A DNA stretch of 64,000 nt from Tubulanus polymorphus (GCF_964204645.1 NC_134028.1:15197653-15261652), one strand, 5' to 3'; positions 1-64,000 are shown, numbered from the stretch's first letter. The notes: generated by a model not told the origin, from the letters alone. Numbers and translations: made by a program.

Positions 1-66
1 TTTACATTTATGGTGCAATAGATAACTTTTTGCTTTTGCTTTTTTAATCTTATCACTGGCTTTTAG

Positions 67-922
67 GTACAGCCTGCTGAAATGCCTTCATTTGAAAATT
101 CAATATGCAGTCGACCCCCATAAACAGCTCACTTATATAAGTGATTTTGTACCTGTGGAATAACGGGGAGGGGGGCTTATTTTGACTAGTTTTAAGATGA
201 AATACAGATTCTCAGAAAAACTGGAATTAGGTGGGGGGGGGGGGGCAGTTTATAGGTGTTGACTGTAGACTTAAGTACCGTATCAAATGCCTTGTAATCA
301 AGATATTTACTTTCTGTGAAGGAGAAATTCTGATGGGTAATGAATTCAAATTCCAATTATTTTCAAGCTGGAGGAGCACAATAAAATGGATTTTGCTTTG
401 GTTTAGATTAAGGTTTCAATGCAGCAGTTCAGCAAGATGCGCATGAATATTTCGTTCGTCTGATGAGTACAATGGAGAAGGAAGATACAAGGTATTCTAT
501 AAAAAAATCTGATTCTTAGTTAGGTCTTGCCATAATGTTACCTGGGCAGTTTACCAGTAATTTATGACCGTAACTATTATTGGTGACAATTGCATAGTAG
601 TACCACATATATTCATCTTATTTCCTCAAGCTAAATGTGCAATATTATTGAACTAGGTAACAAAGTGGTAGTACTATGTTCTTTCTCATTAGATACTTCT
701 TATATCGTATACTGTATTATACAAATAAATTGTATTTCTGGTGTACCGTAAGATTCACATTTCTGATATGATTGGATGCTATGTCATGAATAAGCTTCCA
801 AGTTTTTAGAGACATGTATCTTGCCTCAACCAATCTTTCATTGTTGAATTTTTTTGTCATTCTATAGCTCGAACTTCAAGAAAATTGTAAATTTCTTCCA
901 TGGCTCACTTAAAACACAGAGT
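67..922 (+). pseudogene. Probable exons of a ubiquitin-specific protease (peptidase C19)-like host gene, partial or degraded
   Basis: Three short segments after AG acceptors translate, in order, to ..YAVDPHKQLTYI (~67-140), GFNAAVQQDAHEYFVRLM (~413-491, GT donor follows) and SNFKKIVNFFHGSLKTQ (~868-922, GTAAGT follows). These match the USP QQDAHEF and FxGxL motifs. The Cys box is not in the window. Confidence 0.5.
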
Positions 923-1532
923 AAGTTGTATTTGTTTTGTTTGTTTCATTTGGAATAATGGAGGAGAGATCTGCCATACCGAGGCCTATAATGAAAGGGA
1001 GCATCTCAAAATTTCAATAGTTACGTCAATTAGAATAACTGTCTAATTGGTTTTAACCTCCCCCCGTCTAATTGAGTGGAACTGGCATTTAAAGATAAAC
1101 AGACTTTGACTGTTAGCACAAAATCATTTAAGTGATTTAATCTTGAATATAATACCAAAAGGTGAATTCTATGAAACCAGGTTAAATAGTTTTCAGGACC
1201 ATGTTTCACAGTTGAAACAGGTAAAATTAGTCAATTGTTTCATAAATAAAAAGAATATCTTCTAAAAAACATAAATGATAGAAAAGAAATTATCAAACAT
1301 AGACATGGGAAAGTGTAGCTAAAAGATATGCTTCAGCCCAAAAACTGGCCCGGTCAGATTCAAGATCTGGCAAAAGATCCGGTCAGATTCAAGATCTTGT
1401 TCGCCAAAATCAGATTTTTTACACGTTTTTGAAATTTTCGAAGGAAGTTTGAAGATGCTTCTATTAAATATCTTGATCTTTTGTATATGTATGGTTTGCT
1501 AGCCTAATTTTCATTGCAATTTGTGATGGGTA

Positions 1533-1993
1533 AGTAATAGGGATAATAGGCTTTCAGGCCAAAGGTCGAACGGTCGAGCTCGTTAAAAATGAAAAACATG
1601 AGAATAATAACAATTTCTACTTGAATTACTCGCGAAACTCATAAAAATGAAAAATAAATTCTCACACACTCGAATTTATTTTTCATTTTTATGAGTTTCA
1701 CTCCTAATTCAAGTAGAAATTGTAATTATTGTCATGTTTTTCATTTTTTACTCACCCGCCCGTTCAACCTTTAACCTGAAAGCCTATTATCCCTATTACT
1801 CTTAAAATATTCATATATATGAATAAAATATAAATGAATAACTTCTAAAATCAATTTTAATAAAAAATTTAGTATTAAAATGGAAGCAAATAAGTACTAC
1901 TGTCCAACATGTAATATCAATATAGATAAATCCCAAAAAGCAAGACACAATAAAACTAAAACACATTTAGAGAATAAATTGAAACTAGAATAT
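1533..1993. repeat. Left TIR of copy A; 1533-1800 is itself an imperfect 268-bp palindrome
   Basis: Reverse complement of ~18515-18975. AGTAATAGGGATAATAGGCTTTCAGG...CCTGAAAGCCTATTATCCCTATTACT with loop TCACACACTC near 1662-1671. Confidence 0.95.
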
Positions 1994-2131
1994 TTACAGT
2001 TATATTCAGAACAGTTAACAAAGGCAAAGAAATTTATTGATCAATGGAACAATGATCCAAATAATGAACAATACGTTGAGGAATTTGATATCAAGGATCC
2101 GATGTTTATACTAGAACATGATTCTATTTGA
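1880..2131 (+). CDS. 83-aa chimeric ORF: C2H2-type zinc finger (copy of pPolB N-terminus) plus copy of HNH-gene C-terminus
   Basis: YYCPTC..H..TKTH lies in the TIR; LQLY..WNNDPNNEQYVE also ends the ORF at 3461-3907. Intact in both copies. Confidence 0.6.
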   Translation: MEANKYYCPTCNINIDKSQKARHNKTKTHLENKLKLEYLQLYSEQLTKAKKFIDQWNNDPNNEQYVEEFDIKDPMFILEHDSI

Positions 2132-2787
2132 ACCTATATACATTCCATGTACAGAGCTATAGAATAAACCCACAGCTGTTACAGCCGTTACTATGACGCC
2201 GAGACATTATGACTCATAATATTACAAACGTGCAGAGAACACTCTAGAACCGGAACCAGATATCGTGGCAAGAAATGAACATACGCTGTAACATTGTGCT
2301 CAGGATATTCTATCTCTCGAAACGAAATTAGGAGTTTATAGTTTACAATTATAAATCTAAATGTAAGTACTGTTTGTTGTAGTTATTAGGGCTATTAAAT
2401 ATGAAACATTTAGATATATTTAAGAGTATTTAGTATATCTTTTAGATGGCTAGAGTTGCCGCTAATATCTTTTAGATTAATAAAACGCCATACGCATCAA
2501 AAAGTGATAGAGAAACTCAAGATACTCTTTCTGACTGAGGAATCAACAGCAATGGATATCAAACCAATAGAATCGCCAAAAGATCAACGAAGAAACTATA
2601 TAAGAATTTCAAAAACATTAAGACTCCAATGATTAAGTTTAACATTTGTTGATGTAGTTAAATATTTACCAGCAATTGAAAAAATGTTTGTAATTATAAA
2701 TTGTATTCATAGAAATGAAATGATGTATTGAAAGAAACGGCCGAACAACTTGTATAATGTATTGTGTAAATCTGATTGGCGAATTTT

Positions 2788-3125
2788 TATGTTCGGTCTT
2801 TTCTATTCAGAATGAATATATAATTAGGATTAGCGCATGCGCATTGATCAAAAGCGCGCACGAATGCGCGGTTTGCTCAGTGGTATGATTCAGATATTTC
2901 ATGTTCGGTCGTTTCTATTTACATAATGAATATATAATTATGATTAACGCATGCGCATTGAGCAAAACCGGGCCTGAATGCGCGGTTTGCTCAGTTGTAT
3001 GATTTAGATATTTCATGTCGGTTGTTTCTATTTACATAATGAATATATAATTAGGATTAACGCATGCGCATTAAGCAAAAGCGCGCATGAATGCGCGGTT
3101 TGCTCAGTGGTATGATTTAGATATC
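2788..3125. repeat. Three ~115-bp tandem repeats containing the CGCATGCGCA palindrome
   Basis: Unit AATGAATATATAATTAGGATTAACGCATGCGCATT..GAATGCGCGGTTTGCTCAGTGGTATGATTTAGATAT occurs three times. Confidence 0.9.
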
Positions 3126-3241
3126 AGGGAATCGAAACAACTTATCAAAAGCAGCGAGGAATGAAAAAGGATGACGTTGGTCGAAGAAATGGAAGAGGAT
3201 TCTAAAATATTAACCAATTTAGTAAAAAATACGTATTATAA

Positions 3242-3907
3242 ATTGAACCAGAACAACCACAAACTATCAATATTACAAATAACACTGGTGTTATAAATAT
3301 ATATTACAAGAAGTGTTCTAAATGTGAATTAGATAAATCATTAACAGAATTTAGTAAGCGTAAGATTAGCAAAGATGGTTTTCAATATTGCTGTAAAACT
3401 TGTTTTAAACTATATACCAAACAATACCGAGAAGATAACATAGAACATTATAATTATTATATGGCAGAATATATGAGAGAAAGATATCAAACAGATCTTA
3501 ATTTTAGATTGAAACAATGCTTAAGATCTAGATTAACACAATTATTCAACAAAGAAACGCATTTAGAAACACTATCTAATTTATTGGGTTGTTCAGATGA
3601 ATTCTTAAAATCATGGATTATATTTCAATTCGATGATAAAATGAATATAGATAATTATGGTGAATACTTTCATATTGATCACGTGTTACCAATATCTAAA
3701 TTTAACATGAATGATGAATACAATAAAAAACTTATTTGGGGTTGGAAGAATTTAAGACCTTTAGAAAAGAAAGAAAATCAAGTCAAATCTAATAAACTCG
3801 ATTTACAGTTATATTTGGATCAATTAGATAAAGTAAAGAAATTCATTGAATTATGGAACAATGATCCAAATAATGAACAATATGTTGAGTCTTTAATGAG
3901 TGGTTGA
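3242..3907 (+). pseudogene. HNH endonuclease with N-terminal Cys cluster (start ATG changed to ATT)
   Basis: HIDHVLP..WKNLRPL..N motif; in frame upstream CSKC..CCKTC; homologous to 52161-52832. Confidence 0.8.
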
Positions 3908-4154
3908 AGAATAATAGATTTTAAATAAAAAATATTAAAAATTACATATCTTCAACTAGCTAGTATTAGTTATTGTTTTTTTAATATTTTCTTTTCAAAA
4001 AAGAATACTTTATATCACAAATAAAAAATACTAAAAAAACAATAACTAATACTAAAATTCTTTACCTTTAACTAAGCTAGTATTAACCCAAAGAGATACT
4101 GGTATCATTTTATAATACTTATAATATTTTTCCTATTACATTTCTCTAATATAA

Positions 4155-4756
4155 ATGTCAAAGAAATCTAATAAGAATAGTATTGATATTGAAAAAACAT
4201 TAGATGATTGGGTATAAGTGATAATAAAGATACAGCTAATTGTGCTCAAGTTAATTGTAATATAGATTAGGAATACTATTTATATTGTAAGCATCATCTA
4301 GAACTATTGATTGCCGGTGGAAAAACTAAGGAGTTTTTAAATAGAATCATTACTTTTCAAGAACTAGACTCTATGAAACCAGATAAAGTAATAAAATATT
4401 TTAAGATTTACGAAGAAGCTAGATTAGCTAGAATAAATGATTCTATTTCAGATGGTATTGTCAAATGTTATTCTAAGTTATGTAACCAGTTAATACCAAT
4501 TGATGATGAAAATAAATTATATAGTGATTTGAAAAATGACTACTTAGTTATGACTGAATTACAAAAATGAGTTGGTTATGCTTCATTTCAATTAGGATCG
4601 GTTATGACATTAATTTCTACTGGCGTCATAACATTTTCGAACATCAAGCCTATGGAATATAAATCAGGTAAGAACGAAACAGATGACGCTGTACTACAAC
4701 CAAACTTCGAAACAGAAAATGAATCAGAACAAAAATTAACTAAAATAAATGAGTGA
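4155..4756 (+). pseudogene. Disrupted homologue of the 200-aa Polinton ORF
   Basis: Aligns with 51311-51913; frameshift near 4210 and stops near 4268 and 4568. Confidence 0.8.
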
Positions 4757-5108
4757 TGGAGTTAAGAAAATGGCTAGATCAGAGCAACAAATTAAATGGG
4801 CAAGAGAATTAGGTAAAAGATCTTCAGAATTAAAAAAAGCTAAGAAAAAGAAATTAACTGATATAAATGAATCACCCGATATTGATTCAAATAATAATCC
4901 ATCTGATTCTTCTAATGCTGGAAGTAATTATAAATTATATATTACAATTGGGTTAATCACAATTATTATATTCTCTGGCGTAATATATAAATCAAAATTC
5001 AAATCTGATGATAAAGATGATTCCAATGATAATAAACCTATCATACCAGAAAATAAGTCAAATCATAAAGCCATTGAAACTAAATCTAAATTATTATTAA
5101 TGGATTAA
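4749..5108 (+). CDS. 119-aa basic protein with a single TM helix, function unknown
   Basis: Lys-rich N-terminus and hydrophobic LYITIGLITIIIFSGVIY; conserved in copy B. Confidence 0.75.
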   Translation: MSDGVKKMARSEQQIKWARELGKRSSELKKAKKKKLTDINESPDIDSNNNPSDSSNAGSNYKLYITIGLITIIIFSGVIYKSKFKSDDKDDSNDNKPIIPENKSNHKAIETKSKLLLMD

Positions 5109-5114
5109 AATAAG

Positions 5115-6071
5115 ATGAAAAAAGAACAATATTTAAGAGAGTTATATTACAACCCAGAAAGTGAAGTATCATATTCTAACGTTACTGAATTATGGAATAA
5201 AATTAAATCTGATAATGGTGGTATAAAATATAGTGAATTAAAATCATGGTTACAAAATCAACCAACATATCAAATCCACAAGAAAATGGATAAAACTTAT
5301 TTAACAAGAAAAGTTATGGTTTCATATATCGATCAACAATGGCAAGCGGATTTAATTGACATGAAGAACTTAGAAGAATACAACAAAGGATATTTCTGGA
5401 TATTAAATGTTATAGATATATTCAAACATTTCAAAAAACTATTATCTGATAACGATGTAGATTATTTTTCAACACATTCAGATAAAAAAGCATCTATTAT
5501 AGAAAGATTTAATAAAACATTGAAAACTAGAATGTGGAAATATTTTACTGCTAATGAAACATATATTTATATCGATGTGTTAGATGATTTAGTGAAAGGT
5601 TATAATAATTCTAAACATAATTCTATAAATATGAAACCTATACAAGCTAGAAAAGAAGATAATTCAGAAATAGTTTAGAATAATTTATATGGAGCATTTG
5701 TTACACATGATTTTGGAGAACCTAAATTTAAAATAGGACAACACGTAAGAATATCTAAATATAGAAAAACCTTTTATAAAGGTTATACCCCTAATTTTAC
5801 AGAAGAAATATTCAAGATTAAAAAGATAATATTAACTAAACCATTTGTTTATAAATTAGAAGATCTAAAAGATGAAGAAATATTAGGTTATTTCTATGAA
5901 CAAGAATTATCACTTGTACCAAATCAAGATGAAATAGAATACAAAATAGAAAAAGTATTGAAAACAAAAACTCTTAAAGGAAAAAAGTATTCTTTGGTGA
6001 AATATAAAGGATATGATGATAAACTTAATGAATGGATTTTATCTAGTAAAATTAAAAGAATAAATGATTAA
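5115..6071 (+). pseudogene. rve (c-)integrase with chromodomain, inactivated
   Basis: WQADLID and ERFNKTLK motifs. In-frame 43-codon deletion near 5423 removes QFDEGKEF relative to copy B; TAG at 5676-5678. Confidence 0.93.
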
Positions 6072-6675
6072 AGATTTATTTATATTTGAACCGCATAATA
6101 TGATAGTTACTGGTGTAACCAATTGTGGTAAAACACATTTCATATTAGATTTGTTAGAAACTATTTATAAGAATCATTTTGATAATATAATATTATTTTG
6201 TCCTACTTATGAAATGAATAAAACATATAATAGAGATATAGTTAAGATAAAAAAGTTTATTATATTAGATCCTAAAACAGTAAAAGAAAATTTAGATAAT
6301 TGTATTAAAATAGCAATTGATAGTTATAAAGGATCAAATACATTATTCATTATAGATGATTGCGCAAATTTACATGATTCAAAAGTGAGAGAAAGTGAGT
6401 TATGTTATTTAGCTTTCTCTGGGAGACATTTTAGGATAACAACATGGGTTTTAAATCAAAAATATAATCCAATTGTTAAAGACTTTAGGGAGAATATAAG
6501 ATTTCTAGTTTTATTTTATAACAAAGATAAAAAATCTATGCAACAATCATTGGAAGAAAATCAAATTATACCTACTGAATTACTTGATGAATATATGAAT
6601 AAATTAAAGAATAATAAAGGTTCAAAATTATTACTGAGATTACAATTTCCCTATGAATATAAATTTATAAAATAA
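6064..6675 (+). CDS. A32/FtsK-HerA-type genome-packaging ATPase
   Basis: Walker A GVTNCGKT, Walker B FIIDDC, SGRH arginine-finger motif, NQ sensor. Confidence 0.92.
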   Translation: MIKDLFIFEPHNMIVTGVTNCGKTHFILDLLETIYKNHFDNIILFCPTYEMNKTYNRDIVKIKKFIILDPKTVKENLDNCIKIAIDSYKGSNTLFIIDDCANLHDSKVRESELCYLAFSGRHFRITTWVLNQKYNPIVKDFRENIRFLVLFYNKDKKSMQQSLEENQIIPTELLDEYMNKLKNNKGSKLLLRLQFPYEYKFIK

Positions 6676-6693
6676 ATATTTGTGTACCTATGT

Positions 6694-6770
6694 ATTAGAT
6701 ACCCAATTAGATACCCTAATACCTGATACCCCATTAGATACCCTAATACCTGATACCCTATTAGATACCT
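6694..6770. repeat. Short (TTA)GATACC repeat cluster between the convergent gene arms
   Basis: attagataccc / ctgataccc / taatacc units; mirrored at 49128-49222. Confidence 0.8.
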
Positions 6771-6831
6771 TAAATACTTAAAACCCCCTTTTTTATTTAC
6801 TATTATTTTATACAATTTTCAACCTTTATTA

Positions 6832-7746
6832 TTATTTGAGTGTTAGATAATCAATTTCTGAATCACTTTCACTATCAGACCCTAACAATTTATTCAAATT
6901 CTCTACCGTATCTTCTTCTAATTCTTTATTATTTTTATACTTATTCTTCGTCCTTTTTACCGAATCATCAATAGTTGTTTCATTGTTATGCTTATTCATC
7001 CAATCAAATTTATCATTATTATCAATGCGCTTTCCTGTATTTTCATTATCATCTTTATTAGTGTTTGCTCCTTATATTTCATTTACAGTGTTTGATCCTA
7101 ATATTTCATTAGCATCGGTTAAATCTAATTCATTTTTATTAGGTGTTGCTAATAAAAAATCTTCATATAATTCTTTACCATTTACTTTTTTATTTGAAAC
7201 AAATTTTGTAACATATCTAAATGGGTGTTCTATAAATTCTTTTAAACCAACACGTTCTATAACATTAGTAATATGTGAATTTGTATTCATATGTTTATTC
7301 CAATTTGATGGAGCGTTTGAAAATTCACCTTTACAATAATCACAATAATTTCTATTTTTACTAACATTTAATATTATTGCATTATTAGATGTAGAAGGTA
7401 TTACATTATTAGATGTAGTAGGTATTACACTATTAGATGTAGTAGGTATTACAATATTAGATGTAGTAGGTATTACATTATTAGATGTAGTAGGTATTAC
7501 ATTATTAGATGTAGTAGGTATTACATTATTAGATGTAGAAGGTATTACATTATTATCAATTACATTACTTAAATTATCAACAACACCACTTATATTATTA
7601 TCGATTTCTATTAGTTTAGTTTTATAAATTTTGAAAATAGGATCAAATATCAAAGCTATATTACAAGGTATTACATAATATAAACCATCATTATTTTCAT
7701 GTGTATCGATGTATGGAATATGTTTATATACTTTACCTCCTTCCAT
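6832..7746 (-). pseudogene. ~305-aa protein with NNVIPTTS repeats and a C2H2-like zinc finger; internal TAA at 7072
   Basis: Homologous to 48070-49014; YCDYC..H..TNSH motif. Confidence 0.78.
7381..7568. repeat. 24-bp coding tandem repeat (~7 units)
   Basis: ATTATTAGATGTAGTAGGTATTAC repeated. Confidence 0.95.
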
Positions 7747-7778
7747 TTATATAATAAATTTTTATTAAAGTTAAAATT

Positions 7779-9026
7779 TTAATGCATAACACTATCTAAT
7801 TGTGAATTTACAATATTTAATTGTGCGTCAGATATAATATAAATGTGCATTTTGAAATTTAGACTTCCTTTTTTCTTTGTCATGAATAATTGTATTCCAT
7901 CTTTAGTATTTTGTAGTTTTTTTCCAGAACCATGTAATGAATTATCCTCTGTTGTTCTAAAATCTAACCATAATGCATATCTATTGCCGGTATAATAATC
8001 AATTTGATTAATATTACAATTTTCAGATGATTTTCCTTTTTCATTCATAAAATGTTTTCTTATTTCTGGCCATTGATCAATCATTCTCATTCCTTGACAA
8101 AATATTTTATTTGCTATTCCTTCGATAGTTATTTCTACTTTTGTTATTTCAGGATTATAATACTTATCAACCTGTATTGCACCATTAGAATATGTTGCAA
8201 TGGTAAAAAATATTAATATACCTTTAATCGATCTTCTTGGGAAGTTAATATTCTCATTAATTATTTCATCATTTGCATTAATAGTTACAGTTTTAAATTT
8301 ATCAATATAATCATATAATAATGATAATCCTTGATTGTATTGAGTTTGAATTATACTTGAAATATTTTCATCAGTTACTGTATCATATTCTAAACATATA
8401 TTCGATAATTTATAACCCATATCTTTAAAAACGCTAGATAATACAATTTCATTTACAGGAGCAAATGTTATTTCGAATATAACGTCTTCTTGAATTGCGT
8501 ATTTATATAAAGGTGCATTATTATTTATCAATTCAAAGTCTAATGGAATTTTATATTTGCTTCCATAAATCTTTTTTATCAAATTATCTGCGGTACGAGT
8601 TACTATTGCGTCATTAGCTCCTGATCTTAATTTATTTTGGTTTTCTGATTAGATTCCTTGAAATATCATATTATTTCTATTTTCTTTAGTTAACCATAAA
8701 TCTTTATAATGCATAAATAAATTATAATCATCTAATGAGAAAACTGTTTCTGGACCAATCTTTATAGTTAACTTTTTAATCAAATATCTTCCAACATTAT
8801 CAACAACATAATTATTATCATGACCAATTACTTTTATATCGGCTGATAAATAAATACTATTTGGAACATAAAAAGTATTTTGTGTTAATCGAGGAATTCT
8901 AACATATAAAGTTTCATCGGGATTAATATTAGAAGGGTTATGAGTAATTATATGATGTGATCTTTCTGCTTTAATAGCATTAGATATTCTATGATTCTTA
9001 GAAGGATTTATATAACTCCCACTCAT
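7779..9026 (-). pseudogene. Putative double-jelly-roll major capsid protein (~415 aa), one in-frame TAA at 8649
   Basis: The 125-aa and 267-aa ORFs are in frame across one stop (Gln in copy B). Beta-strand-rich pattern, size, and a C-terminal LWLDFR..HGSG..N motif resemble Polinton/PLV MCPs. Confidence 0.72.
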
Positions 9027-9067
9027 TTATTTAACAAAAAAAATTAATTATTTATTTTTAATCATGG

Positions 9068-10532
9068 TTACTTGATATTTTTTGATATCATATTAACTAA
9101 CCCAAAAATAATAGCACTTACAACTGTAATTAAAAATAAAATAATATGTTCAGCAGCAAAGTTAATAATGTTTCCTGCAGATTTCAATATAAAACCAACA
9201 ATCATTGCAATAACTCCTGGCAATGCTGCAGCATATTTTTTAGAAAGTTCCCATAAATATTTTGCTAATTTCTTTAAACCATCCTTAACTTTATCTTGTA
9301 TAGAATTATTACCTGGGGGTTTATCTGGTTTATTGGGAGTAGGAGTAGATTTTAAAGCATTTGATATTGCTAAACCAATTGTTGTAAATAACATAGTTAC
9401 AGCTGTTCGAATTGAAAGAATTGTTATTCCTTCAAACTTAAATAATAATTTTATTCTATCTTTCAATGATATTCTAGAATCTGGTTTTATTAGATATCTT
9501 TTAAAAACATCTTTTAATCTATCAATATTATAATCATATGATTTTAATAATGATTTAATTTCTTCTTTTTGTAATTCTATGTTATATTCTAAATCATCTT
9601 TTTCTTTTTCTAAACGTAATTCTTTTTGCTTATATTCTATTTCGTCAATAACTTTATTATCTCTCTAATTTTAGTTTTTCCGATTCTTTTCTTGATTTAA
9701 ATAATTCATCTTCTAAAGTTCTAATTTTAAAATCTCTTATCTCTTTTTCATGCGCAATTTTATTAGTTGCATTTCTTATACTAAAAATTTCTCTTATTGC
9801 TTTATCAGAAAATGTATCTAAATCTTCTAATTCTTGTTTTGTTGCATCAAGTAATCCCTTCGGTAAAAGGAGTTCAGTCTGAACTCCTTTTGAATTAGGT
9901 TTACTAGTTTTGGAAGTTGTATTCTGTTCAGAACTTGTTTCTGGTTCTAAATTATTATCGATTGTTTCAAATAATTTTTCAATTCTTTGTTTAAAAACTC
10001 TTTCATTTTTAATAATTTCTTCTTGTGTTACATCTTCTATTTCATTACTATTTCTTATTATTTTAATTCTAGATAGTAATGAGTCAGACTTAAGCAAAGT
10101 TGATTCTGCTAATATTTTGTTTTGTTTTTTATAAGAGATATCAATATAATAATCATCTTTCAAACGATGATAATATTCACCATCTAAAAACTTTAATTCT
10201 CTTACTAAAAGTCTGGCGCCTCTATCATTTATATTATATCCAGATTCTTTAAATACATGTTGAAAATCATACATAAATTCAATATTTTCTAAATTTTGTC
10301 TTGATAAACCTTGATTTTCATTTTCAGGATTTATTCTCGATCTAGTTCTTCTATCAAATTCATCTGATGGGGTTTTAGGACCAGGAACAACTTCTGGTTC
10401 TAAATTAGTATTATATTCTGGCTCATTACCATCATTAAAACTTGTTTCACTAAAATCAGGTTGTGGTTCATCACTTATACCGGGGGTGTCACCAAAAGGA
10501 TCCAATGGAAAACCTTCTCCACCTTCTGCCAT
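9068..10532 (-). pseudogene. ~490-aa protein: acidic N-terminus, coiled coil, multi-hydrophobic C-terminus; one frameshift near 9660
   Basis: The 291-aa and 132-aa ORFs are joined by an open coiled-coil frame; copy B is broken at different positions. Confidence 0.7.
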
Positions 10533-10548
10533 TTACATAATAAAAAAA

Positions 10549-11934
10549 TTAAAATTTAAGATATAATATTCCTCCGATTACAATTCCTATACAAGTTATA
10601 GCTAATTTAGTATTTTCATGGGATTTATTATCATCATTTAGTTTAATTATATCATGTTGATTATTATCAGTTTTTATATTTTCTGATGTATTATAATCCG
10701 GTTTAGAATCATTATTTAATTTAATATTCTTAGTTTTAGTTTCAGTTGATTGAATATGTTTTTTATTTTTTTCACCTTCCATTGATTTTGGAGCAGTAAT
10801 AATCTTTTTATTTATATCATTCAATCCAAATGAATTATTTATTGTTGCGGTTTTAATTAGATTATTATAACCAATTATATTTCCCATCTTTAATACTAAA
10901 TCATTAGAAATAATTAATAGATTAGGGCCTATACAATAATTAAGCCTTACATGAGATTTATCTAAATAATTTTGATATCTTATAATGTTTTCTGGAATCG
11001 ATCTATTTTTATCATTATGTAAGGAATCATCAAATAATACTTTGAATTGTTTTTGTGTATCGAATGATGTATTCAAATTTCCAATTATCGGTGATCTTGT
11101 TTCAACTTGCGCGCCTAAAATACAAATTAAATAAGTTCTAATAGATTGATTAATTCTTTGTATACCTGATTTTGTAAAACCTTCATTATTTTCTAAAATG
11201 AAATAAACCCAACCATTATTGTTTTCTTGTTTTGAATTATCATAAAATGTCGGTAATTTATTGAAATTTAATGTTTCTAAATCCTTAGTTTCTATTTTAC
11301 CATAACCTAATTTATTACTATAGATATTATACAAACTATTAGATGGTATGGGAAGTGCACAATATTCTGCAATCTTTTTAGGGCAAGGAAGTGATCTTAT
11401 TGTTCCAATTTTTGTTCTAAAATCAGAATTATTTATATCTCTATTAAATTCATTACAAATTTTATAAAACTTTGATAAATTAATATTATTATCTAATTCT
11501 TTAAAATACCTAGATCCTGGTAAAGCGCACTCTAATTCATTTAATATTATTCTGATTTGAAAGTATGTATGAAATCTAAATAAACTTTGAATTAGTTTAT
11601 ATTTAGAATTATTCAAATGATCATTCCAACTAATTCCACAACCTGTTGTTGCACAATAAACAGCAAAATTTAATTGGTTCTGCCAATACTTCATATTAGA
11701 TTTTAATAACCATTGTTTTTCATCTTTCAATTTTTTAAAATTAATTAAATATACATGAAATATATTTTCCATCTTTGCATTAAAATTATTAGTTTCAGTA
11801 ACATAAATTTCTAAATTAGTTAATGAATCTAAAACTTCATTTCTATATGTAATATCTTTATTAAAATCTATTGCTGGAATATTATATTTAATTGATTTAT
11901 TATATTGGTAAGCTTTTGGAAAACTATCTACCAT
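10549..11934 (-). CDS. 461-aa protein of unknown function with C-terminal TM anchor
   Basis: Intact ORF, WQNQLNFAVYCATTGCG motif, terminal LAITCIGIVIGGILYL; homologue at 44126-45514. Confidence 0.85.
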   Translation of the reverse strand: MVDSFPKAYQYNKSIKYNIPAIDFNKDITYRNEVLDSLTNLEIYVTETNNFNAKMENIFHVYLINFKKLKDEKQWLLKSNMKYWQNQLNFAVYCATTGCGISWNDHLNNSKYKLIQSLFRFHTYFQIRIILNELECALPGSRYFKELDNNINLSKFYKICNEFNRDINNSDFRTKIGTIRSLPCPKKIAEYCALPIPSNSLYNIYSNKLGYGKIETKDLETLNFNKLPTFYDNSKQENNNGWVYFILENNEGFTKSGIQRINQSIRTYLICILGAQVETRSPIIGNLNTSFDTQKQFKVLFDDSLHNDKNRSIPENIIRYQNYLDKSHVRLNYCIGPNLLIISNDLVLKMGNIIGYNNLIKTATINNSFGLNDINKKIITAPKSMEGEKNKKHIQSTETKTKNIKLNNDSKPDYNTSENIKTDNNQHDIIKLNDDNKSHENTKLAITCIGIVIGGILYLKF

Positions 11935-11950
11935 TTATATAACTAAAAAA

Positions 11951-12385
11951 TTAATAATTTATTAATTCTTTTAATAACTTATCTTGTTCTTCAACTGTTA
12001 TATGACCATTTAAACTTATATGATCTAGTGTATTCTTCAATTTATTAATTTCTTTTATATTAGTTTCAATTTTTTCTTTATTAGTTTTTATATTTAATTT
12101 TGAACTTATACCAGTTAAAACACTTGAACTTAATCCTAATACGCCAATTGATAAAGCTAAAGGTGTTAATGGACTGAATATTGCTAGAAATGTTATTACA
12201 GAACTAATTGTAACCGAACCACTTATAATCAAATAATATATAATTTTAGATTTTAAATATTTTTTCTTTTTAACTTTTAAATCATTTTCAAATTCTAATA
12301 TTTGTTTTTCTAAATATGTTTTTAATTTAGTTTTATTTATATCATGAGGAATAATATCAATATTATCAACTTTATCTCTATTCAT
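11951..12385 (-). CDS. 144-aa two-TM protein with flanking coiled coils
   Basis: Two adjacent hydrophobic helices; homologue at 43690. Confidence 0.8.
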   Translation of the reverse strand: MNRDKVDNIDIIPHDINKTKLKTYLEKQILEFENDLKVKKKKYLKSKIIYYLIISGSVTISSVITFLAIFSPLTPLALSIGVLGLSSSVLTGISSKLNIKTNKEKIETNIKEINKLKNTLDHISLNGHITVEEQDKLLKELINY

Positions 12386-12401
12386 TTAGCAAAAAAAATT
12401 A

Positions 12402-12824
12402 CTAATTAGTAAACTTATAAGCAACAAATATAACAATAACTGTTCCATCTAAAATCCAAATTATTTCATATTTCTGTTGTTCTTTACTTGGGGTATAATA
12501 ATCTGAAAATTTAGGTTTGTATAGATGTAATTTTTCTTTATTGGTTACCGCGTTATATAAACTCATTGCATCATCAACAGATTGAAAATCTCTATGTGAA
12601 ATCTTCTGATCATATAATTCTTTATTGATGTAATCCATATAGTTTTGTCGTTTTTCTCTGTATTCTTCTGCTGCTTTATTATATTTCTCTAATGCTAAAT
12701 TATGTCTTCTTTGTTCTCCTAATGAACTATTTTTATCAATATGTTTAAATAAATATCCACCACCAGTAAATGCCAAAGCGTTAACAATTGCCGATCCTAT
12801 AATAGTTATAATTGCAGAAGCCAT
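12402..12824 (-). CDS. 140-aa protein with hydrophobic N-terminus, EQRRHN helix and C-terminal TM
   Basis: Intact and near-identical to 43248-43670. Confidence 0.85.
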   Translation of the reverse strand: MASAIITIIGSAIVNALAFTGGGYLFKHIDKNSSLGEQRRHNLALEKYNKAAEEYREKRQNYMDYINKELYDQKISHRDFQSVDDAMSLYNAVTNKEKLHLYKPKFSDYYTPSKEQQKYEIIWILDGTVIVIFVAYKFTN

Positions 12825-12848
12825 TTATTTAGCAAAAAAATTATGTAT

Positions 12849-13069
12849 TTATATGGGAGGAATATATTTTTGTTTTTCCAAATAATCAATAGTTAAATTA
12901 GATAAAGTAACTGCTAATGTTAATTTTAAAATATCATTTATATCAAATCTATCAACATTAACACTTCCCATTTTGAATACTTTTTTAATACCATTGAATA
13001 ACCAACAGTTCCAACTGATAGTAAGGCGCCATTATATAATCCAGTTATTATCCACTTATTATCACTCAT
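12849..13069 (-). pseudogene. ~73-aa small hydrophobic protein with a 1-nt frameshift near the start
   Basis: TAAATG start; ..GALLSVGTVGYSMVLKK..DYLEKQKYIPPI equals the C-terminal half of 42858-43223. Confidence 0.6.
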
Positions 13070-13428
13070 TTATTTATCAAAAAAATTACTATCATCAAAA
13101 TATTTAGTTAACTTATTTATGATTAATTCAACATTTATTTCATTACTAGTTTCATTTGTATATATTTCAATTATTATTTTTTTAATATCATCGATGATAA
13201 AATCTTCATCTAATTCATAAAATCTTAAAGATTCTCTAATTAAATTAGTAATCTTTTCTACATTAAAATGTTCTTTATCTATTGTTGTTTCATACTCAAA
13301 TGTTGTTTCATTAGAAAATGCAATATTTTTAATATGTGTAATTACATCATTAACGTTAAATTTCATTTCTTTCTCACGTTTAAAATCAAATCCAAAACAT
13401 ATGCTCGGCCCAACAGTTCATTATTCAT
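13070..13428 (-). pseudogene. ~119-aa acidic protein of unknown function, frameshifted near the start
   Basis: TAAATG start at 13428; N-terminal half matches 42858-43048. Confidence 0.6.
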
Positions 13429-13444
13429 TTATATAATGAAAAAA

Positions 13445-14203
13445 TTACTCTCTACATCTTATAACTAATTCATATATTACAGGAAAGTTATTCAAATCAA
13501 TTAAATAACCATTATGATTTCTTATTTCTAATTTAAAATTATTGAAATGTGGAATACAAGGTTTGAAATCACATTCTGTTAAATTATAATTTATTTGCGT
13601 TCCAAATTCTTTAACATTTTTTAATGGTAATATATTTAATATACTAGAATTACAAATTGTATCTTTAGTTGCTTCAAATGTTTTTGTAGGATCAATTAAA
13701 TTGCAATAAATATAAAAGGGCGTAAAAGGTATTATATTTGAAATGCCTTCTACGTTTACTGTAACAACATCTGGTGCAATTCCTAGCAATTTAGCTAATG
13801 GTTTTTTTACTATAAATGCATGTTGACTTTCATCAAATACCTTTATTTTAATTTTATTTGAGCTATCACTTTTTATAAATCTTATTAAAAATTTATCATC
13901 TTTTCTAATTTTCAACCGTGCTCTACGATTGATTTCTTGAGCTAATGTTTCTAAATTATATAATCTTGGTTTTAAAATTAGATGAAACCATTTATTAACA
14001 TTTCTAATATGAATTAAAAAAGTATTATGTTCAATAGTTTTATTCGATATATTGTAAAAAGAATTACATAAACTTATATTAACTAATTTTAAATCTACGC
14101 AATTTTTATATTCTCTATCTAATTGTACTAGTAAATTATGAGATTTATAATTAGTAAGTTTTCTTGAATCAACAAATATTCTGTATTCTTTTAATTCTAC
14201 CAT
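13445..14203 (-). CDS. Putative minor capsid protein (penton, single jelly roll)
   Basis: N-terminal IFVDSR, SFYNI, YIYCNLI and C-terminal EIRNHNGYLIDLNN..YEL pattern, typical of Polinton/PLV pentons. Confidence 0.8.
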   Translation of the reverse strand: MVELKEYRIFVDSRKLTNYKSHNLLVQLDREYKNCVDLKLVNISLCNSFYNISNKTIEHNTFLIHIRNVNKWFHLILKPRLYNLETLAQEINRRARLKIRKDDKFLIRFIKSDSSNKIKIKVFDESQHAFIVKKPLAKLLGIAPDVVTVNVEGISNIIPFTPFYIYCNLIDPTKTFEATKDTICNSSILNILPLKNVKEFGTQINYNLTECDFKPCIPHFNNFKLEIRNHNGYLIDLNNFPVIYELVIRCRE

Positions 14204-14220
14204 TTATTTTACATATTTTC

Positions 14221-14562
14221 TTATTTGAAATCTATTTCATGGTGCCCTTTTTCATTCTTACCCTTATATATGAAATAGAAATCTCCAGAACATAATTCTT
14301 CTATATCTTCACTTGATAATCTATGAAATCTATCAGGTAAATATATTCTGAATTTATGTGTATTTCCTTTTAATCAATCATATTCTAAGTGTATAACTAA
14401 TTTATCTCCATAGTTATTAGTAACTGTAACAATATTTGTAATTAGATATTTCTCATGGATTGTTAATTCTGTTAACTTTTTGAATTTATAATCTACAGAT
14501 TTTACATTTGAAGTATATTTTATTCTATTTAAGAATTCACTGTGTGTTTGTTTACTCTCCAT
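14221..14562 (-). pseudogene. 113-aa small protein (possible OB-fold), internal TGA at 14374
   Basis: Homologue of the intact ORF at 41727-42068. Confidence 0.7.
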
Positions 14563-14591
14563 TTATAATACATATTTTTATTAAAATTTGA

Positions 14592-17500
14592 TTAACACGT
14601 TAGAATTCTTTTCATTATCTCGTTCTCTTTTGTTTCTTCTCTTTTAAATTTTAAGTATTCATCTAAATTACAACCATAAGGAACTGTATGAATTCCATCA
14701 TCCAGAATATATCTTTTATCATCAAATGGGTTTAGACTTATCTTTTCAATTTCTTCAATAAACATTTCATGATCTTCAGATCTTAAACATCTCATCTTAT
14801 GTTTTCTAACTTCTTCATTGAATATACAATTGATGTAATCTTTGAAATGAATATTCTTTTCTACTACACTTTTGGTTATTCCTTTTAACTTTTTAGCTTC
14901 ATGTTCTTTAGTTTTATATGAATACATTTTAGATCTAATACCTATGAATTCAATCATTACTTCACCGCCTAATTCATCTTTGAATTTACAAGGAACTTTT
15001 TTATTATCATTGCTAAACAATTCATGATTTTTAGGATAATTACTGAAATCAAAATGATGTTTTAATGTTTTTAAATCATCAGTTATGTTATCAGTTTTTA
15101 TCTTTAATATGTAAGAATCTGTTCAAAATATAATATTTCTATGTGTTTTTCTCCAAAAAGTGGTTGTAATACATTATAATAGAATTCATACATTAGTAAT
15201 TTTGATAATTCTAAAACTGATGCGCCAACATAGATTGGTTTATTGAATTTCATTGATGTTCTTCTCATTTTAACTGCAGCTAAATTTTCATCAAATATTC
15301 TGTTACCAATGAACTTAGATATGATTGTAAATGTCTAATTCTTTTGCCATTACTTACTAACTCAATATCATATCTATTTCTAATATTTTCACAAGTCTTA
15401 CCATAGAATGCATTATTCATTAACTTGAAGAAATCTTTCTCGAAATCAGTTTTAGCTTCAGTTCTCTGTTTGGTGTTAAAATCTATATATTTTTCTAACC
15501 ACTTAGATTGACTAAATGAAACATATCTATGTACTTTTTTTAGAATCATTCCTTGTTTTAGATAAAACTTTAACATTCTATAATGTACTACATAATTATA
15601 TTTATCTTCTTGAGTTACCATTAACTTTTCTGTATGAATATGATTTTCGGGTTTAATTCTTTTTTGATAATTTGATAATTCTTCATGAGTTACAGTTTTA
15701 TGTTCTGGACAGTAAGCTAGATTTCTAGATTTAAATTTAATATGTTCAGGATATTCTAAATCTACAACAAAGAAGTAACCAGTATCTGAATCATCTGCAA
15801 TATCTAGAATTCTTTTCTTCCACTCAAATTTATCATTATTTTCATTCTGTAAAACTTCAGTTAATTCAAATACTCCATAAGGTTGTGGTTCCATCATTGC
15901 CCAACCATACAAATTATTTGCATCTATATATAATAACTTATATCCAGGGTTATCATTTACATTGAAATATCTATCACCTAATACACCTGAAACTCCTCCT
16001 CTTATAGATTTTTCAAATAATAGTAATTGATCTATATTTGTTAACAAATCCATTTTTATATCTGTAAATTTTAATCCACAATCCCATGTTAAACCTGGTG
16101 ATGAATAACAATGACATGGATCAATGTTAAAATATTTTAGGTTTACATCTCTAAACCTTTCGAATATATCGGTTAATAATAATACATCTGATTTTAGATA
16201 TGAATCTACTAATTGTCCATGATTTTTCATTCCAAAATGATTCCAAATATTCAATGTCCTATTATATACTTCATCTTTAACATATTCCTTTTTTAATTCA
16301 TCATAGAATTATTCTTTCAATAATTCAGTTATGTTAAAATCATTATGATTCTATAGAAAGAATATGGAATTGCTCCTTTATATCTCATTAATTTAAAATC
16401 ATCATTATTTGGGTAATATTCTTTTAATATCTTTAATTCATCATCAACTAATGATTTTGATAAGTTATTAAATGAACTATTTAAAAATCTATATGAATCT
16501 ATAAATCTTAGGCAACCAAATTGGAATGATATATAATTCTCAGATGTTTTAGCTAACATTCTAAATTTATAAGTTGGTATTTTATCTTATGATCTATTTG
16601 AATTTAATCTTTCTATTTCATTATTAATTTCTTCTATTTTATGGCATAACTGTTTGATGAATAAATGTGCATCATATCCTGATAGATTATGAAATATAAC
16701 TGGTACAAAGTTAATTTTCTTAGCTTGTAAGTTACAATTCTCATGTGCAGCGCCTCTAAACTTTCCATTCAAATGATCATGGTCTCTTACTTTTTTATCT
16801 TTATAATTAAATATCTTTTCACAATAATAACATTTATCTGCAAACGCAAATTCTTCTTTATCTTCTTCTGTCATTATAATTTCTATATTTGTATTCAATA
16901 ATTTACTAAATCTTATTTCATATTCAATTAATCAGTCACAAAAATGATTGATAACATTTTCATTTCTATAATGATAATATTCACTTTCAATTAGTTCTGG
17001 ATAATCAGATTTAATATATAACCCGAAAGCTGCAGCTGATTGATGAATCTTTTTAATAGTATTTGTTTTTGGTGGTTCTTCAGAATAATCATTTTCATTA
17101 GAATTTAATTTCTTTCTTCCATAATATATTTCTTTTCTATCTTGATCAGTTAATTCTTTATTTAATGATTCAAAATCTCCATATATTACAAATGGTACTT
17201 TATTTTTGTAATCATATTTTTTGAATTCTAATATTTTATCCTTTTCATTTGGTAAAACTAATTTACAATAATCATGATTTTCACATAATTGTTTATGATT
17301 TAATAATGTACTTTCATTACTGAATCTATGTAAACATTTTCTACATAGATATATTTTATTATGGTGATCACTTTCTGTTCTAAAGAATAAATCTATTTGT
17401 TTAATCCACATATAATGATTCTCATAATATAATATATCTATAACATCGTTTGAATCATAATCTTTTGATAGATATAAAGGTTCTAATGTATAATGTTTTA

Positions 17501-18628
17501 TGTTGTTACCTTTTGTATTTGGTAATTTGATTAAATCAAATACATTTATTCTTAAATTATTATCTCTTTCTATTTTTGGGATGTCTTTAATTATAACAGG
17601 ATACTTATCTATCTTATAATTATTTTCAAATTGTTTATAATTCGTTAATCTATAAGTATGTTTATTATAATCTTCAACTGGGTGTAAGCAACTTATAATT
17701 GCCCATAGAAAACATTTATCATCAAAATTTTGTACATTTATTACAGCATTAGTTTTAAATGGTAGTTTAATATAACTCGATGCTTCAATATCTGGTTTTT
17801 TATAATATGATACATTATTTTCATCAATTGGTATCGATTTAGTTTACTTATTATATTTTGTGTTATAAACATGTAAAGTCATAAATATTATTTCATCAAA
17901 TATTAAACCAGATCCTTCAAAATATTTCTCTTCTATTTTAGTTTTCACTTCATTATAACATTTATCTAATTTATCATCTATATGTTGTTTAGATATAATA
18001 TGTTGTGAATGAGAATTTATATTATATATTGGTTTATCTTCAGATTTTATAAACTTTACTTTAACTGATATACTATTTTAGGATATTTAACATCAGTTAT
18101 CATTTTTATTATTTCTTTCATATTTTCTAAATGTTTTTTATTTTCTTCTAATGTTTTTCCTTTATGAAATTTAAACTCAATAGCTGCTGGACCAATATCA
18201 CTTTTAAATGCTTCGGTTATCTCTATATCTTTTTTATTATCTAATGAATTAATATAATTTCTTACATCTTCCATGTATGGTCTTTTATTGTTTAATTTAT
18301 TTTTTATGCTTTTAATTGTCTTCTGTTTCTTATCATTATCTTTATCAAAATAATCTTCACCTAAAATATCATTATTCTTATTTCTATGACTTTTAGATTT
18401 TAAATGTTCTTTATAATAAATTTTATCACTGAATGATTGATTACATGTATCACATTTGTATGTTTCTTTTTCATTCTTTAATTCATCTAATTTAGTTTCT
18501 AATATATCATCTTCATATTCTTATTTCAATTTATTCTCTAAATGTGTTTTAGTTTTATTGTGTCTTGCTTTTTGGGATTTATCTATATTGATATTACATG
18601 TTGGACAGTAGTACTTATATGCTTCCAT
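14592..18628 (-). pseudogene. Protein-primed family B DNA polymerase (pPolB), fragmented
   Basis: Exonuclease motifs YGDFES, FHNLSGYD and YLKSDV; polymerase motifs YIDANNLYG and KLMNNAFYGK; broken DTDS; KFKDE. N-terminal zinc fingers, KCFLWA..HY (vOTU-like) and RDHDH..HxxC insert. Confidence 0.95.
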
Positions 18629-18975
18629 TTTAATACTAAATTTTTTATTAAAATTGATTTTAGAAGTTATTCATTTATATTTTATTCATGTATATGAATA
18701 TTTTAAGAGTAATAGGGATAATAGGCTTTCAGGTTAAAGGTTGAACGGGCGGGTGAGTAAAAAATGAAAAACATGAGAATAATTACAATTTCTACTTGAA
18801 TTAGGAGTGAAACTCATAAAAATGAAAAATAAATTCGAGTGTGTGAGAATTTATTTTTCATTTTTATGAGTTTCGCGAGTAATTCAAGTAGAAATTGTTA
18901 TTATTCTCATGTTTTTCATTTTTTACGAGCTCGACCGTTCGACCTTTGGCCTGAAAGCCTATTATCCCTATCAAT
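18515..18975. repeat. Right TIR of copy A with hairpin 18708-18975
   Basis: Inverted copy of 1533-1993. Confidence 0.95.
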
Positions 18976-20184
18976 TGGGTATTCTTTGGAAATGATTCTT
19001 TTATACCTGAGACAGGTATTTTTGATCAGCCAATTATGATGCAATTGGTGGCCATCGTGGGGTCATCAGTACTCAGTAATACCAGGTAGGTGGAAAAAAG
19101 TGTTGCCTCATCATATTAATACCGAAGCATATTTTGTTATCACAATTGGAAAGTTGTAGCTCATAATGTGTTCTATGATTGTGTTGAGTTTCAAGGTCAT
19201 TGGTTTCTGTCTTTATAATTCTGTGTGTGTTGAATATTGAAGGTTACATCGTCAAGCATTTTCGTTTCCCTTGGCCCCCTAGTTGAATTTTATTCCTCTT
19301 ATCTCCTTGAACGAAATTGTTAACCTGCCTAGCCAAAATTTTTCGATTGAGTAATAGACCACTGAAGGGTTTGCAGCCAGGGTTTGTGTTGATGTGAGCT
19401 TCAGCGGGTGGCAATCAAACCCTGGCTAGCGAGGATGACCAGTACCCAGTTGGACAGTCATGGCTTCCACATAATAAGTGGTCTTAAGTTGTTAAATTGG
19501 TTGTAGAACCAAAATCAGCGTAGACTTTTCTTAATTCAAAGCCATGACTGCAACTAATCCCAGGCTCCACTTCCACAGTTATTGGTTTGATTTTCTTTTA
19601 AGTAAAAATGAGTTGATTTTCATTGTTTCAACGCCAGAACCAAATTTGAACTCATAACTGAAACTGGGTACAAGTACATACCCTGGATATTGTTTAATCT
19701 GAAACTGCTCAGAGACTGTATATTATTTGATTTTATGATTTTCTGCTTGTTCACATAATGAGAAATGCATAAGTTTTTGTTAGATATAATTCAGAGAATT
19801 AAATATAATTACTTTCAAAATGACCATCAATGTATTTGTTGTTTGAAAGAAAAAGAAAATTGGTATGTGCATGTGGTATACCTCTCAGATTAATTTAGTT
19901 GAATGCTTTTTTTTCAAACATACATTAACGGTAATTATAGGGATTGTCTGTATTGCGATAGCTGTTCGAAGTTTTTTGAAAATAAGTTGTCCATTGGCTC
20001 TAAATGAAGACCAAACTGATCAGAGGAGAAAAGTAACGTACAAATATTTACTAAAATCACAAACTGTAAGTATGCTACAGCTGTATAAATGTTTTCTGTG
20101 ATATCTGAAACATTATCTCATATTTGTATTTTAATTTAATGATACTTAAGTGATGTCTTATCTCCTTTAGTAATCCCTCTCATT

Positions 20185-21050
20185 CGAACCACCACTCTCA
20201 TCCCCTACACTTACCACCACTCTCATCTCTTACACTAACCACCACTCACCTATACTAACCACCACTCTCATCTCCTACACTCACCACCACTCTCATCTCT
20301 TACACTAACCACCACTCATCTATACTAACCACCACTCTCATCTACACTAACCCCCACTCACCTATACTAACCACCACTCTCTTCTAAAATAACCACCACT
20401 CATCTCCTACACTAACCCCCACTCATCTATACAAACCACTCTATACTAAACACCACTCTCATCTCCTACACTAACCACCACTCACCCATACTAACCACCA
20501 CTCATCTCCTACACTACTAACCACCACTCCCATCTCCTATACTAAACACCACTCTCATCTTCTACACTACTAACCACCACTCTCATCTACACTAACCATC
20601 ACTCTCATCAATACTAAACACCACTCTCATCTTCTACACTACTGACCACCACTCATCTACACTAACCACCACTCTCATCTACACTAACCATCGTTCTCAT
20701 CAATACTAAACACCACTCATCTTCTACACTACTAACCACCACTCATCTACACTAACCACCAATCTCATCTACACTAACCACCACTCATCTACACTAACCA
20801 CCACTCTCATCTTCTACACTACTAACCACCACTCATCTACACTAACCACCGATCTCATCAACACTAAACACCACTCTCATCTATACTAAACACCACTCTC
20901 ATCTATACTAAACACCACTCTCATCTTCTACACTAACCACCACTCCCATCTCCTAAACTAACCCCCACTCCCATCATACTAACCACCGCTCTTATATCCT
21001 ATGCTTACCCCTCTCTCTTCTCCTAAACTAACCTTCACTCTTATCTACTA
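20185..21050. repeat. C-rich minisatellite (~20-28-bp unit CTAACCACCACTCTCATCTACA)
   Basis: Directly visible degenerate tandem array, almost G-free on the + strand. Confidence 0.95.
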
Positions 21051-22969
21051 TACCAACCCCGGGACGGTCTGCTGATCTCCCTGTACATGTACTTAATCTT
21101 TTCTTATCACTTAACTCTAATCTGATTTTATTTCTGATTGATAATTGTCCAATATTATCTCCCATACTAATCCCGATCTTATCCCCTATAATTACCTCAC
21201 TCCCATCTTCTATTAACCCCCTCTTCTTATGATCCTTTTTTTCTTAGTTTATTGGATATTTCATTTTAATGATGTGTTACTGTAAATGACGGTGTATTGT
21301 ATGAAAAAAATATTTAAATAAATATAGTTTGTTGAATCATATTCAGTATTTTATCCAATTTGTATCAACCTTGTTTTTCTGTTGATTGGACCACGATCAA
21401 TTCTTCCAAGGATATACTGCAGTAGTCTCAAAAGTAAGCTCGAAGAAGAATCATAAGTTTCCTTTGAGTCGGTGTAAAACGGAATTCGGTAGCAAATGTA
21501 AATGAGGATATGCATATTTTCTTTTTAGCAATCCCCCTAAAAAGAAGATTCCAAATAATATTTCACTACAAAATACCACGATCTTTTATATTTTGCAATG
21601 GACAATAAGAGGTTACAAATCATAATCTGAACAGATTAAAATAAGATTTCTTTAACGTTCACACAATGTTTCAAGTTTATAAGACTTCATGTAGTACGAG
21701 CATAAATTCGTAAACAAAAAGTAAATGTACCTGACACCAAATCTATGACTTCTGAGCTCCACGTGGCATAAGAAAGTTCGGTATCAAAATATTCTTGACT
21801 GACACATTAAAGATTTTTTCATCACAAATATTTATAGGCGTCATTTTTCCACATCTTAAACCCCTGTGTTGCCAACGAGTCAGTTTTCTTAGAGGACCGA
21901 TATTGTAAAATCAAGGTCATGTCCAGAATTTCGAGAACCGTAATTGGTAGTGATGATGGTGGTGGTCAAGTGGCGGATAATAGTATGGTGGATTATTTCC
22001 CTGATCGATATATACGGTACATAAGTAAAAGAAGGCAAATTTGACTAGATTTCCATCAATTAAACAGGTTAACGCACTTCCAAAATTAAGAAAAAGGTTA
22101 TACTCTGACGAAAAAAGACAATCCCCGTTTCAAATGAACGGTAAAAACGATACTATTCAAATTTTGTAGTATTTTGAATGAAACATGAAGAATGGGACGC
22201 CGACAACAATTAAACCACATCGATTTTTACAATCAATTTTCACACGGTAGAAATTCGTATTTTAGGCATACCCGTACTCTAGTTGAGAGTAAATTCAGTG
22301 TCATTTTATGAAGTGAAAATAAAGTTATAATATGATTTTCAAATCAAAATTAAATTGAAATATAGCTGCAAAGCAGCGATGACGGGTTTTCTGTAAAGCC
22401 ATTCAGAATGATGGGAATTGTAGTAAATTGAAATATCGATACATAGAATAAAATGCATTGACAGATTCGAACCTAATATGCAACCACTGTGTAAACGTCA
22501 AATATGATTCAGCTTTGAAACCGAACAAACGTGGACGTACAATCACAAATATTAATATATTTGACCAGGCACTTATTTTGGCATTCAAACATCATGATAC
22601 TGTATTATCACCATCCTTAAAAATGGATCTGTCCTATTAAGAACTCATCTTAAGCACCTGCTGAGCCGATAGATTGAGTGAATTCACAGATAAGAACGTA
22701 TTATGATTTAGAATAGATTAGATTTAAGAAGTTAATGTTTTTATTGAAATATTTGAATAAATAGATATATTGTAGTGTAGATTCAATCAATAAATTATGA
22801 ATTTATTTGGTCTGGGTTTCCGGCTGATGTTGATTTTGGCTTTTATGGATTACAAATTCTACAGTGATAAACAATTGATACCTGCAACATGTGTGTAAAT
22901 CAAACCTATTCCACTAGTTGCGTGTGTTTCCTAATAAACGGGAGAGTCACTCTTGATCCGAGTTATTAG

Positions 22970-23530
22970 AACTAGGGGTCCAGGGACACCATGCCCACTT
23001 GGGAAGTGGTTCCAAATGCTCAACAATCTAACAATTCAGGTATCAAAGGTATAAAACATCCCTTTTCAAAGAATAACCATCACAAATTGCAATGAGAAAT
23101 GGCAAACTCAGAATTCGGGCCAAAATTGACATTTTTGGGCACTAAAAAAGGTCATAGGACGGCCATCTTGAGTCCGTATCCCAATTTTTGTTATGCTGAT
23201 GGGCCCAGGGGCATTCACATATATCCGAAAGATCAAGGTAATTGATCAAAGCATCTTCAAAATTTCCCTCAAAAAGTTCAAAAATGAGTAAAAAGTGTTG
23301 ATTTTGGCGAACAACAATGGCTGCCAGTCGGCCATCTTGATTCTGACAGGGCCAGTTTTTGAGCTGAAGATGTGTCTAGGGTAGATACATGTGAAACCCA
23401 AATATCAAGGCATTACATTGAAGCGTCTTCAAAACTTCCTAAAATAACTGATTTCCGTCTACGGACGGACGACGGACGAAAAGTGAACGCAATAGCCCGC
23501 TGGGACTAAAGTCCCAAGTGGGCTAAAAAT
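22970..23530 (+). mobile_element. Non-autonomous interspersed repeat, Helentron/HINE-like
   Basis: 5' CTAGGGGTCCAGGGACACCATG recurs at ~35725; 3' (ACGG)n tract and hairpin GCCCGCTGGGACT-AA-AGTCCCAAGTGGGC followed by an A-run. Confidence 0.5.
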
Positions 23531-24272
23531 AATGTTCATTTAGTCATAGAAATTCATTGCCTTTTTGGAGTTTCTGTAATAATATTTGTTCTGCCCTAAT
23601 TTTTATTACTGTATGAACCAATGCTTTGTAAATATGATGTAATAAAATAAATTTGAATTAAATTTGAACATGAGAATCAAGCATAACTTGTGTTTTTTCA
23701 ACTTGTCTTACTTGTCTTTTGTTAACAGTTCCAGAGTTTCAATTACAATCAAATCCAAATTGGCTAAAAAGTACATAGGACTAAATGAAATGAACGGTTA
23801 GTTACTGCAAACCTATTCCAGTGTTATGTCGATCGTGTTGAATCACTTTCCTTGAGTTGAAAGAATCAGATCTTCTATGGTACAACATCGGTCGAAGAGA
23901 GATATCTTATATTAAATTATAATGGCACCAGTTATAGTAACATCACTGTAGGGCCGACGAGAGGGAAAAAGTTGTGTTTGTAGTACATAGGCATGGTAGG
24001 CTTGTCGTACTCACTTAATACTTAAAACGCTGTTGTTACCTGTACGTGACTGTACGGTGATTTCTACAGGTTAGCCATATGTGAGTACGTTGACGCTCAG
24101 ACTTGCAATATTGGGATTCAAAACCAAACGAAAAAAAAATCCAGTAGTAGTCCAGTGATTTACCCACTGTGCCACAGAACGTAACTGGTGGGTGGATGAA
24201 ATTTGATTTACAAATAGCCTAGCCTCACCTAACCCAAACTCTATTCTTTTACGCATGCGCGTTTGCAGATTA

Positions 24273-24612
24273 TAGGAACTCACGTACAGCGTTTTTAGGG
24301 AACTCACGTACGGTTAACCTGTGGATATCACCGTACAGTCACGTACGAGTTACAATTTCGTACTTAAAATGGTATTGGCTACTAGGAACTCATGTACGGC
24401 GTAAGTAGGGAACTCACGTACGGTTAACCTGTGGATATCACCGTACAGTCACGTACGCGTTACAGTTTCGTACTTAAAATGGTATTGGCTACTAGGAACT
24501 CACGATTGGCATTATAGACTTAGTAGGGACCTCACGTACGCGGTTAACCTGTGGAGATCACCGTACAGTCACGTGCGGTTAACAACTACGTACTTAAAAT
24601 GGTATTGGCTTC
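24273..24612. repeat. Three ~115-120-bp tandem repeats, with an inverted partial copy at ~24035-24095
   Basis: GGAACTCACGTACGGTTAACCTGTGGATATCACCGTACAGTCACGT..CGTACTTAAAATGGTATTGGCT occurs three times. Confidence 0.9.
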
Positions 24613-25882
24613 TATATAATAGGCCTATAGACAAATAAATACCGGTAGGCTTTCTTATAATCTTAGCTTCCACACTTCACAACCGAACCAACTGACCAAC
24701 CAGTATATTTAGTCCCAGTACGCACCAACCGGCACAGGCCTAACACTGTTTGTCAACTGTGTGTACCGTTGTAGGCTATCGATAATCACCTGATACTTTT
24801 CTGTCGTTTGTTTTCTCTCTGAGCTCAGACCACTATTCCAAAATCTTCTATATCCTATAGTAAAAACAAGAAATTCGAGAGTTTAGTTCATATATAAGCG
24901 CGTAAATTCAGGGGAAATCCTGCTTATGGCTCATAGGCCAGCATCTTAGCTACGCATTGAAGTGGTTTTCGCCCCACATACCCAACCTTACTTTTGAAAT
25001 AATCAAACCTTTAGAAAGGAGGGGTATCCCAGTACAGGTATGCCAGTACATCCAAGCCAAATATCTAAGGGAATCCCCCACCGTGTTTGGTACCCTTACT
25101 CCAAGCAAAAAAAGTCCAGGGAATCCCTTATTTTATCATCGATCTGTCTCTCAGGATCAATGGATTTCATACATATAACCGAAATTCGTTACCTATCCCA
25201 TTTGCAGAAATTATGGCAACATTTATAGGGGACCTCTTCTTCACTCTAGGTACTATTTTTGGGGTCCGGCCCTACGCATCTTCGAGCTACTAACCTAATT
25301 GTGGTCTGATGCCCTCTGAGACGAAGGCGAACGTAATTCTAGTAGCCTTCCGCGACTCAACGACCTTGATTTAAACTTGATCAATTCAAAGTCTGTTTAT
25401 TGACGCTTTTGGTTACATGAACTGATCAGCAATATACTTAAATAAAATAACCGGAATAACAAGAAATCAAAAATATTAAAGAGGTAACAAACAAATGCCC
25501 GTAAGGCTTAAACCTGTCAGACACGCGAACGCCGGACTCGTAAACTCTTGGACTCGGACCCGCTGAGCAATAAATTCATAAAATTGACTTTGAAATTGAT
25601 TGTGGAGAAGAGAGGGAATAATTCGATAGCTCTTCCTCGAAAAGAAGAGAGAAATATCGGTAAGAAAACACAACATGGCTACTAATTGAATGGAGCCAAA
25701 TTTCCGATGTTTACGGCTCGACAGTGCCTTTATAACGTGGATTTATCAAAATTCCCATGCAGTATCTGGAGATTGAAGTGAGCTGAAGGACATCATACGG
25801 ATTGTATCGGCGACAGCGGTAAGGTAAGGAAGCCTTTACACTTTTAACAAAAACTATGTGGAAAAGGGAGAAAAAAAAATAA

Positions 25883-25990
25883 TAATAATCACGCGAATTT
25901 CAATAGGGTTTTCTGTGAAGAAACAGAAAACCCTAATAATCACGCGAATTTCAATAGGGTTTTCTGTGAAGAAACCGAAAACCCTAATAA
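25883..25990. repeat. ~51-bp tandem duplication
   Basis: TAATAATCACGCGAATTTCAATAGGGTTTTCTGTGAAGAAAC.GAAAACCC occurs twice. Confidence 0.9.
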
Positions 25991-28900
25991 ACTGCATGAA
26001 TGAAACTTCTAAATTGAAGTGAATTTTACAATGCTGGACTTTTTCAGTCATTTCAACCTATTGAATAAGGGCCGGTTGCAGTCAAAATTCGGTTTAGTAT
26101 AAAGGTTTCCAGTTCCGCGCCATATTGTAGAGGTCCCCAGGGTCTCCATTGTTACGATAATTTTCACTTTTTTGAAACATAAATTTTGATTGAAAATCAA
26201 TAAGCTCTGTTCAGTCCCTTGTATAAAGAACGTAATTTACATATCAACATGAAATGAAATGCAGATTTTTTTTGTCTGGTGATTCTCGGGTTTTTCGAAC
26301 GCAGGAATTGAGAACAATGGCGATGTCAAACAAGGACCGCAATTAGGCCTACAGTGGGACAATAGCTTTTCGTTAAACGAGGTTTCAAACGATTTTTCAT
26401 GGAAACGAAATGAATCTGTGGGTGTCAATGAAAAACAAGCACAAACTATCGTCAGTTGACTCATTACTGATGGCCGGTCTGTGTGAAATATGTGATTACC
26501 TCAGATTTCACACGTGAAACTGTGATTTTTGCACTGCGTGAAAACATCACCAGTTTACCCCGTCCCCCTGATATTAATCTGGATCTGGCGCATCCCCCAA
26601 ACCGCTCAGGGGCGTATCCAGACCCAAATCTAAGTGGTACACTCACTGAGTAGGGCGCCTTTCCGAATTTCTTATACAACGATGAAGTGAGTACCACAGG
26701 TGCGAAGCTATTTTTTTTTTTGGGGGGGGGGGGTGAGGGCTATTTTGATTTGAAGCCCAGCCCTATCAGAGCATCTAACACAGCAATCACACAAATTCGT
26801 GGAAAGTCACCAATGTTTTTTTTTTCATGCTGGCTACCAAATGTCAAGATAAAACTGTCGACATGATTTAGGCCATAGATTAGAATTTTTGGAAAATAAT
26901 TCTGCCCTTTAAAGGATTTATAATACTATGTTTGGTGCCCTTTTGATAACTTTTGGCAATATGTCGTGCCCCTTATGATTTTTAACAATTTGAACGTGCA
27001 TTTTCTTGAATATTTGACAATTACTGAGTCGTGCCTGCCCCTTTTTAGGACGTTCTTGGTAACATAGATTAGAATTTTTGGAAATTTATTCTGCCCTTCA
27101 CATGATTTTCATGACTTATGGCGATAAATGTGACTGTCTAAAGAAATTCCCGATTACAATGATACGATAATGACTCGGTAGGCCTACTGCCCTAAGGTTG
27201 ACTGCGTTAAGCATAGGCCTAACTAACACTGGCACTATAGGACGACAAAAGTGCAACCAAACAAATTTACGTTTGTTCAATATTTCTTACACAACGCATC
27301 GTAGGAAATCGCCGATTATGTGACATTTAACAGCGATGGCAGTAGTTTCCTGTTGCTTTTCCTCTAAATTGCGATTCGCTCTTTTCTAGGCATTTTCACA
27401 ATCACAGTGAATTCACCTCGAACATCGGTCCGCAGAGCGGATTGTTTGCGGGGTGGACAGTATTTTACGAGAAATTTTTTGAAAAGGGCACTTGACAAAT
27501 TTAACTGGCCGCACGTGCTGCAGGTGCAACCCCCTGGATCCACCCTGTCCCTCGGGGGCCAAGGGTTTCACCGCCATTTTTTTTACACTGAGCATTGAGA
27601 AGACATCAAAATTTAACCAGTCGTTAAACTTAGCTTAGCGGCTAGGGCTACCGGTACCTAATATCATTCCAAGGCTACTATCGGTTCGATTGAAATAAGC
27701 AAATGTAAAGGTTGCTCTATTTACCCGAGTAATCTCCAATTATTGTATGATGAAAAAAATAACCTCTGCCGAATCCATGTTTTGTTTCTTAGAGCTTGCT
27801 CTTCTTCCCTTTTTTTAGTACTGCGGTGTAACTCTTCATTCTATTAGTGTCCGTCGGTCTTCAATTAACTGCCAAATGATCGGTACTTTTCATAAATTTA
27901 ATATATCAAAAATTCGTGATTTTTAACCAGAGTTTTCAGAATTCTTCATTGACTTTTGCTATTCAACAGTGGGCCAAACATGGATTCCGAAACCTAAACA
28001 GCTGGAAAAACTTTTTGAGCTGTTTTAAGGAAGGAGGTTTTCAGCTGCAAAGCTCACACTGTTAGAAAAAATCTTGTAAATTTACTAAAAAATCCTGGCA
28101 GCAAAGTTGACTAGCAAAAGTTGTAAAATTACATGCACTTGTAACCAGTACAATAACTTGTAATACTACAAGATTCAATTGTAGAAATACAACTTTTCCC
28201 AGTCAACTTTGCTGCCAGGAATTTTCAGTAAATTTACAAGATTTGATTTCATTTCACAAGACAAATATGTAAAAACAATAACAACAGATTTTACATGTAA
28301 CAATATAAAATAGATGATTTATTCTTAGAAAATACTCCTAAAGTTTAAATTTGAATTAATTCTTCTACGAAACCAAAAAAGCTGTCATACATACTCAATG
28401 TATAAACAAACAAGTAACATTTCATGGTAGAACTTCAAATATTTACATGTCCGTATTTCAGATTCTTGTTAGACATCAATGTCCCAAATTGGTTACTTTT
28501 AACACATGTACAGTGTAACCACGTCACAACCTTGTATGATTACCCAATGTTTTAAGAAACACTGGTATAATGAACACTAGAAAATCCTGACAATCCTGCC
28601 TGACCAAAGAGAAAATTCACAAACCGCATATGAACTATTAAATTCATTGTTCTGGGAGGTTTCGTTGCAACAAGATTTTCATTTAACAAGTTCTCATTAC
28701 ATTCAAAGATATTGAAAATCTTTATGTCATGATTTTAAAAAAATAATTGTTTTGCCACTCTCTCAAATTATTTTAGCTTGCAAGTTCACTGCTGCCCAAA
28801 ACGACTTAGTTAGACCAGCTTTCATCTATGTGACACAACTTAGTTTAGATTACTTGTACATGAACTTAATCTATATGTCCTTACATGTAATCATAGTTAT

Positions 28901-29541
28901 AATCAATCGAAAATGATACGAATTAAGATCTACTTCACATGAATTAATGAAAAACGAGTGACTAAATTTAAGTCAAAACTTTTGACGCACTCATATCCAC
29001 ATTTTCAAAGAAAATTGTCAAAAATTTGAGCAGATGAATGTTTTGAACAATGATGTCAAAACATAATACAATCAAATGAGATTTTATGAGAAAATAAAAC
29101 TCTTTAACAGAGAAGAACAAGTTCAAAATTATCTAATACACATCATAGAATTTTAACCTGACTTAACATAAAGCTCCTCTGGCATGGTTCTCACACTTAC
29201 AAGAATTAAAAATTCCCAAGTTTTTCCCTGTACTGTGGGAACCATGCTCTAGTGGAGTGTCAAGCGTCAGACGCGACGAAATCTAATATAAGAAATGAAA
29301 ATCACATTCCACACAAAACATTTCATAAACTTTTGAAACTCTTAACACCATATATAATAAAAGTTAGTATTTGATATTAAAACAAAAATCTTTAAACTTT
29401 AAAATCAAAAGATTATGAATTCACTTGAATTCCGACCATACAAGTGCATCAATTAATGGATGAGACCAGTTTCCTGCCATATTTTATATGCTTATATAAA
29501 TGTACTATTAATTAATTATGCAAGGTTTACAAGTGGTTACT

Positions 29542-32500
29542 CTAAATGCCCCAATCTGAATCCATTTCCTTCAAGTCGTTCACGAGTCTAATTATCCTTG
29601 GGTCCACTGAATACTTGCGTTTCTTCAACGATTTTGAACCTTTGTCAGGGTTTATATTCATGACACACCTGTAAGAAAAAAAGGGTAAGTATCAACCTTT
29701 AATCTTTTTAAAAAATTGTCTCACCTAGGAGATTACAAGTCTGCAACTAATGCATAATAGCTTCATCGGGATAATGAGTCTCATAACTAAAGTGCTTGTA
29801 ATCATATGAAATCAATTTACTTATAAATATTTAGTACTTCTCATCTTAACACTTTTGACTTGAATTTTGGTCCTTTATAGTTCACCTTGGAATAGGGTAT
29901 GACTGAATTTAACAATGGGGAACTCGCAACGTGACACGCCGTAGGTCGTCAGTTGTCAAAATTAGTTTGCACCGAATAAATATAGTCGCAGGACTCATCA
30001 AATACTTTCATTCTTCCAATGAGATATCGGTATAGTTTTCATTAAAATTGATTCATTTAAGAGTAAAGTTCATTCAGCCTTAATTAAAATGTAGAACTCT
30101 TAACGCAGAAGACAAACTGTCTACTAGTGACACCTGGTGGATCCTTGCCTGCAAACATGGAATCCTTGATTGCCTTAGAGATCAATGCGGGTACCACTTT
30201 GATCTCTAATTCCCTAAAAACCCTATATCACTATTTTCATTCAATTTCATGAAATATGAAGGATTATACCTCTGAATAAATTCCAAAGTGGTCTTGCAGT
30301 TGTCATCATATGCGAGATTAAAAACATAATGCACAGAAAACCATGCCTCTACAGCCTGTTGCCATGTACTTAAACACTCTATCAAAATTCTGCTTTCCAC
30401 AGCAATAAGAAACTCCGTTGATTCAAAGATATTTTCACCTGCAAGGAAAATTTCAGTGTGTATATGCAAAATATTAAAAATTCAAAATCTTATAGGCTAA
30501 AATATTATATCGCATTCCTCTATAACTTGCCAAATTGAATCTCTTATTCTATCTACCCAGATGATTTTTATTTCCGAAATCATGATAAATTGAATTGCCT
30601 ACTAGTGACCCAGTCGATAGTGAAGCGTGAAACAAGGTATCACATTTTTAGCCTTAATAGATTGAGTTCAGGCAAGCTTACGTGGTGCATGGTACACCAC
30701 TGGTTCCTGACAGTTGTTATGTATCCCTTGCGTAGCAAGTCGACCTAAGCTAGCCTTTAAAAGATGCAGGGTTACGTAAGACTGCCATAAGAAAACAATA
30801 AGTACAAACAATATGAAGTAAATATGTTTGTAATATGTACAAACAACATGAAAGAGCTGCAAAATAAAGTCACATGTCAATTTTTATACAGATAAGAATC
30901 ACATTCAGAACGAAAAACATTTCGAAAATGGTAAAGGAATGATGTGGTAGATTTTTCTTTTGTGAAATAAAATTTCCTCATCATCACATAAACAAATTTG
31001 ATTAATCTTACCTAGAGCAATAATTATTGCAGAATTTCCTAGATTTCTGATAGCGTTTCTCTCCTAAAAATAAAAAAATACAAGAAATATTCAATATCTA
31101 TTTTTAACAAGTCAACAGTATGCCATTTTGATTCTGCTTATACATGTAATTTTTAGTCCAAATGAAGTTCAATCAAGAATATAATATCCCAGCAGCACGA
31201 ATGGAATCTTTTTGAGGTAATAACAACTTAGAGCAAAGTCTAGTTTTTCAAATTCACAACTTATGCTATCTGAAAATTTTGTGGAAATCATCGACAAAAT
31301 GGCATAGTTTTTTATGTATGAACTGAGCCCAATCTACCCATTTCCAGCAACGTTATTCAGGAAAGATACAAGATTATTGTCATTTCACTTAAAATACATA
31401 TAATTATACTTGATAGATACAGTGCAGAAGAACCCTTTTAAAATCAATACTTACACTAAAAACACGAAACACAAAATCGACATCTTCTTCGAAGTAGCTT
31501 ACCAGAAGTGGCAAGAATCCAATTGTCAGCGCCTCTTTATTCCTTTTTTGTGCAATATGTTTATCCATTTCCGCCACCCAGCTGCTGCACTTAGCATTTT
31601 TACTCTTTCGCATTATAAAATTATATAAACGACCTGCTTTGTTGTTGGCCATTATTGCTTCATCAAATAAGTCATGAATCGATAAATGCATAAGAGTATC
31701 AAAATGCGCCATCAGATATTTGTATGTCATTAAATATGGCCATGCATTGCGGATTTCTGACAACGGCTCATGACTATTTATCATATGCCTTTGAGACGAG
31801 TATGTTAGACGCATGGCTTCGTCAATCTCTGCATTATATACACCTTTTATAAATTCACTTTTTAAAAACTCCTGTTTCATAACTTGTGAAACTGGCGTTT
31901 CACCTTCTGCATGTCTAACTGACCAGTTGATACAACCGTAACTATCACGATTACTAGAAGAAACGCATGATGTTCCTTCAAGATCACCTCCTCCAACTCG
32001 TTTTTTCGAAGTGTACACGGTCGGTTTAGTACAAAGTCTCCTTTGATTAATAAGTCTCCACTGAATGCTAGATACGAGTGATTGTATACCGTTACCAATT
32101 GGCCTACCGCTTAAGTCGGTTTCCTTTAGACAAGGAAATTTCGAGGTTAATTTTCTAGCGACTCGTTCAATGCTTGATTTGGCTGTAGGAATCTTCTGAT
32201 ATACAATTTGGGCTGTAATGTTGCGGATTAATTCTTTCATGCCAGCGGAATTTGGTTTAGTATTACTTCGTAATAACTCCAGAGTTGAAGAATCAATCTT
32301 ATCATAAGGAATTTTGAAAACCTCCATTTCATCAGCTGAATCATCAAATTCACTTACAGTGAAAGACTGATTACTGGTAAATGAACTAGACGATTGAGAA
32401 CTATTGGGAAATTGAGTTTGTGGTGAATTTCTATTATAACATTGAAGTTTTGCAACGCCATTCATAAGTGCCAGTCGTTGACCAATTGATAGTTTTAATT

Positions 32501-32642
32501 CTTTAACGATGTCCGGTTCCAACATTTTCAAACAGTCTTTTCTAGCCAAATCTTCGTGCAATAAAATTTCTTTCGTATTTTCAGTGATACCATTAGATAT
32601 ACACCACGCCTCAAAATCAAATTCAGTATCACGGTCATCCAT
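29542..32642 (-). CDS. EnSpm accessory protein, SAM-like N-terminus (SAMD3-like), four exons: 32642-31455, 31063-31012, 30438-30270, 29668-29542
   Basis: GT-AG introns join in frame to give ..HYVFNLAY..TLEFIQR|CVMNINPDKGSK..VDPRIIRL..*. Confidence 0.8.
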
Positions 32643-32848
32643 CTGTAAAATAAAGAACTAATTCATTTTAATGCAATTAATATCCTTACAAATGGAGGAA
32701 CTGGGGTATTTCAGAATTTGGCTTGTCCCAAAAATGTTTGTGATCATGGCTACTATCTTTTTTATTTTTTAAATTCAATAGTCAGCAAACCAATAAATTC
32801 TTTTAAATCAGACAAATGGATAAAATTGTTAAAAATCCACTAAATCAG

Positions 32849-32946
32849 AGGCGTTTTAACGAGCATCCGATTTTTGCGATCGATTTCGTGCTCGTAAATG
32901 CGTTTCTCCGATCGATCGCAAAAATCGGATGCTCGTTAAAACGCCT
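32849..32946. repeat. Small palindromic MITE-like element (~35-bp arms)
   Basis: AGGCGTTTTAACGAGCATCCGATTTTTGCGATCGAT and its reverse complement. Confidence 0.85.
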
Positions 32947-32972
32947 ATGAATTTCAGTTACCTCTATATAAT

Positions 32973-35645
32973 CTATGCAGATTCCTGAATGGCATGTTTA
33001 AGAGCGACATACTTTTTTCCATCAAATGGGTAAGTGACCAATGGCTGATAATCAATTAAACTTTGAATATCCATACACAGGAAACTATTTGGAATATAAC
33101 TAAGCTCATATAATCCAAGATTGGGATCATGTTCTCCTACCAGACATTCAACAATTAACAGTATTTTCTTTTCAAACATTAAACACTGCACAATTCGACC
33201 AAATTCTGCTTCCGCAATTCTGTACTTTATCATAACTAACAATCCCTTACTATATACAATACTATTGTAACATACTCGATCAGAAATGGAAGCATGAGGT
33301 GGAATATTTTGACCAGTTTGTTGCTCAAAGATTTCAATGCAGCCCCTAATGCTATCATTATAGAGTTCCCTACTGAACGGTATAGATTTTTCTAAATAAG
33401 TCTCAACAGGGAACAAAGAACCTTTCATTAGATAAGCTTGGAATAGTTCATGTCGTTCACTCAGAGACTTAGTTATGTTAATAAAATTCTGGATCTGCCT
33501 CACTGCTGTTTTGAAATATTTGTGCTTTTGCTCAAAACGCATAGCCCAAACGCGCATTAAAGGCCCAAAGCAACGGATAAGATACGGATAATGGAAGAGA
33601 AAGTGGTGTTTCGGTCGAAGGGTAGTTATGGTATTAACAATCTGTAAATATTCATCTATGATAGTCTGTAAGTAATTCAGTTGATATTCCATTATTACAG
33701 GAGCACAAATATATTCTACAATTCTACGCAACAATATTACCATTTCCCATAATTGATCATCCTTAACCACCTTAGAGCCAATCAAATAAGGTAGATTTCG
33801 CAAGAGGCACCATGTTTGTACAGCATGCCCACCAACTTTTTCTTTTTTGCTGTCTACAATAGATGGTCTGTCAGCAGCATCATAACTTTGAAAAGCAAAT
33901 TTTTTGATCTTATTGTTGAGGTAATCGTATGTAAACCATTTCTTAGTTTTGATCATGTGAGAGAACACTTTTGCTAGATCGTAAGTAACAACTCCTTCAA
34001 AAAGGTCGTGACCCAAACAAGGTGGAAGCCTTGGTTCACACACATGAAAGTTTGGTAGATTATTAAATATGCTATTCTTTTTTACACCCTGGTGATGAGT
34101 AGCTTCTGGCATATCTTTAAGAGTTTCAAGTGAAGAATCATAGCTTAAAGGGGTACGGAGCATGGCATGATGTTTGTTTTCTAGAAGATCAGCTCTGGTA
34201 ATTAAGCAATATCTACAGAAGTATTCACCACTAAAGTTTTCTAAAAACCCTCCAATGGCGTGGCTGCCAAGGTTGTCACCTGTGATATTTACTACAGCTC
34301 CAAAAATCTTCCCATCCCTATAACTGATGCCATTTGTTCCCAGGTCTTTTAAATCATTCACTAAAACACTGAGAACATTATCAAATCCAAACTCTTTTAC
34401 ATTCTTTTCGGTACACAAGAGCACTAATTGCATAGGATCTATCTTAGAACGATGGTGAGGCAAGAAATTTGCTAAGTTGAAATAAACTGCTAAAATTTTG
34501 TGCTTGGTCTTTGCACTCCCTAATGGATTAACTACTTCAAATGAATCCTGATATAAGATAATCTTTAGGGAGACTTGCAAACGTTGGAATAGCTCAATGT
34601 TTTTGTAAACACTTCCATCAAATATATCTCTATAAGTTTCATTGATTGACTGATGATAATTTTCCAACTGATCAACCACAGTCCTATCACTGAGCATGGC
34701 AGATAATTTGTCTTTGATTGGAACATAATGGCAAAATTGTTCTTTGTTATTTGAATTCACACCTAACCGAATTGATACTGGTTCAACATAATTAAAATTT
34801 TCTTTGAAATATCTTTTTCTTTTGTAAGTACTTTTAAGCTCCGATTTAAGAGGTTTAAAACAGTCCGCACTTGCCAAGGTCTCAACAACAGTTTCTATGG
34901 TGTCATTTGGAATATTATGACTTGCAAGATTCAACTTTAAATCATGTCTTAATTTTTGGTTATGCAGATTACCAAAATCATTGAATGAATCTACAATGAC
35001 TTGAATAACTGATTCAGGCAAATGATGTTTTGCTTGAAGACGGAGTAACAATAAAGCAAAATGGTCAAGAAATTGTTGATCCTCTACATCTACATCTATT
35101 TCATCATTATCTTCTAAGTCATACACACAATCTTCATTTAACTGATCATTAACATCTATTTGCCTATCATTTTCTCGTATTCCAAAGGGATCTGGTTCAG
35201 CTTGAAGATAAACAGCAGCTATTTCTTCCTGTGCCCAATTTACATGATATCGTGAAATATGTGAGGTAAATGATGATAATTTATTGTACTTAAAAGTGCA
35301 GTTCGCGAATGGGCAATTTACTTCTCTACCTTCTCTTATATGTTTCTTCAAGTGACTAACAAGTTCAAGTACATCTAAACAATTTTGTTCGCAGAAATCG
35401 AAAGAGCATATGAGCCTATCTCTTTCACTTCGATCAACACATGACAGTTTAACTCTCCTTCTATACTCAAGGTGATTGGTTGATACATGACTATTGAAAG
35501 TTGAATAGTTTCTAAATTCCTGAGAACAGCCTGGTACACCACACGGAAAGAGTAAATTAGGGACATTCCTATGAAGCCTATAATGTTGGACATATCTCTT
35601 CAACGAGGCAGACGTGTATGCACATTCTTTACACTGATATCGCAT
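32973..35645 (-). CDS. EnSpm/CACTA-type transposase with N-terminal C2H2 zinc fingers (~890 aa)
   Basis: LYQDSFEVVNPLG, GDNLGSH, CRYC, CLGHDLFEG, PKHHFLFHY and WAMRFEQKH motifs; uninterrupted ORF; ATG at 35645 follows a splice acceptor. Confidence 0.9.
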   Translation of the reverse strand: MRYQCKECAYTSASLKRYVQHYRLHRNVPNLLFPCGVPGCSQEFRNYSTFNSHVSTNHLEYRRRVKLSCVDRSERDRLICSFDFCEQNCLDVLELVSHLKKHIREGREVNCPFANCTFKYNKLSSFTSHISRYHVNWAQEEIAAVYLQAEPDPFGIRENDRQIDVNDQLNEDCVYDLEDNDEIDVDVEDQQFLDHFALLLLRLQAKHHLPESVIQVIVDSFNDFGNLHNQKLRHDLKLNLASHNIPNDTIETVVETLASADCFKPLKSELKSTYKRKRYFKENFNYVEPVSIRLGVNSNNKEQFCHYVPIKDKLSAMLSDRTVVDQLENYHQSINETYRDIFDGSVYKNIELFQRLQVSLKIILYQDSFEVVNPLGSAKTKHKILAVYFNLANFLPHHRSKIDPMQLVLLCTEKNVKEFGFDNVLSVLVNDLKDLGTNGISYRDGKIFGAVVNITGDNLGSHAIGGFLENFSGEYFCRYCLITRADLLENKHHAMLRTPLSYDSSLETLKDMPEATHHQGVKKNSIFNNLPNFHVCEPRLPPCLGHDLFEGVVTYDLAKVFSHMIKTKKWFTYDYLNNKIKKFAFQSYDAADRPSIVDSKKEKVGGHAVQTWCLLRNLPYLIGSKVVKDDQLWEMVILLRRIVEYICAPVIMEYQLNYLQTIIDEYLQIVNTITTLRPKHHFLFHYPYLIRCFGPLMRVWAMRFEQKHKYFKTAVRQIQNFINITKSLSERHELFQAYLMKGSLFPVETYLEKSIPFSRELYNDSIRGCIEIFEQQTGQNIPPHASISDRVCYNSIVYSKGLLVMIKYRIAEAEFGRIVQCLMFEKKILLIVECLVGEHDPNLGLYELSYIPNSFLCMDIQSLIDYQPLVTYPFDGKKYVALKHAIQESA

Positions 35646-37093
35646 GGGAAAACTGAAAAAATTAATCAAAACTTAGTAAGATTCTCCACTAAGGCACTAG
35701 ATAAAATATGATCGTCTTCATAAGCTAGGGGTCCAGGGACACCATGTCCACTCGGGAAGTGGTTTGAAATGCCGAACAAACAGAAAATTTCAATATTCAA
35801 TGCCCCATGCATTGATGGTTGGACCATGACATATGCCTACGTTCTACAAGGACTAATGACCTTGAAACTCAACACATACAACATGTCATAAGCTACAACT
35901 TTGTAATTGATTGTGGTTAGAAAATATTCATAGGTACCAATATAAATAGGCAAATTGTATATAATTCAATATCCAACGCCCCCTGGTGTGGTGGCGAGAG
36001 AGTAGAGTTGGTGGTAGCCACGGCAATTTTTTGGGCCTCATTCTTTAACAAGAACTGTTTTATCAAATATATAGAGAATTCAACTAAACTTGTTATCACA
36101 ACATAGGCCTACATCATATACTTACACTGAGGTTGCTCGATCTATCCTTATTTAATCCAAACGAATGCTAATTCGATCCACTTCACGTTTCCACTTCCAC
36201 GCTTACCACGCTTTCCAACAGGTGTTTATTCAACGACAGTAGCGAGAGTAAGGTTACTCACTGTGATGTTCGAGTCCCGTAAATAGACGTTCAATATCAT
36301 TACGTTCGAATCCCAAAATTCATTCAGTATCGTTGTGAGGTTCGAATCCCATGATTAATTCACCGATGTATATTAATCAATTACACTACAATCTTTTTTA
36401 AATACCCTCTGTGGCTTTGTATCAAACCATTAAAAATTATTTCTTAAGTAATGGCTCATGGTACCTTAGCCAACACTTGGCCTGTAATCAGTAATGTAAC
36501 ATAACAAGGATTTCTTGTAGATTTACAGAGAATAACAGCATAAACTGTTATTGTCAAATACTATTTTGTAAATTGACAGCGTGATTGTAAATTTTACATA
36601 AATTATGTACATTACAAGATATCTTGTTACAATTTTGCTGTAAAATTGCAGTTATTTTTAACAGTGCAGAAACCAATCATCTGAATGCACAAAGGCCTGA
36701 AGATTTCAAAATCTGGAAGAGGGCCCAGATTAGACCCCTGATTCATCCGTCTACAATAGGTTTGGATCCGCCGCTGCTGTCTATCTTAAAATTATGCCTT
36801 TTCACTGTGATGAAGTTTGAATCCTGTGTGCATAGGCATGAAATGCTGGATCAATGCATGGGGATCATAACATGTTAAAAAAGCTTATTGTCTTGAAATT
36901 CTATCCGGCACCGGTTCAACTGAGAGGCCTTTTAGCGGGTATCACGAAAAGGAATGATGGTATGAATCAGAAGAGATATTTTGAATTTAATACGCACCAT
37001 CATGGTCATGGCGATCTCGATCTTGAAATCAGATCCTGCAAAAAAATTCATTTTATAGAACGATAACCACACTCAAACGTGGTGAACGGATAG

Positions 37094-37305
37094 TAAGATA
37101 AAAACCCACTATCTACAGATTAAAAGAATTTAAAAACAAGAATCTATTTATTCAATCTATAATATATATAAGACACGACGTTTCACACCTGACGATGATC
37201 TCCAGGGTGAGATGGAAACGTCGTGTCTTATATATATTTTAGATTGAATAAATAAATTCTTGTTTTTAAATTCTTTTAATCTGTAGATAGTGGGTTTTTA
37301 TCTTA
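37094..37305. repeat. ~210-bp palindrome, probable inverted Penelope-like pLTR remnant with a hammerhead-like core
   Basis: ~90-bp arms; centre CTGACGA-tgATCTC-cagggt-GAGAT-g-GAAACGTCG. Confidence 0.6.
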
Positions 37306-37651
37306 AAATTCATTTTGTTTATTTCTAAGTTTGCCCGGCAAAATATGACATAGATCCCTCTCCGATAAATGTCCCTGGGTCAAAATCTTCCTGGTAAAAA
37401 GTCCACATCAGATTTCACAATTTTAATAATAATCGCACACTCGAATTTATTTTTCATTTTATATGAGTTTCACTCCTAATTCAAATAGAAATTATTATTA
37501 TTTTCATATTTTTCATTTTTTACTCACTAGCCCTTTCAACCTTTGATATGAAACAACATATTCCTTATTACTCTTAAAATATTCATATATATGAATAAAA
37601 TATAAATGAATAACTTCTAAAATCAATTTTAATAAAAAATTTAGTATGAAA

Positions 37652-40600
37652 ATGGAAGCAAATGAGTACTACTGCCCAACATGTAATATCAATATAGATA
37701 AATCCCAAAAAGCAAGACACAATAAAACTAAAACACATTTAGAGAATAAATTGAAGCTAAAATATAAAGATGATATATTAGAAACTAAATTAGATGAATT
37801 AAAGAATGAAAAAGAAACATACAAATGTGATACATGTAATCAATCATTCAGTGATAAAAGATATTATAATGAACATTTAAAATCTAAAAGTCATATTAGA
37901 AATATGAATAATATTATTTTAGGTGAAGATTATTTTGATAAAGATAATGATAAAAAACAGAAGACAAAATTAAAAGCATAAAAAATAAATTAAACAATAA
38001 AAGACCATACATGGAAGATGTAAGAAAATATATTAATTCATTAGATAATAAAAAAGATATAGAGATAACCGAAGCATTTAGAGGTGATATTGGCCCAGCA
38101 GCTATCGAGTTTAAATTTCATAAAGGAAAAACATTAGAAGAAAATAAAAAACATTTAGAAAATATGAAAGAAATAATAAAAATAATAACTGATGTTGAAT
38201 ACCCTAAAATAAGTATATCTTCTAAAGTTAAATTCATAAAATCTGAAGATAAACCAATATATAATATAAATTCTCATTCACAACATATTATTTCAAAACA
38301 ACATATAGATGATAAATTAGATAAATGTTATAATGAAGTAAAAACTAAAATAGAAGAGAAATATTTTGAAGGATCTGGTTTAATATTTGATGAAATAATA
38401 TTTATGACTTTACATGTTTATAACACAAAATATAATAAGTTAACTAAATCAAAACCAATTGATGAAAATAATTTATCATATTATAAAGAACCAGATATTG
38501 AAGCATCGAGTTATATTAAACTACCATTTAAAACTAATGCTGTTATAAATGTACAAAATTTTGATGATAAATGTTTTCTATGGGCTATAATAAGTTGCTT
38601 ACATCCAACAGAAGATATTACACATAGTTTTAGATTAACTCATTATAAACCATTTGAAAATAATTATAAGATAGATAAGTATCCTGTTAGAATTAAAAAT
38701 ATCCCAAAAATAGAAAGAGATAATAATATAAAGATAAATTTATTCGATTTAATCAAATTACCAAAAACAAAAGGTAATAATATTAAACATTATACATTAG
38801 AACCTTTATATCTATCAAAAGATTATGATTCAAACGATGTTATAGATATACTATATTATGAAAATCATTATATGTGGATTAAACAAATTGATTTATTTTT
38901 CAAATCAGAAAATGATTATACTCGTAAAATATATCTATGTAGAAAATGTTTACATAAATTCAGTAATGAGAGTGCATTATTAAATCATAAACAATTCTGT
39001 GAAAATCATGATTATTGTAAATTAGTTTTACCAAATGAAAAAGATAAAATATTAGAATTCAAAAAATATGATTACAAAAATAAAGTTCCATTTGTTATAT
39101 ATGGAGATTTTGAATCATTAAATAAAGATCTAACTGATCAAGATAGAAAAGAAATATATTATAAAAGAAAGAAATTAAATTCTAATGAAAATGATTTTTC
39201 AGAAGAACCACCAAAAACAAATACTATTAAAAAGATTCATCAATCAGCTGCTGCTTTCGGGTTATATATTAAATCTGATTATCCAGAACTAATTGAAAGT
39301 GAATATTATCATTATAGAAATGAAAATGTTATCAATCATTTTTGTGACTTATTAATTGAATATGAAATAAGATTTAGTAAATTATTGAATACAAATATAG
39401 AAATCATAATGACAGAAGAAGATAAAGAAGCATTTGAGTTTGCAGATAAATATTATTATTGTGAAAAGATATTTAATTATAAAGATAAAAAAGTAAGAGA
39501 CCATGATCATTTGAATGGAAAGTTTAGAGGCGCTGCACATGAGAATTGTAACTTACAAGCTAAGAAAATTAACTTTGTACCAGTTATATTTCATAATCTA
39601 TCAGGATATGATGCACATTTATTCATCAAACAGTTATGCCATAAAATAGAAGAAATTAATAATGAAATAGAAAGATTAAATTCAAATAGATCATAAGATA
39701 AAATACCAACTTATAAATTTAGAATGTTAGCTAAAACATCTGAGAATTATATATCATTCCAATTTGGTTGCCTAAGATTTATAGATTCATATAGATTTTT
39801 AAATAGTTCATTTAATAACTTATCAAAATCATTAGTTGATGATGAATTAAAGATATTAAAAGAATATTACCCAAATAATGATGATTTTAAATTAATGAGA
39901 TATAAAGAAGCAATTCCATATTCTTTCTATAGAATCATAATGATTTTAACATAACTGAATTATTGACAGAATAATTCTATGATGAATTAAAAAAGGAATA
40001 TGTTAAAGATGAAGTATATAATAGGACATTGAATATTTGGAATCATTTTGGAATGAAAAATCATGGACAATTAGTAGATTCATATCTAAAATCAGATGTA
40101 TTATTATTAACCGATATATTCGAAAGGTTTAGAGATGTAAACCTAAAATATTTTAACATTGATCCATGTCATTGTTATTCATCACCAGGTCTTAACATGG
40201 GATTGTGGATTAAAATTTACAGATATAAAAATGGATTTGTTAACAAATATAGATCAATTACTATTATTTGAAAAATCTATAAGAGGAGGAGTTTCAGGTG
40301 TATTAGCTGATAGATATTTCAATGTAAATGATAACCCCGGATATAAGTTATTATATATATAGATGCAAATAATCTATATGGTTGGGCAATGATGGAACCA
40401 CAACCTTATGGAGTATTTGAATTAACTGAAGTTTTACAGAATGAAAATAATGATAAATTTTATTGGAAGAAAAGAATTCTAGATATTGCAGATGATTCAG
40501 ATACTGGTTACTTCTTTGTTGTAGATTTAGAATATCCTGAACATATTAAATTTAAATCTAGAAATCTAGCATACTGTCCCGAACATAAAACCGTTACTCA

Positions 40601-41697
40601 TGAAGAATTATCAAATTATCAAAAAAGAATTAAACCCGAAAATCTTATTCATACAGAAAAGTTAATGGTAACTCAAGAAGATAAATATAATTATGTAGTA
40701 ATTAAAGAATGTTGAAGTTTTATTTGAATCAAGGAATGATTCTAAAAAAAGTACATAGATATATTTCATTCAGTCAATCTAAGTGGTTAGAAAAATATAT
40801 AGATTTTAACACCAAACAGAGAACTGAAGCTAAAACTGATTTCGAGAAAGATTTCTTCAAGCTAATGAATAATGCATTCTATGGTAAGACTTGTGAAAAT
40901 ATTAGAAATAGAAATGATATTGAGTTAGTTAGTAATGGTAAAAGAATTAGAAATTTACAAACATATTCAAGTTCATTGGTAACAGAATATTTGATGAAAA
41001 TTTAGCTGCAGTTAAAATGAGAAGAACATCAATGAAATTCAATAAACCAATCTATGTTGGCGCATCAGTTTTAGAATTATCAAAATTACTAATGTATGAA
41101 TTCTATTATAATGTATTACAACCACTTTTTGGAGAAAAACACATAGAAATATTATATTTTGAACAGATTCTTACATATTAAAGATAAAAACTGATAACAT
41201 AACTGATGATTTAAAAACATTAAAACATCATTTTGATTTTAGTAATTATCCTAAAGATCATGAATTGCTTAGCAATGATAATAAAAAAGTTCCCGGTAAA
41301 TTCAAAGATGAATTAGGTGGTGAAGAAATGATTGAATTCATTGGTATTAGATCTAAAATGTATTCATATAAAACTAAAGAACATGAAGCTAAAAAGTTAA
41401 CCAAAACTAATAACCAAAAATGTAGTAGAAAAGAATATTCATTTCAAAGATTACATCAATTGTATATTCAATGAAGAAGTTAGAAAACATAAGATGAGAT
41501 GTTTAAGATCTGAAGATCGTGAAATGTTTATTGAAGAAATAGAGAAGATAAGTCTAAACCCATTTGATGATAAAAGATATATTTTAGATGATGGAATTCA
41601 TACAGTTGCTTATGGATGTAATTTAGATGAATACTTAAAATTTAAAAGAGAAGAAACAAAAGAGAACGAGATAATGAAAAGAATTCTAACGTGTTAA
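37652..41697 (+). pseudogene. pPolB, fragmented (~1340 codons when reconstructed)
   Basis: Same motifs as copy A. The ZnF ORF (to 37981) is separated from 38011 by a 2-nt insertion absent in copy A. Confidence 0.95.
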
Positions 41698-41726
41698 TCA
41701 AATTTTGATAAAAATATGTTATTAAA

Positions 41727-42068
41727 ATGGAGAGTAAACAAGCACACAGTGAATTCTTAAATAGAATAAAAGATACTTCAAATGTAAAATCTGTAGATTA
41801 TAAATTTAAGAAGTTAACAGAATTAATAATCCATAAGAAATATCTAATTACAAATATTGATACAGTTACTAACAAATATGGAGATAAATTAGTTATACAC
41901 TTAGAATATGAAGGATTAAAAGGAAATACACATAAATTCAGAACATATTTACCAGATAGATTTCATAGATTATCAAGTGAAGATTTAGAAGAATTATGTT
42001 CTGGTGATTTCTATTTCGTATACAAAGGTAAGAATGAAAAGGGGCACCATGAAATAGATTTCGAATAA
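41727..42068 (+). CDS. 113-aa protein, possible OB-fold ssDNA-binding protein
   Basis: Intact ORF directly after pPolB; beta-rich KKLxEL..YxI..KYG..YLPxRF pattern. The fold is inference. Confidence 0.65.
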   Translation: MESKQAHSEFLNRIKDTSNVKSVDYKFKKLTELIIHKKYLITNIDTVTNKYGDKLVIHLEYEGLKGNTHKFRTYLPDRFHRLSSEDLEELCSGDFYFVYKGKNEKGHHEIDFE

Positions 42069-42082
42069 AATATGTAAAATAA

Positions 42083-42841
42083 ATGGTAGAATTAAAAGAA
42101 TACAGAATATTTGTTGATTCTAGAAGACTTACTAATTATAAATCTCATAATTTACTAGTTCAATTAGATAGAGAATTTAAGAATTGTGTTGATTTAAAAT
42201 TAGTTAATATCAGTTTATGTAATTCTTTTCATAATATATCGAATAAAAGTCTTGATCATTTAGCTTTTAAAATTTATGATAGAAATTTGAATAAATGGTT
42301 TCATCTTTATCTAAAACCAGGATTATATAATTTAGAAACATTAGCGCAAGAAATTAATAAAAGAGCTCGTTTAAAAATGGGCTCAGCAGCTGCTCGATTT
42401 GAAATTAAATTTATCAAAAATGATAGTTCGAATAAAATAAGAATAAAGTTAACTAATGAACAACATAGATTTCTAGTAAGAAAACCTTTAGCTAAACTGT
42501 TTGGAATTCTTCCGGATAGACATTATTCAAATATTGATACTTATACAAATATAATACCTTTTACACACTTTTATATTTATTGCAATTTAATCGAGCCTAC
42601 AAAAACTTTCGAAGCAACTAAAGATACAATTTGTAATTCTAGTATATTAAATATTTTACCGCTGAAAAATGTTAAACAATTTGGAACGCAAATAAATTAT
42701 AATTTAGCTGAATGTGATTTCAAACCATGCATTCCTAAATTCAATAATTTTAAATTAGAAATAAGAAATCATAATGGTTATTTAATTGATTTGAATAACT
42801 TTCCTGTAATTTATGAATTAGTTATAAGATGTAGAGAGTAA
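42083..42841 (+). CDS. Putative minor capsid protein (penton)
   Basis: Same motifs as 13445-14203; intact 252 aa. Confidence 0.8.
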   Translation: MVELKEYRIFVDSRRLTNYKSHNLLVQLDREFKNCVDLKLVNISLCNSFHNISNKSLDHLAFKIYDRNLNKWFHLYLKPGLYNLETLAQEINKRARLKMGSAAARFEIKFIKNDSSNKIRIKLTNEQHRFLVRKPLAKLFGILPDRHYSNIDTYTNIIPFTHFYIYCNLIEPTKTFEATKDTICNSSILNILPLKNVKQFGTQINYNLAECDFKPCIPKFNNFKLEIRNHNGYLIDLNNFPVIYELVIRCRE

Positions 42842-42857
42842 TTTTTTCACTATATAA

Positions 42858-43223
42858 ATGAATATAACTGTTGGACCGAGTATATGTTTTGGGTTTGATT
42901 TTAAACATGAGAAAGAAATGAAATTTAACGTTAATGATGTAATTACACATATCAAAAATATCACATTTTCTAATGAAACAACATTTGAGTATGAAACAAC
43001 AATAGATAAAGAAACTTTAAATGTAGAAAAGATTACTAATTTAATTAGACTATCAGTTGGAACTGATGGTTATTCAATGGTATTAAAAAAAGTATATAAA
43101 ATGGGAAGTGTTAATGTTGATAGATTTGATATAAATGATATTTTAAAATTAACGTTAGCAATTACTTTATCTAATTTAACTATTGATTATTTAGAAAAAC
43201 AAAAATATATTCCTCCCATATAA
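42858..43223 (+). CDS. In-frame deletion fusion of two small ORFs that are separate in copy A
   Basis: Junction ATTAGA|CTATCAG near 43049 lacks ~210 bp present at ~13022-13235. Confidence 0.65.
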   Translation: MNITVGPSICFGFDFKHEKEMKFNVNDVITHIKNITFSNETTFEYETTIDKETLNVEKITNLIRLSVGTDGYSMVLKKVYKMGSVNVDRFDINDILKLTLAITLSNLTIDYLEKQKYIPPI

Positions 43224-43247
43224 ATGCATAATTTTTTGGCTAAATAA

Positions 43248-43670
43248 ATGGCTTCTGCAATTATAACTATTATAGGATCGGCAATTGTTAACGCTTTGGC
43301 ATTTACTGGTGGTGGATATTTATTTAAACATATTGATAAAAATAGTTCATTGGGAGAACAAAGAAGACATAACTTAGCATTAGAAAAATATAATAAAGCA
43401 GCAGAAGAATATAGAGAAAAGAGGCAAAACTATATGGATTACATCAATAAAGAATTATATGATCAGAAGATTTCACATAGAGATTTTCAATCAGTTGATG
43501 ATGCAATGAGTTTATATAACGCAGTAACAAATAAAGAAAAATTACATCTATACAAACCTAAATTATCAGATTATTATACCCCGAGTAATGAACAGAAGAA
43601 ATATGAAATAATATGGATTTTAGGCGGAACTGTTATTGTTATATTTGTAGCATATAAATTTACTAATTAG
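43248..43670 (+). CDS. 140-aa membrane-associated protein
   Basis: Homologue of 12402-12824. Confidence 0.85.
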   Translation: MASAIITIIGSAIVNALAFTGGGYLFKHIDKNSSLGEQRRHNLALEKYNKAAEEYREKRQNYMDYINKELYDQKISHRDFQSVDDAMSLYNAVTNKEKLHLYKPKLSDYYTPSNEQKKYEIIWILGGTVIVIFVAYKFTN

Positions 43671-43689
43671 TAATTTTTTTTCTAAATAA

Positions 43690-44125
43690 ATGGAAGATAA
43701 AGTTGATAGTATTGATATTATTCCTCATGATATAAATAAAACTAAATTAAAAATATACTTAGAAAAACAAATATTAGAATTTGAAAGTGATTTAAAAGTT
43801 AAAAAGAAAAAATATTTAAAATCTAAAATTATATATTATTTGATTATAAGTGGTTCGGTTACAATTAGTTCTGTAATAACATTTCTAGCAATATTCAGCC
43901 CATTAACACCTTTAGCTATACCAATTGGCGTACTAGGATTAAGTTCAAGTGTATTAACCGGTATAAGTTCAAAATTAAATATATAAAATAATAAAGAAAA
44001 AATTAAAACTAATATAAAAGAAATTAATAAATTAATGAATACACTAGATTATATAATAAGTTTAAATGGCCATATAACAGTTGAAGAACAAGATAAATTA
44101 TTAAAAGAATTAGTTAATTATATAA
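43690..44125 (+). pseudogene. Two-TM protein, premature TAA at 43984
   Basis: Homologue of 11951-12385. Confidence 0.75.
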
Positions 44126-45514
44126 ATGGCAGATAGTTTTCCAAAAGCTTTCCAATATAATAAATCAATTAAATATAATATTCCAGCAATAGATTTTAAT
44201 AAAGATATTACATATAGAAATGAAGTTTTAGATTCATTAACTAATTTAGAAATTTATGTTACTGAAACTAATAATTTTAATGCAAAGATGGAAAATATAT
44301 TTCATGTATATTTAATTGATTTTAAAAAATTGAAAGATGAAAAACAATGGTTATTAAAATCTAATATGAAGTATTGGCAGAACCAATTAAATTTTGCTGT
44401 TTATTGTGCAACAACAGGTTGTTGAATTAGTTGGAATGATCATTTGAATAATTCTAAATATAAATTAATTCAAAGTTTATTTAGATTTCATACATACTTT
44501 CAAATAAGAATAATATTAAATGAATTAGAGTGCGCTTTACCAGGATCTAGGTATTTTAAAGAATTAGATAATAATATTAATTTAACAAAGTTTTATAAAA
44601 TTTGTAATGAATTTAATATAGATATAAATAATTCTGATTTTAGAACAAAAATTGGAACAATAAGATCACTTCCTTGCCCTAAAAAGATTGCAGAATATTT
44701 TGCACTTCCCATACCATCTAATAGTTTTTATAATATCTATAGTAATAAATTAGGTTATGGTAAAATAGAAACTAAGGATTTAGAAACATTAAATTTCAAT
44801 AAATTACCGAAATTTTATCATCATTTAAAACAAGAAAACAATAATGGTTGGGTTTATTTTATTTTAGAAAATAGTGAAGGTTTTACTAAATCAGGTATAG
44901 AAAGAATAAATTAATCAATTAGAACTTATTTGATATGTATTTTAGGTGCGCAAGTTGAAACAAGATCACCGATAATTGGAAATTTGAATACATCATTTGA
45001 TACACAAAAACAATTAAAAGTTTTATTTGAAGATTCCATACATAATGATAAAAATAGATCGATTCCAGAAAACATTGTAAGATATCAAAATTATTTAGAT
45101 AAATCACATATTAGATTAAATTATTGTATAGGCCCTAATCTATTAATTATTTCTAATGATTTAGAATTGAAGATGGGAAACATAATTGGTTATAATAATC
45201 TAATTAAAACTGCAACAATAAATAATTCATTTGGATTAAATGATATAAATAAAAAGATTATCACTGCTCCAAAATTAATGGAAGGTGAAAAAAATAAAAA
45301 ACATATTCAATCAACTGAAACTAAAACTAATAATTTTAAATTAAATAATGATTCTAAAATAAAAGATTACAATACATTAGAAAATATAAAAACTGATATT
45401 ATTCAACATGATATAATTAAACTAAATGATGATAATAAATCCCATGAAAATACTAAACTAGCTATAACTTGTGTAGGAATTGTAATCGGAGGAATATTAT
45501 ATTTTAAATTTTAA
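44126..45514 (+). pseudogene. Homologue of the 461-aa protein with two in-frame stops
   Basis: TGA at 44423 and TAA at 44912; the fragments share one frame. Confidence 0.85.
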
Positions 45515-45530
45515 TTTTTGTATTATGTAA

Positions 45531-46974
45531 ATGGCAGAAGGTGGAGAAGATATTCCATTGGATGACATGGGAAATAATAATGAGGATATATTGATGATGA
45601 TTATAATGATGCAGAAACTAATTTTGATAATGATGATGAATCAGCATATAATTCTAATTTAGCAGATAGTGGTTCTAAAGGCCAATCAACAGATGAATTT
45701 GATAGAAGAACTAGATCGAGAATAAATCCTGAAAATGAAAATCAAGGTTTAGTAAGACAAAATTTAGAAAATATTGAATTTATGTATGATTTTCAACATG
45801 TATTTAAAGAATCTGGATATAATATAAATGATAGAGGCGCTAGACTTTTAGTACAAGAATTAAAATCTTTAGATGGTGAATATTATTAAAAATTGAAAGA
45901 TGATTATTATATTAACATCTCATATAAAAATCAAAATAAAATATTTACAGGATCAACTTTGGAAAAATTAGAACCAGATAGAATTAAAAGTATAAGTTAT
46001 AATAGTAATGAAATAGAAGATGTAACACAAGAAGAAATAAATCAAAATAAAAGAGTATTTAAACAAAGAATTAATGACTTATTTGAAACAATCGATAATA
46101 ATTTAGAACCGGAAACAACTTCTGAACAGAATAAAACTTCCAAAACTAGTAGACCTAATTCAAGAGAAGTTCAAACTGAAAAACTTTTACCGAAGGGATT
46201 ACTTGATGCAACAAAACAAGAATTAGAAGATTTAGATATATTTTCTGGTAAAGCAATAAGAGAAATTGAAAGTATAAGACATGCATCTGATAAAATTGCG
46301 CATGAAAAAGAAATAAGAGATTTAAAAATTAGAACTTTAGAAAAGGAATTAACTGATAAAAATAAAGAAATAGAACAATTAAAGTCTGATTTAGATCATC
46401 AATTACTTGATGAAATAGAATGTAGGCAAAAGAATTACGTTTAGAAAAAGAAAAAGATGATTTAGAATATAACATAGAATTACAAAAAGAAGAAATTAAA
46501 TTATTATTAAAATCATATGATTATAATATTGATAGATTAAAAGATGTTTTTAAAAGATATCTAATAAAACCAGATTCTAGAATATCATTGAAAGATAGAA
46601 TAAAATTATTATTTAAGTTTGAAGGAATAACAATTCTTTCAATTCTAACAGCTGTAACTATGTTATTTACAACAATTGGTTTAGCAATATCAAATGCTTT
46701 AAAATCTACTCCTACTCCCAATAAACCAGATAAACCCCCAGATAATAATTCTATACAAGATAAAGTTAAGGATGGTTTAAAGAAATTAGCAAAATATTTA
46801 TGGGAACTATCTAAAAAATCTGCATTGACCGGAGTTATTGCATCAATTGTTGGTTTTATATTGAAATCTGCAGGAAACATTATTAACTTTGCTGCTGAAC
46901 ATATTATTTTATTTTTAATTACAGTTGTAAGTGCTATTATTTTTGGATTAGTAAACATGATAAAAAATAAATAA
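45531..46974 (+). pseudogene. Coiled-coil / multi-TM protein, disrupted
   Basis: MAEGGE start after TAAATG; homologous to 9068-10532. Confidence 0.75.
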
Positions 46975-46994
46975 TTAATTTTTTTGTTAAATAA

Positions 46995-48037
46995 ATGAGT
47001 GGGAGTTATATCAATCCTTCTAAGAATCATAGAATATCTAATGATATTAAAGCAGAAAGATCACATCATATAATTACTCATAACCCTTCTAATATTAATC
47101 CCGATGAAACTTTATACGTTAGAATCCCTCGATTAACACAAAATACTTTTTATGTTCCAAATAGTATTTATTTATCAGCCGATATAAAAGTAATCGGTAA
47201 TAATAATAATTATGTTGTTGATAATGTTGGAAGATATTTGATTAAAAAATTAACAATAATGATTGGTCCAGAAACAGTTTTCTCATTAGATGATTATAAT
47301 TTATTGATGCATTATAAAGATTTATGGTTAACTAAAGAAAACAGAAATAATATGATATTTCAAGGCATTCAATCAGAAAACCAAAATAAATTAAGATCAG
47401 GAGCTAATGACGCAATAGTAACTCGTACCGCAGATAATTTGATAAAAAAGATTTATGGAAGCAAATATAAAATTCCATTAGACTTTGAATTGATAAATAA
47501 TAATGCACCTTTATATAAATATTCAAGAAGACGTTATATTCGAGATAACATTTGCTCCTGTAAATGAAATTGTATTATCTAGCGTTGTTAAAGATATGAG
47601 TTATAAATTTTACCATTGCAACATATTCTAATGGTGCAATACAGGTTGATAAGTATTAAAATCCTGAAATAACAAAAGTAGAAATAACTATCGAAGGAAT
47701 AGCAAATAAAATATTTTGTCAAGGAATGAGAATGATAGATCAGTGGCCAGAAATTAGAAAACATTTTATGAATGAAAAAGTAAAATCGTCTGAAAATTGT
47801 AATATTAATCAAATTGATTATTATACCGGCAATAGATATGCATTATGGTTAGATTTTAGAACAACAGAGGATAATTCATTACATGGTTCTGGAAAAAAAC
47901 TACAAAATACTAAAGATGGAATACAATTATTCATGACGAAGAAAAAAGGAAGCTTAAATTTTAAAATGCACATTTATATTATATCTGACGCACAATTAAA
48001 TATTGTAAATTCTCAATTAAATAGTGTTATGTATTAA
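46995..48037 (+). pseudogene. Putative major capsid protein, frameshifted with ~200-bp internal deletion
   Basis: 5-nt deletion near 47520 and large deletion near 47610 relative to copy A. Confidence 0.72.
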
Positions 48038-48069
48038 AATTTTAACTTTAATAAAAAATCTTATATTAA

Positions 48070-49014
48070 ATGGAAGGTGGTAAAGTATATAAACATATTC
48101 CATACATCGATACACATGAAAATAATGATGGTTTATATTATGTAATACCTTGTAATATAGCTTTGATATTTGATCCTATTTTCAAAATTTATAAAACTAA
48201 ACTAATAGAAATCGATAATAATAAAGGTGGTGTTGTTGATAATTTAAGTAATGTAATACCTTCTACATCTAATAATGTAATACCTACTACATCTAATAAT
48301 GTAATACCTACTACATCTAATAATGTAATACCTACTACATCTAATAATGTAATACCTTCTACATCTAATAATGTAATACCTACTACATCTAATAATGTAA
48401 TACCTACTACATCTAATAATGTAATACCTACTACATCTAATAATGTAATATCTTCTACATCTAATAATGTAATACCTACTACATCTAATAATGTAATACC
48501 TACTACATATAATAATGCAATAATATTAAATGTTAGTAAAAATAGAAATTATTGTGATTATTGTAAAGGTGAATTTTCAAACGCTCCATCATATTGGAAT
48601 AAACATATGAATACAAATTCACATATTACTAATTTTATAGAACGTGTTGGTTTAAGAGAATTTATAGAACACCCATTTAGATATGTTACAAAGTTTGTTT
48701 CAAATAAAAAAGTAAATGGTAAAGAATTATATGAAGATTTTTTATTAGCAACACCTAATAAAGATGAATTAGATTTAACTGATGCTAATGAAATATTAGG
48801 ATCAAACACTGTAAATGAAATATTAGGAGCAAACACTAATAAAGATAATAATGAAAATACAGGAAAGCGCATTGATAATAAAGATAAATTTGATTGGATG
48901 AATAAGCATAACAATGAAACAACTATTGATGATTCGGTAAAAAAGGTGAAAAATAAGTATAAGAATAATAAAGAATTAGAAGAAGATACGGTAGAGAGTT
49001 TGAATAAATTGTAA
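48070..49014 (+). CDS. 314-aa protein with ~11 NNVIPTTS repeats and a zinc finger
   Basis: ORF track; 24-bp repeat at ~48248-48515. Confidence 0.8.
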   Translation: MEGGKVYKHIPYIDTHENNDGLYYVIPCNIALIFDPIFKIYKTKLIEIDNNKGGVVDNLSNVIPSTSNNVIPTTSNNVIPTTSNNVIPTTSNNVIPSTSNNVIPTTSNNVIPTTSNNVIPTTSNNVISSTSNNVIPTTSNNVIPTTYNNAIILNVSKNRNYCDYCKGEFSNAPSYWNKHMNTNSHITNFIERVGLREFIEHPFRYVTKFVSNKKVNGKELYEDFLLATPNKDELDLTDANEILGSNTVNEILGANTNKDNNENTGKRIDNKDKFDWMNKHNNETTIDDSVKKVKNKYKNNKELEEDTVESLNKL

Positions 49015-49127
49015 GGGTCTGATAGTGAAAGTGATTCAGAAATTAATTATCTAACACTCAAAAAGTAATAAAGGTTGAAAATTGTATAAAATAATAGTAA
49101 ATAAAAAAGGGGGTTTTAAGTATTTAA

Positions 49128-49222
49128 GGTATCTAATAGGGTATCAGGTATTAGGGTATCAGGTATTAGGGTATCTAATGGGGTATCAGGTATTAGGGTA
49201 TCTAATAGGGTATCTAATACAT
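49128..49222. repeat. GGTATC(T/A) repeat cluster between the convergent arms
   Basis: Reverse-complement counterpart of 6694-6770. Confidence 0.8.
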
Positions 49223-49236
49223 AGATATGAAAATAG

Positions 49237-49846
49237 TTATTTTATAAATTTATATTCATATGGAAATTGTAATCTCAGTAATAATTTTGAACCTTTATTA
49301 TTCTTTAATTTATTCATATATTCATCATGTAACTCAGTAGGTATAATTTGATTTTCTTCCAATGATTGTTGCATAGATTTTTTATCTTTGTTATAAAATA
49401 AAACTAGAAATCTTATATTCTCCCTAAAGTCTTTAACAATTGAATTATATTTTTGATTTAAAACCCATGTTGTTATCCCAAAATGTCTCCCAGAGAAAAC
49501 TAAATAACATAACTCACTTTCTCTCACTTTTGAATCATGTAAATTTGCGCAATCATCTATAATGAATAATGTATTTGATCCTTTATAAGTATCAATTGCT
49601 ATTTTTATACAATTATCTAAATTTTCGTTTACTGTTTTAGGATTTAATATAATAAACTTTTTTATCTTAACAATATCTCTATTATATGTTTTATTCATTT
49701 CATAAGTAGGACAGAATAATATTATATTATCAAAATGATTCTTATAAACAGTTTCTAACAAATCTAATATGAAATGTGTTTTACCACAATTGGTTACTCC
49801 AGTAACTAACATATTATGCGGTTCAATATAAATAAATCTTTATTCA
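49237..49846 (-). pseudogene. Packaging ATPase; small deletions around the start codon
   Basis: GVTNCGKT, IIDD and GRH motifs intact; the 5' end differs from copy A by indels. Confidence 0.85.
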
Positions 49847-50943
49847 TTTATTCTTTTAATTTTACTAGATAAAATCCATTCATTAAATTTATCATCATAT
49901 CCTTTATATTTCACCAAAGAATACTTTTTTCCTTTAAGAGTTTTTGTTTTCAATACTTTTTCTATTTTATATTCTATTTCATCTGGGTTTGGTACAAGTG
50001 ATAATTCTTGTTCATAGAAATAACCTAATATTTCTTCATCTTTTATATCTTCTAGTTTATAAACAAAAGGTTTAGTTAATATTATCTTTTTAATTTTGAA
50101 TATTTCTTCTGTAAAATTTGGGGTATAACCTTTATAAAAGGTTTTTCTATATTTAGATATTCTAACGTGTTGTCCTTTTTTAAATTTAGGTTCTCCGAAA
50201 TCATGTGTAACAAATGCGCCATATAAATTATTCCAAACAATTTCCGAATTATCTTCTTTTCTAGCTTGTATAGGTTTCATATTTATAGAACTATGTTTAG
50301 AATTATTATAACCTTTCACTAAATCATCTAATATATTTATAGACTCATCGATATATTTATTTGTTTCATTAGCAGTAAAATATTTCCACATTCTAGTTTT
50401 CAATGTTTTATTAAATCTTTCTAAAATAGATGCTTTTTTATCTGAATGTGTTGAAAAATAATCTACATCGTTATCAGATAATAGTTTTTTAAAATGTTTG
50501 TTATAAAATTCCTTACCTTCATCAAATTGTATCTTAACTGGAATAGCTTCTTCAAATATATTTTTAAAAGCATTTGTTACTTCTATTCCAGTTTTATTTT
50601 TGATTGGAATTGACCATGCGTATCTACTGAATATGTCTATAACATTTAATATCCAGAAATATCCTTTGTTGTATTCTACTAAGTTCTTCATGTCAATTAA
50701 ATCTGCTTGCCATTGTTGATCGATATATGAAACCATAACTTTTCTTGTCAAATAAGTTTTATCCATTTTCTTGTGGATTTGATATGTTGGTTGATTTTGT
50801 AACCATGATTTCAATTCCCTATATTTTATACCGCCATTTTCTTTATCAGATTTGATTTTATCCCATAATTCTGTAACGTTAGAATATGATACTTCACTCT
50901 CCGGGTTATAATATAAATCTCTTAAATATTGTTCTTTTTTCAT
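49840..50943 (-). CDS. rve integrase with C-terminal chromodomain, ORF intact
   Basis: DDE in QADL, QFDEGKEF and ERFNKTLK; chromodomain EYKIEKVL..YSLVKYKGY..NEW. Confidence 0.95.
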   Translation of the reverse strand: MKKEQYLRDLYYNPESEVSYSNVTELWDKIKSDKENGGIKYRELKSWLQNQPTYQIHKKMDKTYLTRKVMVSYIDQQWQADLIDMKNLVEYNKGYFWILNVIDIFSRYAWSIPIKNKTGIEVTNAFKNIFEEAIPVKIQFDEGKEFYNKHFKKLLSDNDVDYFSTHSDKKASILERFNKTLKTRMWKYFTANETNKYIDESINILDDLVKGYNNSKHSSINMKPIQARKEDNSEIVWNNLYGAFVTHDFGEPKFKKGQHVRISKYRKTFYKGYTPNFTEEIFKIKKIILTKPFVYKLEDIKDEEILGYFYEQELSLVPNPDEIEYKIEKVLKTKTLKGKKYSLVKYKGYDDKFNEWILSSKIKRINE

Positions 50944-50949
50944 CTTATT

Positions 50950-51318
50950 TTAATCCATTAATATTAATCTTGGTTTATTTTCAATGACTTTATCATTTGA
51001 CTTATTTTCTGGTATGATAGGTTTATTGTCATTGGAATCATCTTTATCATCAGATTTGAATTTTGATTTATATATTACACCGGATAATATAATAACTGTT
51101 ACTAATCCAATTGTAATATATAATTTATAATTACTTCCAGAATTAGAAGAATCAGATGGATTATCATTCGAATCAATATCAGATAATTTCTGTGATTCAT
51201 TTATATCAGTTAACTTCTTTTTCTTAGCTTTTTTTAATTCTGAAGATCTTTTACCTAATTCTCTTGCCCATTTAATTTGTTTCTCGGATCTAGCCTTTTT
51301 CTTAACGCTATCACTCAT
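50950..51318 (-). CDS. 122-aa basic single-TM protein
   Basis: Homologue of 4749-5108. Confidence 0.75.
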   Translation of the reverse strand: MSDSVKKKARSEKQIKWARELGKRSSELKKAKKKKLTDINESQKLSDIDSNDNPSDSSNSGSNYKLYITIGLVTVIILSGVIYKSKFKSDDKDDSNDNKPIIPENKSNDKVIENKPRLILMD

Positions 51319-51913
51319 TTATTTTAGTTAATTTTTGTTCTGATTGATTTTCTGTTTCGACGTTTGGTTGTAGTACATCTGTTTCGTTCTTACCTGATTT
51401 ATATTCCATAGGCTTGATGTTCGAAAGTGTTATGACACCAGTAGAAATTAATGTCATAACCGATCCTAATTGAAATGAAACATAACCAACCCATTTTTGT
51501 AATTCAGTCATAACTAAGTAGTCATTTTTCAAATCACTATATAATTTATTTTCATCATTAATTGGTATTAACTGGTTACATAACTTAGAGTAACATTTGA
51601 CAATACCATCTGAAATAGAATCATTTATTCGGGCTAATCTTGCCTCTTCATAAATCTTAAAATATTTTATTACTTTATCGGGTTTCATAGCATCTAATTC
51701 TTGAAAAGTAATAGTCTTAGTTAAAAACTCTTTAGTTTTTCCGCTAGCAATCAATAGTTCTAGATGATGCTTACAATATAAATAGTATTCATAATCTATA
51801 TTACAATTAACTTGAGCACAATTAGTTACAACTGTATCTTTATTATCACTAATACCTAAATCATCTAATGCTTTTTCAATATCAATACTATTCTTATTAG
51901 ATTTCTTTGACAT
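51311..51913 (-). CDS. 200-aa protein of unknown function, hydrophobic near the C-terminus
   Basis: Intact ORF with TAAATG start. Confidence 0.8.
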   Translation of the reverse strand: MSKKSNKNSIDIEKALDDLGISDNKDTVVTNCAQVNCNIDYEYYLYCKHHLELLIASGKTKEFLTKTITFQELDAMKPDKVIKYFKIYEEARLARINDSISDGIVKCYSKLCNQLIPINDENKLYSDLKNDYLVMTELQKWVGYVSFQLGSVMTLISTGVITLSNIKPMEYKSGKNETDVLQPNVETENQSEQKLTKINE

Positions 51914-52160
51914 TTATATTAGAGAAAAAAGCAAAAAAAAATATCATAAGTATTCTTCAAATGATACTAGTATCTCTTTGGGTTAATACTAGCTTAGTTA
52001 AAGGTAAAGAATTTTAGTATTAGATATTGTTTTTTTAGTATTTTTATTTGTGATATAAAGTATTCTTTCTTGAAAAGAAAATATTGAAAATATAATAGAA
52101 TTCACTAGCTAGTTGAAGTTATTGTTTTTTTAATATTTTTTGTTTAAAATCTATTATTCT

Positions 52161-52832
52161 TTAACCACTCATTAAAGACTCAACGTATTGTTCATTATTT
52201 GGATCATTGTTCCATTGATCAATAAATTTCTTTGCCTTTGTTAACTGTTCTGAATATAACTGTAAATCTAGTTTATTAGATTCAATTATGTTTTCCTTCT
52301 TTTCTAAAGGTCTTAAATTCTTCCAATTCCAAATAAGTTTTTTATTGTATTCATCATTCATGTTAAATTTAGATATTGGTAACACGTGATCAATATGGTA
52401 ATAATCCCCATAATTATCTATATTCATTTTATCATCGAATTGAAATATAATCCATGATTTGAGAAATTCATCTGAACAACCCAACAAATTAGGTAATGTT
52501 TCTGAATGTGTTTCTTTGTTGAATAATTGTGTTAATCTAGATCTTAAACATTGTTTTAATCTAAAATTAAGATCTGTTTGATATCTTTCTCTCATATATT
52601 CTGCCATATAATAATTATAATGTTCTATATTATCTTCTCGGTATTGTTTGGTATATAGTTTAAAACAAGTTTTACAGCAATATTGAAAACCATCTTTGCT
52701 AATCTTACGCTTACTAAATTCTGTTAAAGCTAATTTATCTAATTCACATTTAGAAAACTTCTTGTAATATATATTTATAACACCACCAGTGTTATTTGTA
52801 ATATTGATAATTTGTGGTTGTTCTGGTTCCAT
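52161..52832 (-). CDS. HNH endonuclease (223 aa)
   Basis: HIDHVLP..NWKNLRPL..N motif and Cys-rich N-terminal region. Confidence 0.85.
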   Translation of the reverse strand: MEPEQPQIINITNNTGGVINIYYKKFSKCELDKLALTEFSKRKISKDGFQYCCKTCFKLYTKQYREDNIEHYNYYMAEYMRERYQTDLNFRLKQCLRSRLTQLFNKETHSETLPNLLGCSDEFLKSWIIFQFDDKMNIDNYGDYYHIDHVLPISKFNMNDEYNKKLIWNWKNLRPLEKKENIIESNKLDLQLYSEQLTKAKKFIDQWNNDPNNEQYVESLMSG

Positions 52833-52989
52833 TTATTATATGTATTTTTTACTAAATTGGTTAATATTTTAGAATCCTCTTCCATTTCTTCGACCAACGT
52901 CATCCTTTTTCATTCCTCGCTGCTTTTGATAAGTTGTTTCGATTCCTTGATATCTAAATCATACCAGTTACAATATCCGCGTCACATGC

Positions 52990-53530
52990 GGGCATACAGG
53001 AGCGTTTTTGCTTAATGCGCATGCGTTAATCATAATTATATATTCATTCTATAGATTATGTAAAATAGAAACAACACATGCGTTACATGCGTCACATGCG
53101 GCCATTGATGCCCGGTTTTGCTTAATGCACATGTTTTAATCATAATTATATATTCTTTCTGTAAATAGAAACAACTGAACACATAAGATATCAAAACGCA
53201 TGTGCACTAGGCAAGACCGGGCATTCAGGCCCGGTTTGGATCAATGCGCATGCGCTAATCATAATTATATATTCATTCTATAAATTATGTAAAATAGAAA
53301 CAACCAACATGAAATATCAAAACACATGTGCACTAGGCAAGACCGGGCATTCAAGCCCGGTTTGGATCAATGCGCATGCGCTAATCATAATTATATATTC
53401 ATTATGTAAATAGAAACAACCGACATGAAATATCAAAACACATGTGCACTAGGCAAGACCGGGCATTCAAGCCCGGTTTGGATCAATGCGCATTCGCTAA
53501 TCAGAATAGAAACGACTGAACATAAAAATT
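52990..53530. repeat. About five 110-126-bp tandem repeats containing TGCGCATGCG
   Basis: Motif at ~53015, 53125 (degenerate), 53245, 53371 and 53487 (degenerate). Confidence 0.9.
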
Positions 53531-54069
53531 CACCAAACAGATTTACACATTACATTATACAAGTTGTTCAGTCGTTTCTTCCAATACATCATTTCATTTC
53601 TATAAATACAATTTATAATTACAAACATTTTTTCAATTGCTGGTAAATATTTAACTACATCAACAAATGTTAAACTTAATCATTGGAGTCTTAATGTTTT
53701 TGAAATTCTTATATAGTTTCTTCGTCGATCTTTTGGCGATTCTTGTGTTTCTTGTGCTAATTTCTATTGGTTTGATATCCATTGCTGTTGATTCCTCAGT
53801 CAGAAAGAGTATCTTGAGTTTCTTTATCACTGCTTGATGCGTATGGCGTTTTATTAATCTAAAAGATATTAGCGGTAACTCTAGCTATCTAAAAGATATA
53901 CTAAATACACTTAAATATATCTAAAGGTTTCATATTTAATAGCCCTAATAACTACAACAAACAGTACTTACATTTAGATTTAGAATTGTAAACTATAAAC
54001 TCCTAATTTCGTTTCGAGAGATAGAATATCCTGAGCACAATGTTACAGCGTCTGTTCATTTCCGGGGCG

Positions 54070-54235
54070 ATTTCTAGAATGAACACGCCGTTGATTATGC
54101 CACGTCATCTGGTTCCGGCGCGCCTTTTCTAGAATATTCTACACGTTTCTGATTATGACATGTCATCTCTATTCAGAGTTCCAGCACACCTTTCTAGAAT
54201 TTTCTCTACACGTTTGTAATATTATGAGTCATAAT
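54070..54235. promoter_or_regulatory. Cluster of heat-shock-element, UPRE/CRE and AP-1 consensus matches in three ~60-bp repeats
   Basis: TTCtaGAAtaTTC at 54127-54139, TTCtaGAAttTTC at 54192-54204, CCACGTCA at ~54100, TGAGTCA at 54225. Confidence 0.45.
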
Positions 54236-54317
54236 GTCTCGGCGTCATAGTAACGGCTGTAACAGCTGTGAATTTATAGATTTATTCCATAGCTCTGTAC
54301 ATGGAATGTATATAGGT

Positions 54318-54569
54318 TCAAATAGAATCATGTTCTAGTATAAAGATCGGATCCTTGATATCAAATTCCTCAACGTATTGTTCATTATTTGGATCATTAT
54401 TCCATAATTCAATAAATTTCTTTGACTTTGTTAACTGTTCTGAATATAACTGTAAATATTCTAGTTTCAATTTATTCTCTAAATGTGTTTTAGTTTTATT
54501 GTGTCTTGCTTTTTGGGATTTATCTATATTGATATTACATGTTGGGCAGTAGTACTTATTTGCTTCCAT
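54318..54569 (-). CDS. 83-aa chimeric zinc-finger ORF
   Basis: Homologue of 1880-2131. Confidence 0.6.
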   Translation of the reverse strand: MEANKYYCPTCNINIDKSQKARHNKTKTHLENKLKLEYLQLYSEQLTKSKKFIELWNNDPNNEQYVEEFDIKDPIFILEHDSI

Positions 54570-54917
54570 TTTAATACTAAATTTTTTATTAAAATTGATT
54601 TTAGAAGTTATTCATTTATATTTTATTCATATACATGAATATTTTAAGAGTAATAGGGAATATGTTGTTTCATATCAAAGGTTGAAAGGGCTAGTGAGTA
54701 AAAAATGAAAAATATGAAAATAATAATAATTTCTATTTGAATTAGGAGTGAAACTCATATAAAATGAAAAATAAATTCGAGTGTGCGAGAATAATTTTTC
54801 ATTTTATATGAGTTTTGCTACTAATTCAAATAGAAATTGTTATTATTTTCATATTTTTCATTTTTTATGAGCTCGACCTTTCGACCTTTGGTATGAAACA
54901 ACATATTCCCTATTACT
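54456..54917. repeat. Right TIR of copy B with hairpin 54649-54917
   Basis: AGTAATAGGGAATATGTTGTTTCATA...TATGAAACAACATATTCCCTATTACT. Confidence 0.95.
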
Positions 54918-55519
54918 ACGGTACACCAGTACAGCATAATCACTAGAAGAAGCATGGAAGTAATGATTAGGCCTGGCCAACATCTCTGTACCAGTGATCT
55001 TCTCAAAGATTGGAAAATCTTAATATACTTAATATAAGTGTAAATTTTTACTGTATGGCGATGTTGATATCTTCACTTCAGTTATCAGTATCAAACTTTT
55101 ATCAAAGACGGCTCAATTTATTTGTGAAAATTATGAACGATGCAACAATGTAAAAAACTAAGCATATCAATGAATGCATTCATATGAATGGTATATTCAT
55201 GTATCTCTTTTTATAAATTTTGTTCGTTCAAATTTTTTCAAACGTTTGTTTTGGCTCTTTTTCTACTTTCTCATCTTGACTTCTATGTGTTATGTATACT
55301 TGTTCACACTTACCCATTATGTTTCTACGCGTGGCAAGTTTGATTGAATTGATGATGCAATTTGATAATAGAATACTTGATTGTACAAAAAAATAATTAG
55401 GCCTATTTTAACCGATATTTTTGATTCTACTAATTGATGGATTAATTCAAAAAATTAAAAAAACCGATGAATTAAGAAACACAAAAATGAAATATTGAAA
55501 TGAGTATACCTTAAAATTG

Positions 55520-56663
55520 CGGTGTTGTCATATCGCGGAAAGACGGAATCGCGGAATTTTCCAAAAACGCGGAATTTCTTCATTTTTACTTTAAATAGTA
55601 AACGGGTTTTCCCACGGGGATACCCACTGTCGGACAGGGCACCGGACCGATCGATGCAACGACTTAGGTTCGAATCCCATTATTTGCAGGCAATTTTATA
55701 TGGAATTATTATATTACGATACCGTTGACTGGCTGCCACCTGTAGAAGAAGTCAGAATCAAGTGAGGTGAAAGAGACCAGGCACCTAATGTCTATTTCTA
55801 CTAGGCAAACTTCGGTTATCGAAGTTCATCGACTTTTTGAGAACTTCAGAAACGAATATTATCAGACAAATATTGAGCACGTTCGCGGTGTCGGACCGTA
55901 GTTGTAGATGGTTGCAAACATGAAATCCTACGACCAAACAAGTACCGGTTCAAATTCCTTTGAAATTATTATAATTTTACGGCCGTCCAGTACCGGTACC
56001 AATAAGATTCTTTTGATCCAAATAATCAGCATAGGAACATATAGCCTATGTTATAGCAGTCACAAAGTAAACATTAAAAAAAACGAAACCATTTTATAAT
56101 CTTTCATATCATTTAATTCTAAAAGATAAACCACGTTCTTTGCTTATAACAACAATGTAGACACACAACACGCATGAACAATCCTAAGCCAGAATGAAAT
56201 ATACATATGTCTATTTATTTTCGTCTGACATCGATCCAGTTCCACAGTTGTGAGTTACTTAGAATCAATTCATTTCCAATGTTTTAAATCCAGAGACCAG
56301 AGTCAAATCTTAACTCGGAAGTGAGTCCTTGAGAATGACCCATGGTGTCATCACAAATCCTACGTTTACGTACCATCGATTTGTATTCCTTCAGTTAATG
56401 CAGCGATACTCTGTATCACTGAATTCGCAAAGCACGTATTTTCTAGGTTCTGCATTATTTGGAACAGTATCGTTAAGTTGTTGACTGGCGATATAATAAA
56501 TTATCAAATACTAATTCCCGGTGTTGAAAACCTGGGTCCGGTGCCCTGTCCGACAGTGGGTATCCCCGTGGGAAAACCCGTTTACTATTTATAGTAAAAA
56601 TGAAGAAATTCCGCGTTTTTGGGAAATTCCGCGATTCCGTCTTTCCGCGATATGACAACACCG
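55520..56663. mobile_element. Non-autonomous TIR element: ~129-bp TIRs, 9-bp TSD TTAAAATTG (Mutator-like)
   Basis: 55520-55648 is inverted at 56535-56663; TTAAAATTG at 55511-55519 and 56664-56672. Confidence 0.7.
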
Positions 56664-57862
56664 TTAAAATTGACCCATGCTGATCTGTGGCGAAAATTTT
56701 GAATAATTTCACTGACATCCGTATCTTGAGACATTACATTATATGCTTAAATAATTGTACACAGCAATTTTTCAACCATATTCGTCCAGTACCGCTCGAA
56801 CCCGCGCTCAGAAAATCTTATATTCCACAATATTTCGCTGTCTTCCGTAGATTATCATCTGCTTTATTCATGTAAAATTATGTTTCTCATCTTGTATAGC
56901 TGAACAAAATTGATTTTTGTAGGTGTACCGATACGTAAGTTGACAAAATTAATCTTTTATAATCTCGGAGTTGATTCCACAGTCTGAAGCTTTTAATTGG
57001 GCATACACGCTTGATTTTCATTGCTGCAACTTTCATTACATTTTTAAGCGAACTCCTACGTGTATAAGTGTTATCAATTTTTTCTGCCTCTTGATTAAGT
57101 CGCCAAGAGTTCGAGTTGGTCAACAGCGCAAACGGTTATGGCCCGATGTCTATCCGAGTCCAGTCAAAACGTCCGAGTCGCCGGGGCTAACCCGATGTGG
57201 ATACTATGATTTTTTAATAACAAAATCAGAAATTTGAAATGTATTGTGACCTCGTTATCGTGAGATGAATCAAAGAAGAAAAGAAAAGAAAAGGCTACAT
57301 CGATGATTTTAGCGGGCTGACAGCCCGCTAAAATCATCGTGCCACCTCACCCGATTTCTTTTTTAGTATAGTGCGCGGATATTCTCACTCGGCACGATTC
57401 TTACTTGGCACGCAACAGGCCTTCCCTTCCGTTATAGTTCTATGGCCAATCCGAACGTGAATCGATGACGCTGTATGGGAATGAATGACGACCTGTTCTG
57501 CTTTGGATATTCTCGGAGCTTTTCCTTCCTCGATTTGTTGCTAGCGCTAGACTATTTCCACCAATCAGCGGGCTCAATTTTTATTTATTCCGGTTTGCTC
57601 GGTTGCTAAGCCCAACTGCTTGTAATTTCCGTGTTGTCCGAGCTTGTTGTCGTAGAGGGCATCTTAAAAACGGCCTCATTAAAAACAGTTGGTTAGCCAA
57701 GGCATCTAGTTTATTACATGGTTGGAGAGAAGTGAAGTCGTCAGGGCGATTACCCTACTAACTAGGTACCGTTGCGAAATTCAGAAGGCCTAAGTAGGCT
57801 AACTGGCATAGGAATGTGCCTCTATAATAGCCTAAAAGTCTATTTATTATTTTCTTGTCCAC

Positions 57863-58708
57863 GATCTTTTTGAGATATTTCGCATGATTTTCGGGGTGCA
57901 TACACAGGGGTTTGGCGATGGGCTTGGATTTTATTTCCGGGTTGTTGATAATCTCGCGAGAATGGCGCTAAAAATGAGCTGCGAATAAATTCAAAATATC
58001 ATGTGTTTATATTGTTTATTTATCTGCTATAAAGTTCCGATAAACAATTGTTCGTTAAGAATCATTATCAGACGGTCGTGACGCTCTATATAAAATCACA
58101 AGGGATGAAACGCAGTTCAAGTCGTGCCAGCCAGGAAGTTGGGACAGTCACGTGACTTGGGCCTAACGCTCCTTATTTGACTGAATGCAAACCTGAAACA
58201 TCTAAGATGGAAACTATGATACGAAAAATATTTGAGAATAACTTACATTTTAATGCATTTTTTGTCTATGAATTATATATTTCATCATGATTTATTCTTT
58301 ATAAGTTATTTATTTCATATGAATCATAATCTGACAATTGATATCGGTCTGTGAATATGTTAACTTTTCATGTTAAAGTTTTAAATGTGATAACATCATC
58401 AGAATATCACGTGACTGTCCAACTTTCTGGCTGGCACGACTTGAACTGCGTTTCATCCCTTGTGATTTTATTAAGTAGCCTAAAGCGTGACGACCGTCTG
58501 ATGATGATCCTTAACGACCAATTGTTTATCGGAACTTTATAGCGGATAAATAAACAATATAGGCCTAAACACAAGGTATTTCCATGATATTTTGAATTTA
58601 TTCGCAGTTCATATTTAGCGCCATTCTCGCGAGATTATCAACAACCCGGAAATAAAATCCAAGCCCATTGCCAAACCCCTGTGGGTGCATAGGGCCTCAA
58701 AAAGATCT
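57863..58708. mobile_element. Foldback/MITE-like element with ~260-290-bp inverted arms
   Basis: 57897-58156 is the reverse complement of ~58407-58689. Confidence 0.75.
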
Positions 58709-61511
58709 TAATCGAATCAGTAGAGTTATGGCCTGGAGTCCAGATAAATCTTTGTTTTTATAGGCCTATCCATTTTACGCTGTTTTGAAGGATTGTTGAA
58801 TATTATCGAAAATTGTGCTTTAAATTGGGGAAGTGGTTATCTAGCCAGATCCGGTTACCGACTTATAAAGGATATTTAGCGGATCCATAGGCTATATTAT
58901 GTAACAATAGAATCATTTTTAGGCAAGCCGTAGGCTGAGCCTATTACTATACAAATGGAGCAAATTTAAATGACGTGGTTTCCAGAGCAAAGGCTCTTTG
59001 ACTGGGCAACTGGGCATATATTCATACAGAGCATTCATTAGAGCATTATCCATTCTCCAACCTCTATGAAGCTAAAATTTTGAAAAACGGCCTCGTCAAA
59101 ATTTATAGGCCTCATGAGCTTTTTCGCGAAAATCTTATCGCAAAAATATCTGTTTTAAAAAGCCAATCAGTAAGTAAAGACTCCTCTGTGATTGGCTTAG
59201 CCGCAGAGATCAGCAGGTGTTCATGTGAACCCGCGGTATCGTCTACCGTTTTACTTCTGGGTTCTATTTTAAGATCTAAAATTGCATTTTAAGATCGATT
59301 TCTGTGAAATCTTTAGTTGACTTGGTTTTTGGAAGGGATAATTTTATTTACACTACAGAAAATAGCATTGACATTTATGCAAAGTCCGGGAAAATAGCTT
59401 TTCTCAAATCGGATGGATGACCTTGATATATGCTAATTAGCCATGTGCTCGAACTGCAGATTCAATCAAATTTTATTTTGCAAAAAAATATCAAATCCTA
59501 TTCAATTTTACTTTATTGCACAAATTAAACATCAAATCCAATTCAATTTTGTTTTAGGCCTATCAAACAAATTTCAGAAAATTCAATTCTATTCCGCATT
59601 CAAATCAATAAGACCAAAGGAAAAGCTTTATCTGAGGTATTTGTTCCTGCCAGCTCCAGTCGCTGTCTATGCTACTTGGAAATTATGTGGAAATTATAGG
59701 TATTTTCATCGAGCTCGGACTGTATTTTGACAAATATAACCCACAGAATTCATCATTTGCTTGATTTATGAAAAGCTGACAGGCTGGCCATGGTGCCCCT
59801 TGGGGCTCTTGTATTGGGTTTAGGTTTCGATAAGTCAGTAACCTGTCCATGGTTTAGTTTCTTGATAGAATATTTTCACAAACCACAGTCAGGAATGGGA
59901 AGGGCAATTTTGTATGCAATCTGCGTGAGTCAATTTGACAGGCATTTTCTGGTCTTTTGAGATATCTATCTAATTTTTGTTGTAATCGATGCGCAATAGA
60001 TTTGTTGTTTGTTTGTCAAATCCTTACATAGGTCACCTTGTCTATCATGCCAAATGTATGCAATACAGAGAAATGGCGGAATTTGTGGAGAAATTAATTA
60101 ATTTCTCAAAATAATGTTGATTAATCGCTCGAAACATACATAAAATTGGATTATTTCGAAAGTTACCTGTGATAATTTGTGAATTAACCCTTTCAATACC
60201 ACATTGGTTCTCCGCTGCTGTACAACGGAGGGAATTTAGGGGTTTATAGGGGTATAGGCCTATTTGAAACTTCATAGAATAGTTACCAAGGTATCTGACA
60301 CAGAAAATTTATAATGCATGTTGTTGATAACTTTTGGGCCAACAATGTAGACATAAATGTTTTGGATATAAGTGAACTTAAGGTCAAGGTCACATACTCC
60401 AAGATGGCCACCATGAAAAAAATTCACGAAAAAGTTTCAGATAAACTGCTCTGCCAGAAAAAAGCACTGATCTATTCAATTCCAACTGAAATTGTATGCC
60501 CATATATCCTTACTTCATGTAGTAAAAATTTCAAAGGAATAGAACAACTAAAAAATGTATTTTTCCACTCATTTACCAACTTCTCCACCGATATGTCGGA
60601 AGGCCGGATGTAAGGGGTTTCATTGGGGTATAATTTCAGACCTTAGAAAATTGTTACCTAGGCTATGTAGGCCTAGGCCTATTTGACACTGATAGGCCTA
60701 CATTGTATACCATGGTGTTGATAACCATTACAAATACGACAAATTATGTGGATACATGTGACCTTGGGGATGGACAGTTTCTTGTTCTTCATTATTGTTA
60801 TTGGTCTCCATTGCCATGACAACCGTATCAACAGGGTCTAAAGAAATTGTCACTGATTTCATTTTTATCATCAAAATCATTGCCGGCACTATAAACCTAT
60901 TTTCTGACCAAGTCTCATCATGTGAACTGCTGCTGTCACATTCGTTGTAACTCTCAATTTATTCACTACCAAATTCCAAGTCACCAGCATCACTGTCAGC
61001 ATCATATACGAGCTATTGAACCGTTTCATCCAGCCAAATTGATTTTTCCTGGCTGTTGCCATCTTGAATTTTATGCAGATGGCAGCACCGGCTGATATTG
61101 ATAGATATGCCCTTCTAGAAGAAGGGTTAAGTAATACCGTATCACATACGGTACGGGTATGCTAGCTTGTCAATTTGTACCGTATGCTATAAGGTAGTGG
61201 TATTGTAAGGGTTAAGCCATTAATTGTGGACTGTAATGAATAGAAAGTATATTTTTGAAGTGTTACTTTTTTCAACCGTGTTTTGGCCCTTGTCATCTCT
61301 AATGTTGGTATAAGCCCACCCGATTATAAAAAGCTTTCCACCAACGATTAGGTAACTAAGTTGGTTTCAATAGGGTTAGTGTCAAGAGGGTGAGAAGAGG
61401 GTCCGGAGGGTTCCGTTTCACAACTAGGGATAGGGTAAGATAAGGCGTAGTCTGAATACCAGTCGTTGTTACGGTTCCCTCTAACAACGTCTGACGCAAA
61501 AGTGCCATACA

Positions 61512-62622
61512 TAGAGGTTACCTCCTGTTTTTTGCAATGCAACAACTGATTTTAGTGTCAAATCAAACCTTTCTTTGTACTTAGATAAATAAATTAGTTA
61601 CCTTGTTGACTTTGAAAACTTCTTAATAATATTTTTAAATCGGGAACTGGGGAATTAATTGATTTGAATTGAATTTATTGCCACTATCGGGACGATATAG
61701 ACTATATTAATATGAGAAAATTCAATAGCCTATGTCTCTCTAAAATCACTCTAAATGTTATTTTTTGTTGATAAAATGCATTAATTTTGGAGAATTTCAC
61801 CTTAAGAATTTGAAACAAGAATGATATCTGCATTGGCATCAATGTCAGTCCAAGTTCAAGTCCGAATCCGTAATTTACCCTCCCATCATGCAACACAAAA
61901 AGCCGCCATATTTGTAATGTTGCTTCACTTCAACTATTTTTGAGGCGACTAGTCAAAGTTTTTAGTTACTACGATTGTCAAAAGCTATATAGGATTATAG
62001 ATTTATGCGCAAACAATAGTCAACTTCCATCTGATTACAGAACAGTCAGTTTGAGGTAAGTTGATAGTGTTATAAGGGGTGAAATAGACGCCAAATCCTC
62101 GTCCCTCAAAATTAGAGACGTAAATTAACCTTATATGAATCAAGGTGAGTTCTTTCTTGACATGAAAGCTCATTTTATTTCATAGTCACCCAAAGCATTT
62201 GACTAGTCGCATCAAAAAAGAGTTGAAGTTAAACAAACTTGGTGGCTTTCAATTTATGTGATGGGAATGCTAAATTATGCATTTCGACAAGCATTGCCAA
62301 TGCAGATATTCTTTAATTTTAAAGATATAGGCCTATTGCCTAAATAATAGCCTAAGTTTTTATCAACAACAAATAATATTGAGAATAATTAAGGATAGAT
62401 TTAATTTTTATTTTATCAATTTAGTCCAAGTTTAAAAATCCCAATTGTGATGATGAATTGAAATCAAATCAATGAATTCTAGAAGTATAAAACATCAAAC
62501 ATATAGGTATCAAATACATTTTCTAAGTCAACAAGTTAACTTTTAAGTTTATTAGAGTACAAAAGTTTTATTTGACGATAAAATCAGTGGTTGCATTGCA
62601 AGAAACAGGAGTTAACATCTCT
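61512..62622. mobile_element. Old foldback element with long degenerate inverted arms
   Basis: CTCCTGTTTTTTGCAATGCAAC pairs with GTTGCATTGCAAGAAACAGGAG; GCGACTAGTCAAA pairs with TTTGACTAGTCGC. Confidence 0.65.
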
Positions 62623-62859
62623 AGGCCCAGTTATATGCCTATAGACTGGTGTCAATTTTGACCCAGAGCAAACTCAATTGAAAAATATAGCTGCAAAGCA
62701 CCGATAACGGGTTTTCTGCAAAGTCTTAGAATCCTGTTCAATGGTTAACACAGTTTTATAAGAGGTAGGTTGACAAACAGTCAATTACACCTAGGCCTAC
62801 TCGAAACCATGGACAACTGGACCAGATGGCGAAAGGCTAGGCCTATTAGGAAACAGTAT

Positions 62860-63130
62860 CAATGATAGGTCGCTCAAATGGCTCAGCAGTTAGGCTATCT
62901 CTGAACGAAAACATGTGGCTGAAATCAACGGAACGCCTCATCTTAAAATAACTCGGTCTAACTAGTGGAGTCACGCAAGGAAGTATCCTAAGTCGTCTTC
63001 TCTTTAATGTCCTGATAAATGACATACGCAGTAATACAAAATTTACCTGACCGAGTAAATTTCCAAAATGACCTTAACACAATGTGTTCCCTACATGGAC
63101 AGAAACATGGAAGATGGGCTTCAACCTAAA
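62860..63130 (+). mobile_element. Degenerate LINE (CR1/L2-like) reverse transcriptase fragment
   Basis: TSGVTQGSILSRLLFNVLINDI matches the SGVPQGS..LF..IND motif; downstream WTETWKMGFN. Confidence 0.75.
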
Positions 63131-63164
63131 AGGCATGATATGGATATTGGATACAAAGAAAATC

Positions 63165-63606
63165 CGTGTTCAGATTATACCTTTGTGTTCGAATGAGAAG
63201 ATTATTTTGTTCGAATAAAGATTACTCATTAAGATGAACAGACTATTAAGTTCCACCAAAATTTTGCTCTTTGGAACAAAAAATGCTTCGATGAAACAAT
63301 ATGATTGTTCGAACAAGAAAAACTTAATGTTCTGAAATCTTGTTCGAATAAAAACAATTCTGTTTGATTGAATAATACCGTTTTTGTTCGAACAAAAACT
63401 TTTCTTCATTCTGACAAAAAAATTTGTTCGGATAAAAAGCTATGTTATGTTGAAATGAAAAACTTTTTGTCTTGACAAAAACATTTGGTTGAGCGAAAAC
63501 TATTTTTTTCGAACAAATGTTTGAATGAAAACAATTATGTTCGATTGAACGAAATACTTAACACTTTTGGTTCGGACAAAAATGTTTTACAATGTACTTG
63601 TTCGAA
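63165..63606. repeat. Degenerate array of TTGTTCGAA-containing units
   Basis: Many TGTTCG(A/G)A motifs at ~20-40-bp spacing. Confidence 0.75.
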
Positions 63607-64000
63607 TTAAAGTCTCCTTGTGAGTGGCGTTGCTGACAGTCGCAACCCCTCGCAAGGGGGTATAGGTCAATGAGTTGTTGCGACGCAATCGTCGCTGGCG
63701 GTCGCAGTGAATGGCGTCGCAGTGAGCCACATGCCATCGCAAGGCTGACCTACGCCTGGCTTAAGTCATTAGGAATTAATGAAATACCAGTTTCATTTAT
63801 GATGAAAAAACTCAAATAAAAAGTCTGGCTTATAAAGCTGTCTGCTCAGACAAAATTTTCAAAAAAATCATCATTTTTGCCAATAAAATTGATAATTGTG
63901 ATTGATCGTTGCAAGTCAGAACCAGTTTATCACTAATTAACATGCATTTTAATAAATCTGATTCCTCATTTACAGTGAACTTAGCTTTAACCTAGTATAG

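Follow-up and report, generated by a model that had tools for sequence, protein, structure and literature searches.

The window, that is the whole stretch of 64,000 nucleotides analysed here, contains two decayed copies (A and B) of a 17.4-kb Polinton, a virus-like transposon, and both copies are broken. The limits of copy A were defined by sequence and by reads, with 170 reads of one run crossing the empty site and joining position 1526 to 18976, with 6 bases shared. The features are as follows (coordinates of the window; T-tract and A-tract refer to the sequence upstream of the start).

1527-1532 and 18976-18981: target-site duplication of copy A (TGGGTA, 6 bp)
1533..18975: Polinton copy A, 17,443 bp
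1533..1993 (+): left TIR of copy A, 461 bp, 98.7% identical to the right TIR
2785..3124: 113-bp repeat in three copies, in a gene-poor part of copy A
3250..3907 (+): HNH-like endonuclease gene, lacking an intact start in A
4155..4756 (+): orf200, broken in A; TAAATG
4749..5108 (+): orf122; TAAATG, A-tract
5115..6071 (+): rve integrase with chromodomain, broken in A; TAAGATG
6064..6675 (+): A32-like packaging ATPase (PF04665, E 5e-13); TAAATG, A-tract
6832..7746 (-): orf314, with a 24-bp tandem repeat, broken in A; TAAATG, A-tract
7779..9026 (-): double jelly-roll MCP, one internal stop in A; TTTTTTTTGTTAAA-TAAATG
9068..10532 (-): orf485, split in A and B, a single gene in the relative L003; TAAATG, T-tract
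10549..11934 (-): orf461, conserved; TAAATG, T-tract
11951..12385 (-): orf144, hydrophobic; TAAATG, T-tract (T7 run, shifted closer)
12402..12824 (-): orf140, conserved, with hydrophobic ends; TAAATG, T-tract
12849..13069 (-): orf73, small and hydrophobic, broken in A; TAAATG, T-tract
13070..13428 (-): orf121, broken in A; TAAATG, T-tract
13445..14203 (-): orf252, candidate penton; TAAATG, A-tract
14374..14562 (-): orf113, broken in A, 113 aa in B; TAAATG, A-tract
14592..18628 (-): pPolB, in five segments in A, carrying zinc fingers at its N-terminus and an insert like endonuclease VII
18515..18975 (-): right TIR of copy A, carrying the real pPolB start
37433..54917: Polinton copy B, in inverse orientation, with about 92% identity to A and a truncated left TIR; TAAATG starts as in A
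49840-50943: integrase of copy B, intact, 367 aa

The first 268 bp of the left TIR form an imperfect palindrome in which AAAATGAAAA occurs twice per strand. This sequence resembles the poxvirus early core, but since it is present on both strands and its distance to the ATG exceeds 230 nt, it was not regarded as a promoter. The left TIR of copy A also contains the first ~38 codons of pPolB. The HNH label is borrowed from the relative L001 (PF01844, E 0.0055), and in copy B this gene begins with TAAATG and an A-tract at 52832. A deletion in copy B fuses orf73 to orf121, while orf73 is a stand-alone gene in L003.

In addition to the TIRs, the target-site duplication and the packaging ATPase listed above, the element carries a pPolB whose fragments tile the intact relative P0040, with PF03175 found in many homologs, and an integrase matching PF00665 (E 3e-9) plus Chromo. 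For the MCP, the predicted structure of the intact homolog P0002 (78% identical; pLDDT 76) matches the PBCV-1 capsid (E 1e-14, TM 0.64), which identifies a double jelly-roll capsid protein; no match of the capsid to the Polinton Pfam families was found, the best being a weak Capsid_N (E 0.0015). By its size only, orf252 is a penton candidate, and it gave no PDB match. The 15-20 kb size, TIRs, 6-bp duplication, pPolB, rve-chromodomain integrase, A32-like ATPase and double jelly-roll MCP are all shared with Polintons/Mavericks (Polintoviricetes, PMC4028283; adintoviruses, PMC8502044). Adintoviruses differ in having adenain and an N-terminal OTU on PolB, neither of which was found here at the level of Pfam; by the same test, intact pPolB relatives show zinc-finger and endonuclease VII matches and no OTU. 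A cysteine protease occurs in 74% of Polintons; no family match to one was obtained in the ORFs of the window or in the relatives scanned, and a divergent one might be among the unassigned ORFs.

Other searches gave no match. For orf461 none was found in PDB or in the Atlas, its predicted model (pLDDT 31) being unusable as a fold, and for orf200 none in PDB; no Rfam family was detected within the window, IMG/VR contained no relatives of the capsid or integrase, and the phage collection yielded nothing. Neither the window nor the scanned relatives yielded a poxvirus RNA polymerase subunit; a Pox_Rap94 match in L014 (E 0.019, 13.6 bits against a cutoff of 25) was dismissed as noise. A GTDB match (L025), 20 residues long, was attributed to chance.

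Nearly all genes had been described as starting in a TAAATG context, and the 24 positions proposed (13 in copy A, 11 in copy B) each proved to be the A of an ATG following TAA; in copy B the ATPase begins at 49847, a position absent from that list that likewise follows TAA. TAAATG begins 14/16 genes, whereas the rate among other ATGs is about 6%. The annotated starts of copy A follow TAA in 13/16 cases, as against 41/724 for other ATGs (Fisher P 1.8e-13), and 14/17 starts do so when set against the intergenic base make-up (binomial P 2e-12); among spurious short ORFs, TAA stands before the first ATG in 39/498. In a host comparison made up of two host-type ORFs and all flank ATGs of the window, TAA preceded 17/618 and 10/341 flank ATGs, and neither host-type ORF had the motif. 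Intergenic gaps, given as ~15-40 nt, actually range from -8 to 41 nt, four of them being 16 nt.

Two genes had been singled out as lacking the exact motif. This holds for the integrase, which reads TAAGATG in both copies and TAAATG in the relatives L001 and L003. It also holds for pPolB at 18274 and 38011, but these are internal Met codons; since the intact relative P0040 begins with a zinc-finger segment adjoining the TIR, the real start is placed at 18628 (-) in A and 37652 (+) in B. The former is preceded by an A-tract and reads TAAAATG with a T at -9, and the bases preceding the latter are TGAAA. Position 11054 of L003 was rejected as a pPolB start.

The start motif is only one part of a two-part signal, with a T 9 nt before TAAAT at 15/16 genes. 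In copy A this T accompanies 13/13 start TAAATG versus 17/41 non-start TAAATG (P 2e-4). When the element is pooled with its relatives, the T is present at 95% of TAAATG starts (n = 57) and 38% of non-starts (n = 117), and a T- or A-tract at 42/57 and 12/117, respectively. The resulting profile is A(-15)...T(-9)-N5-AWA-TAAATG. The T-tract previously noted upstream of the starts is present at about half of them (6/13 with at least 5 T in -13..-8, the T7 of orf144 lying closer), and five starts have an A-tract instead, so that both a T-tract (late-like) and an A-tract (intermediate-like) version occur. The class follows the gene for MCP (T-type in 10/11), ATPase (A-type in 5/5) and orf314 (A-type in 3/3), and is mixed among orthologs of orf113, orf121, orf252 and orf122. 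The T-tract frequently sits directly after the stop of the upstream gene and T5 runs are depleted within coding strands (13 observed versus 31.9 expected), hence it may double as a terminator.

The signal is conserved in metagenome relatives whose capsids are 54-84% identical, whose GC content is 20-44% and whose gene order is shuffled. Across 12 related loci, those with 36-44% GC included, TAAATG occurs at 44/49 starts versus 76/1818 other ATGs, and in the MCP tree it is found in three separate, deep subclades. In the relatives, the ATGs of head-to-head genes are separated by 19, 28, 28 and 30 nt, and each strand of the pair carries TAAATG. More distant relatives, forming a sister lineage, have the motif in 0/15 and TATA instead.

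These properties resemble those of vaccinia post-replicative promoters, in which late TAAAT(G) has a T about 10 nt upstream and intermediate TAAA has an A-rich core (PMC11980589), promoter cores lie about 6 and 11 nt upstream, with TAAAAT as the G8R initiator (PMC12722222), and TAAA is read directly by the viral polymerase (PMC12917281). Shared with the element clade are TAAAT(G)/TAAAAT on the start codon, a constantly spaced core rich in T or A and short two-way promoters, and the pPolB TAAAATG of copy A is an initiator of the G8R type. In our chordopoxvirus control, 165/355 starts were TAAATG; T peaked at -10 (73%), preceded by an A-rich stretch, and 28/56 head-to-head pairs had ATGs 23-30 nt apart. 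The profiles of the element clade and the chordopoxviruses correlate at r 0.62-0.63 at shifts 0 and -1, a value that covers 16 smooth positions, derives from orthologous, non-independent genes and represents poxviruses by chordopoxviruses only. The match is not complete: the T peak lies at -9 rather than -10 (the spacer being 1 nt shorter), A occupies -1 and -3 at 84% and 72% of the starts in the element clade but at 36% and 42% of those in chordopoxviruses, and usage reaches 88% of element genes versus 46% of starts in the sampled chordopoxvirus regions. Overall, the spacing, the recurrence in three subclades, the two-way promoters and the chordopoxvirus comparison make a poxvirus-type post-replicative promoter a well-supported reading of the sequence; the late-only character originally suggested was not maintained, late-like and intermediate-like forms both being present.

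We therefore favour, with a probability of roughly 0.7, an integrating Polinton with pox-like two-part promoters that is read by the RNA polymerase of a co-infecting virus of the poxvirus type and not by Pol II. A helper-type promoter before most genes would be in keeping with a virophage-like lifestyle, and precedents for satellites that use helper promoters exist in mavirus, Sputnik and Gezel-14T.

By itself, the initiator does not point specifically to a poxvirus, as a similar TAAAN is used by yeast VLEs having their own polymerase. The promoter could be real and its polymerase derive from another pox-related cytoplasmic source, either egovirus- or asfarvirus-like or a linear plasmid of the VLE type, which we regard as improbable. 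In its favour, transcripts made by VLE polymerases begin at TAAAN and receive poly(A) leaders (PMC6211774). The viruses most closely related to poxviruses are the egoviruses, for which a preprint that does not describe their promoters reports basal clades from marine sediment and gene exchange with polintons. The element profile, too, deviates from chordopoxviruses. However, the VLE element ATNTGA, expected 20-40 nt upstream, is found at 0/17 starts and no RNA polymerase match was obtained, and a VLE promoter was rejected; the ASFV-type late initiator is TATATA, which is seen in the sister lineage instead, and the two promoter classes together with two-way promoters fit poxviruses.

Equally improbable is nuclear autonomy, by which host Pol II, perhaps guided by one of the unassigned element proteins, would read an AT-rich initiator whose pox likeness is convergence under compaction. 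Many chromosomal copies, the nuclear access implied by an integrase with chromodomain, several element genes with no assigned function and the reported binding of host TBP to vaccinia late promoters would all agree with it. On the other hand, the two host-type ORFs in the window are without the motif, ATGs 19-30 nt apart in head-to-head pairs leave hardly any 5' UTR, and the other large-virus-type initiator of the sister lineage is more easily explained by helper tracking. A TATA box was rejected; TATAAA overlapping the ATG would place the Pol II start within the ORF.

That TAAATG is a translation feature (stop-start coupling, Kozak-like context or trans-splice acceptor) or simply results from the 76% AT content is very unlikely and largely refuted: genes are tightly packed and, in copy A, no trinucleotide precedes ATG more often than TAA (54/740), but spacing is fixed at -9 and -15, the motif persists at 36-44% GC, other AT-rich viral contigs have TAAATG-type starts in 0/15, 0/4, 3/19 and 0/10, TAA is the upstream stop in only 1/14 junctions and the motif also occurs in head-to-head pairs, and AG is absent before the ATG, which excludes a trans-splice acceptor.

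The most likely interpretation thus appears to be a satellite in the style of mavirus whose genes are read by an RNA polymerase of the poxvirus type. With mavirus/CroV (PMC6723459), the element shares rve integrase, pPolB, host integration and a helper-type promoter before nearly all genes; it differs in that the CroV promoter is TCTA, as opposed to the TAAAT type, and in that mavirus depends on its helper, a dependence that here would be deduced from the promoters. Virophages (Maveriviricetes) have a capsid of the Sputnik/mavirus type, and the capsid here is of another lineage, P0002 showing no Pfam match whereas the control L037 matches the Sputnik MCP families. The entomopoxvirus PLVs AHEV_PLV1, AHEV_PLV2, CBEV_PLV1 and Ca_PLV1 (PMC11296320) are likewise Polinton-like and proposed as poxvirus hyperparasites, on the evidence of co-sequencing from occlusion bodies and with promoters not analysed, in contrast to the promoter sequence used here. 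Unlike the present element, they measure about 12 kb and have a cysteine protease and an L2-mu-like protein but no rve integrase, and this gene content does not support a link to them. Yeast VLEs pGKL1/2 (PMC6211774) resemble the element in being linear and protein-primed and in the TAAAN initiator, but they have their own RNA polymerase and ATNTGA, neither found here, and the element has capsid and integrase genes.

In the proposed cycle, the helper's RNA polymerase would transcribe the element genes from the TAAAT signals, those with an A-tract (pPolB, ATPase, orf113, orf314) before those with a T-tract (capsid, hydrophobic proteins); pPolB would copy the element, the ATPase package it and the integrase insert it into chromosomes. 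If the element also imposed a cost on the helper, the host might benefit, as in the possibly defensive system of the preliminary description; both copies in the window are broken. The relatives encode a deoxynucleoside kinase, which in our interpretation would fit extranuclear replication. Because of the 1-nt shorter spacer and the extra A at -1 and -3, the helper is predicted outside the chordopoxviruses; in a helper search of IMG/VR for RNA polymerase, all 37 matches were 66-100% identical to the chordopoxvirus query. A putative RNA run gave three short partial matches to the element, which speak neither for nor against its expression. Read depth was 90-860 from 1,934 Mb, a figure unscaled to a single-copy locus, and points to many chromosomal copies; with strict helper dependence, such copies would need repeated infection of germ-line or stem cells.

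More tentatively, and at slightly less than even odds, the whole clade may consist of endogenous poxvirus virophages with a two-step intermediate/late programme, whose TATA sisters have switched initiator (asfarvirus-like), so that promoters would record the family of large virus parasitised.

Our literature search found no report of poxvirus-type promoters in a Polinton; they are not described in PMC8502044 and are present here as sequence signals. The promoter signature bears on the way in which Polintons in genomes of the animal type are transcribed and on whether they act as autonomous viruses, transposons or satellites, making the matter directly testable with a sharp prediction on RNA start sites. 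If the interpretation is true, the mavirus model of an integrated satellite woken by a large virus extends to poxvirus-type helpers, and promoter evidence missing from the entomopoxvirus-PLV work is added. The helper of other Polintons would then be inferable by sequence alone and, if the clade-wide reading is also true, undiscovered poxvirus-like viruses are predicted in hosts and habitats with no known ones.

Two copies of one Polinton, inverted relative to each other and about 92% identical, lie in the window with the following features:

1533-18975: copy A, with 461-bp terminal inverted repeats (TIRs) and a TGGGTA duplication on either side
about 37433-54917: copy B, part of the left repeat being gone
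1533-1800, 18708-18975 and 54649-54917: 268-bp imperfect palindrome with AAAATGAAAA repeats, in which each TIR ends
1880-2131 and 54318-54569: 83-aa hybrid ORF, joining the start of the protein-primed PolB (pPolB), duplicated in the TIR, to a piece resembling the 3' end of the HNH gene
20187-21060: degenerate 22-nt tandem array with extreme C/G strand skew
31404-35645: two long ORFs between the copies (890 aa, with N-terminal zinc fingers, and 412 aa), without Pfam transposase match, presumably a CACTA-type DNA transposon
37085-37314: 230-bp palindrome (100-nt arms, 94%) adjoining copy B where its left end is truncated; a probable miniature transposon

The element codes for a pPolB, an rve integrase with chromodomain, an A32-like ATPase and a capsid protein, whose intact homolog (P0002, 78% identical) is predicted to fold as a PBCV-1-like double jelly-roll. 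Neither a protease nor an OTU domain was found in the element or the relatives scanned, so that it should not be placed with the adintoviruses as defined in PMC8502044, which have both. The empty site (1526 joined to 18976, six bases shared) was retrieved in 170 reads of run X6. Read depth over the element, 90-860 in 1,934 Mb, suggests that the host has many copies, in a number that hinges on genome size. Both copies are decayed: pPolB is split into 5 segments in copy A and more in copy B, and the capsid gene carries one stop in the former and frame breaks in the latter. The TIR palindrome, a predicted hairpin (-100.6 kcal/mol as DNA) recalling poxvirus hairpin ends, lacks 64 bp at its centre in other element copies.

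All of the 24 TAAATG starts listed in the preliminary description were found in place. In copy A, TAA preceded 13/16 annotated starts versus 41/724 other ATGs (P 1.8e-13), and the excess was borne out against intergenic base composition (14/17, P 2e-12); at the first ATG of spurious short ORFs, TAA occurred in 39/498. Admitting one corrected start per gene, that of HNH being the copy-B one, 14 of the 16 genes carry TAAATG. The feature is real and strongly non-random. As for the two genes described as lacking the exact motif, this holds for the integrase, which starts at TAAGATG (TAAATG in the related loci L001 and L003), while the true pPolB start is the zinc-finger ATG within the TIR, reading A-tract...TAAAATG in copy A. 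In vaccinia, the intermediate gene G8R has TAAAAT as its initiator (PMC12722222). The 83-aa hybrid ORF also starts at TAAAATG.

A second part of the signal is a T exactly 9 nt before TAAAT, observed in 15/16 genes and, in copy A, at 13/13 start versus 17/41 non-start TAAATG. The upstream T-tract originally described is found for about half of the genes only, a further seven, pPolB and ATPase included, having an A-tract:

T-tract genes: capsid, orf485, orf461, orf144, orf140, orf73, orf121
A-tract genes: pPolB, orf113, orf252, orf314, ATPase, orf122, HNH

The first form agrees with late vaccinia promoters, where TAAATG follows a conserved T at a distance of about 10 nt, and the second with intermediate ones, which have TAAA and an A-rich core (PMC11980589 and PMC12917281). 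In 12,378 ORF bases of both copies pooled, coding strands were depleted of T5 runs, with 13 where 31.9 would be expected, and of TTTTTNT, with 3 instead of 10.2 (P 0.004), possibly reflecting avoidance of T-run terminators; the T-tract may therefore also end the upstream transcript, although not as its sole role, being present in head-to-head gene pairs.

Capsid alignment retrieved 24 metagenomic loci, and starts were picked by hand in 12 close and 4 distant ones. L002, which duplicates L001, and the broken, fragmentary loci L018-L024 were set aside, as were truncated ORFs, antisense overlaps and the inner parts of genes that are split. The close loci, whose capsids share 54-84% identity with P0002, whose GC content is 20-44% and whose gene order is rearranged, fall in three separate subclades of a quick capsid tree (support 100, 100, 92). 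They carry TAAATG at 44/49 starts versus 76/1818 other ATGs, and 57 start TAAATG of the element and its relatives, compared with 117 non-start ones, showed T at -9 in 95% versus 38% and A at -15 in 77% versus 33%, with P values that overstate independence, the close loci being related. Tract class goes with gene identity for the capsid (T, 10/11), ATPase (A, 5/5) and orf314 (A, 3/3), and mixed among orthologs of orf113, orf121, orf252 and orf122. Four head-to-head pairs, with ATGs 19, 28, 28 and 30 nt apart, have TAAATG on both strands, and in L012 a single tract is a T-tract seen from the capsid gene and an A-tract seen from the ATPase. In a fifth pair (L005, 64 nt), just one of the two genes has TAAATG. 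Among relatives, a deoxynucleoside kinase absent from the window's element was noted (L003:10340-10981, L006:2895-3377, and protein P0052, fused to the pPolB end), as were, in the pPolB homologs P0050 and P0081, PF14890 with PF14528 or PF05204, which we take to be intein and homing-endonuclease families.

As a positive control, 16 of 37 chordopoxvirus loci, hand-chosen for diversity, gave TAAATG at 165/355 starts, with T most frequent at -10 (73%), downstream of an A-rich stretch, and 28/56 head-to-head pairs 23-30 nt apart (18 loci, two genomes counted twice). Their T-minus-A profile correlates with that of the element clade (r 0.63 at shift 0, 0.62 at shift -1); however, the element spacer is 1 nt shorter, and chordopoxviruses lack the A at -1 and -3 found in the clade. 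TAAATG starts were 0/15, 0/4 and 3/19 in other small viral contigs, 0/2 in L039 and 0/10 in L037, a hybrid virophage with a pPolB 42% identical to the window's beside a Sputnik-type capsid gene. An unrelated Polinton (L038:684-8745; pPolB 40%, integrase 44% identical) carries TAAATG at 6/6 complete ORFs and at another that is truncated, and two of its head-to-head genes start 34 nt apart. The signature thus extends beyond a single clade. The four distant capsid relatives (L013, L014, L016, L017; 35-49% identical) had 0/15 TAAATG starts and, instead, TATA within 12 nt before ATG at 12/14 non-duplicate starts versus 51/501 other ATGs. This resembles the late initiator TATATA of ASFV and pacmanvirus (PMC5294985 and PMC11788076), and this lineage may use an asfarvirus-like helper.

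Signal, geometry and conservation are thus established in the element clade, and no RNA polymerase is recognisable in the element. We favour, with a probability of roughly 0.7, a co-infecting poxvirus-type virus as the source of transcription. Its post-replicative polymerase would begin at TAAAT and add poly(A) leaders, A-type genes being expressed ahead of T-type structural genes, while the element's own enzymes would serve replication, packaging and integration, as in mavirus with CroV, the model for such a satellite (PMC6723459). Against this stand the inexact chordopoxvirus promoter match and the copy number, which would require germ-line or stem cells to be infected repeatedly; the search for a helper in IMG/VR returned none, all 37 polymerase matches being close to the chordopoxvirus query. 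A polymerase from another pox-related donor appears unlikely; the yeast virus-like element promoter was rejected, ATNTGA occurring at 0/17 starts in its 20-40-nt window. Autonomous nuclear transcription is to be doubted to the same degree. A translation or composition effect is very improbable, since the upstream gene's stop supplies TAA in only 1/14 junctions, which also dismisses stop-start coupling, and an AG acceptor before ATG is absent.

As to the defensive role initially envisaged for a poxvirus-dependent element, copies A and B could not supply a defence as they stand. The PLVs co-sequenced with entomopoxviruses encode a protease but lack an rve integrase, and 'promoter' occurs 0 times in the text describing them (PMC11296320). 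Gezel-14T shares an early promoter with its helper (bioRxiv 2022.07.28.501842), and in the literature searched, mostly non-subscription papers, no description of a Polinton with poxvirus-type promoters was found. Judging from sequence, this integrating Polinton would extend the known mavirus-style sharing of helper promoters to signals of poxvirus type.
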